The notes under the pieces: model-generated
What the model saw: the letters and a program-made list of their open reading frames with translations, nothing else
Told to the model about the DNA's origin: nothing
Database searches by the model: none
Translations under genes and position numbers: made by a program
Part shown: positions 1-64,000 of the stretch, one piece after another
How the letters are laid out: the number at the start of each line of letters is the position of its first letter
Position numbering within the stretch: position 1 is the stretch's first letter
Source of the DNA: an uncultured Verrucomicrobiae bacterium
GTDB taxonomy: Bacteria > Verrucomicrobiota > Verrucomicrobiia > Limisphaerales > UBA11358
NCBI GenBank assembly: GCA_963764175.1
Contig: CAVXRE010000015.1
Coordinates: 9,461 to 73,460 of the forward strand
DNA: 64,000 nucleotides
Direction: 5' to 3'

Positions 1-1051
1 AGCCGCCGCCAAAGGCAACCGGTTTTATGTTGGCGCCGAGTTCAAGGTTGCAATAGTCCGCGCTGTATCTTTGCGGATTGTCGGCATATTGATCCTGCCA
101 GGCAAATTCCGCGCGATAGTCAACCATCACCTTGTCGTCCATGGGCGCGGCGCCGGCAAAGTAGCCGCCGTACGTCGCACAGGAGTTCGGGTCGCCCGCG
201 ACAGCGTTGTGGAGATCCAGCAGATAGGCGTAACCAACGAAGCGGCCGTATTTCCATCCCGAATACGAGACGTTGATCAAGTGCGACCGCGATTCAAAGT
301 CAGTGTTGGCCGCCGCCAGACCGGACACTTCGCCATAGACCCGATCGACATTCCAGATATAGCTGTAATACAGATTGAGACCATTGACCGGTGTGACTTG
401 GGCATCAATGGCTTCGTAAGTCTGCATGTTCTGGCGCCAGCCGGCGTCACCGATGAACCGCTGGTTGTCGAGGTTGATCTGCTGCTGGCCGACCTTGGCG
501 GAGAAAGGAACATAATTTGTATTGGAGTATCCCATCCACGCCTGGTCGAGCCGCGTCATCGGCGGGTCGCCAACAGGCGGACGCGCGGGCTGGCCGTTCA
601 CCCCGGCGGCGTTGTAATTGTGCTCCGGCCCCAGCACGGAGACGTTGACGCCTTCGAGCATTCCTTGAAAACCGTAGAGCGGCGCCGTGGTGTAACCAAA
701 CCGCGTTCGCACCGTGGGCGCATAGGAATTCTTTGTAAAAGGAGACTGATTGTCCTCGTCCACCTGTTCATAACGAAGGCGCACGTTGAGGTTGAATTTT
801 CCCTTGGCAATCGCATCCGGAACCTGGCCGCCGAAAAATTTTTCCACCGGATTGACGGAAACGGGTGCGACAGCATTGGTGCCGCTGGCTGCGGGTTCGA
901 CGGCCTTTGGCGATGGAAATGGCAGCGGCGGCTGCGAGGTGCCACCCATCATAAACGGTTTATCCTGCGCAAACATCGAGGCCGCAACGGCCATGACCAT
1001 TGCCCCGCCGGCCAGGACAATTTTGTTTTGACGGTTGAAAATACTGCTCAT
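1..1051 (-). CDS. Alginate-export-family outer-membrane beta-barrel protein (3' end runs off the window)
   Basis: Not in the ORF track because it has no stop in the window. Hand translation from ATG 1051 gives MSSIFNRQNKIVLAGGAMVMAVAASMFAQ (signal peptide), then NVRLRYEQVD..TVRTRFGY..LDQAWMGY..KVGQQQINLDNQRFIGDAGWRQNMQTYEA, typical of this family. Confidence 0.75.
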   Translation of the reverse strand, partial: MSSIFNRQNKIVLAGGAMVMAVAASMFAQDKPFMMGGTSQPPLPFPSPKAVEPAASGTNAVAPVSVNPVEKFFGGQVPDAIAKGKFNLNVRLRYEQVDEDNQSPFTKNSYAPTVRTRFGYTTAPLYGFQGMLEGVNVSVLGPEHNYNAAGVNGQPARPPVGDPPMTRLDQAWMGYSNTNYVPFSAKVGQQQINLDNQRFIGDAGWRQNMQTYEAIDAQVTPVNGLNLYYSYIWNVDRVYGEVSGLAAANTDFESRSHLINVSYSGWKYGRFVGYAYLLDLHNAVAGDPNSCATYGGYFAGAAPMDDKVMVDYRAEFAWQDQYADNPQRYSADYCNLELGANIKPVAFGGG

Positions 1052-1131
1052 GATTCAGGTAATATGTTTGCCGACTGTTTTTTGGTTAACTTGCGCCAAA
1101 ATATGACTGTTGATTCCAAAAGCCAACATGA

Positions 1132-1165
1132 CTGGGACGGGCGGTGCGAATTCTGGGACGAAAGG
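1132..1165 (-). promoter_or_regulatory. LytTR/AlgR-type direct-repeat binding site upstream of the porin gene
   Basis: CTGGGACG at 1132 and 1153 (21-bp period). On the minus strand these read CCTTTCGTCCC and CCGCCCGTCCC, similar to the AlgR site CCGTTCGTC. The site lies immediately downstream of a LytTR gene. Confidence 0.6.
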
Positions 1166-1181
1166 CTGGCGGACGAAGACG

Positions 1182-1928
1182 TTACTTGACGCCAAGCTGC
1201 TGCAGCTTGTCCCGGTAGCGCCGGCTCAGCGTCAGGCGCGTGCCATTGTGGAGAACGAGTTCATAGCCGCCGTAAAACAGCCGGTGAAGTTCCTTGATGC
1301 GCTGCGCATTGACAATGGCCGAGCGGCTGATGCGAACGAATTTTTCAGGTGGAAGCCGTGTTTCAAGCGCACCCAGCGTCTCCCGCAACAGGTGCGACTT
1401 CGCGCCCACATGCAGCTCGGCGTAATTATCCGCCGAACCGATCCAGTCAATCTCTTCCAACTTCACCCATACGACATGCCCGCCCGATTTCACCGCCAGT
1501 CTGGATGACAACAAATCGTTGAGCAGGGCCGACTGCCGCTGTTGGAAGACGCCTCCTTCCCGATTTCCGACTTGGTCAATAGCGCGGCGCAGCGCCTTCT
1601 TAAACCGTTCGCGGTCGAACGGTTTCAAAAGGTAATCCACCGCGTGAACTTCAAAGGCACGCACCGCGAACTGTTCGTATGCCGTCACGAACACAATCAC
1701 CGGCATCGGCACCGTGCCCAGGGCTTCGAGCACACCAAACCCGTCGATCTCGGGCATTTGCACGTCCAGGAACAGGAGGTCCGGCGCCGTTTTCCGAATG
1801 GCGGCGACGGCCTCGATCCCGTCGGCACATTCGCCGGTGATTTCAATATTCTTCTCGTCTTGCAGCAACTGGCGCAGCCGGTCGCGCGCCAGCGGTTCGT
1901 CATCAACAATGAGCGTCCGGATTTTCAT
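1182..1928 (-). CDS. LytTR-family response regulator
   Basis: Real start is ATG 1928 (MKIRTLIVDDEPLARDRL). Receiver motifs LFLDVQMP, FVTAY and DYLLKP; LytTR domain FVRISRSAIVN..LSRRY. Overlaps the kinase stop by 4 nt. Confidence 0.95.
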   Translation of the reverse strand: MKIRTLIVDDEPLARDRLRQLLQDEKNIEITGECADGIEAVAAIRKTAPDLLFLDVQMPEIDGFGVLEALGTVPMPVIVFVTAYEQFAVRAFEVHAVDYLLKPFDRERFKKALRRAIDQVGNREGGVFQQRQSALLNDLLSSRLAVKSGGHVVWVKLEEIDWIGSADNYAELHVGAKSHLLRETLGALETRLPPEKFVRISRSAIVNAQRIKELHRLFYGGYELVLHNGTRLTLSRRYRDKLQQLGVK

Positions 1929-3013
1929 GTGCCGGAGTTCTCCTTCCGAAAGGGAATGACCAACCTTACCAGCAATCCGCCTCCCGGCGCGTCGCGCAAT
2001 TCGAAGCCATGGGCCTCGCCGTGGAGCGTTCGCAGGCGCGCCCGCGTGTTTGACAAACCAACCCTTTCTTCGGACGGCACATCTTTCCGGAGGCCGGCGC
2101 CGTTGTCGCACACCTCCAGCACCAGCGTGCCCGCCTCGCGTTTTGCCCGCAACTCGACGCGGCCGGGTTTGGCGTGAGGTTCGATGCCGTGACGGATCGC
2201 ATTTTCCACGAGCGGCTGCAAAATCAGGTTGGGCACCCGGGCATCGAGGGTGTCCGGAGCGATGTCCGTCTTGACGGACAACCGGCTGCCAAACCGGGTC
2301 TGCTCGATTTTCAGATAACGCTGGAGGAATTCCAGCTCCTGGCGCAAAGTCACCTCCTGCGTATCGGAACTGTCCAGGGCAGTCCTCAAAAGGTCGCTCA
2401 ACTGGGTGATCATCCCATCCGCCGCCTCGATGTCCTGATGCATGAGCGAGGAAATGGAGTGCAATGTGTTGAAGAGAAAATGCGGATTCAACTGCATCTG
2501 GAGCGCCTGCAGTTTCGCCTGGGCCAGTTGCTTCTCCAGTTCCATTGTTCGCAATTCGCGCTCCCGGTATTTCCGGTAATAGTCGAACGCAAAGCTGACC
2601 GCGACAATGACCCAGTAGATGAGGAGGTTGAAATGCCAGGTTTTTACGAGCAGCGGCTGGAAGGCCTCAACAAAACTCGCCTCACTCTGCCAGCGCCCCA
2701 CCCAGGCCCGCAGAATCATGTAGCCCAGCGAAAACACCAAACTGGCGGGCAGATGCACGGCAAGGCTCCGCGCACGGTTTCCGGACTCAAAATCAAACCG
2801 GCGCGCCAGCCAGACGACCGGGATGGACAGCACCGCGAACACGTACCAGTCGCCCAGCGCGTAGCTGACGGCCTGTTTCCAGGTCACCTCCAATCCCGCC
2901 TTCGCGCTGGAAATGTAAAACTGAAACGCGAAGGACAACCCGATCAGCGTCCAAAAAACAAACCAAAGCAGCCATTTGATCCAGCGACTTTGCAAGACGT
3001 TCTTGATTGTCAT
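1925..3013 (-). CDS. LytS/YehU-family sensor histidine kinase
   Basis: About 4 N-terminal TM helices, LQMQLNPHFLFNTL H-box, LQPLVENAIRHG, DNGAG, GLSNTRARL. Confidence 0.95.
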   Translation of the reverse strand: MTIKNVLQSRWIKWLLWFVFWTLIGLSFAFQFYISSAKAGLEVTWKQAVSYALGDWYVFAVLSIPVVWLARRFDFESGNRARSLAVHLPASLVFSLGYMILRAWVGRWQSEASFVEAFQPLLVKTWHFNLLIYWVIVAVSFAFDYYRKYRERELRTMELEKQLAQAKLQALQMQLNPHFLFNTLHSISSLMHQDIEAADGMITQLSDLLRTALDSSDTQEVTLRQELEFLQRYLKIEQTRFGSRLSVKTDIAPDTLDARVPNLILQPLVENAIRHGIEPHAKPGRVELRAKREAGTLVLEVCDNGAGLRKDVPSEERVGLSNTRARLRTLHGEAHGFELRDAPGGGLLVRLVIPFRKENSGT

Positions 3014-3060
3014 GTTGCCTGATGTTCCGGTTGCTGGTAAAAGCTATAACCGATTTCAAG

Positions 3061-4851
3061 ATGCCAAACAAATCCTCTCTTTTCAAAGACCGGGAAACCC
3101 GCACCTCCAGTGCGTGTTACAACAAAAGGACGGAAGGTTGGGGCCAACGCGGGCGCAAATTGTTCGCGGCACTGTGCCTGGCCGCAGGCGCGTCCATGCT
3201 CATGGCTTCGGATGAAATTCCCGTGGCAAAATTCACCGACATCACCAAGGAAGCCGGCATCACCTTCGTTCACAACAACGGCGCTTACGGCGATAAATTG
3301 CTGCCGGAAACATTGGGCGGCGGCGTGGCGTTTTTCGATTACGACAACGAAGGCCGCCAGGATCTGCTCTTCATCAATTCGACCTACTGGCCTGGGCACA
3401 TTCCCGAAGGCAAACAGCCAACGACAATGGCGCTCTATCACAACGACGGACACGGCCACTTTACGGACGTCACCAAAGGTTCCGGTCTCGACGTAAGCTT
3501 CTACGGCATGGGCGTGGCCATCGGGGATTATGACAATGACGGACTGCCCGATGTTTTCATCACTGCCGTTGGCGGCAATCACCTGTTTCACAACGACGGA
3601 CACGGCAAATTTCACGAGGTGACCAAGGAAGCGGGCGTCGGTGGTCCGACGAACGGCTGGAGCACAGGCGCGGCTTTTATTGATTACGACAATGACGGCA
3701 AACTTGATCTCTTTGTCTGCAATTACGTGCAATGGTCGCCGGAAATTGACCGGGCAAAAAGTTACGTGCTGCCCAACATCGGGCGTGCCTACGGCCCGCC
3801 CCGCAACTTCGCGGGCACATTTCCGTATCTGTACCACAACGACGGCAACGGCCATTTCACCGACGTCTCGGCGCAGGCCGGCATCCAGATCAAGGATCCC
3901 GCCACCGGATTGCCAATGGCCAAATCGCTTGCCGTGGCACCGGTGGACGTGGACAACGACGGCTGGATTGACCTGGTGGTCGCCAACGACACCGTGCCGA
4001 ATTTTTTGTTCCACAACCAGCACGATGGCACCTTCAAGGAAATCGGCGCGGGCTCGGGCGTCGCCTACGACGCGTACGGGTTGGTCCGGGGCGCGATGGG
4101 CATTGACTCCGCCCGGTTCCGCAACGGAACGCTGGGCATCGCCATTGGGAATTACGCCAACGAGATGAACGCGCTCTATGTCGCCCGGCGCGATTCACTC
4201 CTGTTTGCCGACGAAGCCACCCAGTCCGGGGTCGGCCCGGCCAGCCAGAAGCTCTTGAAATTTGGCCTCTTTTTCTTTGATTACGACCTTGATGGCCGGC
4301 TTGATCTGCTCACCGCCAACGGCCATCTCGAACCCGAAATCAATCGCGTCGAATCCAACCAGCAATACCGCCAGCCCGCGCAATTGTTCTGGAACCGTGG
4401 CGACAGCAAAGGCACGGGCTTCGTGCCCGTTCCACCGGACAAGGCCGGCACCGACCTTTTCAAACCCCTCGTGGGACGCGGCGCGGCCTTTGCCGACATT
4501 AATGGAAACGGCAATCTGGACGTGGTACTCACGCAAATCGGCGGCCCGCCGCTGCTGCTGCGCAACGACCAGAACCTGCATCACCACTGGATCCGCCTGA
4601 AACTTGTCGGCACCAAAAGCAACCGCGACGCCATCGGCGCCTGGATCAAGGTGCGGGTGAACGGCCAGATACTTTGGCGGCAGGTCATGCCCACACGCGG
4701 TTACCTTTCCCAATCCGAACTGCCCGTCACCATCGGCCTGGGAGATGCGCCCGGGCCCGATTCAGTTGAAATCCACTGGCCCAGCGGGATTCGTCAAGAG
4801 GTGGAAAATGTTCAGGTGGACCGCCCGATGACCGTGACGGAAACCCCGTAG
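3061..4851 (+). CDS. CRTAC1-family FG-GAP repeat / ASPIC-UnbV domain protein
   Basis: Multiple DYDNDG Ca-binding repeats; C-terminal LKLVGTKSNRDAIGA..GYLSQSE..GLG..IHWPSG (ASPIC/UnbV). Start uncertain (3007-3197). Confidence 0.9.
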   Translation: MPNKSSLFKDRETRTSSACYNKRTEGWGQRGRKLFAALCLAAGASMLMASDEIPVAKFTDITKEAGITFVHNNGAYGDKLLPETLGGGVAFFDYDNEGRQDLLFINSTYWPGHIPEGKQPTTMALYHNDGHGHFTDVTKGSGLDVSFYGMGVAIGDYDNDGLPDVFITAVGGNHLFHNDGHGKFHEVTKEAGVGGPTNGWSTGAAFIDYDNDGKLDLFVCNYVQWSPEIDRAKSYVLPNIGRAYGPPRNFAGTFPYLYHNDGNGHFTDVSAQAGIQIKDPATGLPMAKSLAVAPVDVDNDGWIDLVVANDTVPNFLFHNQHDGTFKEIGAGSGVAYDAYGLVRGAMGIDSARFRNGTLGIAIGNYANEMNALYVARRDSLLFADEATQSGVGPASQKLLKFGLFFFDYDLDGRLDLLTANGHLEPEINRVESNQQYRQPAQLFWNRGDSKGTGFVPVPPDKAGTDLFKPLVGRGAAFADINGNGNLDVVLTQIGGPPLLLRNDQNLHHHWIRLKLVGTKSNRDAIGAWIKVRVNGQILWRQVMPTRGYLSQSELPVTIGLGDAPGPDSVEIHWPSGIRQEVENVQVDRPMTVTETP

Positions 4852-4863
4852 CGTTTCGATAAG

Positions 4864-5328
4864 CTACTCGGTCTGCGCATCGTAAGGGCGGATTTCCGAA
4901 TGCCGGATTTGGCCGCCGAGATGGGCCGTCCATGTCACCAGACTGCCGACCACCAACGCGCCGGCAAGCAACAGCACGCTGAACCAGCCGGCGACGGCCC
5001 GGCCCCGGAACAGAATCAATCCCGCCAGCGCCGCAATTCCGAGCACGATGCAACCTGCCAGCGTCACTCCCGCAGCCGCCTGATGTTGTTCGAGGATGTG
5101 GTCCGAGAAGCCTGGCAAACCTTTAACCACGCCTGCGGCTGTTCCGCCGGTCAGATATAACGGCACGGCCAGGATTGCGGCCAGGACGAACATGGCCAGC
5201 GCCGCCTTCTGGATGTCATGGCTCGCGCGCCAAACCCCGTAAGCCAGCCAGCCCAATCCAAACAGGATGGCCAGAACTGGAACGTGGCACAGAACCAGAT
5301 GAATATGCGCGGCAGTGACCGGATTCAT
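4864..5328 (-). CDS. 4-TM membrane protein, DUF2231-like (possible heme b binding)
   Basis: HIHLVLCHVP, LEQHQAAA and TAHLGGQIRHSEIR motifs with hydrophobic helices. Confidence 0.6.
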   Translation of the reverse strand: MNPVTAAHIHLVLCHVPVLAILFGLGWLAYGVWRASHDIQKAALAMFVLAAILAVPLYLTGGTAAGVVKGLPGFSDHILEQHQAAAGVTLAGCIVLGIAALAGLILFRGRAVAGWFSVLLLAGALVVGSLVTWTAHLGGQIRHSEIRPYDAQTE

Positions 5329-5398
5329 GTTTTCAGCAGGATTGCACTTCAGGGCCGTTGATGGAATTCATTTTTTGGTTGAGGGATGTTTTCCGCCG

Positions 5399-5995
5399 TT
5401 AAAACTCCAGCGGCACGCGCACGACCAGGCCGCCCATCACATCACCAGTTTTGAAATCCTTCTTTGGACTGGCCGGGTTCCGGTTGTGGCAGTCGGCGCA
5501 GGCATTGACGGTGGCCACCTCGGCATAGACGGCGGTGAAATATCGGCGGCCCCCGAGTGATTCACGGCCGTAATAATTCAGGCCGGGATGATCGAGAACG
5601 AATTGGAGGCCGGCTTTTTCCGTGTCGGTTTCGGGGGCATTCTTCGGATTGATTGGCCAGAGCGAACGCAGGACGTAATGAAATTCCGCTCCCTGTTGCT
5701 GGACGGATTCAGATGCCTGGCGCAGCATCCGGGCATGGAGCATCATGAGATTTTCGTCCTGCCCCGGCGCGCCCGCCGGCGGGTAATTTTGCAGGACCAG
5801 CCGGGCATAAGTTTCGTGGTCGGCGGCAATCACGGCATGGAGGGCGTCCGCCATTTCCTGCGGTTTGAACGTCACCGCCGATTCCGGCGGCACGGCCGGT
5901 CCGGCAGGTTGCCGCTCGCAACCGGTCCCGGCCAAGACCATCAGTCCGGCCAGAATGAAATTGGAAAGGTTCGTGCGCAGCTTGATTGGGTTCAT
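5399..5995 (-). CDS. DUF3365 / Tll0287-like c-type heme lipoprotein
   Basis: Lipobox-like LAGTGC; motifs SLWPINPKNAP.T..EK.GL, CADCHN (CxxCH) and GDVMGGLVVRVPL. Confidence 0.85.
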   Translation of the reverse strand: MNPIKLRTNLSNFILAGLMVLAGTGCERQPAGPAVPPESAVTFKPQEMADALHAVIAADHETYARLVLQNYPPAGAPGQDENLMMLHARMLRQASESVQQQGAEFHYVLRSLWPINPKNAPETDTEKAGLQFVLDHPGLNYYGRESLGGRRYFTAVYAEVATVNACADCHNRNPASPKKDFKTGDVMGGLVVRVPLEF

Positions 5996-6007
5996 AACGG
6001 GCCTCGG

Positions 6008-7114
6008 CTATTTGTTCACCTGGATCGCGGCGGGAACGAACTGTCCGCCATGGGCTTCGAGCAATTGAAGATTTACCTTCCGGTTGCCCTGGGGGTCAAA
6101 GGTCAAAATTCCGGACGCGCCGGCCAGTGAAAAAGCGAGGGGAAAAGCCTCGTGCGCCGGGCGGTCGCCGGATTGTTTCAGTATGTGGATCAACAACGCG
6201 GCTGCGTCATAAGCCGCCGTCGCCGTCGCATCCGGTTCGTGGCCAAACCGCGCCCGAAAAGCGTCGTTGAAATGTTGAAAGGCGGTTGCGGCATCCTTTT
6301 CCAAAATGGGGGCGGGAACGATGAATCCGTCCATGGCGCCGCCCGCCGCCGCTGCAAAATCCGCTGAGCGCAACCGCCCTGGCCCGGCCAGCGTGCCGTC
6401 AAATCCGGCCGCCCGCAGCGATTTCGCCAGCGTCCCGGCCGTGGCCGGATCCAGCCACAGCAAAATGGCGTCGGGATGAGTTTTAAGAATTTGTCTGCCG
6501 AGCCGCGCCACGTTCGTGAGCGACCGGTTTACTTCCAGGGTTTTCTCAACCGAGCATCCACAAGCCAGCGCGGCTTCGTTGAGGTCACGGGCCGCTTCGC
6601 GTCCGGCGCGTCCGTCGGGAATCACGGCCACCCAATGCCCGGCATGAATGCCCGTAAACAATGTTTTGGCTTCGTCAACGGTGCACGGGACGATGCGCAC
6701 CATCCAGGGGACGCCCGTCTGGCTGACCGAGAAGTCGGCGCACAGGGAAACCACCGGCACAGCGGTGCGGCCGGAGACCTGCAATTCCAGGTGCGATGCC
6801 GCGCCGTCCGGCGGTGCAATCAAACCCAATGCACCGTCGTCGGTAACCATCCGGGCGGCCTCGACGCCATCCGCGCCCCACTGGCCGGTGCGGCCGCGAA
6901 TGACCAGGCTTACACGCGGGCCGGGGGATTGATTGGCCAGTTCCATGCCGAGGGTTGCGCCGTCGCGGAGGCTGGCGGCGGCGGGTTCCTCCGGCGGCAC
7001 GAGCAGGCCGATGACGAGGTTGGTGTTGTCGGCGGACGTTTCATCCGCCCGCAGGCACGCCACACCCGAAATCAGGGCAAGGGCGACCACAGCAAGGCGC
7101 GCGTAAAAAAACAT
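6008..7114 (-). CDS. Periplasmic binding protein type I (LivJ / Peripla_BP_6-like)
   Basis: Signal peptide; IGLLVP..GATLGMELAN, AYDAAALL and GASGILTFDPQGNR. Confidence 0.85.
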   Translation of the reverse strand: MFFYARLAVVALALISGVACLRADETSADNTNLVIGLLVPPEEPAAASLRDGATLGMELANQSPGPRVSLVIRGRTGQWGADGVEAARMVTDDGALGLIAPPDGAASHLELQVSGRTAVPVVSLCADFSVSQTGVPWMVRIVPCTVDEAKTLFTGIHAGHWVAVIPDGRAGREAARDLNEAALACGCSVEKTLEVNRSLTNVARLGRQILKTHPDAILLWLDPATAGTLAKSLRAAGFDGTLAGPGRLRSADFAAAAGGAMDGFIVPAPILEKDAATAFQHFNDAFRARFGHEPDATATAAYDAAALLIHILKQSGDRPAHEAFPLAFSLAGASGILTFDPQGNRKVNLQLLEAHGGQFVPAAIQVNK

Positions 7115-7117
7115 GGA

Positions 7118-8503
7118 TTATTTTTCGGCAGTTTGAGGGAGCTTCGATTTCGGCGCCGGGAAGTAATGCCAGCGGCCTTGCAGGCATTGCGCGTAAACAA
7201 TGGGTGCGATGTTGTCCGAGCGACCGTCGAAGCGCATGTAACCGCACACCCCGTTGTATTCGTTGATGGCTCTCATCTGCTCTTGAATCCGGTAGCGGTT
7301 CGGTCCGGCTTTCTTGATCGCGGCGATGAGCATTTGTGCGCCGTCGTAGGCGTAACCGGCGTAGATGTCCGGCTTCAGGCCGTAACGTTTTTGAAAACAC
7401 GCGACGAAATCGGTCCACGCCGGGTCGGTTTTTTCCGGGTCAAAAAAGTAGGCCGCCGTCGCGCCTTCCGCCGCCGGACCGGCGAGCTTGACGAAGTCCG
7501 GGTCCACGAGCCGGTCAAAGCCATAGAAGGCGGCTTTCAGGCCCGCCGCCCGCAGTTGTACCGCCGCCGCTGCGGTCTCGGCGGGATTCCCCCAGAAGAC
7601 CACGGCGTCCGGATCCGCCTGTTTGATGACGGCGACCTGGGTATCGAACGTGCGGTCGCCTTCCTTGAAATTGATTTCCTGCAACACGGGATGGCCAAGC
7701 CGGCGCACGGCATCCACAAACGGCCGGACACCCATGCGACCCGGACGGCTGTTACCGCGGAACACGACGATTTTGGTCAGGCCGCGTTCCTCGACCATCA
7801 ACCGGGCGAGGAGATAACCCTGCTGACGGTTGTCAGGAAAATCGCGCAACAGCCAGGGAATTTGCGTCTCGGTCAGCGACGGATCGGGATCGGAACAGTT
7901 GACCATGAACGTCTCGGTCTTCAAGACCACCCGCAGCGCGACGTGCGTGGCGTCGCCGTCCACCGTGCCGATGAACGCCAGCACGTTGTTGTCGGCAAAT
8001 TCGACGGCAATGTTCGCCGCGCTGCCCCACTGCGGCGAGTCGGCTTTTTCCATGACCTCGAACGGCAGTTCACCGGGCTGGCGCGCGGCGTTGGCTTCTT
8101 CGATGGCCAGCAGCACGCCTTTCCTGCTCATTTCACCGCGCACGGCTTCCGGGCCGTAGGGCGGGGGGCTGAGCAGGCCGATTTTGAGCGATTTCAAGCC
8201 GGGCGGATCGGGATAATCGCTGCCGGGCCCGCGGAACGGCAGCCGGGTGAGCCAGTAACGGTAGGAGGGTTCGATGTTGCGGTAGGGCAGCATTTCCTCC
8301 GGCACGTTTCCATAGAAGGGATAATCGCCCCCATAAAAAGGATAGCCGCCCTCCGATTTTTGCGCGGGCGGCGTGCCCGGCGGCAGGACCGGCTCGGCAA
8401 TGAAGTTGGTGCTGGGGGTGGTGTCCTCCTTTTCCTCGTAACCGCACCAACCGGCTGGCACAAGGGTCAGCAGGCCGGTCATTATCAGAAACAATTTTTT
8501 CAT
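7118..8503 (-). CDS. Periplasmic binding protein type I (LivJ-like) with N-terminal extension
   Basis: Start ATG 8503 (MKKLFLIMTG) after an AGGAGG RBS; KIGLLSP, LAIEEANA, YAYDGAQML and GVCGYMRFD. Confidence 0.85.
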   Translation of the reverse strand: MKKLFLIMTGLLTLVPAGWCGYEEKEDTTPSTNFIAEPVLPPGTPPAQKSEGGYPFYGGDYPFYGNVPEEMLPYRNIEPSYRYWLTRLPFRGPGSDYPDPPGLKSLKIGLLSPPPYGPEAVRGEMSRKGVLLAIEEANAARQPGELPFEVMEKADSPQWGSAANIAVEFADNNVLAFIGTVDGDATHVALRVVLKTETFMVNCSDPDPSLTETQIPWLLRDFPDNRQQGYLLARLMVEERGLTKIVVFRGNSRPGRMGVRPFVDAVRRLGHPVLQEINFKEGDRTFDTQVAVIKQADPDAVVFWGNPAETAAAAVQLRAAGLKAAFYGFDRLVDPDFVKLAGPAAEGATAAYFFDPEKTDPAWTDFVACFQKRYGLKPDIYAGYAYDGAQMLIAAIKKAGPNRYRIQEQMRAINEYNGVCGYMRFDGRSDNIAPIVYAQCLQGRWHYFPAPKSKLPQTAEK

Positions 8504-8510
8504 GGGCCTC

Positions 8511-9092
8511 CTATTTGACCAGGATGGCAATGGCTTCAATTTCGACGAGCAAATCGCTCCGGCAAAGCCGGGCCTGGATGCCGGTGCTGGCCGGGAATGG
8601 GTCCAGACCCAGGGCGTGGAAAAATTCGTTGCGGATGGAATTGAATTCGCCGTAGTCGCGCTCGATGTCGCGGATGTAACAGGTGGTCCGGACCATGTCG
8701 TGCCAGGTGGCGCCCTCACTGGCGAGCAGGCCGGTGAGGTTGTAATAGGTGCGCCAGAGTTGGGCGCGGAAATCGCCGGGGTAGAGCGTCTCGCCGTCCG
8801 GCCCGATGCTGGCGGTGCCGCTGAAGAGCAGTTGGGTGATGCCGCCGGGCAGGTCCACGCGCAGGCCGCGCACGAAGGCCGCGCCGTAATCGGACGCTTC
8901 GTTCAAGACCTTCGTTTCGGTGATGGCCTTCTTGCCGACCACCTTCCGGCCTTTCGGCAGTTGTTTGATGAGGCCGCCGGGGGCGGGTTCGCACGCCGGC
9001 AGGCCGAGTGCGCGGCGCGCGATTTTTTCCGCGTCGGAATAGTTGATCAGGCGATCCGCCTGGCTGCCGGGGATGATGACGTTTGATTTCAT
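8511..9092 (-). CDS. Rid (YjgF/YER057c/UK114) family protein, FkbO/Hyg5 chorismatase-like subgroup
   Basis: F.RG..LLFSGTASI..GD..AQL..T..N..LL..PASTGIQARLCRSDLLVEIEAIA. No signal peptide. Confidence 0.8.
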   Translation of the reverse strand: MKSNVIIPGSQADRLINYSDAEKIARRALGLPACEPAPGGLIKQLPKGRKVVGKKAITETKVLNEASDYGAAFVRGLRVDLPGGITQLLFSGTASIGPDGETLYPGDFRAQLWRTYYNLTGLLASEGATWHDMVRTTCYIRDIERDYGEFNSIRNEFFHALGLDPFPASTGIQARLCRSDLLVEIEAIAILVK

Positions 9093-9117
9093 AATATGTG
9101 ACCTTTCTAAATTCGGG

Positions 9118-10260
9118 TTATTTCATGTCCGCAACTTTGGTGGATTTCTGTGGCGCGGCAAAAATTGCATGCGACAGTCCGTCGGAGGTGGCGAACCAAG
9201 CTTCCTGGTCGTCGGCCCAGATGCCGAGGACGAAATTGTTCGGAAGGTGGGTGGGCATCGTTCGGGTCTCGACGGGCTGGCCGGGACGCGCGATTTCAAC
9301 GATGCCTGCGCCATTTTCGTCGTTTCGATAATTGACCCAGGTATCGCCGTCGGTGACGGCAATGCCGCGGTCGGTGCCCACCCAGGCGACGTGGCCGCGG
9401 GGCCAGATGAAGTTGACAAAGTTGGAAGGGAGCGGTGATTTTTTCTCCTGCCACGTGCGCCAGCGCGAGCCGTCGTAGCGCGACATGCCAAAATAGGTTC
9501 CCTGCCAAAGGATGCCATCCTCCCAGGCAATCCAGGAAGTGATATCGGCAACCGGGCCGGCATCATGCATGAGTTCAAAGTGAAAATCGCGGTCCGGATC
9601 GCGGTATTCCTTGAAAATCCCGCTGACCGGATTGTACTCGAGAATGCCGCCGCCCCAGACACCCACGAAGACCCGGTCCTTCGCGCCTTTCACCGCATAG
9701 ACCCACGGTTCGTGCATGACGGTGTTGTTCTGGTCGTAAATGCTCCAGGAACCGGTCTTGAGATCCAACGCCCCCAGGCCTGCGGCGGTGGCCACCCAGA
9801 GCGTGTCATCCATGATGTCCAAGCCATAAACGACGTTGTTCGGCAGGCCGCTGTCGGTCTGGGTGTAGGTGGTTATGCGGCCGGCGCTGTAGCGGTTCAA
9901 CCCGCGCATGGTGCCGATCCACATGTCGCCGGTGCGCTTGTCCTCCACCATACACATCACCATCCGGTGACTAAGGCCCTCGTTTGTGCCGATGAGGCGG
10001 AACTTTCCGTCCTCGAGCACCAAGGCGCCGCCGTAGGTGCCCACCCAGAGTTTGCCGTCGCTGGCGCGCAACACGCAGTGGACCTTGTGCGTGGGCATTC
10101 CGTCCTTCATTTGGAAGTTTTCAAACCGGTCAATCAATGGGAATGGCAGGGGCGGGTTGTTCGTCGTGGTATCCGCGGCGCGGACGCCAGGTGCGCCGGC
10201 GAAGGAAAGCAGCAGCGCGATTCCCGCCAGGAGCGTCGGAAAATTTAACTTGGGGTTCAT
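9118..10260 (-). CDS. Stand-alone 'two-component regulator propeller' (Reg_prop) beta-propeller, secreted
   Basis: Signal peptide; repeated LWVGT.GG, GL(S/P).N.V and WIGT.RGL blades; no kinase domain. Confidence 0.8.
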   Translation of the reverse strand: MNPKLNFPTLLAGIALLLSFAGAPGVRAADTTTNNPPLPFPLIDRFENFQMKDGMPTHKVHCVLRASDGKLWVGTYGGALVLEDGKFRLIGTNEGLSHRMVMCMVEDKRTGDMWIGTMRGLNRYSAGRITTYTQTDSGLPNNVVYGLDIMDDTLWVATAAGLGALDLKTGSWSIYDQNNTVMHEPWVYAVKGAKDRVFVGVWGGGILEYNPVSGIFKEYRDPDRDFHFELMHDAGPVADITSWIAWEDGILWQGTYFGMSRYDGSRWRTWQEKKSPLPSNFVNFIWPRGHVAWVGTDRGIAVTDGDTWVNYRNDENGAGIVEIARPGQPVETRTMPTHLPNNFVLGIWADDQEAWFATSDGLSHAIFAAPQKSTKVADMK

Positions 10261-10270
10261 GGTTTTCGGT

Positions 10271-12223
10271 TCAGAGGATTTTCAAGTATTCAACCAGGTC
10301 GTTGAGCTGGATTTTATTCATGTAACTGGTTACGCCGTGCGTATCGTTGGTGCTGTAGAGCGTCCAGATTTCCTCGAGGGACTGCGCGCGGCCGTCATGG
10401 AGATACGGCGCGGTGTCGGCGACGCCCAGCAGATGCGGGGTGTCAAACATTCCCCCGGTGCCGACGTCAAACGACAGCCGCACCGAGTACAGCGGCGGGC
10501 GATGGCAGGTCGCGCACCGGCGTTCGTGCGGGATCTCCTTGCCGGTCGTGGTCATGGTGGCAAAGAAGATGGCCTTGCCGCGTTCCTGCGACGGCGTCAG
10601 TTTTCCGTCCGCGCTGAGGCCCATGACGCGCTGAGGCGGAAGCGACTTGATGAACGTCGTCAGGTCCGACAATTCCTTCGGGGGAATCGGGTCGGTACGC
10701 ATCAGCACCTTGGCGAAGCGCGGGCCGCATTGCACTTCGAGGCTCGGATTTTTCCCGTTCCACTTGAACGGTTCGGTGCCGGCCACGCCCATCAGGCTGC
10801 GGTTGTCGAGCAGGTTGTCGCCAATGCCGGTCGTGTCAAAATCGTAACTCAGGCCGTCCACATGCCCGTCGGGGTGGCAGGAGCGGCAGGAGAATTGATG
10901 CTGGAAGGTGTAAGCCGCCCGGGTGAAAACCCGCTCGCCGCGCCGGATGGGATCGTTCAGTCCGCCGTCGCCCAGCACAATCCGGCCCTGCACCGCCAGG
11001 CTTTTCGCGTCCACCACGAGGATGCTGTCCTGCAACCGTTCGGCGACAAACAAAGTGCCGCCGTCCGGGCTGAGCGTCAGTTGCTTCGGATTGCGCTCGG
11101 TGGGAATGCGGGCGGTGACGTATTCAGGCGAGAGTGACATGTCATAAATCGCCTCCTGTCTGGCCGTGGAGTCCGCTTTTTCCAGCCATCCGGCCAAACG
11201 GTCCAAATCCACGACGGTGACCACATCGCCGCCGCCGGAGGCGACAAAGGCGCGCTGGCCGGCCGGGTCCACCGCAATGCCGGACGGATCGGCAAAATAA
11301 TTGTTGGCCTCGTCGAGCGGCATCTGGATGACATCGCCGGTTTTGGTGTCGGTGACCGCCAGACCGCTCGACATCACCCAGCCATTGGCGACCTGCGTGA
11401 TGGGGACGAGATTGCGCACCTTGACCAGCGGCGTCAGCATCCACGACCGCGTTGGCACGGCGCAGATGGCTTCGGAAAGGTGTGCTGAATCGAGCGCTTC
11501 GCGGCGCACCGTGCGTGCGGTCATGGGATTGATCTCGGTGATTTCCGACGCGGGAATGGTTTTGACCGAGACCAGCCGGACCATGCGATTGGCGACGAAG
11601 GCGCGGGTTCCATCCGGCGCAACCGCCACGGCAAACGGCTCACGACCCGCCGATGGCCGGCCCAATTCCCGCAACGGCGAGACGGAGAGGACGGAAATGT
11701 CGTCGGACATGGAATTGGCCACCACCAAGCGGTCGCCGGCCGCAGTGCGGCAAAAGGCCACGGCCACCGGTGCCATGCCCACGGCGATTGAGCCGGTTTC
11801 CTGAAGCGTTTGCGTGTCCAGCACCGCCAGCCGGTCGCCGGCCCGGCAGGTGACGAAGAGATTTTTCCCGGCCGTGTCCAGGGCCAGTCCAAACGGCCGG
11901 CCAGGCACCGTGACCCGGCGCAGGACCTGCCGCGTGGCGGTGTCCGCCTCGGCCACTTGGTCGCGGTCATCCAGGGCGATGTAAATGTTGCGGCCATCCG
12001 GTGAAACCACCAGGCCGGCCGGTGCGTCGTGATGCGGGCGGGGCTGGGCCCAGCGCAACCGTGACGTGGAAACGAGGTGACAATTGTAGCAGGTGACGCT
12101 GGTGAGGTTTTTCTGGCCGGACATCTCGCGCATGTGGTCAATCCAGTAGTATTGCCTGAGCCAGAGCGCGACACCGGCGAGGCCCGCCACGACTAGCACG
12201 ATGATGATGAGGCGCTTTTTCAT
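10271..12223 (-). CDS. Membrane-anchored tri-heme protein: CxxCH + YVTN beta-propeller + di-heme CcP/MauG-like domain (HzsB-HzsC fusion-like)
   Basis: N-terminal TM helix; CYNCH (12077-12091); YVTN blades (VANSMSDDISV, SPDGGTLFVA); CRSCH (10874-10888); CATCH (10502-10516); FDTPHL..APYLHDG; HGVTS..DLVEYLKIL. Confidence 0.8.
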   Translation of the reverse strand: MKKRLIIIVLVVAGLAGVALWLRQYYWIDHMREMSGQKNLTSVTCYNCHLVSTSRLRWAQPRPHHDAPAGLVVSPDGRNIYIALDDRDQVAEADTATRQVLRRVTVPGRPFGLALDTAGKNLFVTCRAGDRLAVLDTQTLQETGSIAVGMAPVAVAFCRTAAGDRLVVANSMSDDISVLSVSPLRELGRPSAGREPFAVAVAPDGTRAFVANRMVRLVSVKTIPASEITEINPMTARTVRREALDSAHLSEAICAVPTRSWMLTPLVKVRNLVPITQVANGWVMSSGLAVTDTKTGDVIQMPLDEANNYFADPSGIAVDPAGQRAFVASGGGDVVTVVDLDRLAGWLEKADSTARQEAIYDMSLSPEYVTARIPTERNPKQLTLSPDGGTLFVAERLQDSILVVDAKSLAVQGRIVLGDGGLNDPIRRGERVFTRAAYTFQHQFSCRSCHPDGHVDGLSYDFDTTGIGDNLLDNRSLMGVAGTEPFKWNGKNPSLEVQCGPRFAKVLMRTDPIPPKELSDLTTFIKSLPPQRVMGLSADGKLTPSQERGKAIFFATMTTTGKEIPHERRCATCHRPPLYSVRLSFDVGTGGMFDTPHLLGVADTAPYLHDGRAQSLEEIWTLYSTNDTHGVTSYMNKIQLNDLVEYLKIL

Positions 12224-13683
12224 CAGTTGGATTTGGTTTGGGCCGTCCCGGTATTTTTCAGTGCCACCGATGTTATCGGCACACTCACGGCCAGGGGACG
12301 ATGGTTGTGCGGCGCATGGTTGCGCGGTTCGTGACAGCCGATGCAGGCGCGGTTTTCAGCCGGCCGCACCCAGAACATCGGCGCTTCGTACCGCAGTACC
12401 CGACCGTTTTCATCGAGTGTTTCGAAACCGAGCGGGACATCAGCCGGCACTTCTGCCAGAAACGAACCATCGGTTTGAACCGGCACCTCGCCGAGCGAGC
12501 TGACCTTCCCCGGCGACGTTTCCGCGAGCATACGAATATGGGTGGCCACGGGCATTGCTCCGGCCACGGGGTCGCTGGAAAAATTCGCGTTCAGGCAGAG
12601 GATTTTTCCGGTTGATTTTGTTGGGTCCATGCCCGAAATCCGGCCCATGGGACTTGGGCGTGAGGCCAATTCGACCGCTTCACAATCATTCCACGCGGGA
12701 TCCGCCAGGAGCGGCGTGTCCAATGTGGTCGCGGTCGAACCCACCCGGAACAGCGCGAGTGAAGTTCCAGCACCCGGTGGGTTTTCAGCGCACACCAGCA
12801 AATCGCCATTGCCGGCAGGTTGCACCGAGCTGACCCGGCCGGTGACACCGGGAAACAGCGGTGTGCGGCCCTGAAATGGCCGGGCCAGGCGTACCAATTC
12901 CGGCACGCCGCCCGGTAAGACGGAACCGGACTTTGAGACCAGAAAGACGATGCGGCCATCGTTGAGCAACCGGGGCTGCTGGATGACGGAGTCGGGAGAT
13001 TCCGGGCTGGCGAAGGCGGTGATTTCCGTGCCGTCGTTGTTGATCGTAAACAGGGCCGGGCCGGAGGTGGAGTTGACCGATTCCGGCGATGGGGTTGAGA
13101 CAAACAGGATTCTTCCGTCGCCCAACATCGTTGGCTCGGTGATGCCGCGGGAGCTGAAGGTCAACAGGTGCGGCGGGCTGCCGGCTGGTTGAACATAAAG
13201 CGCGGACGGTGGCTGGCCGGGATTGATTCCGCCGCTTTTGGGCACTGGCGAGGCGAACACCAGGCTTCCGTTCGGAAGCAACGCCGGACTCATGGCACCA
13301 CCGGGAATCGAGGTCAACTGCTGAAGCCGGCCATCCGCCAAATCCTCCTGATAAATCTGCCACTCCGCGGTGGAACTCGTTTTGCCCGCAAAAAAAACGC
13401 GCCGGCCATCGTAGGAAACCACCGGATCACCGGCAGCGGTCAAACCTTCGGAAAGCACCTGAACACGGCCGGAACCCAACGGCGCTTCGATTAGTACGAC
13501 GCGGCTGCCAGGCGGATAACGCAAATCCAAAATATCAGAGGCCGGAGTCACGGCGGCGTTGACCGGCGATTGCGTGAGGATCAGCGCGCCGACGGGCGGC
13601 ATGGGTTTGCGGCAGCCGGCGCCCGCCAGCAAAACGAGGCCGGCGGCAAGCATGGAAATTTTAAAATGGCTGGCGGGGTTCAC
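12223..13683 (-). CDS. Hydrazine synthase alpha (HzsA)-like lipoprotein: TolB-like propeller + HZS_alpha middle domain with one CxxCH
   Basis: Probable GTG start at 13683 with LAGAGC lipobox. DPVVSYDGRRVFFAG..WQIY and LFTINNDGT propeller motifs; LGEVPVQTDGSFLAEVPADVPLGFETLDENG..WVRPAENRACIGCHE. TGATG overlap with the next gene. Confidence 0.85.
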   Translation of the reverse strand: MNPASHFKISMLAAGLVLLAGAGCRKPMPPVGALILTQSPVNAAVTPASDILDLRYPPGSRVVLIEAPLGSGRVQVLSEGLTAAGDPVVSYDGRRVFFAGKTSSTAEWQIYQEDLADGRLQQLTSIPGGAMSPALLPNGSLVFASPVPKSGGINPGQPPSALYVQPAGSPPHLLTFSSRGITEPTMLGDGRILFVSTPSPESVNSTSGPALFTINNDGTEITAFASPESPDSVIQQPRLLNDGRIVFLVSKSGSVLPGGVPELVRLARPFQGRTPLFPGVTGRVSSVQPAGNGDLLVCAENPPGAGTSLALFRVGSTATTLDTPLLADPAWNDCEAVELASRPSPMGRISGMDPTKSTGKILCLNANFSSDPVAGAMPVATHIRMLAETSPGKVSSLGEVPVQTDGSFLAEVPADVPLGFETLDENGRVLRYEAPMFWVRPAENRACIGCHEPRNHAPHNHRPLAVSVPITSVALKNTGTAQTKSN

Positions 13684-13685
13684 GT

Positions 13686-15410
13686 TTATTGCCGTTCGCC
13701 GGGTTCGCGGACCTTGAGGATTTGATCCACCTTGACGTTGGTCAGTTCCTGAACCTGTTTGCTCGGCCACAGGATTTCGATGCGATCCACGTTGGTCGCC
13801 TGGCCCAGACCGAAGTGTGGCCGACGGTCGCTTTGCATGAGGAAGCCCGACGCGCAGCGCGCTTCGGCAAAATAGGTTTTGCCGCCGGCGGTGACCTTCA
13901 CTTTTGCGCCGAAGCCGTCACGGTTGCTCTTCGTGCCTTCGAGATCGAGCGTAATCCAGTGGTTGCCGGATTTGTCCCGGTTGCGGAGCAGGAAAGGCCG
14001 GTTGCCAATCGTGGTGACGATGATGTCCATGTGGCCATCATTGTTGTAATCCGCCACGGCGCTGCCACGGGCGTTGATTTTGGTTTTGAAATATGCGCCG
14101 CCCCTGGCCGCCGCGTCCGTGAAAGTGCCGTCGCCCCGGTTTTCCAGCAGCAAACTTTCCCAGCCGACAAGGTAATGCGGATCGCCGTTGGCAATAAAGA
14201 TGTCGAGCTTGCCGCTGTTGTCGTAGTCCAGAAAGCAACCGCCCCAGCCGACAAATTGCGCGGTCAGTGAACCGAGACCCGACGCCATCATGCGGTCGTC
14301 AAAAATCCCGTTGGTCGTGCCCATATAAAGCGAGCCGTAGCCCAGCCGGGTGACGAGAATGTCTTCGATGCCGTCGTTGTTGCAGTCGCCGATGGTGGCG
14401 GCCATGGAACCGGCGGCCTCGCCCATCGCGTTGAAGGCCACGCCGGCCTGCAGCGCCCTGTCCTGGAAATGGCCCTTGCCGTCGTTCACCAGCAGCAGGT
14501 TCGGCGTGCCGTCATCCGAAATGTAAAGGTCCGGCGCGCCATCGTTGTTGTAGTCGAACATGGCCACGGACATCGCCCGGTGCCCGGGAATTTCGATGCC
14601 GGAAGATTTGCTGACGTCCTCGAACGTGCCGTCGCCGCGATTGTGATACAGCTTGTTGAATTGCGGTTTATAGGAAAGCGGGCCGGGATAGGCGTCGGGG
14701 TTGTAGTAAAGCTGATAGCTGGGATCGAAGGTGAGGTAGTTCGCGACAAAGAGGTCGAGTTTGCCGTCATTGTCCGCGTCGAAAAAGACCGCGCCGATGC
14801 CCGTGCCGCCGATATTCCCAACACCGGCCTTTTCCGTGACATCTTCGAACGTGCCGTCACCGCGATTGTGGAAAAGATAGGAACGTCCCACGCCGACGAC
14901 ATAAAGGTCGGTGTGGCCGTCGTTGTCATAATCGCCGGCGACGGCGGCGGTGCAATAGCCGAGGCCGCCCAACCCGGCCTTTTCCGTGACGTCCTCGAAC
15001 GTTCCATCGCCGCGATTGCGGTAAAGCCGCGGCCCCACGCGGGCCGTGCCGGGCGCATGATGCGTGACGCCATCGAGCGGGCCGGAGTTCACCAGGAACA
15101 AATCCATATATCCGTCGCCGTCGTAGTCCAGCCAGCACCCGCCCGCGCCGTTGGACTCGATAATGTTCGCAATTTTTGTGTCGCAGAACTGGTTGACGAA
15201 TTGAATGCCGGCCTGGATGGTGACATCCTCGAACAAATCATCCGGCCCGGCGGGAATCGGCGGAATGACTGCCAGCGCTGGAATCGGCAAGGGTGTCGAG
15301 CCGGCGGCACGGCCGGTGAGATGTCGATTGACCGCAACGGCAACCAGTGCCAGGGCCAGGCAGGCGGCACCGAGGGCGGCGATTTTGCAGAAGAAACATT
15401 TGTTGTTCAT
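13686..15410 (-). CDS. CRTAC1-family FG-GAP / ASPIC-UnbV protein, first gene of the operon
   Basis: ATG 15410; signal/anchor; DYDGDG and DYDNDG repeats; LEGTKSNRDGFGAKV..HFGLG..WPS. Confidence 0.9.
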   Translation of the reverse strand: MNNKCFFCKIAALGAACLALALVAVAVNRHLTGRAAGSTPLPIPALAVIPPIPAGPDDLFEDVTIQAGIQFVNQFCDTKIANIIESNGAGGCWLDYDGDGYMDLFLVNSGPLDGVTHHAPGTARVGPRLYRNRGDGTFEDVTEKAGLGGLGYCTAAVAGDYDNDGHTDLYVVGVGRSYLFHNRGDGTFEDVTEKAGVGNIGGTGIGAVFFDADNDGKLDLFVANYLTFDPSYQLYYNPDAYPGPLSYKPQFNKLYHNRGDGTFEDVSKSSGIEIPGHRAMSVAMFDYNNDGAPDLYISDDGTPNLLLVNDGKGHFQDRALQAGVAFNAMGEAAGSMAATIGDCNNDGIEDILVTRLGYGSLYMGTTNGIFDDRMMASGLGSLTAQFVGWGGCFLDYDNSGKLDIFIANGDPHYLVGWESLLLENRGDGTFTDAAARGGAYFKTKINARGSAVADYNNDGHMDIIVTTIGNRPFLLRNRDKSGNHWITLDLEGTKSNRDGFGAKVKVTAGGKTYFAEARCASGFLMQSDRRPHFGLGQATNVDRIEILWPSKQVQELTNVKVDQILKVREPGERQ

Positions 15411-15510
15411 AAGAAAATGCCGGATGCCGGCGTGAAGCAATGACCGGTGCCGGGCCGTTTGACGATGGAGCACAGCTTGATGGCCGGCACCGAGTCTTGT
15501 GAAATCAGCT

Positions 15511-15539
15511 TATGATAATAATAAGTAATTATTCTCATA
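15511..15539. promoter_or_regulatory. AT-rich imperfect palindrome, Fur-box-like
   Basis: TATGATAATAAT-AAGTA-ATTATTCTCATA: 12-bp arms with 1 mismatch, containing the GATAAT hexamer. Confidence 0.35.
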
Positions 15540-15585
15540 CTGTGTAATTAACTTTTACAATACATTCTTGTGCGGCCAAATTGTT

Positions 15586-15619
15586 CTGGGACATCCGGTC
15601 CGCTTTTGGGGACAAACGG
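15586..15619 (-). promoter_or_regulatory. LytTR/AlgR-type direct-repeat site upstream of the hzs-like operon
   Basis: GGGACA at 15588 and 15609 (21-bp period). Minus strand reads CCGTTTGTCCC and CCGGATGTCCC; same core, spacing and orientation as the site at 1132-1165. Confidence 0.6.
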
Positions 15620-15803
15620 AGCCAAAGCCGGGTTTTTTGATGTATCGGCCGCAACCAGCAACGGAAACGTCACGGGATTGGGCCCTTTGGCGGATCCTCC
15701 AGTTTGCGCTTTTCCTCCGGCCGGTTTCACGGTTAAGTAGGCGTGAATCACTCATCACGGTGTAAAACCATGAACCGTGGGAGCGAATGAACCTGTTCGG
15801 CCT

Positions 15804-18800
15804 ATGTCAAAGCGTTTGATTTTAATCATCTTGGGTCTCGCCCTTGCGGGACTGGGCATCTTTTTGTTGCGGCCGGCTGGAGAGGGAGATGGCTTCACCC
15901 GTTTGATGTCGCGCGGCAACGGTTATCTGGAGAAAGGCGACGCCACCAATGCCATCGCCACCTACCTGCAAGTGGTGAAACTGGCGCCGGACAATCTCGA
16001 CGCGCGATTGAATCTGGCCAACGCCTACCTGCTGGCTGATGACAGTTCAAACGTGGTTGAACAGTGCCGCCAAGCCATCAATCTGGATCAGAACAGCGCG
16101 GCGGCTTATTACTTGATGGGCTGCGCTTATTTGCGGTCGAACCAGGCCGAACCGGCCGTTCAGGCGTTCCAGCAATCCGGGCAAATTGACAATGCGGTGA
16201 CCGCGCTGCATTTCCAGTTGGGCCTGGCCCAGACGCGTTTGGGGCGCCTCGACGACGCCATCAGCGAATTTGAAACTGTACTGCGGTTTGAACCGGAGCA
16301 TCCGTCCGTCCACTATCAACTCAGCCTGCTTTACGGGCGTGTCGGACGCCCGGAGGATGCCGCGCGGGAAATGCAGAAGCACCAGGAAATCCTGGCCAAA
16401 AATCCCGGCGGCGCAAGTGGTCCGGCCACCTTCGAGCGCTGCAAATACACGCAGCCGCAGATTGCATTCAAACTCGAAGAACCCGACCGGCGCGGTGTTC
16501 CGGTGCATTTCACGGATGCCACTTCCACCGCCTTCAGCCAGCCGTCAGATTTTCACGGGCCGATGGGCGTGCTGGATTACAACCACGACGGACGCAACAG
16601 CCTGTTTGTGACGGAAGGCGAAAAAGGATTCCGCGTCTTGGACAATCAAAACGGACATTTCAAACCGCTGGGCGAAATTTTGCCGGGCAAGCCGGGTGCA
16701 AATTATCGCCGCTGCCTGGTGGGCGACGTCAACAATGACCGCTTTGACGACGTGATTGTGCTGGGTGAGCAGGCGTCTCACGCATTCAAATTCGCGACCA
16801 ACGGCCAGTGCCGTGAGGTGACCGCGTTTGCCGGACTGAAAAATTTGAAGGCAAGCGACGGCCTGCTGGCCGATCTCGATTTCACCGGCAAACTCGATTT
16901 GCTGGCGGTTGCGCCGGATGGCAGCGGGCTGTCCGTCTATCAGAACCTTGGAAGTTTCTACTTTCAGGACAATACGGAGGCATCAGGCCTGCCTGCGGCG
17001 TTTGCAGGCGTGGAGCATGTTGCCGTGGATGATTGGAACAACGAAGACGTGCCGGGTGTTTTTGTCACCCGCACCGGCAAGCCGCCCGTTTTCTTTCCAA
17101 AACAACGCGCGGGTTCGTTCTTGTTGACCAATTCACCGGCGGATTGGCCGGTCGGCAACGTCATCGCCACCGGCGATCTCAATAATGATTTGCGAGACGA
17201 CCTCGTCGTGGCCGGTGACAGTGAAATTACCATCATTTATGGCGGCATGACGGAACGGGTGACCCTGCCGTTGCACGGATTGCAGGTGAAAGGAATCTTG
17301 CTCGTGGATTATGACAACGACGGGTGGCTGGATGTGATTGCTTACGGCAACGGCGTGCGAGCCTGGCGCAATCTGGGCCGGGCCGGTTTCGCTGATGTCA
17401 CCGCCGGGCTTGGTCTCGATAAAATCGGCCCCGTGGATGAATTGGTGGCGGCGGATTTTACCGGCGACGGCGCCACTGACCTGATCGCCAGCACACCCAA
17501 CGGCCTGCGATTTTTGAGAAATGACGGCGGCAACGCTAACCGTCAACTGAAGCTGCGGCTGGCGGGCAATCGTTCCAACGCCAGCGCGTTCGGTGTGCGC
17601 GTCGAACTGACGGCCGGCAACTGGCGGACGATCCGCACACTGCAACAACTGCCCCTGGAAATCGGGGTCGGCAAACACGACAAGATAGACGCTCTCAAAA
17701 CGCGCTGGTTCGACCTCTCCAGCACGCTGGTGGACGTGGCGGTTCCCACCAATCAATTGACGCTCGACGAGCTGACCCTCCCCACCGGCTCGTGCCCGTA
17801 TCTTTATGCCTGGGACGGCCAGCGATTCAAATTTGTGACCGACATTCTCGGCGCTTCACCACTGGGATTGCCGGTCAGCAAGAAGCGCTACATCGAATCC
17901 GATCCGGAGGAATTTCTGGCATTGGGAGACGAACAACAATTTCCGGCGAAAAACGGCGCGTACGAAGTCAGAATCACCGAGGAACTCCGCGAGGTGCTTT
18001 ATCTCGACGAAGCCCGGTTGGTGGTGGTGGATCATCCAGCCGGAACACTGGTTTGCCCGACGAGCAAATTGCGTCCCGGCAAACCATTCCCGCCTCACGA
18101 ACTCTGGACTTTGCGCCCGGTGGCTCCCCTCAAACAAGCCATCCGCAGCGACGGTCTGGATGTGACCGAGGCATTGGCGAAGACGGATGGCAGGATGGTT
18201 TCGCCGGTGCGCTTGCGCGAGCCGCAATTGCGCGGGCTGGCCGAACCGTTTTCCGTCACGATGGATTTTGGCGAATTGCCGGTTGACCGCCCGCTCGTCC
18301 TCGTCCTCAACGGATGGCTGCGCTTCGGCGGCGGCATGGCAAATGTGGCGGCCTCGCTGGACCCAAACCTGCCATTTCCGTTTCCGACGCTCGAAGCGGA
18401 GATGCCGGATGGTTCGTGGAAGAAAATTGACACCGACGTTGGCGCGCCTGCGGGCAAGACCAAGACCATCCTCGTTGACCTGGACAAAAAGCTTCCGCCG
18501 GGCGCGCGCTGGCTCCGGCTGACGACGGCATTCGAGATTTATTGGGACTCCGCCAGCCTGTGCGAGAAGGTTTTGGCTGATCAGAATCACCAAATCACTT
18601 TGGCTCCCGGTCACACGGATTTGCACTGGCGGGGATTCAGCGAGTTTGCTCCCCTGCCCTCCTCGCAGCCGCTCACGCCGGTTTACGACCGGCCTCGCTC
18701 CGAGCCGCCCTGGCGGCGCACGCCGTCCGGCTGGTGCACGCGGTATGGTCCGGTGGACGAACTGCTCCAAAAAAGCGACGACGCGCTGGTGTTGATGAAT

Positions 18801-19079
18801 GGCGGCGATGAACTTGCCCTTTCGTTCTCATCTGCTCAACTGACGCCGAAACCGGCGGGATTTGTCCGCGACTTTTTCCTTTATGCCGTTGGCTGGGACA
18901 AGGACGCGGATTTTCACGTCGGCCAAGGCTGGCGGGTTGAACCGCTGCCGTTCCATGGCATGGACGATCAGGCATACGACCACCAGCAGCGCCCGGCGGG
19001 GATCGACGACGGCTGGATTGAAAAATACAACACACGCTGGGTGGGGCCGATGGTATTGAGCAAAAGCAAGCCATTCTGA
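15804..19079 (+). CDS. TPR + FG-GAP + ASPIC/UnbV protein with a large uncharacterised C-terminal domain
   Basis: N-terminal TM helix, about 5 TPRs, DxNNDx repeats, LAGNRSNASAFG, then GSCPYLYAWDG..ITEELREVLYLDE..GWDKDAD. Confidence 0.85.
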   Translation: MSKRLILIILGLALAGLGIFLLRPAGEGDGFTRLMSRGNGYLEKGDATNAIATYLQVVKLAPDNLDARLNLANAYLLADDSSNVVEQCRQAINLDQNSAAAYYLMGCAYLRSNQAEPAVQAFQQSGQIDNAVTALHFQLGLAQTRLGRLDDAISEFETVLRFEPEHPSVHYQLSLLYGRVGRPEDAAREMQKHQEILAKNPGGASGPATFERCKYTQPQIAFKLEEPDRRGVPVHFTDATSTAFSQPSDFHGPMGVLDYNHDGRNSLFVTEGEKGFRVLDNQNGHFKPLGEILPGKPGANYRRCLVGDVNNDRFDDVIVLGEQASHAFKFATNGQCREVTAFAGLKNLKASDGLLADLDFTGKLDLLAVAPDGSGLSVYQNLGSFYFQDNTEASGLPAAFAGVEHVAVDDWNNEDVPGVFVTRTGKPPVFFPKQRAGSFLLTNSPADWPVGNVIATGDLNNDLRDDLVVAGDSEITIIYGGMTERVTLPLHGLQVKGILLVDYDNDGWLDVIAYGNGVRAWRNLGRAGFADVTAGLGLDKIGPVDELVAADFTGDGATDLIASTPNGLRFLRNDGGNANRQLKLRLAGNRSNASAFGVRVELTAGNWRTIRTLQQLPLEIGVGKHDKIDALKTRWFDLSSTLVDVAVPTNQLTLDELTLPTGSCPYLYAWDGQRFKFVTDILGASPLGLPVSKKRYIESDPEEFLALGDEQQFPAKNGAYEVRITEELREVLYLDEARLVVVDHPAGTLVCPTSKLRPGKPFPPHELWTLRPVAPLKQAIRSDGLDVTEALAKTDGRMVSPVRLREPQLRGLAEPFSVTMDFGELPVDRPLVLVLNGWLRFGGGMANVAASLDPNLPFPFPTLEAEMPDGSWKKIDTDVGAPAGKTKTILVDLDKKLPPGARWLRLTTAFEIYWDSASLCEKVLADQNHQITLAPGHTDLHWRGFSEFAPLPSSQPLTPVYDRPRSEPPWRRTPSGWCTRYGPVDELLQKSDDALVLMNGGDELALSFSSAQLTPKPAGFVRDFFLYAVGWDKDADFHVGQGWRVEPLPFHGMDDQAYDHQQRPAGIDDGWIEKYNTRWVGPMVLSKSKPF

Positions 19080-19088
19080 TTTCATGAC

Positions 19089-19113
19089 TTTGCCGTGAGA
19101 GAATCACGGCAAA
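19089..19113. terminator. Hairpin between convergent genes (probable bidirectional terminator)
   Basis: TTTGCCGTGA-GAGAA-TCACGGCAAA, a perfect 10-bp stem. Confidence 0.6.
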
Positions 19114-19137
19114 AGCCGACCTCAACGCCCGCATACA

Positions 19138-20109
19138 TTAAGGAACAGGAAAGACATTCACCGTCAGCCGGTCGCTCGGCGAGTTGTCACTGTAGACGGA
19201 ATCGTAATAGTGGAAATGGATGGGCTGGCCCGTGCCGACGTAAAGCATATAATAAATGTGGTCCTGACGAAACGGGCCCCACCAGTTTTGACGGGGAGTT
19301 TTGCGGGGGTCCGTTTCGTCCACACCCAGGCCATAATCAATGTTTTGATCGCCAATGTCCTCCGCCCCCGAACCGTCGGCCTTGTAATCCATGTATTCGG
19401 CGTCGCCGTGTCCCAGGCCGCCACCACCGACTTTGCCTGAACCGGAGGCTTGCAGCAGATAAACCATCTGGCTGCTGGCGGTCATGGTCGTTTGTACGGT
19501 TTCGTTCAGATACGAAACCTGCATGGTTTCGAGCGGCTTTGGCAATTCCACCGGCGCGGGAGACAAGCGGAACAGCGTGACGGTGATCGCACCGGTCCCG
19601 GATTGGTCGCCGCCGGTGACCAGCTTGAGCGTGAGCGGTTGGCCGGTGCCGGTGGCGAGCAGATAATAAACATGGTCCGCGCGATGGTTCCCGAACCATT
19701 TCATGCGTCCGGGGACAACACCTTTCGGCAAGCGCGGTTCCTTGAGGCCGGTGTCAATGCCCACGTCCGTGCCCGACACCACATCCGTCCCCGTGGCCGA
19801 CGCGCCGCTGTTTTCATACTCGGCATCCAACCGTTTCTGCCCCAAAGCAACAGCCCCGGTGGCCTTGAGCAAAAATAATTCGCCCCGGTCTAAGCTGTTT
19901 GTGAAAGTCACCGCGCCACCGCTGGCCGGAACCTGCACCGATTCCAACGCCGTCTGGGCCTGGCTGGAGGCCGTGATCACAATTCCTGCCGTAACCAGGC
20001 ATGCGGAGAAAAAACATTGTTTTAACGTGAATCGCGAGGCGTCCGGCCCCTGCTTATTCCCACGGTGACGGGTCCGGCAAAGCGCGGCGGCAAAGTGATA
20101 TATGGCCAT
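19138..20109 (-). CDS. Hypothetical secreted protein with two tandem homologous domains
   Basis: Signal-like CLVTAGIVITASSQAQ; duplicated LE..QV..LL.A.G..DAEY..W(F/W)G..R.DH.YY.L..GTGQP. Start uncertain. Confidence 0.65.
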   Translation of the reverse strand: MAIYHFAAALCRTRHRGNKQGPDASRFTLKQCFFSACLVTAGIVITASSQAQTALESVQVPASGGAVTFTNSLDRGELFLLKATGAVALGQKRLDAEYENSGASATGTDVVSGTDVGIDTGLKEPRLPKGVVPGRMKWFGNHRADHVYYLLATGTGQPLTLKLVTGGDQSGTGAITVTLFRLSPAPVELPKPLETMQVSYLNETVQTTMTASSQMVYLLQASGSGKVGGGGLGHGDAEYMDYKADGSGAEDIGDQNIDYGLGVDETDPRKTPRQNWWGPFRQDHIYYMLYVGTGQPIHFHYYDSVYSDNSPSDRLTVNVFPVP

Positions 20110-20265
20110 GCGCTGAAGCTAACGGTAAAATCAGAAATTTGGAAAGCGGAAATCCGAAGTCAGTCTCTTTGCAGAAAATTCCGTGCTCATCAAACCCATC
20201 AGGCACATCCGACCCGCCCGTCGCGAGCAACCCCCGCCTGTTCCAGCCCCGTCCTTTGCTGGCGG

Positions 20266-21828
20266 TCACTTGAAGGCGCGCAATTCATCGAGCAACGCAT
20301 CCCGCCGCTTCAGGTCGTTCTCCTCCCTGGCAGCGTTGAGAGTGGCGCGCAAACCGTTCACCAATCGCTCGCGCACGACTGCGTCGGCCGGATGGGCCTT
20401 GAACAGTCTGCGTAGTTCGTCGAGCAAAGCATCCCGCTTTTTCAGGTCGTTCTCCTCCTTTGCATCGTAGAGCGTGTTGAACAAACCGTTTGCGAACTGC
20501 TCACGCACGACTGCGTCAGCCGGATTGGCTTGGGACAGCTCGCGCAGTTCGTCGAGCAAAGCATCCCGCCGTTTCAGGTCTTTCTCCTCCTTGGCCGCGT
20601 TGATTGCGTTGAACAAACTCTTCGCCAATCGCTCGCGCACGGCGGCTTCAGCCGGATTAACCTGGCACAGTTTTCGCAGTTCGTCGAGCAACGCATCCCG
20701 CCGTTTCAGGTCGTTCTCCTCCCTGGCTGCGTTGAGCGCATGGAATAAACCCATCGCCAATTGCCCGGACAGGCCTTCGCTGGCCGGACAGGCTTGCCAA
20801 AGTTTTCGCAATTCGTCGAGCAACGCATCCCGCCGTTTCAGGTCGTTTTCTTTCTTGGCGGCGTTGAGCGTGTTGACCAGACCATTCGCCAATTGTTCGC
20901 GGACGACTTCGTCAGCAGGACAGGCTTGGGACAGTTTGCGCAGTTCGTCGAGCAACGCATCCCGCCGCTTCAGGTCGTTCTCCTCCCTGGCATCGTAGAG
21001 CGTGTTGGCCAGACCGTTCGCCAATTGTTGGCGCACAGCGGCGTCAGCTTGATTGGCTTCAAACAGCTTGCGCAGTTCGTCGAGCAACGCATCCCGCCGT
21101 GTCAGGTCGTTCTCGTCCTTGGCAGCGTTGAGTATGCAAAACAAACCGTTCGCCATTCGCTCGCGCACGACTTCGTCAGCAGGATAAGCTTGTGACAACT
21201 CGCGCAGTTCGTGGAGCAACGCATCCCGCCGCTTCAGATCGTTTTCCTCCCCGGCATCGTAGAGCGTATTGAACAAGCCCTTCGCCAATTGTTCGCGGAC
21301 GACCATGTCAGCCGGATTGGCTTGGGATAATTTGCGCAGTTCGTCGAGCAACGCATCCCGCCGTTTCAGGTCGTTCTCCTCCCTGGCGTCGAAAAGTGTG
21401 TTGAACAAACCTTTCGCCAATTGCCCGCGCACGATCCCTTCAGCCGGATTGGCTTGGGACAATACGCGCAGTTCGTGGAGCAACGCATCCCGCCGCTTCA
21501 GGTCGTTCTCCTCCCTGGCGTCGAAGAGCGTGTTGACCAAACCCTTCGCCAATTGCTCCAGCACCGCTGCGTCAGCCGGATTTGCCTGCGACAGTTCTCG
21601 CAGCTCGCCGAGCAATGCATCCCGCCGCTTCAGGTCGTTCTCCTCCCTGGCGTCGAAGAGCGCATTGAACAAGCCTGTCGCCAATTGCTCGCGCATGATT
21701 GCTTCAGCCGGATTGGCCTGCGACACGTTACGCAGTTCGTCGAGCAACGTATCCCGCAGCTTGCGGTCGTTCTCCCCCTTGGCATCGTTGAACTGACGCC
21801 TGTCAGGAAATATTCGTTTGGCTTCCAT
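20266..21828 (-). CDS. Alpha-solenoid protein of 11 complete + 1 partial 44-aa repeats (TPR/HEAT-like)
   Basis: Consensus ENDLKRRDALLDELRKLSQANPADAVVREQLAKGLFNTLxDARE; 18 + 11x44 + 18 = 520 aa. Confidence 0.85.
   Translation of the reverse strand: MEAKRIFPDRRQFNDAKGENDRKLRDTLLDELRNVSQANPAEAIMREQLATGLFNALFDAREENDLKRRDALLGELRELSQANPADAAVLEQLAKGLVNTLFDAREENDLKRRDALLHELRVLSQANPAEGIVRGQLAKGLFNTLFDAREENDLKRRDALLDELRKLSQANPADMVVREQLAKGLFNTLYDAGEENDLKRRDALLHELRELSQAYPADEVVRERMANGLFCILNAAKDENDLTRRDALLDELRKLFEANQADAAVRQQLANGLANTLYDAREENDLKRRDALLDELRKLSQACPADEVVREQLANGLVNTLNAAKKENDLKRRDALLDELRKLWQACPASEGLSGQLAMGLFHALNAAREENDLKRRDALLDELRKLCQVNPAEAAVRERLAKSLFNAINAAKEEKDLKRRDALLDELRELSQANPADAVVREQFANGLFNTLYDAKEENDLKKRDALLDELRRLFKAHPADAVVRERLVNGLRATLNAAREENDLKRRDALLDELRAFK
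20269..21774 (-). repeat. 132-bp coding tandem repeat, about 11.4 copies
   Basis: Near-identical 'gcagttcgtcgagcaacgcatcccgccg(c/t)ttcaggtcgttctcctcc' recurs every 132 bp. Confidence 0.9.
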
Positions 21829-21906
21829 GCGTTAATCAACCCTAGGCACAAAACCAAATTGTTGACGAGAAAAAATTGGCCCGCGCCGAGAATTGCCTAG
21901 CATAGG

Positions 21907-21923
21907 TGGCGCGTCCGGCAGGA
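21907..21923 (-). repeat. att site: 17-bp duplicate of the tRNA-Arg 3' end
   Basis: TGGCGCGTCCGGCAGGA, identical to 32235-32251. Confidence 0.85.
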
Positions 21924-22237
21924 ACTACGCTCGCCACGACGGGGTGGAAACGCGATTGGAGTCGTGGCAGTGCAAACCCGCGCCGCCGGGTTTCCGACAG
22001 CACGTCATCCGCCTATAAATGGACGCTGGTGGGAAAAGGTAACAGACTATTTTCATCCAAAAAACAGAGTCTGGCAGTTCAATATGAATTTCCTCTGCCC
22101 GGTTTTGCGGCGCAAACGGAATTTGTCCAGTGGTCTTTTGCATTTTCGAGCACGAGCATTTGAATCGGCGTGGTGTTGAGAATCAGTTCCAAACCAGGCT
22201 GGCGGGGTGCAACATCCATTTTTCCCCAAACCAAGAG

Positions 22238-22603
22238 CTACTCGATGCTTTGGCGATTTTCCTGCGCTGCTCTGAGCAGTCGTTTTGCCTGCTCTCCCCC
22301 CTGTCCGGAATCCACCAGCTTCTGCGCCCATTGCCTTGCCGGGTCAAACTTGCCCTCTGCCAGATAAAGCTCAGTCAAATTAAGCCAAATGTTGATCGCT
22401 GGCGGCGTGGCCGGAGCTTTGTCCGCGGCCTGGAGCAGATAGATTTCCGCCTGATCGTAATTTTTCTGTTGCAGATAAACCTGCCAAGCCCGTCCAATAC
22501 ACACAGACAGCTTCTTCGCAATGTACTCGTCGAGGATTTCCTGCACGGTCAGGGCGACGATGACTTTATGGCTGCGCTTGAAGAACGATTCGATCTCCTG
22601 CAA
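22238..22603 (-). pseudogene. TPR-containing gene fragment, possibly fused to an integrase-like N-terminal scrap
   Basis: C-terminal AWQVYLQQKNYDQAEIYLLQA..WLNLTELYLAEGKFDPARQWAQKL is TPR-like. TTG start with no clear RBS. Confidence 0.4.
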
Positions 22604-22933
22604 TGCGTCCGACGAATAACATTACACACCGAACACCGAGCGCCCGGTGATTCATTTGAACTTCACCGGATTAAGTCTCTAACCGAAGCTTTGAACACGA
22701 GTTGATAGTTGCGATTGGGCAGATTTTTGAGAAGGCGTTGGCGAAAAAAATGGAAAGTCTGAAAGGCGGCGACAAACTGCGGTAAACCGTGCCGGACACA
22801 ACGCTGGACGCGATGTAACTCAACATATATTGTCATGCAAAATGGCAAAATGCGGTTTGGTTTTGTTGTATCTTTGCCAATTTTCACGACGTCTATTTGT
22901 TTGAATGCAACGAAAGCGTATCGCCCAGCGCAT

Positions 22934-24508
22934 ATGAAGGCATGTTTGCTTTTGACGGTCTTCATTCTGTCATCCGCGCTGAGCGGAATCACGGCACCCG
23001 GTCTCCTTGAAAGCAATGCCGTCTTCACGTCGGAAGACACAATCGACAAACTGGTTTCCGCAAAGTTGCAGGATTTGAAAATCCAGTCGGCACCTGTTTG
23101 CCCGGACGCCGTATTCGTAAGGCGCGTCTATTTGGACGTGATTGGCACCCTGCCCACGGCGCTGGAGGCGGAGAACTTCATTCTGGATCGAAACCCGGAC
23201 AAGCGCCGCATCCTGATAGACCAGCTGCTCGAACGCGACGAGTTCGCGGATTATTGGACCATGAAGTGGAGCGACCTGCTGCGCATCAAGGCGGAGTTCC
23301 CCATCAACCTCTGGCCTAACGCCGCGCAGGCATATCACTACTGGGTCCGTGACTGCATCAGAAAAAATGTGCCGTATGACAAATTCGCCCGCGACCTGCT
23401 CACCGCCAGCGGCAGCAATTTCGCCGTGCCCCAGGTTAATTTTTACCGCGCCTTGCAAAGCAAGGACCCCCAGACCATCGCGCAAGCCGTGGCCCTGACA
23501 TTCATGGGGGTGAGACTGGAAAAATGGCCGGAGGAACAACGGGATAATCTGGCGGCGTTTTTCTCCAATGTCGGCTACAAATCCACGCTCGAATGGAAGG
23601 AGCAGATTGTTTATTTCGATCGCGCCGCGACCAACGCGCAGGCTTTGACCGGTGCGCCGCGCCTCGCGACTTTTCCCGACGGCACGACTGTCACGTTGTT
23701 GCAGGATAAGGACCCGCGCGAGGCGTTTGCCAACTGGCTGATTGATCCAAAAAATCGATGGTTTGTGCGCAATATTGTCAACCGCACCTGGTCATGGCTG
23801 CTCGGCCGCGGAATCATCCAGGAACCGGACGACATCCGCGCGGACAATCCGCCAGCCAACCCCGAATTGCTCGCTTATCTGGAGCAGGAATTGATTTCGT
23901 CCGGTTATGACCTCAAGCACCTCTATCGCCTGATTTTGAATTCAAGGACATATCAGCTTTCTTCCATTCCGCAAACCACCGACCCGGATGGTGCGGCCAA
24001 TTTTGCCTTTTATCCATTGCGGCGGCTGGACGCAGAGGTGCTGATTGACGCCGTGGATCAAATCACCGGTTCCACGGAAAGCTACTCCAGTGCGATCCCG
24101 GAGCCTTACACATTCATTCCGACGGAGGAGCGTTCCATTGCCCTGCCGGATGGCAGCATCACCAGTTCTTTTCTGGAAATGTTCGGCCGACCGCCGCGCG
24201 ACACTGGTTTGGAATCGGAACGCAACAATCACGTCACCGCCTCCCAAAAGTTGTGGCTGCTCAATTCCAGCCGGATGCGCCAAAAGATCGAGCAGAGCCG
24301 GATGATTCAATACCAGACGGAATCCGGCAAAACGCCGCGCGAAATTGCCGTCGGGATGTATCTTGGAATCCTTTCCCGTTTCCCGACGGAAGAAGAGTCG
24401 AAAACCGTCGAAACATATTTCCAGTCCAGCAACCTGGGCCGCCGCGAAGCGACGGTGGACTTGGCGTGGGCGCTGATGAACAGTGACGAATTTCTTTTCC
24501 GGCACTGA
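22934..24508 (+). CDS. DUF1549/DUF1553 (PSD1-type) PVC-signature protein
   Basis: ATG 22934 with signal peptide; FVRRVYLDVIGTLPT, FVRNIVNRTWSWLLGRGI.QEPDD, DLKHLYRLILNSRTYQLSS, RRLDAEVLIDA, DLAWALMNSDEFLFRH. Confidence 0.9.
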   Translation: MKACLLLTVFILSSALSGITAPGLLESNAVFTSEDTIDKLVSAKLQDLKIQSAPVCPDAVFVRRVYLDVIGTLPTALEAENFILDRNPDKRRILIDQLLERDEFADYWTMKWSDLLRIKAEFPINLWPNAAQAYHYWVRDCIRKNVPYDKFARDLLTASGSNFAVPQVNFYRALQSKDPQTIAQAVALTFMGVRLEKWPEEQRDNLAAFFSNVGYKSTLEWKEQIVYFDRAATNAQALTGAPRLATFPDGTTVTLLQDKDPREAFANWLIDPKNRWFVRNIVNRTWSWLLGRGIIQEPDDIRADNPPANPELLAYLEQELISSGYDLKHLYRLILNSRTYQLSSIPQTTDPDGAANFAFYPLRRLDAEVLIDAVDQITGSTESYSSAIPEPYTFIPTEERSIALPDGSITSSFLEMFGRPPRDTGLESERNNHVTASQKLWLLNSSRMRQKIEQSRMIQYQTESGKTPREIAVGMYLGILSRFPTEEESKTVETYFQSSNLGRREATVDLAWALMNSDEFLFRH

Positions 24509-24522
24509 AACCGAGTAATGTT

Positions 24523-25872
24523 GTGGGCAAAAATAAAAAATCAAATTCGTTTTCCGGCATCAGCCGGCGCGACGCCATCCGGCGCGGTCTCCTCGGCGTG
24601 GGCGGTTTGATGCTGGCGGACAGTTTGCAGCTGCGCGCCTTCGCCGCTGAGCGTTCACCCACGGCAAAGGCTGTGATTCAAATCTGGATGTGGGGCGGGC
24701 CATCACATCTGGATACCTTCGACCCGAAACCGGAAGCCGGTTACGATTATTGCGGGCCTTTCAAAAATCCAGTCCAGACCAACGTACCCGGAATCAAAAT
24801 CTGTGAACTGCTGCCATTGCTTGCGAAACAGGCCGACAAGTATTCCATCATCCGCAGCATGACCCATGGCGATAACGCCCACGAAACAGCGGCTTACATT
24901 GTCCAGACCGGACGGATGCCGGGCGGGCGGCTGGTTTATCCGTGTGTCGGCGCGGTGGTATCGCTGTTCAAAGGCTACGGCGCGGGTTACAAGGGGCTGA
25001 TTCCGCCCTACATCGTCCTGACCGATCCGCTGGGGCGCTTTTCCCCGGCCGGATTTCTGGGCGAACGCTGCCAGCCATTTGTAACCGGCGGCGATCCGTC
25101 GCAGACGCCCTTCGCCGTCGAAGGCGTCGTGGCCCCGGGCATTTCCGACCAGCGACAGAAAGACCGGCGCGAATTGCTCCATCAGTTGAACTCTCTGGAA
25201 CACTCCATCCCGGATGACGCGCAACTGGCCGAATCGAATCAGGCGGAACAACAAGCCTACGACATGATTCTCGGCGATGGCGCGAAGGTGTTTGATTTAT
25301 CGCAGGAAAAGCCGGAAATGCGCGACCGGTATGGCCGCGGAAAATTCGGCCAATCCTGCCTCGCCGCCCGGCGGCTGGTCGAACATGGTGTTCCCTTTGT
25401 CACAATCAATTCCCCCGGTTGGGACACGCACAAGGAAAATTTCCAGGCAATGCGCCGCTTGCTGCCGGACCTGGACAAGGGTATGGCTGCGCTGTTGCAG
25501 GATTTGTCGGACCGTGGGTTGCTCGACAGCACCATTGTCTGGTGCTGCGGCGAATTTGGCCGGACCCCAAAAGTTCAATGGGAGGAACCGTGGAACGGCG
25601 GACGCGGGCATTGGGGCAAAGTCTTTTCCGCCGTCGTCGCCGGTGGCGGATTCCAAGGCGGCCACGTCGTCGGGGCGTCCGAAGCAAAAGGCGAGGAGGT
25701 CAGGGAACGGCCGGTATATCCCGTGGACCTCATCGGCAGCATGTATGAATTGCTGGGCATTGGCGGAAACGCGAAACTTCCAAATCCCTACGGGCTGGAC
25801 ACCCGCGTCATGCCCACACCCGATGAAGGTGTCAAATCCGCCGGCTTGTTGAAGGAAATCATGCAATCATGA
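24523..25872 (+). CDS. DUF1501 domain protein (Tat-exported)
   Basis: SRRDAIRRG Tat-like motif; WMWGGPSHLDTFDPKP, FGQSCLAARRLVE.GV.FV, GWDTH, GEFGRTP, GRGHW. Confidence 0.92.
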   Translation: MGKNKKSNSFSGISRRDAIRRGLLGVGGLMLADSLQLRAFAAERSPTAKAVIQIWMWGGPSHLDTFDPKPEAGYDYCGPFKNPVQTNVPGIKICELLPLLAKQADKYSIIRSMTHGDNAHETAAYIVQTGRMPGGRLVYPCVGAVVSLFKGYGAGYKGLIPPYIVLTDPLGRFSPAGFLGERCQPFVTGGDPSQTPFAVEGVVAPGISDQRQKDRRELLHQLNSLEHSIPDDAQLAESNQAEQQAYDMILGDGAKVFDLSQEKPEMRDRYGRGKFGQSCLAARRLVEHGVPFVTINSPGWDTHKENFQAMRRLLPDLDKGMAALLQDLSDRGLLDSTIVWCCGEFGRTPKVQWEEPWNGGRGHWGKVFSAVVAGGGFQGGHVVGASEAKGEEVRERPVYPVDLIGSMYELLGIGGNAKLPNPYGLDTRVMPTPDEGVKSAGLLKEIMQS

Positions 25873-28163
25873 CCCCAATCCGAGGATGCACGGTTTTGTT
25901 GCTGGCGCTGATGCTTGCGCCTGTTGTCCGCGCGCAACAAAACATCCCGCACATCGCGTACGTCTATCCCGCCGGCGGCAAGCAGGGCGCGACATTTCAA
26001 GTCACGGTTGGCGGACAATTTCTCACCACCGTCTCCGACGCCTATGTTTCCGGCGCGGGCATTCAGGCCGAAGTCATCGAATACAACCGGCCGATGAACC
26101 AGAAGGAATTCAATGACCTCAGGGATCAACTGAAAAAATTGCAGGACAAATGGCTGGCCGCGCGCCGGTCGCCATCAGTGACCAACGTCTGGACCTCGGA
26201 CGATCAAATGCGGCTTGGCGAAATCCGTGATAAAATTCTCAGAAATCCACCGAATCGCCAAGCCAACCCGGCGATGGCGGAAACGGTTGCCTTGAAAATT
26301 TCCATCGCAACAAACGCCGAACCCGGTAATCACGAAATCCGGTTGAAAACTTCCAGCGCCTTGTCCAATCCGCTCGTCTTTTGCGTCGGCGAACTGCACG
26401 AATTTTCCAAGCCGTTGTCCAAGGCTCCCAACCCTGATTTGGATCGTTTTCTGGAAAAGCTCGGCGGAAAACCCGCTGCCACTGGCACCCCGGAATATGT
26501 CGCGCATGTCTATTTGCCCGTCACCATCAACGGACAGATTCTGCCCGGCGGTGTGGACCGTTACTGGTTTGCGGCCCGAAAGGGGCAGCAACTGCTCGTA
26601 AGCGCGGGCGCGCGGGCGTTGATTCCGTATCTGGCCGATGCGGTGCCCGGCTGGTTCGAGGCGACATTGACGATTTATGACGCCAGGGGAAATACACTCG
26701 CATACGACGAACGCTATCGCTTCCGGCCAGATCCGGTCATTCATTTTGAAGTGCCGCGCGACGGCGATTATGCCGTTGAAATTCACGATTCGATTTTTCG
26801 CGGGCGCGAGGACTTTGTATATCGGCTCACGTTGGGCGAACTGCCTTTTGTGGCGGGCATCTTTCCGCTCGGCGGGCCGGCGGGCGGGAAAACCACCGTC
26901 GAATTGACCGGTTGGAATCTTCCAACTCGCACCCTCACGCTGGATGATACCGGCAAAACACCGGGCATTTATCCCATTTCCGTGACCAACGACGGACGGC
27001 TTTCCAACCCTGTGACCTTCTCCGTGGACAACCTGCCCGAATGTCTTGAACAAGAACCAAACAATTCGCCGGAAACTGCGCAGCCCGTCGCGCTGCCCGT
27101 CATCATCAACGGACGAATTGATGTTCCCGGCGATCAGGATGTGTTTCGTTTTGCTGGCAGCGCTGGGGAACAGATCGTCGCGGAGGTCTTTGCGCGCCGG
27201 CTGGATTCGCCATTGGATTCAGTACTCACATTGACGGATGCCGCTGGCAAACAACTTGCCTTCAATGATGATTACGATGACAAAGGTTTCGGCTTGGAGA
27301 CTCAACAAGCCGATTCTTATCTCACAGCCACCTTGCCCGCGGATGGAAACTATTACCTTCGCATCAGTGATGCCCAACAACACGGCGGGCCGGATTACGC
27401 TTATCGTTTGCGCATCAGCGCGCCACAGCCTGACTTCGCGTTGCGCGTGGTGCCCTCAAGCCTCAATGTCCGCGCCGGCTTGAGCGTTCCCGTCATGGTC
27501 TATGCGTTGCGAAAGGATGGATTCACCAACGCAATTGATCTCCGCTTGAAAGGCGCGCCGCCCGGATTATTATTGAGCGGCGCACGCGTGTTGGAGAACC
27601 AGGACAAGGCCCAGTTCACCTTGAAAGCGCCTCCGCAGGCCACAAAGGTGCCGTTTAACCTCACTTTGGAAGGCAGAGCCATCATTGCCGGACAGGAAAT
27701 TATTCACGCCGCCGTGCCTGCGGAGAACATGATGCAGGCCTTTGCCTACCGGCACCTGGTTTCCGCACAGGAACTCATGGTCGCCGTGGCGGGAAATCCG
27801 CGGCCGTTCGCCAGCAACTCGATTAGAATCCTCAGCTCAACCCCCTTGAAAATTCCCGCCGGCGGAACAGCCAGCGTCCGGATTGCCACTCCTTCCAGCG
27901 CGTTTGCAGACCGCTTTGACCTTGAATTAAACGGGGCGCCGGACGGCATTGCCATTCAGAGCGTTTCACCGGATGGAAACGGCGTGGATATTGTGTTTCA
28001 CTGCGACGCCGACAAAATCAAACCCGGACTTCAGGGGAATTTGATTGTCGACATCCTGCCTAAAGTTCAGCCGGCAAACCAGTCTGCGCAAAAAGCTGGA
28101 AACCAGCGCCGCAACCCGGTAGGCACGTTGCCAGCCATCCCCTTTGAAATTGGCGCGGAATAA
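25869..28163 (+). CDS. PPC (pre-peptidase C-terminal) domain-repeat secreted protein, PVC type
   Basis: Signal peptide; YVYPAGGKQG, EQEPNNS..AQPV.LPVIINGRI..PGDQD.FRF, ARRLDSPLDS, YAYRLRI..PQPDF. ATGA overlap with DUF1501. Confidence 0.85.
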   Translation: MTPIRGCTVLLLALMLAPVVRAQQNIPHIAYVYPAGGKQGATFQVTVGGQFLTTVSDAYVSGAGIQAEVIEYNRPMNQKEFNDLRDQLKKLQDKWLAARRSPSVTNVWTSDDQMRLGEIRDKILRNPPNRQANPAMAETVALKISIATNAEPGNHEIRLKTSSALSNPLVFCVGELHEFSKPLSKAPNPDLDRFLEKLGGKPAATGTPEYVAHVYLPVTINGQILPGGVDRYWFAARKGQQLLVSAGARALIPYLADAVPGWFEATLTIYDARGNTLAYDERYRFRPDPVIHFEVPRDGDYAVEIHDSIFRGREDFVYRLTLGELPFVAGIFPLGGPAGGKTTVELTGWNLPTRTLTLDDTGKTPGIYPISVTNDGRLSNPVTFSVDNLPECLEQEPNNSPETAQPVALPVIINGRIDVPGDQDVFRFAGSAGEQIVAEVFARRLDSPLDSVLTLTDAAGKQLAFNDDYDDKGFGLETQQADSYLTATLPADGNYYLRISDAQQHGGPDYAYRLRISAPQPDFALRVVPSSLNVRAGLSVPVMVYALRKDGFTNAIDLRLKGAPPGLLLSGARVLENQDKAQFTLKAPPQATKVPFNLTLEGRAIIAGQEIIHAAVPAENMMQAFAYRHLVSAQELMVAVAGNPRPFASNSIRILSSTPLKIPAGGTASVRIATPSSAFADRFDLELNGAPDGIAIQSVSPDGNGVDIVFHCDADKIKPGLQGNLIVDILPKVQPANQSAQKAGNQRRNPVGTLPAIPFEIGAE

Positions 28164-28324
28164 CTGGCATCCGAATTATAGCGACGAACGCTCCGAAACA
28201 TCCGTCACTTCAAAAGTCGATGATGTCTGAGTGACTGTTGCTGAAAATTCGTGTGGCGGTAAAAAGTCTGATTCGGTAATAGCCGCTGGCAGTTTTTGGT
28301 TTGATTCAACGAGCCGCTTTATGC

Positions 28325-30321
28325 CTACGGGAGCGGCGGGCCGATCTTGATGCGATAGAATTGCGCTGCCGCCGCGGCCGCATTCGTGTCGGTCCACTGG
28401 AAGGAGGCCGTCGGCGGGGAGTTGGTGATGAAGAGCGTGCTCCAGTTTAACAGGTTCGAGGACGCCTGCACCGCATAGTCGGGTCCAAGGATGCTGTTCG
28501 TCACGAGCATTGTGAACTGGCCATTGTTCCAGCCAAACGCCGGCACCGTCGGCAGCGCCAGGGGATTGACCGTGATCGTGAAGCTCTGCGTGGCGCTCAG
28601 GTTGGGTGAGCCGCTGACCGCGACCACCAGAGCGACCGGGTTGGTGGTATTGGCGTCGGTCACCTGGGGCCGCCAACTGAAGCTGGCGTTGGTGTTGTTG
28701 ATTTGAGCCAGCGTGGCACTGGCCGGCCCGCTGAGCAGGCTGAAATTCAGCGCAGGTTGCGGCGAGTTGGTATCGGTTGCCTTGGCGGTGAAGGCGACCG
28801 TCTGGCCCACATTAACGTCCTGATTGGCGATTGGCGCAAGCGTTGGCGCGGTATTGGTGGGCAGGAAACTGGCGCTGACGCTGTCAATCACCGAGGTGTT
28901 GAGTGCGGCATTGTTATGCGCGCACACTGCCAGGCCAATGTAAGCGCCGACGGCCATGGTGATGTTGGTTGGCGTTCCAAGCTGCGTCCAAGAATTGCCG
29001 TCGCTGGAATAATACGCGGTGAAGGTATTGTTGGTGCGTGTCAGGCGCACCCAGTTTGGAGGAGTTCCGGAGGCGGTCGAAGAACTGCTCGTTCCGCCGG
29101 TGGTGCTCCGCCAAATGAATTCGATTCCTGCGCTATTCTCCCCGTCCGCCAGCACTTGCCGGGAGTTTGCGGCCAGGGATTCGCGGATCATCACGGCGGC
29201 CTTGGCGTTGCTCGAAGTGCTTTGAACGCTCACAACGCGGGCGCGGACGTCGCAGTTGGTGCTCACTGGCACGTAAATATAGACAAATTGACATGCGTCC
29301 GTGGTGCCCCAAATGTCGGCGCCGGAACCGGAGATGGTGAATTGGCCGTTGCAATATGTGGCACTGCCGGGCAATCCCACCGCTCCGATGTCCGTGTTGA
29401 GCCAGGGCGAGGGCAAGGCTCCACCCGGCCCTGATGCGCTGGCCTCGGTCGAGGGCAGGCTTTCAAAGCTGCCGTTGGTGACGGTTACCACATAAAAATA
29501 TGTCTGGCACGAAACCACGTTGGAATCGTTGTAATTGGTGGCAGTGATTGAGGAGGCGATCATGTTATAAGGCCCGCCGGTGACATCTGAACGCTTCACA
29601 TTGTAATTGGCGCCGGGTGAACCGCTCCAATTCAATACTATCTGGCCATTGGTGGCCGTCGCCGTCAGGCTGGTCACAATGGCTTGCGGGGTGGCTGCAA
29701 CTTCCGCCGAATTGACACTCGTGCCGTTTCCATTGGCAGTGATGACATAATAATACGTCGTCAGGTTGGTGACGTTGCTGTCAACATAACCCAGGTTCAC
29801 GCCCCCGATGTTTCCAGCGATGAGTGTGTAGGGACCGCCGTGGGTCGTGGCGCGCCACAGATTGTATGTGATGGCGCCTGGCAAGATATCCCAGGTGACT
29901 GTCACCTGCGAATTCCCTCCGACGGCTGCCACTCCCGTTGGGGCAGGGGGAGCCGGCAGGCTGGCCGCTTCCGTGATGGTGATGTTGGTTGAAGTCAAAC
30001 CGGGTGAAGCCGCAGTGAGGGTGATGGAACCGGGTTGACTGATTGACTGAACGATGACTTCAGCCAGTCCATTGAACACCGCGCGCTGACTGCTGTTCTT
30101 GTCCGCTTCGTGAGAGCTGGGGTTGCCATTGCCGACCCCAAGGATGGCGCCGCCGTTGACCGTGAAATTAATTTCATTGGTTGCCGTCGGCACAATCAGG
30201 CCCTGGGAATCCAGGACGGCCACGGTCACCACGGACACATCCTTGCCATCGGCCAGGATGGTGCTGCGGTCGGGAATCAGCGCAATGGCAGCCGGCACTC
30301 CCGTGGTGACAACGGTGTTGG
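28325..30321 (-). pseudogene. 5'-truncated GH2 (beta-galactosidase-like) multidomain secreted protein; catalytic domain removed at the IS3 junction
   Basis: TTGVPAAIAL.PDRSTILADGKDVSVVTV..GVGNGNPSSHE..FNGLAEVIVQS (GH2 C-terminal Ig domain), 2 Fn3 domains, DUF1349-like domain, cadherin-like domain and a C-terminal Y.VQ.S.NL..W..FYR domain. The frame runs into the IS end at 30322. Confidence 0.8.
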
Positions 30322-31600
30322 TGACGTGACTTCACTTTTTCGGGCCATCTGATGTGTTAGTCTGGGACCAAGAAAGGACCAGACAATGAAAGGCAAACGG
30401 TATACGACGGAAGACAAGATCCGCATCCTACGGGAAGTGGACGGTGGCAAGAGCGTGGGTGAGGTCTGCCGGGAAAAGAACATCGCCGAGCAGACGTTTT
30501 ACCGGTGGAAGCGGACCTTTGGCATGATGGATGTTTCCGAGGCCCGGCAGCTCAAGGAGCTCCAGAAGGAAAACACCGAGTTAAAGAAGATGCTGGCCGA
30601 ATCGCTGTTGAAGAATCGGGTCTTGGAGGCTGTATGCGAAAAAAAGTTGTGAGCCCGGCGCATCGCCGGGCGGCAGCACAACAAGTGGTGGCGGCAGGCC
30701 TGTGTTCCCAACGGGTTGCCTGTCGGCTCCTGCGCCTGGCGCGGTCCACTTACGGTTATCAAGGGCGAGCCCCCACCACGGCCGAGCAACAGTTAAGGAG
30801 ACGGCTGCAGGAACTGTCGCAGGAGCATCCGCGCTACGGGTATCGGCGGATCGCAGCGTTGTTGCGCCAGGAAGGCTGGCGAGTCGGCAAACGGCACATT
30901 CAACGACTGCGCCGAGCGGAGGGATTGCGCGTCCCACCCACCAAACGAAAGGTAATTCGGCGCGGGCTATCCACGGGTTTGCCGACTACGGCCACGCATC
31001 GGAACCACGTATGGACCTGGGACTTTATCGCCGATGCAACGGTGCGTGGTGGGGCTTTGCGGATCCTAACGATCTTGGACGAACACACGCGGGAGTGTCA
31101 TGTACTGCGGGTGGACCGCGCGCTGCGCGCGCAGGACGTGCTGACTTGGTTGCAGAAGGCCATCGAACAACAAGGCGCGCCGGAATATCTGCGTTCGGAC
31201 AACGGATCGGAGTTTATCGCCAAAATCGTGCAGCGGTGGCTGGCGGAGAACCACATCAAGACGATTTACATTGAGCCGGGCAGTCCGTGGCAGAACGGCT
31301 TTGTGGAAAGTTTTCACGGTCGCTTTCGGGACGAGTGCTTGAATCGGGAGCAACTGTGGACGCTGACGGAAGCGCGAGTAGTGATTGGCGACTACCGCTG
31401 CGAATATAATCAACAAAGACCGCACAGCCGGTTGGGTTATCTGAGCCCGGCCCGGTTCGCGGCGCAACTCAGTCCATCCCCGGCGCCGGTCGGGCTCCGC
31501 CCTCCCTCTGCCGGGGATGGACAAAACCAGAACCAAAAACTAACATGAACCCAGTCTCAGGACTAACTCACGAAGTGGTACAGAAAAGTGAACCCGGTCA
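30322..31600 (+). mobile_element. IS3-family element (IS407-like), copy 1, 1279 bp
   Basis: TG..CA ends with imperfect IRs (TGACGTGACTTCACTTTT / TGACCGGGTTCACTTTT); orfA + orfB; no target duplication. Confidence 0.95.
30386..31548 (+). CDS. IS3 transposase OrfA (30386-30652) / OrfAB via -1 frameshift
   Basis: HTH OrfA; OrfB DDE motifs WTWDF, RSDNGSEF, ESFHGRFRDECLN. A7G slip site at 30639-30646 followed by the hairpin GCCCGGCG-CAT-CGCCGGGC. Confidence 0.95.
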
Positions 31601-31758
31601 AAACCATCAACATCGCCGGACGGCAATATCTCACCCAGGAAGCGATTGATGAATTTCATCGCCGTGCCTGTTCTGGTGAATTTTCCCAAGTTAATAAAGT
31701 GCCGACGCCAAGGGGGTTGAACCCGGTTCGTAATTTTCCCAAAACAACCTCTCGTTAA
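31601..31758 (+). pseudogene. 3' fragment of a small excisionase/winged-HTH-like gene truncated by IS3
   Basis: Hand translation TINIAGRQYLTQEAIDEFHRRACSGEFSQ.. resembles the wing + C-helix of Xis/AlpA-like proteins. Confidence 0.45.
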
Positions 31759-31885
31759 AAGCGGGACTCCAATGGCGAACGGCTGGCGTGAATTCCCCCT
31801 CCCCCCGGCAGGGCGTGGGGACGGGTCGCGCCTGCGAAAAAAAGGGATTCCGTGTTGCCGGACAGTTTCACCGGGGCGCGAGCGC

Positions 31886-31974
31886 GTGACGCGGCGTGAC
31901 GGTGACAGCCTGTCGGTGACGCCCGGTGACTGACACGCGGCCAGTGTCGGCGGTGATGCCCGCGCGCGGGTGAC
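31886..31974. repeat. Cluster of GTGAC pentamers, partly 10-bp phased
   Basis: GTGAC at 31886, 31896, 31902, 31916, 31926 and 31970. Confidence 0.55.
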
Positions 31975-32234
31975 ACGGTGCGACCGGGTTCGCCGGGTAA
32001 CTTGCAAGCCTGACAGCACCCGCTCTAATGCCCCGCCTGACGTTGCCAGCCTTCGCAGAACGCGCTTTGACTGGCTGGGTGTCCGGTAATAGGGTGGTTT
32101 CCGGCGTCTCGGCGCGTGGCGTGGACAGTCTTTGCAATCGTGAAAAGCAGAGCGTTTCAAACGCCCCTGTTACTACTTTTGATACTACTCAGCGGTATTT
32201 GCGGCGGGCGAAACGCGAGAAACCCTTGTTTTAA

Positions 32235-32311
32235 TGGCGCGTCCGGCAGGACTTGAACCTGCAACCTTCTGATCCGAAGTCAGAAGCTCTATCCAATTGA
32301 GCTACGGACGC
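32235..32311 (-). tRNA. tRNA-Arg, anticodon TCG
   Basis: GCGTCCGTAGCTCAATTGGATAGAGCTTCTGACTTCGGATCAGAAGGTTGCAGGTTCAAGTCCTGCCGGACGCGCCA: 77 nt, full cloverleaf, encoded CCA. Confidence 0.97.
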
Positions 32312-32568
32312 CTGACACCAGCATGGCGGTTTCTTTGAGACAATTCAAAATCAGAATACAAATTCAGCCTCCATCGGACCGCGACCACAATCCGGCGCTT
32401 GCGCTTTGAAGTGTTGGGTTGAGACGGTACGACCAAATCGATACATGAAATTGCCGGTCGCGCGACACATCTCCGTACTGGGATGTTTCACCACTGGAAT
32501 TTTCCCCACCGGCAACGTCATCTCGTTCACCCAAATTTCCAGCGCCTCCTGCCAGTTTTCAAACTGGC

Positions 32569-35500
32569 CTAATTCATGAGTTGCAGCCGGAAAAAGCGTT
32601 GTGGTGAACCACCAAAGTTGTTGGTGATTATAAGCGTTCCACCGGTTCCTGTCACCGAACCGCCCACAGGCGTCCAAACCGGATCCGTGAGATTATTTTT
32701 AAATTCGAGCTGATAGCTTTGCCCCGCCACGGCCGGCCAGTTGAGGAAGATGTTTGTTCCCAAAATCTGGATGCTCACCGGCACGGGCAGCGGAATGCTG
32801 GCGGAGAAACTCAAATTATCAATGCCCAAACCCTGGGCTTTGCCGGTGTTATCCGTCATCTGCCACACCAGCCATAACGCAGTCCCCGCCGGCCAGTTCG
32901 TTATGGTTTGATTCAGCACACTCAGGTTGGTCTGATTGAGCGGCGAGGTGCCGTCCACCGCCACGCCGCCCGAATCGGAACCAACGGTCGGAAAACTCAC
33001 ATTCAGGGCCGGCAAAAATGCCGTTGCGGTGCCGGGGAAAGCCGCGGTGCCGGTTGGATCAACGAAATAATAGAATTGCAAGGTCTTGGACTTGTCGGAT
33101 TGACGCCATACTTCGCCGGTGAATTGAAGATTCATGCGATTCAAAGCGATTCCTGTTCCGTTGATGAACCTGACGCCAAAGGCGGTTCCGCCGGTCGTGC
33201 TGGTGGCGAGCAAGCCCAGCGCGCGATTGGAACTGCTGGGCGGGCCGAAACTGAGCTGACCACCCGTGGTCTGGTCGCCGTCGGTCGCACCAAACCTGGA
33301 AAGCAGAACATCGGAACCATACCAGCCGGCCAGGGCGGATATGCCCAGCCCGCCGCTGTTGCCGCTGGCAATCGCCGGGTAGGCGAAGTCATAGGGGTTC
33401 GCCAGGGAGTAGGTCACGCCGTTGATGGTCACCGGGTTCGCGGTATTCACAGAGGTTGCGCCGGGATCCGGCAGTGAATCAAAGTTCTGGGTGTAAACCG
33501 AACCTGCCGCCGTGTAATCAATGAACGAAGGCGGTGGCATCGCAGTCCCGTTGTTGGGCGCGCCGGGTGTCGCCTGGAAAAATTCCTGGCGATTGAAGCT
33601 TTGTCCATCGGGGAAGGAACCATAGGAATCGTTGACACCTATGTTTACGTAGTCAACGTAGTCGAGCACTTGTTGTTGACCGTTGGTGGCGAGCCGGGTC
33701 AACGCCAAAGAACCCGTGCCGCTGGGCAAAATAAAATTGGCATGCAATTCACTGGCTGTCGAAAGGTTGGTCAGGCCGTCGGCGAAGATCACCTCGAACT
33801 GGCCGGCATTGATGACGGCGCTGCCTGGAAATGCCCACTGCAAGAGGTTGGTATAATTGTCGGCCAGATAAAGTCCGTTCAGCGGGATTACATTGGTGCT
33901 GGGATTGTAAAGTTCGAGCCAGCCGGTGTGTTGACCCGCGCTGTTGGTGATGCCCGTCAGGTTGTCGGCCTGCAATTCATTGATCCAGAGTGATGGGAAG
34001 GGTGTCAGAGAGGCTGCAACACTGTTTTGCACACCGGGCGTGGCGATAAACGGTGAGAGCGACCAATTGCCGACGCGCCAATTGTCCTGGTTCGGGTCAA
34101 TCAGTTGCAGGGATGCGCCGGTCCCGTTGGCGTTTGTCGGCCACGGCAGTTGATTTTCATATTCCACCTCGGCCACGGTCACATTGCTGGAAGTGTTCAA
34201 CGCGAGGATTCCGCTCGCCGGCAACGTGCCGCCAAAATAGTCATACACCGGATTGGTCGCGCCGTAGGCCTCGGCAAAAGCCGCGCCATTTTCTGCCAGG
34301 ACAAGGTAATTGGTCGGCGCAAGAATTGAACCGTTCGGAAACGTGTAGGACAACGCTTGAAGCTGCCAGCCGGACAGGTCAAACGTCATGTTGGTCGAGT
34401 TATTGTAGAGTTCCACAAACTGGGCGTCGTTGGCCGCCGGAGCATACATTATCTCGTTGATGACCACCCTGCCGGCGGGTGACGAATTGGTTCCGTTGTA
34501 AATGACGCTGACGCTGTTGCTGTCGCCCGTTATCGGCTGGTTATTTCTGTCCACGCCCACCACGTTCAAATTGTTTGTTCTGCCGGCCAGCGGCAAAGTG
34601 ATGGTCCAGTTGGTCAAGCTCGTCCATGTCAGCGGATACGCCACGCCGTTGATCCAGACGGTGTCCACATTCACCGGAGCCTGACCGGTGACGTAAGCGA
34701 CGTTGTTACTCAGCGTCACGTTTGGGTTGACCGTGAAGCTGGTGGCATCGATCGCAGCCAGTTGCGAGGCGATGCTGGTCTGAGCCTCGGCAATCCAAGG
34801 CAGCATGCTGGCGTTGGGATCCTCGACGGTCAGGCCATTGTCCACGAAGGCATTATATTTGGCGTCGCACAAGGGCGCGGTGTTGGCGAGGTTGAGCGGC
34901 CCGTTGACCAGTTCCTCCAACGCCCGCCAATACATGCGGAGGAAGGTCGGGTTGCTGTAGATGTCCGCAGTGTAGGGATCCTGATAATTGACCGCAAAAA
35001 GGTCTTGTCCCGGCCCCCATGCGCCGTGGTCCAGACAAATGTTGAAGTCAAACATCAACAGCGAATATTTCGTGCCCAGCGCGCCGATGTAGCCGTAGAG
35101 GTTTTGTTCCGTGGTGGCGCCAAAGCTGTCGCGATTGGCCGCGGCGTGATTGGCGGCAAACACGCGCATCCAGTTCTCCATGTCGGCCAGGTTTTCCATG
35201 TTTGCCACGTAATTGGGCATCCCGTAGGAATTGGCGGCGTCCACCAGCGAATAGGGCGCGGCAAAATTATTATCAGAATCGGCAGTGCGGCGGATCTCAA
35301 AGTTGTAGCGATAGCTTGCCGCCTTCTTCGCCCCCCCGGTTGTGGTGTAGTTGTTGAGCGTGACCCAATTGTTCATGTTGAACGAGGCGTAGCTGCCGCT
35401 CGGGAAAGGGGCGAATTCAAACCATGGCTGCATTTTGTACATATAGCCGCCGGTGTCGTTCGGGAAATATTCCTTCACCATGTCGCTGTCGGGCACCTGG

Positions 35501-38500
35501 GTGTCTTCCATGAGCACGCCGCGGCGGCTGCCATTGACATAGACCGCCACCAGGCGTTTGTACAGCCACGGGACCTTTAGCGCGCGCAGGAAGGTATTGG
35601 CACACTCTTCGCGCTGGAGGCTGGCGTCATCGCCCGGACCGTTGCCAGGCTGATGAATCTTGTTGAAATCCGTTGCTCCCAGAAATTGATCGTCATCGTT
35701 GAATTCCCATTTGTAATGGCAAAGGCTGCCATTGGGAGTGTCAAACTCCTGATGATACGGACTGCCCGCGAACCGGCCTTGCATGTTGTAGATGACGCGG
35801 GAGTTGTTGACGAAGGTGCAATCGTTTCCTTCGTTGCTCAAGTCGGACAGGTTGGCCCATCGGGTTATGTTGGTTTGCGTAATCCATAAATGATAAACTC
35901 CGAAGCTGCCGCCCGGATTGCCATCGCCGAACATCACCACGCACTCGCGGACCGGTTCATTGTCCTGCGGACGCAATGCCGGGAAGCGTGTGGCTGCACC
36001 CAGGCCGTCCGCAGCCGAAATGTAAAACGCGGCAATTTGATTCGCAGCCTGTCCGGGAATCGTCGCACTGAAAACGCCATCGCCCCGAACCGCGTCGCCT
36101 CCAGTACCGTCGTCCTTCATCGGCACGGCCGTGTAGTTCGTCGCCGGATCAAGCCGGTAATACAGCGTCAGGTTTGTCACCCCATCAGGGTCGCTCACGT
36201 TGGCCGTCACCACCACTGGCTGGCTGGCTGCCGGCACACTCGGATTGTGGGTCACATTGTAAATGGCCGGCCCGGCATTTGTGACGAATCTGCTGTTAGG
36301 CATTCCGGGACTGCCAAGGTTGGCCGGCACCGGCATCGCCGCCGTGGCTTCGAGCCAGTTGCCATTCAAACGGAGCAGCGCTTCCGGCCAGCCATGCAGC
36401 CAGCGCGCCTTGAAACGCAAAATGGCGGTCTGGCCGGCTTGAAGGTTGGTGTTGGCCAGGGAAACCTGGCAGGAATTGACTCCGGTCCAAATACGGTCGC
36501 TGCACCGGATGTGAAGGGAATAACTGCTTTGATACCCGCTGTTTTCCAGGCTGGATCGCGTCATGCAGCCTTGGAATGACCAGCCATTCGTGCCGCTTTC
36601 AAACGCGCCATTGGAAACGTAGTTGCTCCCGTTGTAATCCACTTCAATGTTGTCCACCAAACATTCTCCGGCGTCCAGCAGACCGATTTGCGCGTAGTCA
36701 ATGCTGGCGTCGTAATTGGAGCCATTGTCGAGCACGCCGGTGTTTTCGATGTCCACCCAGGAAGATTTTTGGGTTTCGTCGCTGTCCGCCCAGTTGGCAG
36801 CCAGACGGTGATTGGAATGGGGATCAATCAATTCCAGACTGCTGCCACCGCCGCCGGACCATTCGCCCCAGCGTCCACCGGTGCCGTAGGTCACTTCGTC
36901 TTCCTCCACGTAAATGGTGTTGGTTCCAAAATAAGATTCGGGCTGGGACAAGACGACCAGTTCACCATTATGCGACAGCTTGCCGCTGTAATTGCCATAC
37001 GTGTTGCCGGAGTTGAGATTGGTGTAATTGGCAAACAAATTGGTGGTGTCCTTGCCCACCACGACGTAGCCGTTGGGACCGATGACCGCGTTGGCCGGAA
37101 ATGTGAAGGTGACGCCTGACGTGAACTGCCAGCCAGCCAGATTCACTGTATTCGTGCCTTTGTTGTAGAGTTCAATGTACTGATCATCGTCGTCGCCGCT
37201 GATTGGGTCATACATCAATTCGTTTATGACGATGTCGCCGATTAAAATCGCGCTGTTGTTTGTGCCCGGCGTGTTGGTCGTGAAGGCGTAAAAATCGTTC
37301 GCGCCATCCGGCCAGCGGCCAAAGGAAACACCGTCAGCCTGCGCCCCGAATTGCACCGCGTCCAAAATGCGGCTGCCGTCCGGCTTGATGAAGTAAAGCG
37401 TTTCTCCCGATCCATTGAGCGTGAAGCCGAATTGCGGCTGTGTGAACGAAACAAACCCAGCCGGGCCGATTACCGTACCACCAGGAATGATAAATTTATT
37501 GGTCGTGGGATCATCGGTCAAAATACAGCCTGAAATGTCCACGCGGTTCGTGCTGTGATTGTAGAGTTCGATGAATTGTGGCACCGCCGGATTTTCAGAA
37601 TGCGGCAGGATTTCATTGATGACCACGTTCCGCAGTGGACTTGGGTGAAAAGCATCCATCAGGCCCGGCGAGCCGCCCACGACATCGCTGATGTCCCACG
37701 CGCGCGGATCTCCTTCGCCATAGCTTGGATTGGCCAGCACGATGGAATGGCCCGTGCCGTCGGCCGCCACCGGCCACGGGTAAACATCGGAATACGGAAC
37801 CGTCAGCAACACCGCGCCTTGTTCGTCAATCAACTGCAGGGTTTCTGAATGCTTGAGACTGCCGTTGTATGGCCCGAAGACGTTTGTGGTCAGGCCATAG
37901 ACATTCTGCATGCTTTGCGGTGAAGCGGCGATGACGAAGAAGGCGCCGCCCGGAATGATTGTGTTCGAAGGAAACGTGTAATTCATGTCGGCACACACAA
38001 TCTGATAGCCACTGATGTCCTGAAACCAGGGAGTGGAATTGTAAATTTCAAGAAACTCCACGTTGTTGCCGTCGGTGCGCGGCGCGGGTTTCCACATGAT
38101 TTCGGAGAAGACAATCCCGGTTTTGCGGCTGGAAGGCCCAAGCGGTTCGTGTGGATTGACAATTGTGGCCACCACAGCATTGGTGGGCGTGGTTTCATAA
38201 TTCAGAAATTGCGCCGTGGTCAGTTGATTGGTGTTGTGACTGCTGACGGCCAGGCCCAGATAAATCTGACTGGGCATCGCAATTGTCACGGCGCCCAATT
38301 GTGTCCAATTTGATCCGTCGTAACTGCCGAAACCTGTGAACACATTGCCGGCGCGATTGAGTCGCAGCCATGTATTGGGATAGTTTACGGGAAAATTTCC
38401 CCCGGTGGCGGCCATGCCATTGGTAGCAGTGCGATAAGCAAAAAAATCGCCGTTCATGCCCGGCGTGGCCAGCGCGGCAGCGAACGGGCTGCCGGGATCC

Positions 38501-39999
38501 AGACTGGCGCGGGCCATCAATCCGGCTTGGGCCCAAAGATCGGACAAACCCAACGAGCCCAGACAGACTGTGACGTCAAAATTGCCGGCCCTGAGTTGAT
38601 ATTCAAAATTGAATTGATCGCTGTAGCCGCCAATGTAGTTGCCGGCGCTGCTGATGTTCACACCATTCGTCGTCAAGGTGGCGCTTGACGAAATGGCTGG
38701 ATTGCCGATGTCCTGCGCCGTGTAAGGAGAAGCGGTGAAACTGGCAAGAGTGTTGGTGGCAATCGTGTTGGGCGGGATGGCCTGATCGAGAATGCCATTG
38801 ACGACGAGCGTGTAGTTGCTGCCATAAACCAACGGCCCGGTAGTGAGGATGACCGTGCTGTTGTTGGCGGACAATGACGCGCCGTTGATGGCGGTGCCAT
38901 TGGTCAACACGTAGTTCGCGACATTGGTCGCGCTGACAGCCTGGAGCACCTTGGAATAGTCCACTTCCACGTTCGTTGCACCTATGTTCACCACCCTCAA
39001 CACGATTGGCGGCGTGGTGTCACGCGTCACGGTCAAGGTGACCGGCGCACTGGTCACCGCACCATAGTTATTGGTCAACACCAGTTGATACGAACCGGTA
39101 TTGGTAATCGCCGCGTTGAGCATCAGCGTGTTGGTGCTTGCCCCGGGAATGTTGGTGAATCCGCTCCCGCTGTTGAATTGCCATTGCAGGTAAAGAGGCG
39201 GCGCACCCGACACGCTGGCCGTGAAGGTCACCAGCGTCCCGACAAAAACATTGTTCGTCGGCGACACGGTTAATTGATTGATGGCTGGCACGTTTGCCGG
39301 TGCCAATCCCAGGTCGAAAACCGCGTCATAATTGCCGCTGCCAAAAGTGATTGCGCCGGTGGCGGGAGAAATAAGTCCAATCTGCCCTCCGGAATACGGA
39401 TTGCCGCTGGCGACAGCAAGCGCTTCCCAGCCGCCCACTGCCTCACTTGTCTTTCCGAACGAATACGCAAAAGTTGAATTGGCTGCCAGTGTCATGGACA
39501 AGTTGGTCCACTGCAACCAGTCGCCGTCGCTGAAGGTGAAATTGGCCGAGGTGTAAGTTTGCAGCAGCGCGGCCGTGCTGCCGGACACAGAATAAATGTG
39601 GAGGTAATAAGTCTGGGGCGTGCCAATGCCGTTGTAGGAATCCAGTCCGGCGGTCATAAAAGACACCGACATCAGCGTGTATCCCCAGGAGTTGGTTCCC
39701 GTGGTGAAAGTCTGGCCCGGCTCACCGGCACTATGACCACTTTGATTGTCGGTATAGTAATTCAAACCGTCGGGAAATGTCGTGTTCCCAGTGGTGTTAA
39801 ATTGGATTATGTCCTTCGCCCCAGGACTTGGCGCGGCGGCGCCCAAGTCCACAAGTGTTTGCGCATGCGTCGCACTCGCAAAAATTGTGAGGGCACCAGC
39901 CGCCAGCATCATTTTCAGCCGGATTATTTTCGAAAGACGGGACCAGAAATTGAGATTTGGAAAAGTTATAAGAAAAACCGCTGCATGGCTGTCATTCAC
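32569..39999 (-). CDS. Giant secreted lamin-tail-domain / CotH-kinase multidomain protein
   Basis: Ig and Big-like domains, DUF1349-like domain, about 5 LTDs (VVINEI..FIELYN), CotH-like region (VAVYVNG..NRDSFG..QNLYGY..MFDFN), C-terminal YQLEFKNNL..W..RFFRL. True start may be near 39914. Confidence 0.85.
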   Translation of the reverse strand: MNDSHAAVFLITFPNLNFWSRLSKIIRLKMMLAAGALTIFASATHAQTLVDLGAAAPSPGAKDIIQFNTTGNTTFPDGLNYYTDNQSGHSAGEPGQTFTTGTNSWGYTLMSVSFMTAGLDSYNGIGTPQTYYLHIYSVSGSTAALLQTYTSANFTFSDGDWLQWTNLSMTLAANSTFAYSFGKTSEAVGGWEALAVASGNPYSGGQIGLISPATGAITFGSGNYDAVFDLGLAPANVPAINQLTVSPTNNVFVGTLVTFTASVSGAPPLYLQWQFNSGSGFTNIPGASTNTLMLNAAITNTGSYQLVLTNNYGAVTSAPVTLTVTRDTTPPIVLRVVNIGATNVEVDYSKVLQAVSATNVANYVLTNGTAINGASLSANNSTVILTTGPLVYGSNYTLVVNGILDQAIPPNTIATNTLASFTASPYTAQDIGNPAISSSATLTTNGVNISSAGNYIGGYSDQFNFEYQLRAGNFDVTVCLGSLGLSDLWAQAGLMARASLDPGSPFAAALATPGMNGDFFAYRTATNGMAATGGNFPVNYPNTWLRLNRAGNVFTGFGSYDGSNWTQLGAVTIAMPSQIYLGLAVSSHNTNQLTTAQFLNYETTPTNAVVATIVNPHEPLGPSSRKTGIVFSEIMWKPAPRTDGNNVEFLEIYNSTPWFQDISGYQIVCADMNYTFPSNTIIPGGAFFVIAASPQSMQNVYGLTTNVFGPYNGSLKHSETLQLIDEQGAVLLTVPYSDVYPWPVAADGTGHSIVLANPSYGEGDPRAWDISDVVGGSPGLMDAFHPSPLRNVVINEILPHSENPAVPQFIELYNHSTNRVDISGCILTDDPTTNKFIIPGGTVIGPAGFVSFTQPQFGFTLNGSGETLYFIKPDGSRILDAVQFGAQADGVSFGRWPDGANDFYAFTTNTPGTNNSAILIGDIVINELMYDPISGDDDDQYIELYNKGTNTVNLAGWQFTSGVTFTFPANAVIGPNGYVVVGKDTTNLFANYTNLNSGNTYGNYSGKLSHNGELVVLSQPESYFGTNTIYVEEDEVTYGTGGRWGEWSGGGGSSLELIDPHSNHRLAANWADSDETQKSSWVDIENTGVLDNGSNYDASIDYAQIGLLDAGECLVDNIEVDYNGSNYVSNGAFESGTNGWSFQGCMTRSSLENSGYQSSYSLHIRCSDRIWTGVNSCQVSLANTNLQAGQTAILRFKARWLHGWPEALLRLNGNWLEATAAMPVPANLGSPGMPNSRFVTNAGPAIYNVTHNPSVPAASQPVVVTANVSDPDGVTNLTLYYRLDPATNYTAVPMKDDGTGGDAVRGDGVFSATIPGQAANQIAAFYISAADGLGAATRFPALRPQDNEPVRECVVMFGDGNPGGSFGVYHLWITQTNITRWANLSDLSNEGNDCTFVNNSRVIYNMQGRFAGSPYHQEFDTPNGSLCHYKWEFNDDDQFLGATDFNKIHQPGNGPGDDASLQREECANTFLRALKVPWLYKRLVAVYVNGSRRGVLMEDTQVPDSDMVKEYFPNDTGGYMYKMQPWFEFAPFPSGSYASFNMNNWVTLNNYTTTGGAKKAASYRYNFEIRRTADSDNNFAAPYSLVDAANSYGMPNYVANMENLADMENWMRVFAANHAAANRDSFGATTEQNLYGYIGALGTKYSLLMFDFNICLDHGAWGPGQDLFAVNYQDPYTADIYSNPTFLRMYWRALEELVNGPLNLANTAPLCDAKYNAFVDNGLTVEDPNASMLPWIAEAQTSIASQLAAIDATSFTVNPNVTLSNNVAYVTGQAPVNVDTVWINGVAYPLTWTSLTNWTITLPLAGRTNNLNVVGVDRNNQPITGDSNSVSVIYNGTNSSPAGRVVINEIMYAPAANDAQFVELYNNSTNMTFDLSGWQLQALSYTFPNGSILAPTNYLVLAENGAAFAEAYGATNPVYDYFGGTLPASGILALNTSSNVTVAEVEYENQLPWPTNANGTGASLQLIDPNQDNWRVGNWSLSPFIATPGVQNSVAASLTPFPSLWINELQADNLTGITNSAGQHTGWLELYNPSTNVIPLNGLYLADNYTNLLQWAFPGSAVINAGQFEVIFADGLTNLSTASELHANFILPSGTGSLALTRLATNGQQQVLDYVDYVNIGVNDSYGSFPDGQSFNRQEFFQATPGAPNNGTAMPPPSFIDYTAAGSVYTQNFDSLPDPGATSVNTANPVTINGVTYSLANPYDFAYPAIASGNSGGLGISALAGWYGSDVLLSRFGATDGDQTTGGQLSFGPPSSSNRALGLLATSTTGGTAFGVRFINGTGIALNRMNLQFTGEVWRQSDKSKTLQFYYFVDPTGTAAFPGTATAFLPALNVSFPTVGSDSGGVAVDGTSPLNQTNLSVLNQTITNWPAGTALWLVWQMTDNTGKAQGLGIDNLSFSASIPLPVPVSIQILGTNIFLNWPAVAGQSYQLEFKNNLTDPVWTPVGGSVTGTGGTLIITNNFGGSPQRFFRLQLMN

Positions 40000-40103
40000 A
40001 TAAACAATCTAACATTTGCAGCCATAATATCAAGAACTCAATGATAGACAGGATGTTGTTGCTGCCTTGCGGGAGATTCGCGTCGAGGCCGCAACGACAC
40101 GAA

Positions 40104-42926
40104 CTAGCTTCCGACTTCCTTTTCATCTTCGCGCGGCGGGAATTCGAAAGTGACTTTGCCCGCGTCGTCCATCACAAGATATGCCGGAAAGGGCCTGCCG
40201 GCCTTGGAAATGAACTGATTGAGCAAATCCGTCTTGCGAACGGTCAGCAGCTTTTCCGCCTGCGGACGCTCAATCGGTTGCTGCAATATCTTCCGGCTGA
40301 TTTTGAATTTGCAGTGCTTCCTGTCCGCTTGCGACTTTTCACAAAGATAGGCCGCGTCGGTTTCAAAAACCTTCCCGCCGCACTTTGGACATTTGCCCAG
40401 CGGCTCCTTGCCGGCAAAGTCAATCTTCGGCTGCGGCTCCTTTGGCTTCGCATCCTTCGAACGTGACTTGCGTTCGCGCGGCAGAAATTCAAACGCGGTC
40501 CCGCCATCCTTGAGCACGAGAAACGCCTCGAATTTGCGCCCCGTTTTTTTGGAGACAAAACCCTTGAGCAAATCAGTTTTGCCCTCGGCAAGCAGCTTCG
40601 TGACTTGTGCCGGCTCGATGTTTTGCTGCAAAATGATTTTGCCGGTTCGAAACGTGCAGGTCTTGTCCGCGCCGGTCGCCTTTTCACAAAGGTAACTCAT
40701 CCCCGCATCGAACACCCGGGCGCCGCACTTCGGACATTTGCCGAGCGGTTCCTTGCCAGTGAAATCCACCGGCGCCGCGGCCTCGCCAAACTCGTTTTTC
40801 TGCTCGTTGCCAAAATCGAATTCGATTTTGAATTCCGGCGTCAGTTTCAGCATCGCGGCGAACGGTTTGCCCATCTTGCTCCGGAAACCCTGCAACGGCC
40901 CGATTTGTCTTTCGGTAATGAGCTCCTCGACTTCCTCGAACTCAAACATCCGGCTGCACAGCGTTTTCCAGATGGCAAAATCGCACTTCACACATTGGAA
41001 CTGCTTGTACTGCTCGTGGACTTCGCCGCCGCATTTCGGGCACGGCGTTTTCAACACGCCAAAGTCGCCGGGGATGGTGTCATGTTCGAATTTCTTCGCG
41101 CGCTCGACGATGTGCCTCGTCATGTCAGCGATCTCCGACATGAATTCCTCGCGGCTCTTCTGCCGGCGCTGGATCTGATGCAGCTTGAATTCCCAATCGC
41201 CGGTCAGCTCCGGCCTGGTCAGTTCGGCAATGTCGAGGCCGTTGAGCAATTCCATCAGCGAAAATGCCTTGGCCGTCGCCTGCAGCTCACGCCCGTTCCG
41301 GTGAATATAACTCTCGTAAATCAAACCCTCGATGATGGCGGCGCGCGTGGCGGGCGTGCCGAGACCCTTTTCGCGCATCGCCTCGCGCAATTCGTCATCC
41401 TCGACCAGCTTGCCCGCGCCTTCCATCGCGCTCAACAGCGTCGCTTCCGTGTAGCGCGGCGGCGGTTTGGTGGCGTTTTGCTTCACCTCGATGCCGCTGG
41501 TGTTGACCTTTTCGTTCGGCTTCACCGGCGCCAGATTCGTGTCTTCATCCTGCGCTTCCTTGCCGTAGACGGCCAGCCAGCCCGGGTTGACAATGACCTT
41601 GCCGGTGCTCTTGAATGGCTCGTTCTCGACGCGCGTGATGCGGATTGTCTCCAAGAATTCCGCCGCCGGATAAAAAATGGCGAGAAACCGCTTCGTCACC
41701 ATGTCATAAAGTTTTTGTTCCGGTTCACTTAAACCATGCGGCATCTGCGTTGTCGGGATGATGGCGAAGTGATCCGACACCTTGGCATTGTTGAAGATGC
41801 GCTTGTTCGGATGCACCCAGTCATTTTTGAGAATCGCTTCAGCGAATGCCCCATAACGGGTTTCGCCCAGCATCTTCAGCGCGCTCTTGACGGTGGCGAT
41901 GTAATCCTCCGGCAGCGCGCGGGAATCGGTGCGCGGATACGTCAGCACCTTGTGCCTTTCGTAGAGCGACTGCGCCAAACCGAGCGTGTTCTTCGCGCTG
42001 AACCCAAACCGTGAATTCGCGTCGCGCTGCAAACTCGTCAAATCATAGAGCAACGGCGACAGCGAAGTGCTGGGCTTGCTTTCCTCGGTGACAATGCCCG
42101 GCTTGCCCAGGCATTTGTCGCGGAGTGCTTGCGCACGGCCAACATCCCAAAGGCGTTCGGGTTTGAGCTGGTCGTCGCCGTCCTTCGTGTCCGGCCTGGA
42201 AAAATTCTCGTCGAACCATCGCCCAATATACTGGCCGGCAGCGGCATCAAACGTGCCGATGACCTCCCAAAAATCACGCGAAACAAATTTTTTGATCCTT
42301 GCTTCGCGCTCGACCAGGATGGCCAGTGTCGGCGTCTGGACACGGCCAACCGTCGTCTTGAAAAAACCGCCGAGCTTGGAATTGAACGCCGTCATCGCGC
42401 GCGTGCCGTTGATGCCGACCAGCCAGTCGGCCTCCGACCGGCTGTAGGCAGCATCGGCCAGCGGCAGCATGTCCTTGTCTTCACGAAGCTGCGCGAAACC
42501 TTCGCGGATGGCCGCCGGCGTCATGGATTGCAACCAGAGCCGTTTGATGGGCTGCTTCGCCTTGGTAAATCTGACGATGTTGCGGAAAATCAATTCACCC
42601 TCGCGCCCGGCGTCACACGCATTGACGAGCGCGTCCACGTCGGGGCGTTTGATCAGCTTTTTGAGGACCTTGAGCCGCGGCTCGCTTTTCTCAATCGGCA
42701 GCAGGTCGAAATGCGGTGGGATGATGGGCAGGCATTTGAAAGTCCACTTGCCGCGCGCGGCCTCGACGCCTTCGGGCGGCACGATGGTGAGCAGATGGCC
42801 GACCGCCGACGAAAGGACGTAGTGGTCGCTTTCGTAAAATTCGTCCACTTTCTTGAAGCCGCCGAGCGCCTTGGCGATGTCGCCGGCGACGGACGGTTTC
42901 TCCGCGATGATGAGTGTTTTGCCCAT
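40104..42926 (-). CDS. topB: DNA topoisomerase III with C-terminal Cys4 zinc-ribbon repeats
   Basis: LIIAEKPSVA, NACDAGREGELIF, GRVQTPTL, catalytic LTYPRTDS, GLGTPATRA, three CPKCG repeats. Confidence 0.9.
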   Translation of the reverse strand: MGKTLIIAEKPSVAGDIAKALGGFKKVDEFYESDHYVLSSAVGHLLTIVPPEGVEAARGKWTFKCLPIIPPHFDLLPIEKSEPRLKVLKKLIKRPDVDALVNACDAGREGELIFRNIVRFTKAKQPIKRLWLQSMTPAAIREGFAQLREDKDMLPLADAAYSRSEADWLVGINGTRAMTAFNSKLGGFFKTTVGRVQTPTLAILVEREARIKKFVSRDFWEVIGTFDAAAGQYIGRWFDENFSRPDTKDGDDQLKPERLWDVGRAQALRDKCLGKPGIVTEESKPSTSLSPLLYDLTSLQRDANSRFGFSAKNTLGLAQSLYERHKVLTYPRTDSRALPEDYIATVKSALKMLGETRYGAFAEAILKNDWVHPNKRIFNNAKVSDHFAIIPTTQMPHGLSEPEQKLYDMVTKRFLAIFYPAAEFLETIRITRVENEPFKSTGKVIVNPGWLAVYGKEAQDEDTNLAPVKPNEKVNTSGIEVKQNATKPPPRYTEATLLSAMEGAGKLVEDDELREAMREKGLGTPATRAAIIEGLIYESYIHRNGRELQATAKAFSLMELLNGLDIAELTRPELTGDWEFKLHQIQRRQKSREEFMSEIADMTRHIVERAKKFEHDTIPGDFGVLKTPCPKCGGEVHEQYKQFQCVKCDFAIWKTLCSRMFEFEEVEELITERQIGPLQGFRSKMGKPFAAMLKLTPEFKIEFDFGNEQKNEFGEAAAPVDFTGKEPLGKCPKCGARVFDAGMSYLCEKATGADKTCTFRTGKIILQQNIEPAQVTKLLAEGKTDLLKGFVSKKTGRKFEAFLVLKDGGTAFEFLPRERKSRSKDAKPKEPQPKIDFAGKEPLGKCPKCGGKVFETDAAYLCEKSQADRKHCKFKISRKILQQPIERPQAEKLLTVRKTDLLNQFISKAGRPFPAYLVMDDAGKVTFEFPPREDEKEVGS

Positions 42927-43379
42927 TTGTTGCCCGCGCTTTTACACCGGGCGCGGCAAACATGCGAAGAAAATCTTTTTTGTCAAACCGAACTTGAAAA
43001 TCGAATTTTTAGAAAAGTGCCAATCGAACGCTCTTTTTTGTCTTCGGCAATGACAAAAGATGTGGTGCAAATTCCCAAAATAAATCCTTGGCAACCTTAG
43101 GTGAAGAGCGTAGAACCGCATCGTCACACAAGCAGTTCCAAACAAATGTAGAAAAACAAGACCCAAAGGTTGATTTGGCATCAATCCCAATCCAGACGAC
43201 TTTATGTATATCACGTTCAGCGGCGTTGCCAACACGAACGGCTCGCCCAACTGGGAAGCGACCGTGCCGCAATGAAAAAGTTCATTCGCAACGTTGTCGG
43301 AGTGTAAGCGTCATGCCAAGCACCTATTGACAGAGCAACGGCTTGGGTCGTAAGTGTCAGAGATATTATGCTACGACGT

Positions 43380-44915
43380 TTATGACGCGACGCGTTGCAC
43401 CGGCTGGCGCGTTTTATTCCAAGCTTGCGGTGTCACTTCGGGGATTTGGCGGTTGGTCATGTGCGGCAGGCGGGTGAGGACTTCACGAAGATAAGCGTAA
43501 GGGGCAAGGCCACGGCGGCGGCAGCTTTCGATGACGGTGTAAATGATGGCGCTGCGTTCACCGGCCCCAGCGTCACCCACGAAGAGCCAGTTCTTTTTGC
43601 CGATGGCCGTGGGTCGAATGGCATTTTTCACGAGGTTGTTATCAATCTCCACCCGGCCATCATCGAGATAAACTTCCAGCGTGCGCCACTGGCCCAGCGC
43701 ATAATCAATGGCTCCACCCAGCAAGCTTTGGGGCAGATGTCGTCCGCTGGTTTTGAGTTTAACCAGAACGCGTTTGATGCGTCCGACCACCGGAAAGCTT
43801 TGATGGGCACGCACGGCTTGGCGCAATTGCGGCCCGGCCCGGTGTTCGCGCAAATCGGCTTCAATCTGGTAGAGGTGCTGGATTTGCCGCACGAGCCAGC
43901 CTGCGGTTCGTGGTGAGGACTCGATGGCTTCGTAAAATTTACGCCGCACATGGGCCCAGCAACCCGCCAGTTCAATGGCATTGTCACGACTGTTGGCAAA
44001 CGCGCGATAGGCAGAGTAGCCATCGCATTGCAACGTGCCGGCGAAGTTCCTGGGGATGACGTTGTCCAGACACGCACCTACGCGGCTGGTTTCCCAGCGG
44101 AAAAACACGTCACCGCCCGGACGACTGCCAGTCCAGAAATAGCCCTGCCTGATTCGTCCGTGACCGGGTTCCAAATAGCCGACCGGCGTTTCATCCACCT
44201 GCACATAGCCACCCGCCATCACCCCGGTGCGGATCTGTTCATAGATTGGCTTGAGCCAGTCAGCCGCCAGCGCCACCCACTGCGCCAAAGTTTGCCGCAG
44301 CAGGTGAACTCCGTAGCGGCGAATGAAAATCTGTTCCTACCGATACAGGGGAAGATGATCGCAGTATTTGCCGACCAGAACGTGCGCCAGCAATCCGGGT
44401 GCAGCCAGACCACGCTCCTGCAAACATTCTGGCAAAGGCGCGATGACCGGTGACTGGTCAAGGTCAACCCGGTGAACTTATTTGCGCCGGACGGTCCGGC
44501 GGCGCAAAAAACGCGCCGGTTCAAAATCCAGTTGCTCGCTGACTTCCTGCCCGATGCAACGCCAGCTTTGCGGCGCGGCTTTCACCGGTTCGGAATCAAT
44601 GACTTCTTCGACCACCGGCAGGTTCTCCGGCAGTCGCGGCGTGCGTTCTGTCCGTGAACGGCTGACCGCAGCTTTGGGTTCTTCCACCACGGCAACAGGG
44701 GCGGTGGTTTCCGCAAGGGCGGGCAGTTGCAGGAGCAGTTCCAGTTGCGCGCGATCCAATCGTTCACTGCTGGAACCAAACACCCGCCGCATCAGCAAAT
44801 CAATCTTCTGCCGCAACAAGGTGTTCTCCTGGTGGGACAGTTCCAGGGCTTCTGTCAGGGAGACGACGAGTTCGCGCAAGGAGGAAAGTTCAGCGTGCAG
44901 CGGCGCGGTGTTCAT
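43380..44915 (-). pseudogene. tnpC: IS66 transposase TnpC with two in-frame nonsense codons
   Basis: One continuous frame broken by TAA at 44478-44480 (RRK*V) and TAG at 44337-44339 (HLPLYR*EQIF). Motifs VDETP, QCDGY, GCWAHVRRKF, IDNN. Confidence 0.9.
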
Positions 44916-44986
44916 CGTTGCGAACTCTGACGCTGGCTGGCGACGGAAGGTTCAAACTTTTTGAAACTTTTTTTCAGCGGATAATT

Positions 44987-45343
44987 TCAGCCCTCTCGCT
45001 CATACCACGGACGCAACTTACCGCCGTGCAAATCCACGCCATCGGTCAACATCGCCAGCGCCTGCGGGGTCAGCTTCAGCTTGGTCGTTCCCGGCTCCAA
45101 GTTCTTCGGCCAGGAAAAAGTTCCTTGCTCCAGCCGCTTGGTCAGCACCCATAACCCCGTGCCGTCCCAGCACAGGATTTTGATCCGCGTGTGCCGCCGG
45201 TTGCTGAACACAAATAGCGCCCCGGCACGCGGTTCCTCACCCAATCGCTCAGTCACCACGGCGTGCAGTCCGTTGAACCCTTTGCGCATGTCGCAGGCTT
45301 CCACGGCCACGAATACCTTCAGGCTGCCCGAGAAGCTCAACAT
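44987..45343 (-). CDS. tnpB: IS66 accessory protein TnpB
   Basis: DMRKGFNGL..LFVFSNRR..IKILCWDGTGLWVLTKRLEQGTF.WP. Confidence 0.92.
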   Translation of the reverse strand: MLSFSGSLKVFVAVEACDMRKGFNGLHAVVTERLGEEPRAGALFVFSNRRHTRIKILCWDGTGLWVLTKRLEQGTFSWPKNLEPGTTKLKLTPQALAMLTDGVDLHGGKLRPWYEREG

Positions 45344-45435
45344 GGCCTGGCCAGCGTCCGCAATAATATCGCCGCCAACGTCGCTTGTTTGGCATCGGTG
45401 ATTTGCACCTTCGCCCCACCAGGCAACTCCAATAA
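45337..45435 (-). pseudogene. tnpA: 3' remnant of IS66 tnpA (internally deleted)
   Basis: LELPGGAKVQITDAKQATLAAILLRTLARPC* overlaps the tnpB start; only about 40 bp separate it from the element end. Confidence 0.6.
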
Positions 45436-45562
45436 CTATGAGAACTTTATCCAGTGGTGCTACGCGTGACGCTTACCCTTTGACAACATCATTGATAACA
45501 TCGATGGCCGGTTTTCAACGGCGGCCTGCTCGCGATTTGGCAGAGTTGGCTTCGACGACTCT

Positions 45563-46995
45563 TTATTGTCTGTAGGCCCAATTTGCAACCTTGAGATAAT
45601 TATCTTTGGTATACCAGATGGCCAAATCAGCTTTCCCCTGGGTTTGAGCCAAATATTCACGTGTCTTCCCGGCATCGTCAGCGTAGGCGGCGAGGTAGGC
45701 TCGCTCGCTTTTGGCTGCCAGTGAGTCGGGAAATCGTTTTTCGATGACTGCAAACCCTTTGTCAACTCGTGGCCACGAGAAATGGTTTTCTTCAAAGACA
45801 TTCGGCGAACTCGCGTACGCGTGAATCCCCCACACGACTTGGGCATAAAGCATATCTCCATCATCACCGCCCATTTGATCTGCCGATTTCTCCAAATCCG
45901 CCTCCAATTCACCTTCGCCACCGTTCCATCGAGGCATCAGATAAACTGCCCTCTGACGATACGCCGATTCGTAGTCAGATTCATAATTCGTTGCCTCACT
46001 AAAGATGTCATTGAATTGATCTTTATTCATCTGCAATCCCAGAGCGGCCCTCATTTTGACGATCCAGTAATAGGGACAATGCGCCTTAAGATTTTCGGCG
46101 TCATTCAATACCGTCATTGCCTGATGGAGTCTGTCGCCAAATAATCGCCAGCTCTCATCCGTAACCGTGTTTGCCCAGCCTCCACCCCTGGCTTTCCATG
46201 CAAAACTGACCAAAACATCGGCCAAACCAACGCGCGCGGTGATGGAATCCGGTTTCGCAGCAACCCAATCCTGCAAAGCGGCGATGCGATTTTGCCATTC
46301 AACGTCGGATGCCTTGTCCGACGGAACAAGTCCGGCATAAATGTCGTTTAATTTCCAAGCACCGCTTGCGTAATGTTCCTTTGAAGAACGGAATTTCGCG
46401 GCAAGTTCGTCGAGTTCATGTAATTTGTGGCCTGGATCAAATTTTTTGCAAGAGCATTCCTGCCGAACATTTCTTTGCTCTCATCGTCCGGCCAGACCGT
46501 GGTTACCTGGAACGGCAAGACCGCAGTTGGCGCATCAAATTGATTTGAGCGCGTTTCGTTAATCCCGGCCATCGATCTCATATGCAAGAGCCCTATAATT
46601 GCCAAACTGATTGTGCCCGCTATGGTTGCGCTGGAGAACACCAATCCGAGTATTCCCAGCAACCGGTTCTTTCCGGTTTGAAACAACGATGCGATGCCCA
46701 ATCCAACGGCCACAACATCAACCGTCATGAGAAAAATCGCCACTAATCCAACAAACACTTGTCCCGGATGGGTTCGGTCTCCTGAAATCCGGTGTGCACT
46801 CAATATTGTTGCCATGCAGAGCAGTGCCAGCATGAAACAGCCGACTGCGACGGAGATGCAAAAAGAGGCGATGCCCATGCCGGAATGCTTTCGCCCCGGC
46901 AACGGTGGTGGAGCAGTGTCGAGCGGGGTGTGGTCAACGGCGCACATGATCGCGTCGTCGGGATACTCGGCACCGCAATATGAACATTTTTTCAT
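45563..46995 (-). pseudogene. Membrane-anchored DUF4034-like protein split by a 1-nt frameshift near 46419
   Basis: Zn-ribbon + 3 TM helices (46995-46420) continue in the -1 frame as ELDELAAKFRSSKEHYASGAWKLNDIYAGL..W.A..P.S..AWKARGGGWA..YLMPRWNG. Confidence 0.7.
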
Positions 46996-47146
46996 ATGAT
47001 TGCCAATTTTGAACGCCGCCTATCGAAAAAAAGCCGGGCCACCGATGGCCAGTGCGATATTGCAATGACGATAATCAAATTTCATTGCCCGGTCAAAACT
47101 CAAGGAGCAGCGGCCCTAGGTTCCGGCAACTTGTTAGGCGGCAGTA

Positions 47147-47617
47147 TCATATTGGCGAAAATAATCCAATAAAAAACAGACTGATGATAACTCCTTCCAA
47201 AACGGCCATGACCGGAAAAACCACTTTGCGGAATGGCAGCGTCTCAGGCTTGATGTAAACAACCAAAGGGAATAGCCCTACCAATGTATAAATGGCCAGA
47301 AAGACGAAATCATCGGAAAAGTATCGTCCAATAGTCTGTCCATCTCGAATGAGCTTCAAATATCCTCGTAAAGGCGAACGAATACGGTCTCCTGTATGCA
47401 CGACATCGTAGAATCCGTGGGAAACGGTCGTATCGTAAGCAAAACCAGACTTAAGAGATTCGCTATAAATACGAAACTGTGTCTCTGAAACATACTTGCG
47501 TGTAACAACAAGTTCATGGTCTGAAAAATCACCGCCTAGTAGTTCGAAACAAAACATGAAAGCTGCCAACACCGCACAAATTCCCGCTCCGATTCGTAGT
47601 GTCGTTGGAGTGAGCAT
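47147..47617 (-). CDS. Hypothetical membrane protein (low GC)
   Basis: 156-aa ORF with 1 N-terminal and 2 C-terminal hydrophobic helices and a GAGG RBS-like site. Confidence 0.55.
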   Translation of the reverse strand: MLTPTTLRIGAGICAVLAAFMFCFELLGGDFSDHELVVTRKYVSETQFRIYSESLKSGFAYDTTVSHGFYDVVHTGDRIRSPLRGYLKLIRDGQTIGRYFSDDFVFLAIYTLVGLFPLVVYIKPETLPFRKVVFPVMAVLEGVIISLFFIGLFSPI

Positions 47618-47627
47618 GTCTCGAGGC

Positions 47628-47857
47628 CTATGGGGTCACTACATTTTCAACTGTCGGGGTAAGCGGTGGCAAACCGACCTGGTTTTGAAAATTCGTATCG
47701 AAAGCCCATTTGCGACCGGGTGGGTTGTAATAATTACCGGCTGGCTGCCAGAAGTTGGTCGCGTATTCGCTGGGGAACATGGCCGCGATGGAACCATTAT
47801 ACCAGAAAGGAATGGAACCGCTCCAACTTTCCAGCAAACGGGGAAAATTCTCATAAC
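47628..47857 (-). pseudogene. 3' fragment of a PilX-like / pilus-associated protein truncated by IS3 copy 2
   Basis: YENFPRLLESWSG..YNGSIAAMF.S..W..YYNPP.RKWAFD.NF..LPPLTP C-terminal motif; the frame runs into the IS end. Confidence 0.55.
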
Positions 47858-49136
47858 TGACGTGACTTCACTTTTTCGGGCCATCTGATGTGTTAGTCTG
47901 GGACCAAGAAAGGACCAGACAATGAAAGGCAAACGGTATACGACGGAAGACAAGATCCGCATCCTACGGGAAGTGGACGGTGGCAAGAGCGTGGGTGAGG
48001 TCTGCCGGGAAAAGAACATCGCCGAGCAGACGTTTTACCGGTGGAAGCGGACCTTTGGCATGATGGATGTTTCCGAGGCCCGGCAGCTCAAGGAGCTCCA
48101 GAAGGAAAACACCGAGTTAAAGAAGATGCTGGCCGAATCGCTGTTGAAGAATCGGGTCTTGGAGGCTGTATGCGAAAAAAAGTTGTGAGCCCGGCGCATC
48201 GCCGGGCGGCAGCACAACAAGTGGTGGCGGCAGGCCTGTGTTCCCAACGGGTTGCCTGTCGGCTCCTGCGCCTGGCGCGGTCCACTTACGGTTATCAAGG
48301 GCGAGCCCCCACCACGGCCGAGCAACAGTTAAGGAGACGGCTGCAGGAACTGTCGCAGGAGCATCCGCGCTACGGGTATCGGCGGATCGCAGCGTTGTTG
48401 CGCCAGGAAGGCTGGCGAGTCGGCAAACGGCACATTCAACGACTGCGCCGAGCGGAGGGATTGCGCGTCCCACCCACCAAACGAAAGGTAATTCGGCGCG
48501 GGCTATCCACGGGTTTGCCGACTACGGCCACGCATCGGAACCACGTATGGACCTGGGACTTTATCGCCGATGCAACGGTGCGTGGTGGGGCTTTGCGGAT
48601 CCTAACGATCTTGGACGAACACACGCGGGAGTGTCATGTACTGCGGGTGGACCGCGCGCTGCGCGCGCAGGACGTGCTGACTTGGTTGCAGAAGGCCATC
48701 GAACAACAAGGCGCGCCGGAATATCTGCGTTCGGACAACGGATCGGAGTTTATCGCCAAAATCGTGCAGCGGTGGCTGGCGGAGAACCACATCAAGACGA
48801 TTTACATTGAGCCGGGCAGTCCGTGGCAGAACGGCTTTGTGGAAAGTTTTCACGGTCGCTTTCGGGACGAGTGCTTGAATCGGGAGCAACTGTGGACGCT
48901 GACGGAAGCGCGAGTAGTGATTGGCGACTACCGCTGCGAATATAATCAACAAAGACCGCACAGCCGGTTGGGTTATCTGAGCCCGGCCCGGTTCGCGGCG
49001 CAACTCAGTCCATCCCCGGCGCCGGTCGGGCTCCGCCCTCCCTCTGCCGGGGATGGACAAAACCAGAACCAAAAACTAACATGAACCCAGTCTCAGGACT
49101 AACTCACGAAGTGGTACAGAAAAGTGAACCCGGTCA
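47858..49136 (+). mobile_element. IS3-family element, copy 2 (apparently identical to copy 1)
   Basis: Same ends and identical OrfA/OrfB translations at a constant 17536-bp offset; no target duplication. Confidence 0.95.
47922..49084 (+). CDS. IS3 transposase OrfA/OrfAB (copy 2)
   Basis: Translation identical to 30386-31548. Confidence 0.95.
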
Positions 49137-49879
49137 AGGGCAACCTCAACAATCTTGGCACGCGCGCATTGCGGGAATATATCGCCAACCGTGCGCGCCT
49201 GCTGGCGGTGGTTGGGCTGCACGTCAACAGCTTCAAACCTTTCACCGGCACAAAGACCAGCGTTGTCTTCCTACAAAAGTGGGGCGGTGATGCGGGTGAA
49301 CGACTAGAGGACTATCCAGTGTTCATGGCTGTAAAGCATGGCCTTCAGCCTCCATATCTCGATGGTGGAAATGTTGGCATTGTGTCACAGAGGCAATTCA
49401 CCGGGTCGGGTCTTGATTTGGATTCTTTGGAAAACTTCACGAACGATGATTTCTGTAAAGAAAATCCCGATTTCCTAATTCGGAGAGATGATGTTCTGAC
49501 CTATTGCGTTTCTGCTGGCGAGTATTTGGGACGCACCTATTTGTTTGGTTCAGACCGGCCATGTGTTGCGGCGAGTTTTGTAACAATCCTGCGGACGACC
49601 AAACTTGTCCCCGGCTACCTTGCGTTATTTCTAAACTCTCCATTTGGTTTGATTCAAAGCAATGGCTTCAAACGTGGAACAAGTCCTTTTTATTTGTATC
49701 CTCGCGACCTCAAAAATGTGCTGGTCTATGTGCCGCGCAACAAATCCGGTGAAATAGACATTGCTTGGCAAGAAAAGCTTGCGGCAAAAGTTGAAGCCTT
49801 CACACGAGCCCACAAGCAAGCACAAGCCAAACTCGCCGAAGCCAAAAAGCTCGTTGAAGATGCTTTGGAAAATATTTGA
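49137..49879 (+). pseudogene. Type I-like restriction-modification remnant: N6-MTase C-terminal fragment fused to an HsdS-like half
   Basis: (Q)GNLNN..REYI..LLAVVGLH.NSFKP.TGTKTSVVFLQKW..DYPVFMA (HsdM-like), then a TRD-like segment with YLALFLNSPFG..Q and a coiled coil. GC is lower than the flanks. Confidence 0.7.
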
Positions 49880-49885
49880 TCGTGA

Positions 49886-49958
49886 CTCCTCACCCCGGCC
49901 TTCTTCTCGTTCGGCCCGCCTTCCTCCGGCTTCGGCGTGACGAGCAAGGAGAGGGAGA
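49886..49958. repeat. REP-like palindromic element
   Basis: CTCCTCACCCCGGCCTTCT...GGAGAGGGAGA with a nested CCGCCTTC..GCTTCGGCG. Confidence 0.5.
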
Positions 49959-50037
49959 ATTATTTTGTGAGACGATTTGGTGGTGATTTCTTTATCATCT
50001 ATTGACCCGGCGCTTATTTGTGCCAGAATTGCTGTGA

Positions 50038-50238
50038 ATGGATACGGATTTCATCGAGAAAACGATTCGAACCTACGCGCAGACGCTTCAGGCCGGGAAC
50101 GAAACCGAGAAGGAGGCCGCCGATGAGCTGGCCAGAATCGCGGACAAGCTCAGGCAAAAGCGCCAGATTGAGAAGGTTGAATCGAAGTACAATCATCTCC
50201 CCAAGGCCGTTCCCGTCCGGCCTGCCAGCAGTTTGTAA
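50038..50238 (+). CDS. Small hypothetical helical protein
   Basis: 66-aa ORF with protein-like composition in an otherwise empty interval. Confidence 0.4.
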   Translation: MDTDFIEKTIRTYAQTLQAGNETEKEAADELARIADKLRQKRQIEKVESKYNHLPKAVPVRPASSL

Positions 50239-50658
50239 TCCCCGCCACGGTCGCATCCCGTTCAATTCAGGACATACACGCCGGCCGGGCGTTCTCACGC
50301 CTTGGATTTCGGGCAAACGCGCCGGTGTGCCAACAGCAAGGTCAAACCGAGGATGCCCAGCGCAGCTTGAGAGGGTTTTATAACAAGCACGGCAGGCATC
50401 CCACCGATCCACCAATGTATCAAGGCAACGATACCGCTCTTGATTGCGGGCGTCTTTTATGTCTTCCAGCGGCGGGCAAAACATGAGTTGCGCAGGAACG
50501 CGACTGCTTGACGGGATTTGTGGCTGCAAATTGGCGGAAAACTTCCCCTGCCGGACAAGGTGTTGCCCGGCGCGCGTTTCCCGGCTTTGCAATTCCTAAA
50601 AAATAAAAAGTTGTTCTCGACAAACGAACGCTTTTTGCGGATTCAAGTGCGCGAGACA

Positions 50659-51786
50659 ATGGCGCAAACGAAACGCATCGGCATCCTGACGGCGGGCGGC
50701 GACAGTCCGGGCCTGAACGCCGCCATCCGCGGCGTCGGCAAAACCGCGCTCGGCTTTTACGGAATGGAAATCATCGGCTTCCGCGACGGCTTCCGCGGCA
50801 TCGTTGAAGACCGGCGCCTCAAGCTCGATAAATCCACGCTCGCCGGCATCCTCACCGTGGGCGGCACCATCCTCGGCACGAGCCGCGACAAACCGCATCG
50901 CATGACGATTGACGGGCGCGTTCATGACATGACCAATGTCATCGTAAAAAATTACGGGCGTTACGGCCTGGACGCGCTGGTCTGTCTCGGCGGCGGCGGC
51001 ACGCAAAAAAACGCGCTGCGGCTCAAGGAGGCCGGGATCAATGTCATCTCGCTGCCCAAGACGATTGACAACGACGTGGCGATGACGGATCTGACAATAG
51101 GTTTTGCGACCGCGCTGGACATTGCAACGGAAACCATCGACCGCCTGCACAGCACAGCCCACAGCCATCATCGCATCATCGTCACTGAAATCATGGGGCA
51201 CCGGGCCGGGTGGCTGGCATTGGGTGCGGGCATTGCGGGGGGCGCGGACGTGATTTTGATTCCCGAAATTCCCTACGACGTTCACAAAATCGCCGATGCC
51301 ATCCGCCGCCGCAGCCGCGCCGGAACCAACTTCAGCATCGTGGCCGTGGCTGAAGGGGCGATGGCCAAGGAAGACGCGCGGGCTTATTTGTCCGCCGAGT
51401 CGCGGAGAGAACGGGCCCGAAACCAAAGGGAGAAGCACGATGCCAAACTGGAACTCGCCGGCCTCGAAGCCAGGCACAGCGGCAACACGTTGCGGCTGGC
51501 CAAGCAATTGGAGGAACTGACGCGCCTTGAATCACGCGTGACCATCCTCGGCTATGTCCAGCGCGGAGGCATCCCCTCGCCTGCCGACCGTCTGCTGGCC
51601 ACGCGGCTCGGCAGCGCGTGCGGTGATTTGATACATGAAAATGTCTTTGGCGTGATGGTTGCATCGCGCGGCGACCGGACGGAGCCGGTGCCCCTGGAAA
51701 GGGTTGCCGGCAAACGCAAAGTCGTGCCGCCGGACCATCCGTGGGTTGAGGCTGCAAGGCGCGTGGGAACGTGCCTGGGAGACTGA
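50659..51786 (+). CDS. pfkA: 6-phosphofructokinase (PfkA family, group III-like)
   Basis: ATG 50659; [50 protein letters not shown]. Confidence 0.92.
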
Positions 51787-51810
51787 AACGATTCCGAGGG
51801 ACGAGTTTCC

Positions 51811-52374
51811 ATGACAGCCTTTTCACCACAAATCATCGGCCCATTCTGGGGTGCGTCTGAACTTTGCCTGGCCTTGATGAAGCGTTCCAAGTCGGACGCC
51901 ACTTCCAAGGACCGCAATTCCCTGATCCTCATCTGGCTGGTCATTCTTTCTGCCGCCGCGCTGGGCGCCGTGGCGGCTGGACGGCTTCGCTCATGCGAGC
52001 TGCATTTTTCAGGATTCGTCTCTGCATTTGTTTTTTGGTTTTTTGTTCTTGGTCTGGTACTTCGGTGGTATTCGATCATTCATCTTGGGCGATTTTTCAC
52101 GGTCAACGTCGCAATATCGGCAAATCATCAACTGGTTGACTCCGGCCCTTATCATTTCATCCGTCATCCGAGCTATACCGGCAGTCTGATGGCGGTCCTT
52201 GGTTTTGCCTTGAGCCTCCAGAACTGGGCATCGCTTCTGATCATCTTCGTGCCATGTTGCGCCGTGACCCTGTGGCGCATTCACATTGAAGAAGCAGCGC
52301 TGCTGGATGCATTGGGACAGCAATATCGCAGCTACATGCAACGGACCAAGCGCCTCATCCCGTTCATTTATTAA
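51811..52374 (+). CDS. Isoprenylcysteine carboxyl methyltransferase (ICMT/PEMT)-family membrane protein
   Basis: LGRFFT..HQLVDSGPYHFIRHPSYTG..RIHIEEAAL..Y.SY..RTKRLIPFIY. Confidence 0.9.
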   Translation: MTAFSPQIIGPFWGASELCLALMKRSKSDATSKDRNSLILIWLVILSAAALGAVAAGRLRSCELHFSGFVSAFVFWFFVLGLVLRWYSIIHLGRFFTVNVAISANHQLVDSGPYHFIRHPSYTGSLMAVLGFALSLQNWASLLIIFVPCCAVTLWRIHIEEAALLDALGQQYRSYMQRTKRLIPFIY

Positions 52375-52428
52375 GATGCCGCCCGACAAATTAGCCAACG
52401 GCCACCACTTTGCAAGCGACTACGCGCC

Positions 52429-52797
52429 ATGATCCACTACAACATTTGGTTTGACTTAAAGAACGACACCGAACAGGCAACGGCTCTAAGCATCATTCAG
52501 GAGTTTCTTGACGGGCTTTACGCCGCCGGCTCCATTGCCGGCTTTCAAATCCTCAAAAACTCCGGGAACGCCTCCAAAACCAGGATGCTTGATTACCAGG
52601 CATTGATTGAGTTTTCCGATGATGCACAGTTTTCATCGGCGTTTTCCGCGCAGGCGGCCCGTGGAATTCATACCGGACTTCACGGGCAGGTCATGTCCTT
52701 GGTGGGTGAATTCCGCATCGAAGTCTTCAGACAGATTGCCACGGTCGCTGATTCCACAGAGACAAGATCATCATCGCAGACTGCTTCTGAGATTTAG
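52429..52797 (+). CDS. Dimeric alpha/beta-barrel (Dabb / DUF6614-like) protein
   Basis: HYNIWFDLK..FLD.L...G.I..LIEF.D..QF..AF..H..V pattern. Confidence 0.55.
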   Translation: MIHYNIWFDLKNDTEQATALSIIQEFLDGLYAAGSIAGFQILKNSGNASKTRMLDYQALIEFSDDAQFSSAFSAQAARGIHTGLHGQVMSLVGEFRIEVFRQIATVADSTETRSSSQTASEI

Positions 52798-52813
52798 ATG
52801 CCTGAAAAAAGTT

Positions 52814-53989
52814 TCAGGCTTTGATCACCATCGCGCCCGCCGCCGGACGCGAGCTGAAGATGGTCGCCTCGATGCCGGTCCTGCTTTTGTAATCCTCGGC
52901 GATCTTTTTGGAGATGGCTTCAATGGCGCTGGCCTTCACCAGCGCGACGGTGCAGCCGCCAAAACCGCCGCCGGTCATGCGACAGCCATAAACGCCACCC
53001 TTGATGCCGATGGCCTGGGCGATTTCAACGATGGCATCGAGTTCCTTGCAGCTCACTTCGTAATCGTCGCGAAGCGAATCATGGCTCGCATACATGAGCT
53101 GGCCGACGGCCGCCCAGTTTGAAGCGCGGATGCCCTCGGAGGCATAAACGGTGCGTTCGATTTCGCCAATCACATGGCGCGCGCGGCGGTAAACCACCGG
53201 GTCCATCCTGCCCCTGGCCTCCTCGAGCGCGCGGGGGTTTGCGCCACGGAGGGAGGGTACTTCAAGGATTCTGGCGGCCTCCTCACATTGCTTGCGGCGA
53301 GTGGGATATTCGCTGCCGGTCAACTGATGTTTGACGTTGGTGTTGACGATGAGCACGGCGACGGTCGGGTCCTTCAGCGGCACCAGCTCCGTCCGCCGCG
53401 AACGGCAATCGAGCAGGAGCAGACTATTTTCCCGGCCCATGACGGAAATGAACTGGTCCATGATGCCGCAGGGCATTCCGGCGAATTCGTGCTCGGCCTT
53501 CTGGCAAAGCAACGCTTTTTCGACAGGGTCAAGTTTTTTGCCGGTGATGACTTCGAGGAGCGTGGCCGTGGCCACTTCGAGCGCCGCGCTGCTGGAAAGG
53601 CCGCCGCCGAACGGGACGGTCGAATCAATCATCGCGTCAAAGCTGCCGGGATTCAGCCCGCGGGCAAGAAACCCGGCGATGACGCCGGCGGGATAATTGG
53701 CCCAGCTGCCATTCGGAAACGGTTTCAGCGGCTGGGTGGGGTCAATAACAACTGGCGCTTCGCAACTGGTGGAAACAAGATGGATTCGTTTTACGTCCCC
53801 TGCCGGGCGGTCGGCTGCAATGACGGTATAATACTCAATCGCCATCGGCAGCACGAAGCCGTCGTTGTAATCGGTGTGTTCGCCGATGAGGTTGACGCGG
53901 CCGGGTGCGGCAACTATCCAGCGCGGCGGGCGGCCATAGGTTTTGGCGAATAATCCTGAAACGTGGGCGATGAGTTCCTGAAGTGTCAT
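52814..53989 (-). CDS. galK: Galactokinase
   Basis: APGRVNLIGEHTDYNDGFVLPMAI, GGGLSSSAALE, CGIMDQ, GCRMTGGGFGGC; start ATG 53989. Confidence 0.97.
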   Translation of the reverse strand: MTLQELIAHVSGLFAKTYGRPPRWIVAAPGRVNLIGEHTDYNDGFVLPMAIEYYTVIAADRPAGDVKRIHLVSTSCEAPVVIDPTQPLKPFPNGSWANYPAGVIAGFLARGLNPGSFDAMIDSTVPFGGGLSSSAALEVATATLLEVITGKKLDPVEKALLCQKAEHEFAGMPCGIMDQFISVMGRENSLLLLDCRSRRTELVPLKDPTVAVLIVNTNVKHQLTGSEYPTRRKQCEEAARILEVPSLRGANPRALEEARGRMDPVVYRRARHVIGEIERTVYASEGIRASNWAAVGQLMYASHDSLRDDYEVSCKELDAIVEIAQAIGIKGGVYGCRMTGGGFGGCTVALVKASAIEAISKKIAEDYKSRTGIEATIFSSRPAAGAMVIKA

Positions 53990-53993
53990 GGAT

Positions 53994-54029
53994 AAATAAA
54001 AATCGCCGGGAAGACTAGCTTCCCGGCGA
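53994..54029 (-). terminator. Intrinsic-terminator-like hairpin directly upstream of galK
   Basis: TCGCCGGGAAG-CTAGT-CTTCCCGGCGA followed by TTTTTATTT on the minus strand. Confidence 0.55.
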
Positions 54030-54054
54030 GCTGAAATCAATTTCTTTTTCAGGC

Positions 54055-54252
54055 TTACGGCGGTGTTTTGCGTCCGCGCGCAGCGCCCAGCAGCATCAGC
54101 GCCCCAAACACGAGCAAGACGATGCCCCAGATGAGGTTGATGTTGATGCCGAGTGACAGCCCCTTGTCACCGCCGATGATGCCCTGAATGAGCAGCAGCA
54201 CGCCGATGAGCGAGAACATAAAGCCGATTGGCCAGCGTATATCGAGTCCCAT
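54055..54252 (-). CDS. Small 2-TM membrane protein, partner of the SSS symporter
   Basis: MGLDIRWPIG.MF..G..L..G..GININLIWG..LLVFG; directly downstream of the SSS gene. Confidence 0.75.
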   Translation of the reverse strand: MGLDIRWPIGFMFSLIGVLLLIQGIIGGDKGLSLGININLIWGIVLLVFGALMLLGAARGRKTPP

Positions 54253-54278
54253 AAAGTCAGTGCCTTTCGTTTTTCAGT

Positions 54279-56273
54279 TTACCAGAAAATGATGTTCAAA
54301 ATGACACACGCAATGATCAGCACCGTGCCGATGACGGGAGGCCGCTGCCAGACCGGCAGGTTGTGGTCCACGGTTTTCGGCGTGAGCGAATAAACGAGGC
54401 CTTTCAATTGCTCATCGGTCTTGGTGCGCTGCGTTGTCAGCGAAATAAACACTGTGGCGAGGAAGCAAACGGTAAAGGCGAAGATGGCGAGCCAGAAGTT
54501 CTGGGCCATTTCGCTGGGGAATTTGGCCATCACGCCGAGGTAGCCGCCTTTCATGTGATTGATGACATGGCCGGCGGCATCCACGTTGCCGGCGGTCGTG
54601 GTGAACGCGTGAAACACCGTCGAACCGGCAATGCCGCCAAACAGTCCAAGAAACGCGCCGATGCCGGTGGCCCGCTTCCAGAACATGCCCAGCAGCATCG
54701 TCGCGAAGATGGGCGCGTTCACAAAACCGAACACCAGCTGGATGATGTCCATGGCGTTGTTGTATTGCTTGGAAACATAGGCGCAGAAGATGCTCAACAC
54801 GATGCCGACCACCGTGATGCATTTGCCCATCCAGAAATAATGCGCATCGCTCTTGTTCCGGACCAAATAAGCCTGATACAGGTCATAGGTCCAGATGGTA
54901 TTGAACGCGGTGACATTTCCCGCCATGCCGGACATGAACGAAGCGAGCAGGGCGGTGAGCGCCAGGCCCAGCAGGCCGGGCGGACAGTATTTTTTCAGGA
55001 GCGAGAGGATGACGCTGTTGTAATCGTTCTCCGCAATGCTGTTGTAAAGACCCTCCTGAATCTGGGTATCGGAAAGTTTGTTCGCCGCGTTGTCCGTGAT
55101 CAATTGGGTCACTTTTGCGTCATTTACTTTCACCCCGAGCGCATCACCGACGGCCTGCACAGCGGCCGCATCAGCCGGGCTGGCATTTTTCACCACATCC
55201 GCTGCCTTGGTATATTTTTCCTGCGAAACAATCGGCGGCGGGATGCGGTAATCCTTGTTGGGCATCGAGGCCAGGGCGATGGCGATCATTCCGGGAAGGA
55301 TGACCAGCAATGGGAAAAGCATCTTGGGAATGGCGGCGACGAGCGGAGTGTTGCGGGCGGCGGTCATGTTCTTGGCCGCCATGGCGCGCTGGACGACCAG
55401 AAAGTTTGTGCACCAGTAACCAAACGAAAGCACGAATCCCAGACCGAAGACGACGGCAAACCAATCCACGCCAAGGGGATTGGCGGTGGGGCCGGCCAGC
55501 ACCGGCTTCCACACGCTCGTCCAGGCATCCGGCGCGTAGTGGATGCCGGCGGGCTGGAGATAAAAAGCGGACGGATTGGTCGCAACGCCCTGCAGCGAAT
55601 TTTTGACCGAGTGCCATCCGCCGGCGTCCCGCAGCCCGAGATAAACCACCGGCGCGAAGCCGAGAACGATCATGAAGAATTGCAGCACCTCGGTGTAAAT
55701 CGCCGAGGTAAGGCCGCCTTTCAGGACGTACAGCAACACGACACCGGAGCAAATCCACAAATAAATATCATAGCTGCCAAAGTCCATTCCCAAAATTCGT
55801 GTGTCCAATTTCCACGGCAGCAGGTTGGTAAGCAGCCGGGCCAGCGCGTCCATGGAAATGCCGGAGGCGAACACGGTCATCACGGCGAAAGAGAGAGCAT
55901 TCAGCGCGCGAACGGGTTCATTGAAGCGCATTTTCAGATATTCCGGCACGGAACGCGCCTTGGAACCGTAATAGAACGGCATCATGAACACGGCCAGGAA
56001 GACCATGGCGGGAATCGCGCCCACCCAGTAAAAGTGGGCCTGGGCGATGCCGTATTTGGCGCCGCTGGCGGCCATGCCGACCAGTTCAAGCGCCCCGAGA
56101 TTGGCGGCCATGAAGGCGAGGCCGGTCACCCATGTCGGAATCGAGCGCGCGGACGTGAGAAAGTCCGACGAGGTTTTCATGTAACGCGCGAGCACCCAGC
56201 CAATGCCCAGCACAAAGGCGACATAGGCGATGAGAATGGTGTAATCAACCCAGGCGAGATGAATTGGTTGCAT
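54279..56273 (-). CDS. Sodium:solute symporter (probable galactose/sugar)
   Basis: AFMAANLGALE..G, SVPEYLKMRF, YVLKGGLTSAIYTEVLQ, GYWCTNFLVVQRAMAA; upstream of galK. Confidence 0.9.
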   Translation of the reverse strand: MQPIHLAWVDYTILIAYVAFVLGIGWVLARYMKTSSDFLTSARSIPTWVTGLAFMAANLGALELVGMAASGAKYGIAQAHFYWVGAIPAMVFLAVFMMPFYYGSKARSVPEYLKMRFNEPVRALNALSFAVMTVFASGISMDALARLLTNLLPWKLDTRILGMDFGSYDIYLWICSGVVLLYVLKGGLTSAIYTEVLQFFMIVLGFAPVVYLGLRDAGGWHSVKNSLQGVATNPSAFYLQPAGIHYAPDAWTSVWKPVLAGPTANPLGVDWFAVVFGLGFVLSFGYWCTNFLVVQRAMAAKNMTAARNTPLVAAIPKMLFPLLVILPGMIAIALASMPNKDYRIPPPIVSQEKYTKAADVVKNASPADAAAVQAVGDALGVKVNDAKVTQLITDNAANKLSDTQIQEGLYNSIAENDYNSVILSLLKKYCPPGLLGLALTALLASFMSGMAGNVTAFNTIWTYDLYQAYLVRNKSDAHYFWMGKCITVVGIVLSIFCAYVSKQYNNAMDIIQLVFGFVNAPIFATMLLGMFWKRATGIGAFLGLFGGIAGSTVFHAFTTTAGNVDAAGHVINHMKGGYLGVMAKFPSEMAQNFWLAIFAFTVCFLATVFISLTTQRTKTDEQLKGLVYSLTPKTVDHNLPVWQRPPVIGTVLIIACVILNIIFW

Positions 56274-56612
56274 AAGGATTGCGCGACTATTTACGGAGTG
56301 TCATGGACAATGTCAACCGATTATTTCGGCCGCCGATAATTTAACCGAAACAGGGTTGCGCCTGATTCAGGTTCCGATTTTTCTGCCAATTTTTCGTGCA
56401 AATGAAGCAACCGTTTTGAGTCCCGGCACGTCTTCCGGCCGGCCAAACGTTCTTTTTGGCTTTCGTTCGACGGATTTCTGCCAGGGTCGGGCAAGGAGAT
56501 GAATTGGCGCAGGCAATTTGTAGTCAAAAATCGGATTTGACTCAGCCGGGTGTTATTCCAAGAATGCGGAATGTATCCATGTAGTTCCTAAACGGAAACC
56601 AACACAAATCTT

Positions 56613-58046
56613 ATGTCACGAACATTGAACCGCTATGTCATTTTGCTCACACTCATCGCCACCCTGGGTGGTCTGCTTTTTGGTTACGATACGGCCGTTA
56701 TCTCGGGGGCGGTGGGAAGCCTGAAGGCATACTTTATTGACCCGAGGAATCTTCCCACCGACAGCGCCAATTCCCTGCTGGGATTTGTGGTTTCGAGCGC
56801 CTTGATTGGTTGCATCATTGGCGGGTTGATTGGTGGCTGGGTCAGCACCAACATCGGGCGCAAACGGGGGCTGATCATCGCCGCACTGCTTTTTCTGATA
56901 TCCGCAATGGGCGCGGCGGCGCCGGAATTCCTGTTTGCCCCCATTGGCCACGGTGGACCGGGCTATATGGCAAATTTCGTAGTTTATCGGATCCTCGGCG
57001 GCGTGGGTGTGGGGCTGGCCTCCATGCTTTCGCCGATGTATATCGCGGAAATCGCGCCGGCGAGAATCCGGGGCAATTTGGTGGCGTGGAACCAGTTTGC
57101 CATCATCTTCGGCATGTTGGTGGTGTATTTTGTCAACTTTGGAATCTCCAAAGTGGGCGGGAGCGACGCCTGGCTTAACAGCATCGGCTGGCGTTACATG
57201 TTCCTGTCCGGCGCCATTCCCTCGGTTGCCTTCCTGCTCCTGCTGTTCTTTGTGCCGGAGACCCCGCGTTACCTGATGTTGAAGGGCAATGAACCCGGCG
57301 CGCGCGCCGTGCTGGCCAAATTGACAACCGCGGAGGAAGGTGAACAGGAAATCACCGAAATCCGCGCTTCGCTGGCCGAGCATCATTCCGGCAAAATGCT
57401 TTCCTTCGGCGCAATGCTCATCTTCATCGGCATCATGCTTTCCGTCTTCCAACAGTTCGTCGGCATCAACGTCGTGCTCTATTACGCCCCGGAAATTTTC
57501 AAGAACGTCGGTTTTGACACCAATGCCTCGCTGTTCCAGACCATCATCGTCGGCGCGGTCAACCTCATCTTCACCGTGGTCGCCATCGTCACAGTCGACA
57601 AGCTGGGCCGCAAACCCCTCCAGATCATCGGCGCGCTGGTCATGGCGGTGGCCATGATCACCCTGGGCGCCGCTTTCGCGCTTCAGATCAAAGGAGTGAC
57701 GGCGCTGCTTTGCATGCTGCTTTACATCGCCGGGTTTGCCGTGTCCTGGGGACCGGTGGTCTGGGTGTTGTTGAGCGAAATCTTCCCCAACCAGATCCGT
57801 GGCAAGGCCATGGCGGTGGCGGTGGTCGCCCAGTGGGCTGCCAATTACCTGGTCAGTTGGACTTTCCCGATTCTCAACGAAAATGGTTATCTGGTGAATG
57901 CCTTCCACCATGGATTCGCCTACTGGATCTATGGCGTGATGAGCATCCTGGCGGCCCTGTTCATGTGGAAGCTGGTTCCGGAAACCAAGGGCCGAACCCT
58001 GGAACAGATGGAGGCGCTCTGGCTTACTCATGGCAAGAAGAATTGA
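56613..58046 (+). CDS. xylE: D-xylose:H+ symporter (MFS sugar porter)
   Basis: ATLGGLLFGYDTAVISG, GLASMLSPMYIAE, FQQFVGINVVLYYAPE, SWGPVVWVLLSEIFPN.IRG, PETKG.TLE. Confidence 0.9.
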   Translation: MSRTLNRYVILLTLIATLGGLLFGYDTAVISGAVGSLKAYFIDPRNLPTDSANSLLGFVVSSALIGCIIGGLIGGWVSTNIGRKRGLIIAALLFLISAMGAAAPEFLFAPIGHGGPGYMANFVVYRILGGVGVGLASMLSPMYIAEIAPARIRGNLVAWNQFAIIFGMLVVYFVNFGISKVGGSDAWLNSIGWRYMFLSGAIPSVAFLLLLFFVPETPRYLMLKGNEPGARAVLAKLTTAEEGEQEITEIRASLAEHHSGKMLSFGAMLIFIGIMLSVFQQFVGINVVLYYAPEIFKNVGFDTNASLFQTIIVGAVNLIFTVVAIVTVDKLGRKPLQIIGALVMAVAMITLGAAFALQIKGVTALLCMLLYIAGFAVSWGPVVWVLLSEIFPNQIRGKAMAVAVVAQWAANYLVSWTFPILNENGYLVNAFHHGFAYWIYGVMSILAALFMWKLVPETKGRTLEQMEALWLTHGKKN

Positions 58047-58148
58047 AAATTGGTCGCACCGGTTTTGCCGGGTGGCTGGCGCATCGTCACCCGGGCCGGG
58101 CGCAGGAATTTCAAAATTTTTAACCGCCAACATTTGCTAATCACATTT

Positions 58149-60944
58149 ATGCATACAAAGCTCCTTTGTCTGTTCGCCGCCATTGCTGTCGCCGGTTCAT
58201 TGTCAGCCCAGGCGTTGCCGAACCCGCCGGAAAAAGTCGCGGACGGCATCATTGTTCCCGTCAATGACACTTTCCTGAAAGTGGAAGTTTATGGCGACAA
58301 CGTGGTGCGCATCGTTTGCGCGAAGGACCGCGCGTTCTTTTCCCGCAAAAGCGTGATCACGGAACCCAAGCTGGCCCTCAAAACAGACTGGTCGTTGAAG
58401 ACCGAAAATGACGAGGCCATCCTCTCCACCGCCAGGCTCCAGGTTCACGTGAATTTGACAACCGGCGCGGTTTCATTTTTCGATCCCACCGGCAAACGCA
58501 TTCTCGCCGAAACGCCCGATGGCCGGACAATCACCGCCGCCGAGGTGCAGGGCGAACAAACGTTCCACATGCGCCAGCAGTGGGAGCCGAACGCCGACGA
58601 ATCGCTTTACGGCCTCGGCCAGCGTCAAATCGGCATCATCGACATCAAGGGCTATGACCTGGATTTATGGCAGCACAACACACACGTCGTCGTGCCGTTC
58701 CTTGTGTCGAGCCGCGGTTACGGCGTGTTGTGGGACAATCTTTCCTTCACGCGCTTCGGTGACCTGCGCGAGTTTGAGCCGATCCCCGCCAGTTGCCTGG
58801 TTGACGCTTCAAACCAGCCTGGCGGTCTCACGGCCTGCACATTTTCAGCAGCCCAACCGGACCAGTCGGAAGATTTACATGCCACAGCCGATGTCTCCTT
58901 CATGTCCAAAGAACGCACGCATGTCTGGCATCGCTGGGAAGGCGAGATCGTCCCTCAATCGACCGGCGATTATCAATTGAAGACCTACTCAAACGGCCGC
59001 ATCAAAATGTGGCTGGACGGAAAAGTCGTCATTGAACACTGGCGGCAGGGCTGGCTGACGGAAAATGATCAGATCAAAATCCGGCTGGAGGCCAGTCACC
59101 ATTATGCCATCAAACTCGAATATGGCGGCGATGAAGCGACAACGATGCAATTGACCTGGAAGACGCCCGACCCGGACCGGAACACCTCCCTGTGGTCCGA
59201 GGTTGCCGGCGGCGAGGATTATTATTTCGTTTACGGTCCGGCTCTCGACCAGGTCGTCGCCGGTTTCCGTCAACTGACCGGCCAGGCTTCGCTGATGCCG
59301 GAGTGGGCGTTTGGCTTGTGGCAATCTCGCCAGCGTTACGAAACCAGCCAGCAAAGCCTCGATGTCGTCAAAGAATATCGCCACCGCGCCATTCCTTTCG
59401 ACAACATCGTGCAGGACTGGCAATACTGGCCGCGCAACGCCTGGGGTTCCCATCAGTTCGATACCAATCGCTTTCCAGATCCGGTCGGCTGGCTCAAGGA
59501 ATTGCACGCGCTCCATGCGCACGTCATGATTTCAGTGTGGGGCAAATTCTATTCCGGCACGGCCAATTTCGATGCGATGCAGAAGGCCGGCTTTCTCTAC
59601 CAGCCCAATCTCAACGAGGGAATCCACGACTGGATTGACTTTCCTTACACGTTTTATGACGCGTTCAATCCAGCCGCGCGCAAGCTGTTCTGGTCGCAAA
59701 TCAACACCGCCCTGTTCAGCAAGGGCATTGACGCCTGGTGGATGGACGCCAGCGAGCCGGACCTGACACCTTCGCCGCCGACGCTCGAAGGGCAGCGCAC
59801 ACACATGAATCCGACGGCCATGGGCACGGCGTCGCACGTGATGAATGGTTATCCGCTGATGAACAGCATGGCGATTTATACGGGACAACGCCAGGCTGCC
59901 CCCAACCAGCGCGTGTTCATTCTGACGCGTTCCGGTTTTGCCGGGACACAGCGTTATGCCGCCGCCACCTGGTCCGGCGACGTCTCTTCGACCTGGACCG
60001 CCTTGAGAAAACAGATTCCTGCCGGCCTGGGTTTCTGTCTTTCCGGCATCCCCTATTGGACCACGGACAGCGGCGGGTACACGATGGAATCCCGCTTCTC
60101 AGCAGAAAACCAGACACCGGAGGACGCGGAAGAATGGTGTGAGTTGAACGCGCGCTGGTTCGAGTTTGCCGCCTTCTGCCCGCTGACGCGGTTGCACGGC
60201 GAATTAAAACCGCGCGAGCCGTGGGCTTTTGGCGGCGACTCCGGCCCGGCTTATCAAACCATCGTCAAATTTGACAACCTGCGTTACCGGATGCTGCCTT
60301 ACATCTATTCGCTCGCCGGCGGGGCGACCCAGGACGGCGGCACGATAATGCGCCCGCTGGTCATGGATTTTCAAAATGACACGACGGCCCGTGAACTCAC
60401 CGACGAATACATGTTCGGCCCGGCGTTCCTCGTCGCACCGGTCACCACCTACCAGGCGCGCAGCCGCAATGTCTATCTGCCTTCAACTACCGGCGGCTGG
60501 TTTGATTTTTGGACGGGCGCGAGCGTCGCGGGTGGGCAAAGCATTGACGCTCCGGCGGCCTACGACTCGTTGCCGCTGTTCATCCGCGCGGGGTCCATCA
60601 TTCCCTTTGGCCCCGAACTTCAATACACCGGCGAGAAACCGGCTGATCCAATCACGCTTTATGTTTACACCGGCGCCAAGGGTGCGTTCACGCTTTACGA
60701 AGACGACGGCCTGACCTACAGCTATGAAAAAGGCGCCTTCGCCCGCATTCCAATGAACTGGGATGACACCTCAAAGACGTTGACCATCGGCAAACGCGTG
60801 GGCAAGTTCCACGGCATGTTGAAAAAGCGCACATTCAACATCGTGGTGGTGGCCAACGACAAGCCCGTGGGCTTTTCATTCACCCCGAAGGTGGATCAAA
60901 CCGTCGCCTATCGCGGCAAAGAGATGAAGGTCCAGTTCAAGTGA
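58149..60944 (+). CDS. GH31 alpha-xylosidase with PA14 insertion, secreted
   Basis: Signal peptide from ATG 58149; PA14-like insert (IKMWLDGKVVIEHW); IVQDWQYW; nucleophile WWMDASEP; WSGDV; LYEDDG..Y.YEKG. Confidence 0.9.
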   Translation: MHTKLLCLFAAIAVAGSLSAQALPNPPEKVADGIIVPVNDTFLKVEVYGDNVVRIVCAKDRAFFSRKSVITEPKLALKTDWSLKTENDEAILSTARLQVHVNLTTGAVSFFDPTGKRILAETPDGRTITAAEVQGEQTFHMRQQWEPNADESLYGLGQRQIGIIDIKGYDLDLWQHNTHVVVPFLVSSRGYGVLWDNLSFTRFGDLREFEPIPASCLVDASNQPGGLTACTFSAAQPDQSEDLHATADVSFMSKERTHVWHRWEGEIVPQSTGDYQLKTYSNGRIKMWLDGKVVIEHWRQGWLTENDQIKIRLEASHHYAIKLEYGGDEATTMQLTWKTPDPDRNTSLWSEVAGGEDYYFVYGPALDQVVAGFRQLTGQASLMPEWAFGLWQSRQRYETSQQSLDVVKEYRHRAIPFDNIVQDWQYWPRNAWGSHQFDTNRFPDPVGWLKELHALHAHVMISVWGKFYSGTANFDAMQKAGFLYQPNLNEGIHDWIDFPYTFYDAFNPAARKLFWSQINTALFSKGIDAWWMDASEPDLTPSPPTLEGQRTHMNPTAMGTASHVMNGYPLMNSMAIYTGQRQAAPNQRVFILTRSGFAGTQRYAAATWSGDVSSTWTALRKQIPAGLGFCLSGIPYWTTDSGGYTMESRFSAENQTPEDAEEWCELNARWFEFAAFCPLTRLHGELKPREPWAFGGDSGPAYQTIVKFDNLRYRMLPYIYSLAGGATQDGGTIMRPLVMDFQNDTTARELTDEYMFGPAFLVAPVTTYQARSRNVYLPSTTGGWFDFWTGASVAGGQSIDAPAAYDSLPLFIRAGSIIPFGPELQYTGEKPADPITLYVYTGAKGAFTLYEDDGLTYSYEKGAFARIPMNWDDTSKTLTIGKRVGKFHGMLKKRTFNIVVVANDKPVGFSFTPKVDQTVAYRGKEMKVQFK

Positions 60945-60978
60945 TTGTTTTACCCTGATTGAATTCACATTTTCAGGA

Positions 60979-63237
60979 ATGAGAAATATGAAATTCGTCG
61001 GCAGCAGCTTGTGTCGTTCGCCGATTGTTTTTGGCTTGGCACTGCTGGGACTGGGAACCGTGTTTCTGCGCGCCCAAGACAAGCCTGTCCCGCCGCCGGC
61101 ACAGCTCCTACCAGTCGCGGAACCAACACCGCCCTATCTCGACACCAATCAGCCCATTGAGACACGCGTCGAGGATCTGCTTGGACGCATGACGCTGGAG
61201 GAGAAGATCTCGCAGGTGCATGCCGATTCCAAATTCTCCACCGCCGCCATTCCGCGGCTGGGAGTCCCCCGCCGCTGGATTGACGACGGCCCGCATGGCG
61301 TGCGCGAAGACGTCGGCCCGTACAATTGGAGGTCCGCCGGGCACACGGACGATTTTGCCACCAGCATGCCGTCCTTGTGCGCCCTGGCTTCGACGTGGAA
61401 TCTCGACCTGGCAACTGCCTACGGAAACGTGATCGGCCAGGAATCCCGAAAACGCGACAAGGACATCATCCTCGCCCCGATCGTTGACATCGCCCGGACC
61501 CCGCTCAGCGGGCGGATTTACGAGTATTTCGGTGAAGACCCGTTCCTGAACTCGCGCATGGGGGTGAACTACATCGAAGGCGTGCAATCCAATGACGTCG
61601 CCGCGTGCGTGAAGCATTTTGCCGGCAACAACCAAGAGAACGGGCGGGGAATCATCAACATGAACATGGACGAACGCACCCTGCGCGAGATTTACCTGCC
61701 GCCGTTCGAGGCTGCCGTCAAGGAGGCCCGCGTCTGGGCTGTCATGGGCGCGTACACCAAATTCCGCGGCGAGCACTGCGCCTACAGCGATTATTTGATC
61801 AATAAAATCCTCAAGGGCGAATGGGGGTTTCAGGGTCTGGTCATGTCGGATTGGAGCGCCACCTACAGCACCCGTGAAGCCGTCTTCGGCGGGCTGGATC
61901 TGGAGATGGGCACGCTGATCACCGGAACTGAACGGGAGCGCCCGTATGAAGATTACTACCTGGCCAATCCGTTCATGGAAGGCATCCGCAACGGAGATTA
62001 TCCCGTGTCGCTCCTGGATGACAAGGTGCGGCGCAACTTGCGCGTCATGTTCGCCACGCATGTTTTCGACGCGCGCAAACCCGGCTCACTCAACACGCCG
62101 GAACACCAGGCCACCGCGCAGCGCATCGCCGAGGAATCCATGGTTCTCCTGAAGAACAACGACAACACGCTGCCGCTGGACGCCACCAAAATCAAATCGG
62201 TGGCGGTGATCGGTGAAAATGCCGTGCGCCACAACGCGGCGGGCTTTTTTGGCGCCGGTGTCAAGACCATGCATGAAATCACGCCTCTCGAGGGCATCGT
62301 GGAACTTGTCGGCAGCAACATGAACGTCACCTACTCGGTCGGTTACAGCAAACAAGGCACCGATTCCAACATGGTGGAACGCGCCGTGACGGCCGCGCAC
62401 CAGGCGGACGCCGCCATCATTGTCGCCGGCCTCAACCATTCCCGTTATCTGGACGACGAAGGTTGGGACCGGACCAACCTCACCTTGCCGTACGGCCAGG
62501 GCGATCTGATTCAAAAGGTCATCAGGGCCAACCCGAGGACGGTTGTTGTTTTGATTGGCGGACCCGCCATTGAAATGGACCCGTGGCTGGCGCGGGCACC
62601 GGCGGTGCTCCAAGCGTGGTATCCGGGAATGGAAGGCGGGCGAGCGCTCGCCCGCATCCTGTTCGGCAACGTGAACCCCTCGGGCAAGTTGACCGTAACG
62701 TATCCGAAACAGTTGATGGAATCGCCGGCGCACGCGCTGGGCACGTATCCCGGCACGAATGACACGCTGTTTTACAAGGAAGGCCTGCTGGTGGGCTATC
62801 GCTGGTTCGACACCGAGGACATCGAACCCGAATTTCCCTTTGGCTTCGGTTTGAGCTACACCACGTTTGAATATTCCAACCTGAAACTTCTTCCCGGTCA
62901 GAACACCAATGGACCAGTTGTAACCGCCCAATTTGATCTGGCCAACACCGGTCCGCGCGCCGGTGCGGAGGTGGCGGAACTTTACATTCACCAGGACAAC
63001 CCGGGCCTGACCCGGCCACTGAAAGAGCTGAAAGGTTTCAAAAAAGTATTTTTGAAACCGGGCGAAAAAAAGACCGTCTCCATCCCGCTCGACAAGCGCG
63101 CCTTTGCATTCTACGACCCATCACAGAACGGCTGGGTCTCCGAAGCTGGCGACTTTGAAATTCTTCTGGGAAGCTCCTCACGCGACATCCGGTTGCAGGA
63201 TACCTTCCATCTCGAACAAACCACGGTGGAGAAATAA
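60979..63237 (+). CDS. GH3 beta-glucosidase/xylosidase with Fn3-like domain, secreted
   Basis: DGPHGVR, GRIYEYFGEDP, CVKHFAGNNQE, nucleophile VMSDW, FPFGFGLSYTTF, KELKGFKKV. Confidence 0.93.
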   Translation: MRNMKFVGSSLCRSPIVFGLALLGLGTVFLRAQDKPVPPPAQLLPVAEPTPPYLDTNQPIETRVEDLLGRMTLEEKISQVHADSKFSTAAIPRLGVPRRWIDDGPHGVREDVGPYNWRSAGHTDDFATSMPSLCALASTWNLDLATAYGNVIGQESRKRDKDIILAPIVDIARTPLSGRIYEYFGEDPFLNSRMGVNYIEGVQSNDVAACVKHFAGNNQENGRGIINMNMDERTLREIYLPPFEAAVKEARVWAVMGAYTKFRGEHCAYSDYLINKILKGEWGFQGLVMSDWSATYSTREAVFGGLDLEMGTLITGTERERPYEDYYLANPFMEGIRNGDYPVSLLDDKVRRNLRVMFATHVFDARKPGSLNTPEHQATAQRIAEESMVLLKNNDNTLPLDATKIKSVAVIGENAVRHNAAGFFGAGVKTMHEITPLEGIVELVGSNMNVTYSVGYSKQGTDSNMVERAVTAAHQADAAIIVAGLNHSRYLDDEGWDRTNLTLPYGQGDLIQKVIRANPRTVVVLIGGPAIEMDPWLARAPAVLQAWYPGMEGGRALARILFGNVNPSGKLTVTYPKQLMESPAHALGTYPGTNDTLFYKEGLLVGYRWFDTEDIEPEFPFGFGLSYTTFEYSNLKLLPGQNTNGPVVTAQFDLANTGPRAGAEVAELYIHQDNPGLTRPLKELKGFKKVFLKPGEKKTVSIPLDKRAFAFYDPSQNGWVSEAGDFEILLGSSSRDIRLQDTFHLEQTTVEK

Positions 63238-63238
63238 A

Positions 63239-64000
63239 TCACTTCGCGTCCGGGAGGCAGGCCGCCAGGGCATAAACCAGCGCGGAATTCCAGTTGATGG
63301 CGATTTCGTTTGACCGGGCATCATTCTGAACGTCCTTCCAATCGGTTGCTTTTGTGCTGGGGCCGCCGACCAAATAACCGGGCCAGGGATCCACGATGTT
63401 GTCGGCGGCGGAGCGGCGATCATGCGGATGCATCGGCGGCCGGAAACCGACGCCGGTCACAAAAGAGCGGCAGTAATAATTGCGGCCAAAAAGGTAATCC
63501 AGCGCGTCCTGGCACGTGGCGCGGTACTCAGGTTTGCCGGAGACTCCGTTCGTGCAGGTCAAACGGTCGGCTGCCATCAGGACCATGGTCTGTCGCGCCA
63601 CAAAACCATTGAAGCCCCAGCCATAGCGCGAGCCAATCGGGCAGGCGTAGCCATGCGCGCGGGCGGTTTGCACCGTTTCATCCGCCACGGCCAGCAGGTT
63701 GCTCCGCACCAGCGCCACCAGCGCCGGATCGCGACCGGCCCGCTGGGACAACAAATACGTCATCAGCCCAAGATCCTTCACTTCATCCCAATCGAACTGG
63801 AAGTTGACCTGGCCATTGATCGCCCGGATGCGGGTTTCGAGGTCGCGCAAAACGTTGCGCGAACCGGTGGTTTCCCAAAGTTCCGCCGCCGCCCATAAAC
63901 GATTGTTGGGAATTCCGTTCAGACGATGGCTGGACTCGCCGGTCTCCCGGATTTCGTAAGTGCCGGTGTGCACGCCAGCCGGGTCAGCCCGGTGAAATTC
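63239..64000 (-). CDS. GH9 endoglucanase, C-terminal part (5' end outside the window)
   Basis: WAAAELWETTG, LDYLFGRN..SFVTGVG..HPHDR, D..NDARSNEIAINWNSALVY. Confidence 0.9.
   Translation of the reverse strand, partial: EFHRADPAGVHTGTYEIRETGESSHRLNGIPNNRLWAAAELWETTGSRNVLRDLETRIRAINGQVNFQFDWDEVKDLGLMTYLLSQRAGRDPALVALVRSNLLAVADETVQTARAHGYACPIGSRYGWGFNGFVARQTMVLMAADRLTCTNGVSGKPEYRATCQDALDYLFGRNYYCRSFVTGVGFRPPMHPHDRRSAADNIVDPWPGYLVGGPSTKATDWKDVQNDARSNEIAINWNSALVYALAACLPDAK

Follow-up and report, generated by a model that had tools for sequence, protein, structure and literature searches.

The stretch of DNA analysed here (64,000 nucleotides, hereafter the window) carries at positions 4864-15410 a run of nine co-oriented open reading frames, g1 to g9, all located on the minus strand. 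The run begins with g1 (13686-15410), which encodes a CRTAC1-like exported propeller with FG-GAP/VCBS repeats and a C-terminal UnbV_ASPIC domain (Pfam FG-GAP_3, 6e-53; UnbV_ASPIC, 6e-21), followed by the genes for an HzsA-like lipoprotein (g2, 12223-13653; HZS_alpha, 3e-16; NF052339, 3e-20) and an HzsBC-like protein (g3, 10271-12223; NF052342 hydrazine_BC, 6e-49; CCP_MauG, 4e-8). Downstream lie g4 (9118-10260), coding for an exported single Reg_prop beta-propeller (Pfam Reg_prop, 3e-12); g5 (8511-9092), for a cytoplasmic protein of the Rid/YjgF fold (Ribonuc_L-PSP, 2e-16); g6 (7118-8503), for a LivJ-type binding lipoprotein with a Pro/Tyr-rich linker (Peripla_BP_6, 2e-42); g7 (6008-7114), for a second binding protein (Peripla_BP_6, 2e-27); g8 (5399-5995), for a mono-heme c lipoprotein (Tll0287-like, DUF3365, 2.5e-17); and g9 (4864-5328), for a four-helix membrane protein with conserved histidines and no family. 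From g1 to g9, the intergenic gaps calculated from the coordinates are 32, -1, 10, 25, 7, 3, 12 and 70 nt. The longest open reading frame of g2 extends to 13770; in its 476-aa form, g2 matches the database gene call P0001 exactly. The translations contain five CxxCH motifs, one in g2, three in g3 and one in g8. Export signals were assigned by eye: the N-termini of g2, g6, g7 and g8 are lipobox-like, a Sec-type signal is seen in g4, g1 and g3 each start with a hydrophobic anchor, and g5 has no signal. An earlier note on this DNA had described nine co-oriented genes in this order, separated by gaps from -1 to about 70 bp and bearing five CxxCH motifs, with every product except the Rid protein exported or membrane-bound. 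All of this agrees with the coordinates, the translations and the signals or helices recognised in eight proteins (by eye, and from a structural model for g9), and its family labels agree with the Pfam and NCBIfam matches.

On the plus strand, the run is flanked by gU (15777-19079), a divergent gene for a TPR and FG-GAP protein, and by g0 (3007-4851), a convergent second CRTAC1-like gene, both identified by Pfam. A LytS-type kinase and a LytTR regulator are encoded at 1182-3013. The co-regulated porin that the earlier note had envisaged did not materialise, the flanking frames tested (71-1189, 19138-20109, 20266-21828 and 22130-22705) matching no porin family. Two promoter-like sites are present in the g1-gU intergenic region. 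Inside the cluster, the promoter scan gave nothing beyond chance, and neither are the 22 terminator-like sites beyond chance (15.3 +/- 3.8 in shuffled sequences); no Rfam family was found at E <=0.1 in 4500-16200. Contigs from the RNA libraries of two metatranscriptome studies cover g1 to g8 at >=95% identity and bridge the g2/g3, g5/g6 and g7/g8 junctions, so that the co-transcription claimed for the nine-gene run has support at these three junctions. This evidence consists of contigs assembled from RNA libraries, and such libraries can contain DNA; most of g4 and parts of g6 and g9 have no RNA contigs, and no inference is drawn from these stretches. The word shares of the RNA runs are small (0.07-0.17) and were not used for naming the habitat.

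The gene order recurs in other genomes, far beyond chance. Among 78 loci found via g3, 35 in other genomes were chosen by the length of available DNA, before any neighbouring gene was viewed, and their synteny was read by hand from the search coordinates. A five-gene core consisting of the CRTAC1-like, HzsA-like, HzsBC-like and Reg_prop propeller genes and one LivJ-type binding protein gene is contiguous in all 35. Throughout this set, the g2-like gene adjoins the g3-like gene, the g4-like gene lies directly downstream of the latter and a g6-like gene is in the cluster; the g1-like gene always borders on the HZS-like genes, in 28 genomes upstream of g2 and in the other 7 between g2 and g3. The remaining members vary: the second binding protein (g7-like) is in the cluster in 27/35 genomes, a Rid-like gene lies between g4 and g6 in 24/35, g8-like genes are in the cluster in 16/35 and elsewhere in the genome in 8/35, and g9-like genes are in the cluster in 11/35. 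The earlier note's reading, which would fail were the gene set not conserved as a unit, is supported on this point. When g4 was used as an independent anchor, a g3-like gene was adjacent in 4/4 genomes and a g2-like gene was nearby in three of them. As for the flanks, gU lies within 10 kb of the cluster in 14/35 genomes, and g0 is at the same place in one (L016) of the two syntenic loci covering that side and not in the other (L014). Two apparent CRTAC1-HzsA fusions were rejected: the long frame in L086 is the g2 frame running over g1, and in L099 a frameshift joins the frames, g3 also being split in the same MAG. The distribution of the cluster is patchy among Verrucomicrobiota and Acidobacteriota MAGs, and sequence identities between the loci hint at its transfer across phyla. 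A complete genome of the same class (G264) harbors a divergent version (CRTAC1, HzsA-like, CRTAC1, HzsBC-like, Reg_prop and two binding proteins) whose HzsBC-like protein has an N-terminal multiheme domain. The gene cluster is common in MAGs from peat, soil and lakes; its alpha-like protein forms at least 525 protein clusters at 90% identity. It is real and conserved, and apparently expressed.

At the centre of this arrangement stand g2 and g3. The g2 protein is predicted to comprise a six-bladed TolB-like propeller and a middle domain with heme c; the chain stops some 35 residues past its single CxxCH. Its AlphaFold model (pLDDT 79.6) has chain A of the hydrazine synthase (HZS) structure 5c2v as best fold match (E 1.5e-20, TMq 0.69), the next being TolB at 1e-10. 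Residues C476, C479 and H480 are invariant in the g2 alignment (A3), and the lipobox Cys is found in 17/17 sequences of A3 that cover this site and can be aligned there; two others start later and L097 has no aligned Cys. Chain length in the alpha-like proteins is 476-515 aa, against 782 in 5c2v_A. The g3 protein is predicted to combine an N-terminal membrane anchor, an extra CxxCH, a seven-bladed YVTN propeller and a di-heme domain resembling HZS gamma and CCP. Its two C-terminal CxxCH motifs are invariant in the g3 alignment (A1), and the N-terminal one is present in 17/17 close orthologs, all of which cover the site. Within the di-heme domain, the Cys of the motif QCGPRFA aligns with the HZS-gamma Cys located 59 residues after the heme His (Cys165 in the numbering of PMC12758564); it is kept in g3 of the window and in 16/20 orthologs, the other four having Asp. 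The Trp of the motif FKWNG aligns with gamma His144, is found in 20/20 orthologs and occupies the site of the inter-heme Trp of CCP and MauG. Matches of g3 to the MbnH/MauG families are weak (6e1c, 5e-5; CCP, 0.009) compared with HZS gamma. Chains A, B and C of 5c2v are the best sequence matches of g2 and g3 (for g3, 5c2v_B at 2.4e-34 and 5c2v_C at 1.6e-16), and together with the fold match of g2 they bear out the HZS-like pair recognised earlier: judged by sequence, g2 and g3 are a true homolog pair of HZS.

In HZS itself, heme alpha-I is ligated by Tyr591, with the His of the CxxCH turned to a zinc ion, and the C-terminal domain of alpha carries the bis-His heme alpha-II; in its pathway, the enzyme works alongside a nitrite reductase that forms NO and an octaheme hydrazine dehydrogenase. 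No Tyr that could serve as this ligand occurs within 35 residues after the CxxCH in g2 or its orthologs (A3), and clades I-III of the homologs described in PMC12758564 have a 2-residue gap at this site. The heme alpha-II domain is absent from g2, which ends so soon after its only CxxCH, and gamma His144 is replaced by Trp in g3 and all orthologs examined. The gamma Cys165, on the other hand, has an apparent counterpart at His+59 of g3. Scores fall far below the NCBIfam equivalog cut-offs, with 71.8 versus 800 bits for alpha and 166.8 versus 1250 bits for the BC fusion. In the host genome (96.7% complete), NirK was not found and NirS was not found above cut-off; PF13447 had no match there, the control genomes being silent too. 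An identity as hydrazine synthase was rejected on the grounds of the lacking alpha-II domain and Tyr ligand, the Trp at position 144 and the negative searches for NirK and NirS.

Among the accessory proteins, g5 keeps its Rid family label but not the catalytic residue of RidA: in comparison with solved RidA homologs, the PAR motif aligns with PAS in g5, and 10/10 orthologs have this Ser in place of the catalytic Arg of RidA imine deaminases (Arg105 of E. coli RidA). An Atlas search for g5 relatives outside PF01042 gave nothing. The binding proteins g6 and g7 have the Peripla_BP_6 fold and are of the amino-acid-binding type, and their frequencies given above confirm that they accompany the HZS-like pair. 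Neither a permease nor an ATPase gene was seen in the cluster and the DNA directly beside it in the window, L060, L086 and L100. The Tll0287-like match of g8 is clear (64.1 versus a Pfam cut-off of 24.1 bits). The Tll0287 heme has a Cys axial ligand; mature g8 has no Cys beyond its one CxxCH, so this ligand cannot be present. In 6 of the 8 genomes with a g8-like gene outside the cluster, this gene lies directly downstream of a CRTAC1 paralog, and CRTAC1-like proteins are recurrently paired with c-type cytochromes. Three UnbV_ASPIC proteins are encoded within 20 kb around the cluster, and L060 has a tandem double CRTAC1. The g9 protein is modelled as four helices (pLDDT 79), with H10, H15, P17, H82 and H143 invariant (alignment A5), four of them His. 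Pfam gave no hit for it at E up to 10, and Foldseek against PDB nothing at E <=0.001, with generic helical bundles only; in its nearest Atlas clusters only 15-25% of members have DUF2231, which is a lead only. The electron-transfer end that the earlier note had assigned to g8 and g9 is weakened by their optional occurrence. The host genome contains two matches to heme-copper oxidases.

We think it fairly probable that the product of the cluster is a multi-protein c-type heme enzyme, exported and membrane- or lipid-anchored, which shares its stock with hydrazine synthase and is not a hydrazine synthase. The catalytic pair would be g2 and g3. The former would provide a propeller with one c heme, which is probably canonical since its heme motif lacks the HZS Tyr ligand; the latter would contribute an entry heme and a propeller besides the membrane anchor, and a di-heme module in which a Trp of the CCP/MauG type stands between the hemes and most members also have the extra Cys as for the third heme link of HZS gamma. 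The CRTAC1-like and Reg_prop propellers and one or two LivJ-type proteins would be obligate or near-obligate partners, which most likely bind a small organic ligand and pass it on to the heme sites; supplying an ABC transporter is the less likely role. In genomes that have them, the Tll0287-like heme c lipoprotein g8 and the His-rich 4-TM protein g9 may link the enzyme to the membrane; they are missing from most clusters. That the proteins of the cluster form one complex is an inference, and so are the parts given here to the accessory proteins and the direction in which electrons would flow. At a guess, the chemistry would be an oxidant-driven (peroxide- or oxygen-derived) redox conversion of the ligand in an aerobic soil or peat bacterium. 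Less easily accommodated is g5, a cytoplasmic protein with no evident role in an enzyme of the periplasm.

The di-heme module of g3 can also be read in terms of protein maturation: as in MauG or MbnH, it might modify a residue in the CRTAC1-like or Reg_prop propeller to yield a cofactor, the propeller then being the real enzyme. The CCP/MauG Trp (seen in our alignment and in PMC12758564) and the weak MbnH/MauG matches (6e1c) would fit such a role, as would the accumulation of CRTAC1-like genes at the cluster, including the tandem copy in L060, and their pairing with c-type cytochromes elsewhere. However, HZS gamma is a much better match than MbnH or CCP, and such a scheme would explain neither the binding proteins nor the HzsA-like heme protein, which is invariant; we hold maturation to be rather unlikely. 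A nitrogen-oxide chemistry as in HZS, in which NO would be reduced to hydroxylamine at the gamma-like heme, either as a detoxification or so that the product can be coupled to an amine that the binding proteins bring in, is suggested by the Cys for the third heme link, kept in most g3 orthologs, and by the amino-acid-binding type of the binding proteins. It has against it the missing alpha Tyr ligand and heme alpha-II domain, the Trp at gamma His144, the scores far under the equivalog cut-offs and the nitrite reductase result, and the authors of PMC12758564 likewise decide against it for their homologs. Such a chemistry appears distinctly improbable here.

Still less probable, in our estimation, is a periplasmic sensing assembly in which a ligand or redox state is sensed by the Reg_prop propeller and the Tll0287-like protein together with the binding proteins, the signal going to a membrane kinase, for instance that of the neighbouring LytS/LytTR pair. 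Binding-protein, Reg_prop and Tll0287-like domains are indeed common sensor modules, a point that counts against our own proposal as well. Nevertheless, transmitter domains are absent from the cluster proteins, the flanking frames scanned in L060, L086, L099 and L100 did not include this two-component pair, and the conserved centre of the cluster consists of a membrane-anchored protein with three hemes and a heme lipoprotein.

Returning to the HZS-derived heme enzyme, a bolder version would make it a new type of periplasmic enzyme of aerobic soil and peat bacteria, in which orphan binding proteins of the LivJ type and the accessory propellers hand a small organic substrate to a pair with two heme sites; the gamma-like heme would make a reactive intermediate that is joined to the substrate, or oxidises it, at the alpha-like heme. 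This would be a heteroatom-coupling or oxidation without known counterpart, and CRTAC1-like propellers would generally be redox partners of c-type cytochromes. This version, taken as a whole, is unlikely. To our knowledge, hydrazine synthase was long held to be without relatives. The cluster is a member of a recently recognised family of HZS homologs and shows the form of this family outside anaerobes, with a fixed five-protein set that includes three extra propeller and binding proteins and is spread over at least two phyla. Identification of the substrate would give a function to several large families that lack one (bacterial CRTAC1-like, standalone Reg_prop and HZS_alpha-domain proteins) and would show the type of enzyme from which hydrazine synthesis evolved; the divergent copy in the complete genome G264 means that the system may be open to experiment.

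Compared with anammox HZS (5C2V), the cluster appears to share the same three blocks, namely the alpha propeller with its heme middle domain, the seven-bladed beta propeller and the gamma di-heme domain with the Cys for the third heme link. It differs in lacking heme alpha-II and the Tyr ligand, in having Trp for gamma His144, in the extra N-terminal heme motif and membrane anchor of its beta-gamma protein and in its partner genes, no anammox pathway genes having been found. The anammox HZS gene cluster reportedly includes an electron-transfer module of heme c proteins and a heme b membrane protein. By analogy, g8 and g9 might correspond to it as a c heme protein and a His-rich membrane protein at the cluster end; no sequence relation is shown, however, the pair is absent from most clusters and g9 has no family match. 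As in di-heme peroxidases, MauG and MbnH, a Trp stands between the two c hemes of g3, and its sequence matches theirs directly, if weakly. In g3, however, a propeller and a third heme are part of the same chain as the di-heme domain, an HzsA-like heme protein is its partner, and there is the extra Cys, for which no use in such enzymes is known.

A literature search for a described function of HZS-like genes returned only two reports. In the first (PMC10732223), Phycisphaerae UBA1845 have an hzsA-like gene and a fused hzsBC-like gene, the alpha-like gene being immediately upstream of the fused one as in the window, and the authors suggest that HZS-like enzymes are a wider family acting on other substrates. 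These bacteria belong to another phylum and habitat, their MAGs carry hao, nxr and other anammox-type genes, and the accessible text mentions no CRTAC1 or binding-protein partners. The second (Hagglund et al. 2025, PMC12758564) describes clusters of HZS homologs in clades I-III and stresses anaerobic hosts; it gives the same residue changes and the same core arrangement as found here. Clade III has alpha, a fused beta-gamma, CRTAC1 and two substrate-binding protein genes. The window has all the features listed there for this clade: alpha is upstream of the fused beta-gamma gene and CRTAC1 upstream of alpha; the two binding-protein genes are downstream, with the Reg_prop and Rid genes intervening in the window; the alpha protein is without heme alpha-II and the last ~100 residues; and the beta-gamma protein has exactly one extra heme motif and Trp at gamma His144. 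By these matching features, and not by the published tree, the window cluster can be tentatively assigned to clade III, while the Acidobacteriaceae-type loci match features of clade II and G264 those of clade I. The earlier note's description of an operon with no recognisable pathway must thus be modified, since the core arrangement had already been reported, though no function is assigned to it there. The main text of PMC12758564 contains no mention of Rid, Verrucomicrobiota or Acidobacteriota and uses "propeller" for HZS subunits only, and the sections consulted do not mention Tll0287 or the 4-TM gene; its figures or supplements may show some of these. Relative to that report, and in addition to a host that has heme-copper oxidases, unlike the anaerobic hosts stressed there, what is apparently new is the Reg_prop gene as an invariant member, a Rid-like protein devoid of the catalytic Arg, the optional pair of a heme c and a 4-TM protein, and the recurrent pairing of CRTAC1-like proteins with c-type cytochromes.

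Nine open reading frames (g1 to g9), found by translation of the window, follow one another on the minus strand from 4864 to 15410, with successive gaps of 32, -1, 10, 25, 7, 3, 12 and 70 nt when the likely starts are used (15410 for g1, 13653 for g2, 8503 for g6); the database gene call P0001 is identical to the 476-aa form of g2. The earlier note had given gaps of -1 to about 70 bp, five CxxCH motifs and a family label for each gene, and all of these were recovered. In Pfam and NCBIfam profile searches, g1 is CRTAC1-like (FG-GAP_3 and UnbV_ASPIC), g2 HZS_alpha, g3 hydrazine_BC-like with CCP_MauG, g4 Reg_prop, g5 Rid (Ribonuc_L-PSP), g6 and g7 both Peripla_BP_6, and g8 Tll0287-like (DUF3365), with no family for g9; of the five CxxCH motifs in the translations, g3 has three and g2 and g8 have one each. 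The claim that all products but Rid are exported or membrane-bound also stands, a signal, lipobox or membrane segment being present, as judged by eye only, in every protein except g5. An AT-rich region of 366 nt sets g1 apart from the divergent gU (TPR plus FG-GAP, 15777..19079, plus strand). A terminator scan gave no internal signal above chance inside the cluster, and an Rfam search of its region (4500-16200) found zero elements. The G+C content of 1-kb bins is 0.59-0.65 over the cluster (5001-14000) and 0.56-0.59 in most bins of the flanks (1-4000 and 15001-22000), the exceptions being 0.61 at 4001-5000 and 0.62 at 18001-19000. A LytTR regulator and a LytS-type kinase (1182-3013, minus) adjoin g0, the convergent second CRTAC1-like gene (3007..4851, plus); the window also holds a DUF1549/DUF1553 plus DUF1501 gene pair (22835-25872, plus), an IS3-family transposase gene (30505-31548) and a 2476-aa ORF (32569-39999, minus).

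A full-length g3 ortholog (68-86% identity) occurs in 4 of 40 relatives of the window's genome, and each of these four shares the window's gene neighbourhood over the length that its contig covers (matches >60 bits): L016 has the nine genes complete with g0 and gU, L014 has g1 to g8, and L015 and L017 are cut after g6. A scan of a public genome collection with g3 returned 78 loci. Most come from MAGs of Verrucomicrobiota, labelled Limisphaerales, Pedosphaera or Opitutaceae, or of Acidobacteriota, while one MAG is labelled Limnocylindrales and one Bacteroidetes. We took 35 of them by length of sequence at the locus, before their other genes were viewed, searched each window protein in the 35 genomes and compared coordinates by hand. 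The core of g1, g2, g3, g4 and g6 is contiguous in 35/35, g1 lying upstream of g2 in 28 and between g2 and g3 in 7 Acidobacteriaceae-type loci. The remainder of the nine-gene set proposed in the earlier note is less constant: g7 is clustered in 27 loci (of the other eight, one is on a separate contig and seven gave no match at 1e-30), g5 in 24 (two lie elsewhere, each next to another HzsA-like gene, and nine gave no match at 1e-15), g8 in 16 (8 elsewhere, 11 not found) and g9 in 11 (8 elsewhere, 16 not found), while gU is within 10 kb in 14/35. When g4 served as an independent query against 400 genomes drawn evenly from the phylum, only four carriers turned up; a g3-like gene is immediately upstream of g4 in all four, and three of them have a g2-like gene another 2.7-3.4 kb upstream, the contig ending in the fourth. 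One carrier, the complete genome G264, encodes on one strand CRTAC1, HzsA-like, CRTAC1, HzsBC-like (here carrying a multiheme domain at its N-terminus), Reg_prop, two binding proteins, a glycoside hydrolase-like protein and TPR-CRTAC1. The recurring synteny marks the five core genes as a unit, and its occurrence in the phylum is rare and patchy. The window's g3 is as similar to that of the Limnocylindrales-labelled MAG (71%) and of Acidobacteriota MAGs (61-63%) as it is to that of Opitutaceae (58-63%), which fits either transfer between phyla or wrong binning.

The cluster is also present in RNA libraries. Between 7 and 17% of its sampled words occur in each of five metatranscriptome runs, and contigs of four runs align at 95-100% identity on g1 to g8. 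Within the operon proposed in the earlier note, contigs bridge three gene junctions: g2/g3 (12111-12401, zero differences, from a second study's wetland run), g5/g6 (8414-9092) and g7/g8 (5782-6075); such assembled contigs indicate presence, not strand or level, with DNA carry-over uncontrolled. Contigs from two runs of one study (8643-9092 and 8414-9092) stop precisely where g5 starts, at its first base (9092), and next to no contigs from that study cover g4; these ends could mark an internal 5' end or strain divergence.

CRTAC1-like genes repeatedly adjoin c-type cytochrome genes. When the Tll0287-like heme c gene lies outside the cluster, a second CRTAC1 paralog, sharing 59-62% identity with g1, immediately precedes it in 6/8 genomes (G051 C32, G053 C32, G060 C77, G061 C51, G064 C2, G065 C3; also in a second cluster on G046 C14), which suggests a two-gene CRTAC1/heme c module. 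That second, divergent copy of the system, at 615-634 kb in the 11.4-Mb genome G046, comprises Rid, HzsA-like, CRTAC1, Reg_prop (34%), a binding protein (36%), Tll0287-like and two CRTAC1 genes. Just before the window, on the same contig (L102), a third CRTAC1-like gene (4032-5891, minus) directly follows a gene (5921-8881, minus) whose 986-aa product combines TPR repeats with a multiheme region resembling cytochrome c554; three of this genome's UnbV_ASPIC proteins are encoded within 20 kb of one another. On contig 6 of the same genome (L018), an HzsBC-like paralog (8566-10407, minus; 30% identical), with no HzsA-like partner, adjoins the gene of a 397-aa Rid-domain protein that also weakly matches a chorismatase N-domain (7397-8590, minus); this pair is in mobile DNA, being flanked by a TrwC relaxase and IS66 copies. 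Other HzsBC-like paralogs (L019:10095-14318, L021:4066-7941, L021:10528-13941; also G052 and G054) neighbour genes for very large proteins in which an HZS_alpha domain is fused to Laminin_G, FGE-sulfatase, F5/8 type C or Mal s 1-like domains, with sulfatase and glycoside hydrolase genes nearby; two large genomes each have 14-17 HZS_alpha-like matches.

The best solved relatives of g3 are the beta (5c2v_B, 2.4e-34) and gamma (5c2v_C) subunits of hydrazine synthase (HZS), and that of g2 is HZS alpha (4.6e-13 by sequence search). The AlphaFold model of g2 (pLDDT 79.6) has 5c2v_A as its top fold match (E 1.5e-20, TMq 0.69), followed by TolB propellers at 1e-10. HZS-like nitrogen-oxide chemistry is one rival reading of the cluster. 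However, the cluster fails the defining features of the HZS enzyme, and the NCBIfam scores of g2 and g3 are far under the equivalog cut-offs. With a chain that stops some 35 residues past its single CxxCH, g2 lacks the heme alpha-II domain of HZS alpha; it has no Tyr at the place of the iron ligand, and in g3 Trp replaces gamma His144 in 20/20 aligned orthologs, whereas the Cys aligned with gamma Cys165 is retained in 16/20 (numbering from PMC12758564). In the window's genome (96.7% complete), no NirK was found and no NirS above cut-off, and there are two heme-copper oxidase matches.

Beyond the observed homologies, conserved core, residue pattern and RNA-library cover, we commit to an oxidant-driven redox conversion of a small organic ligand, on account of the CCP/MauG-type Trp, the aerobic host and binding proteins of amino-acid or aromatic-acid type. 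The five core proteins would form one exported complex, its catalytic pair being g2 and g3, which would offer two heme sites like those of HZS; propellers and binding proteins may present the ligand, and g8 and g9, where present, would link the enzyme to the membrane. The additional heme of g3 immediately follows its membrane anchor; in G264 the multiheme domain takes its place, which would fit a role in electron entry. Four His are invariant in g9 orthologs, and g9 gave neither a family match by profile search nor a fold match. The g3-type di-heme might alternatively serve MauG-like maturation of a propeller protein; searched alone, the C-terminal domain of g3 matches HZS gamma at 1.6e-16, with an MbnH-like di-heme enzyme at 5e-5 and a peroxidase at 0.009. 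A sensing assembly is a further rival. This analysis adds the Reg_prop propeller as an invariant cluster member. In the window and in L060, L086 and L100, no transporter genes were found beside the binding proteins. The Rid-like g5 lacks the RidA catalytic Arg (PAR to PAS in 10/10 orthologs) and has weak chorismatase-family matches.

HZS-like enzymes had been suggested to form a wider family with other substrates (PMC10732223), and Hagglund et al. (2025, PMC12758564) describe adjacent genes for HZS alpha homologs and fused beta-gamma homologs in four clades. In clades I-III, beta-gamma is downstream of alpha, two substrate-binding protein genes follow, the alpha Tyr591 site is missing and Trp replaces gamma His144; a CRTAC1-family gene separates alpha from beta-gamma in clades I and II but precedes alpha in clade III, heme alpha-II is missing in clades II and III, and clade III beta-gamma has one additional heme motif. 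In its authors' view none of these homologs is a hydrazine synthase, and they offer no function for them. The 'no recognisable pathway' of the earlier note needs qualifying, the core arrangement being in print without a function. The main text of that paper, with figures and supplements outside this search, mentions neither Rid, Verrucomicrobiota nor Acidobacteriota and uses 'propeller' for HZS subunits only, and its sections on these homologs do not include Tll0287 or the 4-TM gene. By matching of features, not placement in the published tree, each named feature of clade III is present in the window's cluster, clade II fits the Acidobacteriaceae-type loci and clade I fits G264. The cluster is real, conserved and present in RNA libraries, and belongs to the kind described in 2025, with added parts.

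Follow-up and report, generated by a model that had tools for sequence, protein, structure and literature searches.

A hydrazine synthase-like alpha and fused beta-gamma gene pair of an already described kind in a conserved gene cluster of a soil or peat Verrucomicrobium

Homologues of hydrazine synthase (HZS) were described by Hagglund et al. 2025 (Genome Biol Evol 18:evaf244, PMC12758564), and they include an arrangement termed 'clade III', in which alpha is preceded by an FG-GAP (CRTAC1-family) gene and followed by a fused beta-gamma gene, two genes for ABC-type substrate-binding proteins are located downstream, and one extra haem motif is present. The anammox gene order is given in the same paper as beta, gamma, alpha. 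Clades I–III have a two-residue gap at Tyr591 of alpha, and an anammox function was rejected by the authors. Suarez et al. 2023 (FEMS Microbiol Lett, PMC10732223) reported an hzs-like A gene together with a fused BC gene in Phycisphaerae UBA1845 MAGs and proposed a wider family of HZS-like enzymes with other substrates. The UBA1845 genes, which we liken to the present pair by their published description, come from Planctomycetota of a marine tunnel biofilm, and the genomes that carry them also contain hao, nxr, and other anammox-related genes.

The pair analyzed here is located in a window of 64,000 nucleotides (the whole stretch of DNA that was analyzed) and is an already described kind of HZS homologue (PMC10732223, PMC12758564). 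Its architecture matches clade III, which places it in the published homologue group, and no architectural difference was found relative to the account given in the main text of PMC12758564. The shared features are the gene arrangement with FG-GAP upstream and two binding-protein genes downstream, an alpha protein with neither the haem alpha-II site nor the C-terminal part, a single additional haem motif in beta-gamma (here CYNCH), Trp in place of gamma His144, and the lack of conservation of the beta-loop Glu and alpha Cys303. The elements of the pair are as follows.

12223..13683, minus strand: alpha gene (HzsA-like), 486 aa counted from GTG; a probable lipoprotein signal is followed by a TolB-like propeller and a mono-haem HZS_alpha middle domain
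12331..12345, minus strand: CIGCH, the sole CXXCH of alpha (residues 447–451), aligning with CSGCH of 5c2v_A
12221..12225, minus strand: TGATG, in which the alpha stop and the beta-gamma start overlap (direct reading of the sequence)
10271..12223, minus strand: beta-gamma gene (fused HzsB-like propeller and HzsC-like di-haem domain), 650 aa
12077..12091, minus strand: extra N-terminal haem motif CYNCH (residues 45–49), directly behind the hydrophobic helix
10979..12037, minus strand: seven-bladed YVTN propeller (residues about 63–415), from the profile alignment to 5c2v_B chain positions 13–349
10274..10978, minus strand: di-haem CcP/MauG-superfamily domain (residues 416–650), from the alignment to 5c2v_C
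10874..10888, minus strand: CRSCH of the di-haem domain
10502..10516, minus strand: CATCH of the di-haem domain

The two genes are translationally coupled. The plus strand reads CATCA at positions 12221–12225, and the minus strand accordingly has TGATG, in which the stop codon of alpha and the ATG of beta-gamma share one base, which bears out the overlap claimed in the earlier note. The open reading frame of alpha spans 12223..13770 on the minus strand, and the start is a GTG at 13681–13683, in agreement with the end coordinate of 13683 given previously for the pair. This GTG sits 2 nt past the TAA of the upstream FG-GAP gene (13686–13688), and the same GTG start, overlapping the stop of the upstream gene, is found in a related locus (L002). 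The motifs that the earlier note had listed are all present in the two translations: alpha contains LGEVPVQTDGSFLAEVPADVPLGFETLDENGRVLRYEAPMFWVRPAENRACIGCH, and beta-gamma contains SADGKLTPSQERGKAIFF, FDVGTGG, FDTPHLL, PYLHDGRAQSL, NDTHGVTSY, and NDLVEYLKIL.

Among solved structures, Kuenenia stuttgartiensis HzsABC (5C2V/5C2W) is closest to each of the modules, in both sequence and fold. For alpha, the search with Pfam HZS_alpha that had been proposed earlier returned a match with an E-value of 3.4e-16, the best NCBIfam match was hydrazine_alpha (2.8e-20), and phmmer against the PDB identified 5c2v_A (3.5e-13, or 6.3e-27 with the family profile). The structure model of alpha (pLDDT 83) gave 5c2v_A and 5c2v_D as the top Foldseek matches (E 8.8e-23, TMq 0.71–0.73), followed by TolB (1.1e-9). 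By alignment, CIGCH is the equivalent of the haem alpha-I motif of HzsA. The CXXCH is kept in 122/122 aligned family members, exactly one such motif occurs in 119 of the 121 representatives of the alpha family, and Glu443, Arg445, and Asn460 beside it are invariant, with no conserved sixth haem ligand among the invariant residues of the family alignment. The C-terminus lies only 35 residues past the CXXCH, and the haem alpha-II domain is absent from both the sequence and the alignment to HzsA. The family of short alpha proteins comprises 741 clusters at E≤1e-30, and its large size is new relative to published work.

For beta-gamma, which has a hydrophobic helix at its N-terminus, the best NCBIfam matches were hydrazine_BC (6.2e-49), hydrazine_beta (1.5e-38), and hydrazine_gamma (2.7e-18). 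In the PDB, phmmer identified 5c2v_B (2.4e-34) and 5c2v_C (4.3e-15), with values of 1.2e-40 and 3.8e-21, respectively, for the family profile. The top Foldseek match of the model was 5c2v_B (E 3e-29, TM 0.89 normalised to target), and a quinohaemoprotein amine dehydrogenase chain (1jju_B) ranked sixth. The homology of the alpha/fused beta-gamma architecture to HZS, proposed at the outset, is therefore upheld by the sequence searches and by both models. A detail is to be added to the description of the second protein, which contains three CXXCH motifs in total and not two (CYNCH 45–49, CRSCH 446–450, and CATCH 570–574). C45, C48, and H49 of CYNCH are invariant in 14/14 beta-gamma sequences. The residues of the propeller loop R270–S285 are likewise invariant, and on alignment this loop corresponds to the HzsB tunnel loop. 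The di-haem domain scores above the cut-off of Pfam CCP_MauG (34.5 bits, cut-off 25.6), and its family profile is much nearer HzsC (3.8e-21) than MbnH (5.6e-5) or CcP (5.2e-4), as the earlier note had predicted in relation to generic CcP/MauG proteins. The pLDDT of this domain in the AlphaFold model is below 50, and because the model is unreliable there, the haem pockets were read from alignments only. In these, gamma His144 corresponds to Trp488, gamma Asp168 to Phe503, and gamma Cys165 to Cys499, with Cys present in 13/14 sequences; for this last position, the main text of PMC12758564 states an equivalent for clade I only. The CcP-like features retained by beta-gamma are Trp488, the two CXXCH motifs, and Cys499.

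Comparison with Kuenenia HzsABC shows a common plan, formed by an alpha propeller with a middle-domain haem, a seven-bladed beta propeller with an inserted loop, and a di-haem gamma with the extra Cys at gamma-165. The differences are that alpha precedes beta-gamma and that beta and gamma are fused, that beta-gamma carries an extra N-terminal haem and a hydrophobic helix, and that identity in structural alignments is 19–25%. The Glu residues of the HzsB loop are replaced by Gln277 and Ala279 in the profile alignment, and the Cys of HzsA near position 303 corresponds to Glu228 and is not conserved. Gamma Asp168 is the proposed proton donor in HZS, and its replacement by Phe argues against HZS-like NO reduction at the gamma-I-type haem. 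A working hydrazine synthase, with the host making N–N bonds by a cryptic anammox-like route, would be in keeping with HzsA, HzsB, and HzsC being the top database matches for the three modules and with Cys499 at gamma Cys165. However, the NCBIfam scores fall several-fold below the equivalog cut-offs for all four hydrazine models (71.8/800, 166.8/1250, 132.8/560, and 66/625), haem alpha-II is missing, His144, Asp168, the loop Glu, and Cys303 are lost, and the relatives of the host are Verrucomicrobiota; for clades I–III, the gap at Tyr591 and the rejection of anammox function point the same way (PMC12758564). We rejected the assignment as hydrazine synthase, which is extremely improbable, and the complex is not 'complete' as had been supposed, since alpha lacks a haem domain and several residues of HZS catalysis are replaced.

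An HZS-like interface was predicted for alpha and beta-gamma, as the earlier note had anticipated, with a score of 0.83 (0.00 for the best of three controls), at least 96% contact agreement between runs, and partner pLDDT of at least 88. The input was haem-free, and beta-gamma was used without blade 1 and the N-terminal haem segment. The mark applied was reached by 58/80 solved complexes and 2/110 mismatched pairs, counts that are only roughly valid here because our own alignments were used. Predicted contacts are formed by the alpha tail behind the haem motif, the conserved beta loop R270–S285, and gamma segments beside the first haem motif. The predicted alpha/beta-loop/gamma interface is similar to that of Kuenenia HzsABC. 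As 5C2V is already solved, the result may reflect prior exposure of the predictor to that structure, and the prediction indicates likeness to 5C2V rather than binding by the present copy. Very probably, alpha and beta-gamma assemble in the periplasm into a membrane-tethered complex whose two haem sites face a shared cavity, as in HZS, and which does not make hydrazine.

The genes that surround the pair are as follows.

15777..19079, plus strand: TPR + FG-GAP protein, 1100 aa, divergently transcribed (Pfam)
13686..15473, minus strand: FG-GAP/UnbV_ASPIC (CRTAC1-like) protein, first gene of the cluster (Pfam FG-GAP_3 6.2e-53, UnbV_ASPIC 6.3e-21)
9118..10260, minus strand: secreted Reg_prop beta-propeller protein (Pfam Reg_prop 3.1e-12)
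8511..9092, minus strand: RidA/L-PSP-like protein, extended by about 85 aa at its N-terminus (Pfam Ribonuc_L-PSP 2.3e-16)
7118..8503, minus strand: type I periplasmic binding protein 1 (Peripla_BP_6), probable lipoprotein (Pfam 2.4e-42)
6008..7114, minus strand: type I periplasmic binding protein 2 (Peripla_BP_6; Pfam 1.9e-27)
5399..5995, minus strand: Tll0287-like c-type haem protein (CADCH), probable lipoprotein (Pfam Tll0287-like 2.5e-17)
4864..5328, minus strand: small four-helix membrane protein, possibly DUF2231-like (sequence; ESM Atlas lead)

Synteny was counted in 16 related loci, 15 of which reach beyond alpha. The two genes had been expected to be conserved neighbours, and beta-gamma directly follows alpha in all 15. 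An ortholog of the FG-GAP gene lies immediately upstream of alpha in 16/16 loci. The Reg_prop gene after beta-gamma occurs in 15/15 loci and in three more distant clusters, the gene for binding protein 1 (its start set at Met73 of the open reading frame, where homologues start aligning) in 15/15, an ortholog of binding protein 2 in 12/15, and the RidA-like gene also in 12/15. The Tll0287-like gene was found in 8/16 loci, several of which stop short of its position, and the four-helix protein gene in three, among loci that extend far enough. The four-helix protein had no match in the Pfam search, and its ESM Atlas hit (score 0.94, DUF2231 on 15–25% of cluster members) serves as a lead only. The TPR + FG-GAP gene adjoins the cluster in 8/16 close loci and in 3/3 distant clusters (52–58% identity). 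In the more distant loci, alpha is 27% and beta-gamma 41–42% identical, and in three of four such loci these two genes are again accompanied by FG-GAP, Reg_prop, and two binding-protein genes. Conservation of the cluster, with as many as nine genes, across Verrucomicrobiota MAGs is new here; the Reg_prop, RidA-like, Tll0287-like haem, and four-helix genes are not mentioned in the main text of PMC12758564. Overall, the locus probably represents a non-anammox HZS homologue of the clade III type, encoded in a conserved, periplasm-facing cluster with as many as nine genes.

The complex is likely a membrane-fed periplasmic redox enzyme with two haem sites and peroxidase-like chemistry. The analogy is with E. 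coli YhjA, a quinol peroxidase that, as described in PMC10301912, has a transmembrane helix and receives quinol-pool electrons through its N-terminal haem; the likeness consists in a tri-haem, membrane-anchored protein with the N-terminal haem beside the membrane helix. Beta-gamma, di-haem CcP, MauG, MbnH, and YhjA have in common a CcP-type domain with two CXXCH motifs and a conserved inter-haem Trp, whereas the domain studied here is part of a propeller fusion, has an HzsA-like haem protein as its partner, and scores much nearer to HzsC than to MbnH or CcP. Tentatively, and with some doubt, the complex may act reductively, with membrane electrons reaching the gamma-I-like haem and a small oxidant being reduced. 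Electrons would come from the membrane, through the quinol pool or a small cytochrome, with the four-helix membrane protein and the Tll0287-like haem protein as possible carriers. They would enter at the N-terminal haem and pass by way of the second haem of the CcP-type domain and the conserved residue Trp488 to the Cys-crosslinked haem equivalent to gamma-I, where the oxidant would most likely be peroxide, or failing that an N-oxide (for example, NO or hydroxylamine). The alpha haem, which is His-ligated and has the invariant residues Glu443, Arg445, and Asn460 beside it, could serve as another site of reaction or relay. Partners that handle the substrate or act as a scaffold are the probable role of the FG-GAP, Reg_prop, and binding proteins. 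LivJ-type binding proteins and a RidA-like protein are left unexplained by a peroxide or NO reductase, which hints at an organic, possibly amine-type substrate.

An unlikely alternative is a MauG-like maturation or amine-dehydrogenase-like system, in which the di-haem domain would oxidise residues of a partner protein (alpha, an FG-GAP protein, or a binding protein) with H2O2 or O2. The outcome would be either a cofactor derived from a protein or the oxidised form of an amine or amino acid brought by the LivJ-type binding proteins, with imines cleared by the RidA-like protein. Conservation of these genes (15/15 and 12/15 for the binding proteins, 12/15 for RidA-like) is compatible with such a system, as are Trp488, which takes the place of the catalytic Trp in CcP and MauG (PMC12758564; alignment), weak matches to MbnH, MauG, and QH-amine-dehydrogenase beta models, and the rank of 1jju_B. 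However, the MauG and MbnH scores lie far under the cut-offs and far under the HzsC scores, no candidate small subunit bearing a cofactor was seen, and the RidA-like protein is missing in 3/15 loci and is probably cytoplasmic, since no signal peptide is visible.

The host is a soil or peat Verrucomicrobium. Its relatives are Verrucomicrobiota and glycoside hydrolases are many, in line with the non-anammox, sugar-degrading, verrucomicrobium-like host deduced earlier; haem-maturation genes were found in the genome. In a search for HAO/HDH-type multihaem proteins, the control itself matched nowhere. The DNA occurs in soil, peat, wetland, and bog metagenomes (eight runs with at least half of the words, studies P1–P4). 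This setting, together with five propeller or FG-GAP-type proteins within or adjoining the cluster, would suit a peroxide-driven enzyme that oxidises an organic substrate, such as phenolic or humic peat compounds, with the propeller and FG-GAP proteins holding the substrate and the binding proteins capturing products. Binding protein 2 has 4ey3, an aromatic-acid binding protein, as its nearest solved relative, but this similarity is weak (E 1.1e-6), and the extra membrane-proximal haem fits membrane electron input better than a peroxygenase, so we regard this oxidative role as quite improbable.

A histidine kinase/LytTR regulator pair lies near the cluster at 1182–3013; the synteny queries covered genes other than this two-component pair. 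Members of the Tll0287 family have been linked to sensors. A module that transfers electrons or senses redox state without catalysis and serves the FG-GAP/TPR proteins or this two-component system would accommodate both the regulator pair and the Tll0287-like protein within the cluster. It is nevertheless very unlikely, as the extra Cys is retained at the gamma-I-type haem, and the alpha haem, lacking a conserved sixth ligand, looks catalytic rather than relay-like.

Coverage of parts of the cluster in RNA libraries is new here: contigs at least 95% alike, from three runs in two studies, match parts of alpha, beta-gamma, and four neighbour genes, with DNA carry-over being possible. One of these contigs (291 nt, zero differences) bridges the alpha/beta-gamma junction.

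A TGATG overlap was read directly from the sequence at the junction of two open reading frames on the reverse strand (12223..13770 and 10271..12223, the latter of 650 aa), where the stop codon of alpha, the HzsA-like mono-haem protein, and the ATG of beta-gamma share one base. The start of alpha is most likely the GTG at 13681–13683, which lies 2 nt past the TAA of the upstream gene and agrees with the end coordinate of 13683 in the earlier note; in L002, a related locus, the same GTG start overlaps the upstream stop. Read from this codon, alpha has 486 aa and an N-terminal signal with LLAGAGC at its end, which by the lipobox rule makes it a probable lipoprotein. Alpha contains one CXXCH motif (CIGCH, 447–451) and beta-gamma contains three (CYNCH at 45–49, directly after a hydrophobic helix, CRSCH at 446–450 and CATCH at 570–574), giving four c-haem motifs in total across the coupled, conserved pair. 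The overlap and the motifs quoted in the earlier note were all found in the sequence and translations, and its description of beta-gamma as a YVTN propeller fused to a di-haem domain was borne out, with CYNCH to be added as a third motif. The pair is part of a cluster in which consecutive genes are separated by gaps of 2–70 nt.

Cluster genes in reverse-strand order, followed by the divergent neighbour (coordinates in the window, strand, feature)
13686–15473, −, FG-GAP/UnbV protein, first gene
12223–13683, −, alpha
10271–12223, −, beta-gamma
9118–10260, −, secreted Reg_prop propeller, after beta-gamma
8511–9092, −, RidA/L-PSP-like protein, after Reg_prop
7118–8503, −, Peripla_BP_6 binding protein 1
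6008–7114, −, Peripla_BP_6 binding protein 2
5399–5995, −, Tll0287-like c-haem lipoprotein with CADCH
4864–5328, −, four-helix membrane protein (P0002), last gene
15777–19079, +, TPR + FG-GAP protein of 1100 aa, divergent from the cluster

Signal, lipoprotein or membrane segments are present on every cluster product but the RidA-like protein. The four-helix protein P0002 had no match in Pfam even at E values up to 5, and its DUF2231 match in the ESM Atlas is a lead only. The solved relatives of binding proteins 1 and 2 are all distant, and therefore no ligand can be inferred for them.

Several lines of evidence relate the pair to anammox hydrazine synthase (HZS, HzsABC). Alpha matched Pfam HZS_alpha with an E value of 3.4e-16 (profile positions 42–98 of 98), and the top NCBIfam models of the pair were hydrazine_alpha (2.8e-20), the beta-gamma fusion (6.2e-49), hydrazine_beta (1.5e-38) and hydrazine_gamma (2.7e-18). 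In a search against all PDB sequences, the closest to the pair were the three chains of 5C2V, the structure of HZS from Kuenenia stuttgartiensis, and profiles built from 14 orthologs matched its chains A, B and C with E values of 6.3e-27, 1.2e-40 and 3.8e-21, respectively. The AlphaFold model of alpha, obtained from a 52-sequence alignment (pLDDT 83, pTM 0.84), retrieved 5c2v_A and 5c2v_D first in Foldseek (E 8.8e-23, TMq 0.71–0.73, 553 columns), followed by TolB (1.1e-9). For beta-gamma the model was good for the propeller only, which retrieved 5c2v_B first (E 3e-29, target-normalised TM 0.89, rmsd 2.4, 351 columns); the di-haem domain (439–637) had a pLDDT below 50 and was left uninterpreted. 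PF26549 is annotated on most close alpha homologues in precomputed Pfam, and the local Pfam copy did not report it for the window alpha.

The di-haem domain could in principle belong with generic CcP/MauG proteins. It does carry features of that superfamily, namely CRSCH, CATCH and the inter-haem Trp488, and PF03150 (CcP/MauG) matched beta-gamma over part of the profile with 34.5 bits (gathering cut-off 25.6). In the ortholog-profile search of the PDB, however, HzsC (3.8e-21) scored far ahead of the nearest non-HZS di-haem enzymes, MbnH (6e1c, 5.6e-5) and CcP (1zzh, 5.2e-4), so that no solved CcP, MauG or MbnH comes as near to the domain as HzsC does, a placement judged from profile scores and not from a tree. 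A search with the gamma domain returned 458 matches, and the 120 listed were all fragments of the same fused beta-gamma family, annotated as 'cytochrome c peroxidase' or 'YVTN family beta-propeller protein'. By sequence and fold matches, alpha, beta and gamma modules of HZS type are encoded together. Two outcomes had been named in advance as counting against the earlier note, namely grouping of the di-haem domain with generic CcP/MauG proteins and absence of HZS likeness; the profile and fold matches to 5C2V, whose chains are the closest by both measures, therefore speak against both. Together, sequence comparison and modelling indicate that the homology of the pair to HZS is real.

The sequence also argues that the pair is not a hydrazine synthase. 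None of the NCBIfam equivalog cut-offs (NF052339–NF052342) was passed: the scores were 71.8 against 800 for alpha, 166.8 against 1250 for the BC fusion, 132.8 against 560 for beta and 66 against 625 for gamma, stated as 7–11 times below the cut-offs. The C-terminal domain of HZS alpha holds the bis-His haem alpha-II, bound at a second CXXCH. The window alpha ends 35 residues past its sole CXXCH and has no second one, and the haem alpha-II domain is therefore absent. At haem alpha-I of HZS, Tyr591 is the proximal ligand and a Zn site is formed by His587 and Cys303; the Cys near position 303 corresponds to Glu228 in alpha, and Cys was found there in 0 of 14 sequences. The HMMER alignments of alpha end at the CXXCH, short of the Tyr591 position, where a 2-residue gap is described for clades I–III of HZS homologues by Hagglund et al. 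2025 (PMC12758564). For the gamma domain, the register with 5c2v_C was anchored on Cys102, Cys105 and His106. In this register His144, which in HZS replaces the Trp of CcP/MauG, corresponds to Trp488 (PFKWNG), invariant in 14 of 14 sequences. Cys165, the third covalent haem link in HZS, corresponds to Cys499 (13/14 sequences), an equivalence that concerns the residue only and comes from the alignment. The counterpart of the HzsB tunnel loop, R270–S285, is clear and very conserved, with its two Glu of the Mg site replaced by Gln277 and Ala279. At the position of gamma Asp168 lies Phe503, inside the invariant QCGPRFA (Phe503 in 14/14 sequences); in a 2025 spectroscopic study, Asp168 is proposed as the proton supplier at haem gamma-I (PMC12607021). 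Anammox genomes also encode hydrazine dehydrogenase and other HAO-type octahaem enzymes. PF13447 (HAO-type multihaem) had no match in the window's own genome (96.7% complete), but the control was likewise 0/14 genomes, which makes this blank uninformative. A genome-wide search with PF03150 found no match in the own genome either, though hmmscan puts this domain on beta-gamma, which makes the search uninformative on other peroxidases.

Homologues of this kind have been published. In non-anammox Phycisphaerae, Suarez et al. 2023 describe a gene like hzsA, located upstream of hzsBC-like genes that are fused, and propose a broader HZS-like enzyme family (PMC10732223). Hagglund et al. 2025 looked for homologues of HZS and assigned alpha genes that are co-localised with a fused beta-gamma gene to clades I–IV; their clade III has the order FG-GAP (CRTAC1-family) gene, alpha, beta-gamma and two ABC substrate-binding protein genes, an alpha whose C-terminal part is missing and which lacks haem alpha-II, a beta-gamma with one additional haem motif, Trp for gamma His144, and no conservation of the loop Glu or of alpha Cys303, and such homologues are concluded to be unable to make hydrazine (PMC12758564). 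The window cluster and its related loci match the gene order and the two downstream binding-protein genes described there, and the window pair matches the short alpha with one CXXCH, the beta-gamma with three (one extra), the His144-to-Trp change and the non-conserved Glu and Cys303. By architecture, rather than by tree placement, the pair is of clade III type as that paper defines it. The locus is a new member of a kind on which papers appeared in 2023 and 2025; the find is real but already described. What stood of the proposed complete, HZS-like complex was its alpha/beta/gamma architecture; it is not complete, as haem alpha-II is missing, nor is it new. The cluster, with up to nine genes, is larger than the main text of Hagglund et al. 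describes.

To model the complex, alpha (26–470) was co-folded with beta-gamma (107–650), which was shortened by its N-terminal haem segment and by blade 1 to keep within a 1000-residue limit. The HZS-like interface was predicted with a score of 0.83 (0.00 for the best of three controls); the mark applied to this score was cleared by 58 of the 80 solved complexes and by 2 of the 110 mismatched pairs, counts that hold only roughly here, as our own alignments were used. The runs agreed in at least 96% of contacts, and the partner had a pLDDT of at least 88. Confident contacts are formed by the alpha tail just past the haem motif (453–467) and residues 346–364 of alpha on one side, and by loop 268–285, residues 359–366 and the gamma segments 461–471 and 501–512, which flank Cys499, of beta-gamma on the other. 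In HZS, the beta loop sits between the two active-site haems. The predicted contacts among alpha, the beta loop and gamma would match this expected arrangement. Because 5C2V is a solved complex of the same kind, the high score may stem from prior exposure of the predictor to that structure, and the prediction points to likeness to HZS and not to binding by this copy. Alpha Cys363 (ILCLNAN, window about 12595–12597), which lies outside the haem motif, is invariant in 52 close homologues, and its neighbours 360, 362 and 364 are within the predicted interface.

The organization of the cluster was compared across 16 loci from a scan of 185,579 species genomes (labels: Verrucomicrobiota lineages for 15, Limnocylindrales for one), in which alpha is 39–76% and beta-gamma 55–89% identical to the window. 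The FG-GAP gene precedes alpha in 16/16 loci, and beta-gamma follows alpha in all 15 that reach past alpha (the 16th ends within it), as expected of conserved neighbours. Reg_prop and binding protein 1 are each present in 15/15 loci, the RidA-like gene and binding protein 2 each in 12/15, and the Tll0287-like gene in 8/16, several loci stopping short of its position. A more distant type was found in three genomes of the same class, with an alpha 27% identical and carrying one CXXCH, and beta-gamma matches of 41–42% in ORFs with 6 or 10 CXXCH. In these three clusters alpha is followed by FG-GAP/UnbV, then beta-gamma, Reg_prop and two binding-protein genes, the gene order given for clade I in PMC12758564, with a TPR + FG-GAP gene nearby at 52–58% identity. 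Reg_prop, the binding proteins and the TPR + FG-GAP protein accompany both cluster types. In sampled genome G257, one more distant match to alpha, the fourth, lies in a 1330-aa ORF with no adjoining beta-gamma. The Limnocylindrales locus (L008, a 143,509-base contig from a MAG labelled Candidatus Limnocylindrales, a Chloroflexota lineage) carries the cluster once in full, at 48% identity for alpha and 71% for beta-gamma, which could reflect a binning error or gene transfer. In two other loci, beta-gamma (L003, 9445–11393) and alpha (L006, 8001–9447) match as two adjacent pieces in different frames, which suggests frameshifts or assembly errors in the records.

The alpha family is large. An alpha profile matched 25,905 cluster representatives (50% identity) at E<=1e-3, 4,359 at E<=1e-10 and 741 at E<=1e-30. 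When 121 of the best 150 representatives (440–570 aa) were aligned with the window alpha (n=122), CXXCH was present in 122/122, Asn460 in 121/122 and Cys363 in 108/122, window protein included; exactly one CXXCH was found in 119 of the 121 representatives. Its distribution is patchy: among 401 sampled genomes of the phylum, only 10 reached E<=1e-20 with the profile, and the sole close match was in the window's own genome. Of 301 genomes sampled from the phylum, 60 matched Pfam HZS_alpha (for example G197, G226, G257 and G287), often many times over (up to 16 or more matches in one genome) and mostly in ORFs of 800–1700 aa and often of 1000 aa or more, and a Bacteroides thetaiotaomicron control was positive too. 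An HZS_alpha match alone is unspecific and was therefore not counted as evidence for an HZS-like complex; the long ORFs are a different family, with only the haem-binding middle domain in common with alpha.

Cluster DNA was detected in soil, peat, wetland and bog metagenomes, with half or more of its words in 8 runs from four studies (P1–P4). Two studies supplied three metatranscriptome libraries with contigs at least 95% alike, which partially cover the alpha, beta-gamma, RidA-like, binding protein 1, Reg_prop and FG-GAP genes, and a 291-nt contig spans the alpha/beta-gamma junction with zero differences. The cluster appears to be transcribed, as read from the contig-covered parts of the cluster and, for habitat, from the runs with larger word shares; DNA may be present in RNA libraries, and these contigs are no proof of a single transcript. 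The published homologue type is no rarity of a few reference genomes, but a tightly conserved cluster in soil and peat Verrucomicrobiota that belongs to a large protein family.

As to function, alpha and beta-gamma probably form a periplasmic complex that is tethered to the membrane and has two haems of reaction type. The first site would be a Cys-crosslinked haem equivalent to gamma-I, and the second a His-ligated alpha haem with no conserved sixth ligand and with the invariant Glu443, Arg445 and Asn460 close by, both presumably opening onto a cavity gated by loop 270–285. Electrons from the membrane, perhaps passed on by the four-helix and Tll0287-like haem proteins, would reduce a small oxidant, with peroxide as the first candidate and an N-oxide as the second. 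In beta-gamma, a membrane helix precedes the additional N-terminal haem, and the two CcP-type haems come with an inter-haem Trp. This layout parallels that of YhjA, the tri-haem peroxidase of E. coli, which is proposed to draw quinol-pool electrons through its N-terminal haem (PMC10301912). This parallel leads us to favour, tentatively and with considerable doubt, a reductive, peroxidase-like role. Two matches to PF01578, for cytochrome c maturation genes, were found in the own genome. However, a reductive role leaves the LivJ-type binding, RidA-like, FG-GAP and Reg_prop proteins unexplained, and MauG-like, amine-related and organic-substrate alternatives are therefore still alive.

It is improbable, by our estimate, that the cluster product is a periplasmic haem enzyme with two sites whose reaction forms or cleaves an N–N or N–O bond on a non-anammox nitrogen compound fed by the conserved LivJ-type binding proteins; candidate compounds would be NO, hydroxylamine and amino-acid derivatives of N-hydroxy or hydrazine type. 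Such chemistry would be compatible with the gated beta loop, the conserved and putatively Cys-crosslinked haem, and the open pocket of the alpha haem with Glu443, Arg445 and Asn460. If N–N or N–O chemistry were true, the cluster would represent a living, widespread relative of the HZS ancestor, active in Verrucomicrobiota of peat and soil under oxic or micro-oxic conditions. To our knowledge, HZS was long believed to be without relatives. Biochemical study of the simpler four-haem version could reveal the pre-anammox chemistry of the HZS scaffold and its use in a common soil lineage.

The own genome measures 3.5 Mb in 19 contigs, is 96.7% complete and has a single HZS_alpha match. The rest of the window holds PSCyt2/PSD1 and DUF1501 genes, GH2, GH31 and GH3 hydrolases and a sodium:solute symporter. 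The pairing of PSCyt2/PSD1 with DUF1501 is typical of PVC bacteria, and this content fits a sugar-degrading PVC bacterium, in line with the host that had been proposed. At 22835–25872 (+), the PSCyt2/PSD1 (DUF1549/DUF1553) gene lies directly ahead of the DUF1501 gene. On either side of the cluster another FG-GAP protein is encoded, with UnbV_ASPIC at 3007–4851 (+) and with N-terminal TPR repeats at 15777–19079 (+), so that three CRTAC1-like or FG-GAP proteins lie inside 16 kb. Just outside the cluster, a His_kinase + HATPase_c histidine kinase and a LytTR response regulator are encoded at 1182–3013 (−).
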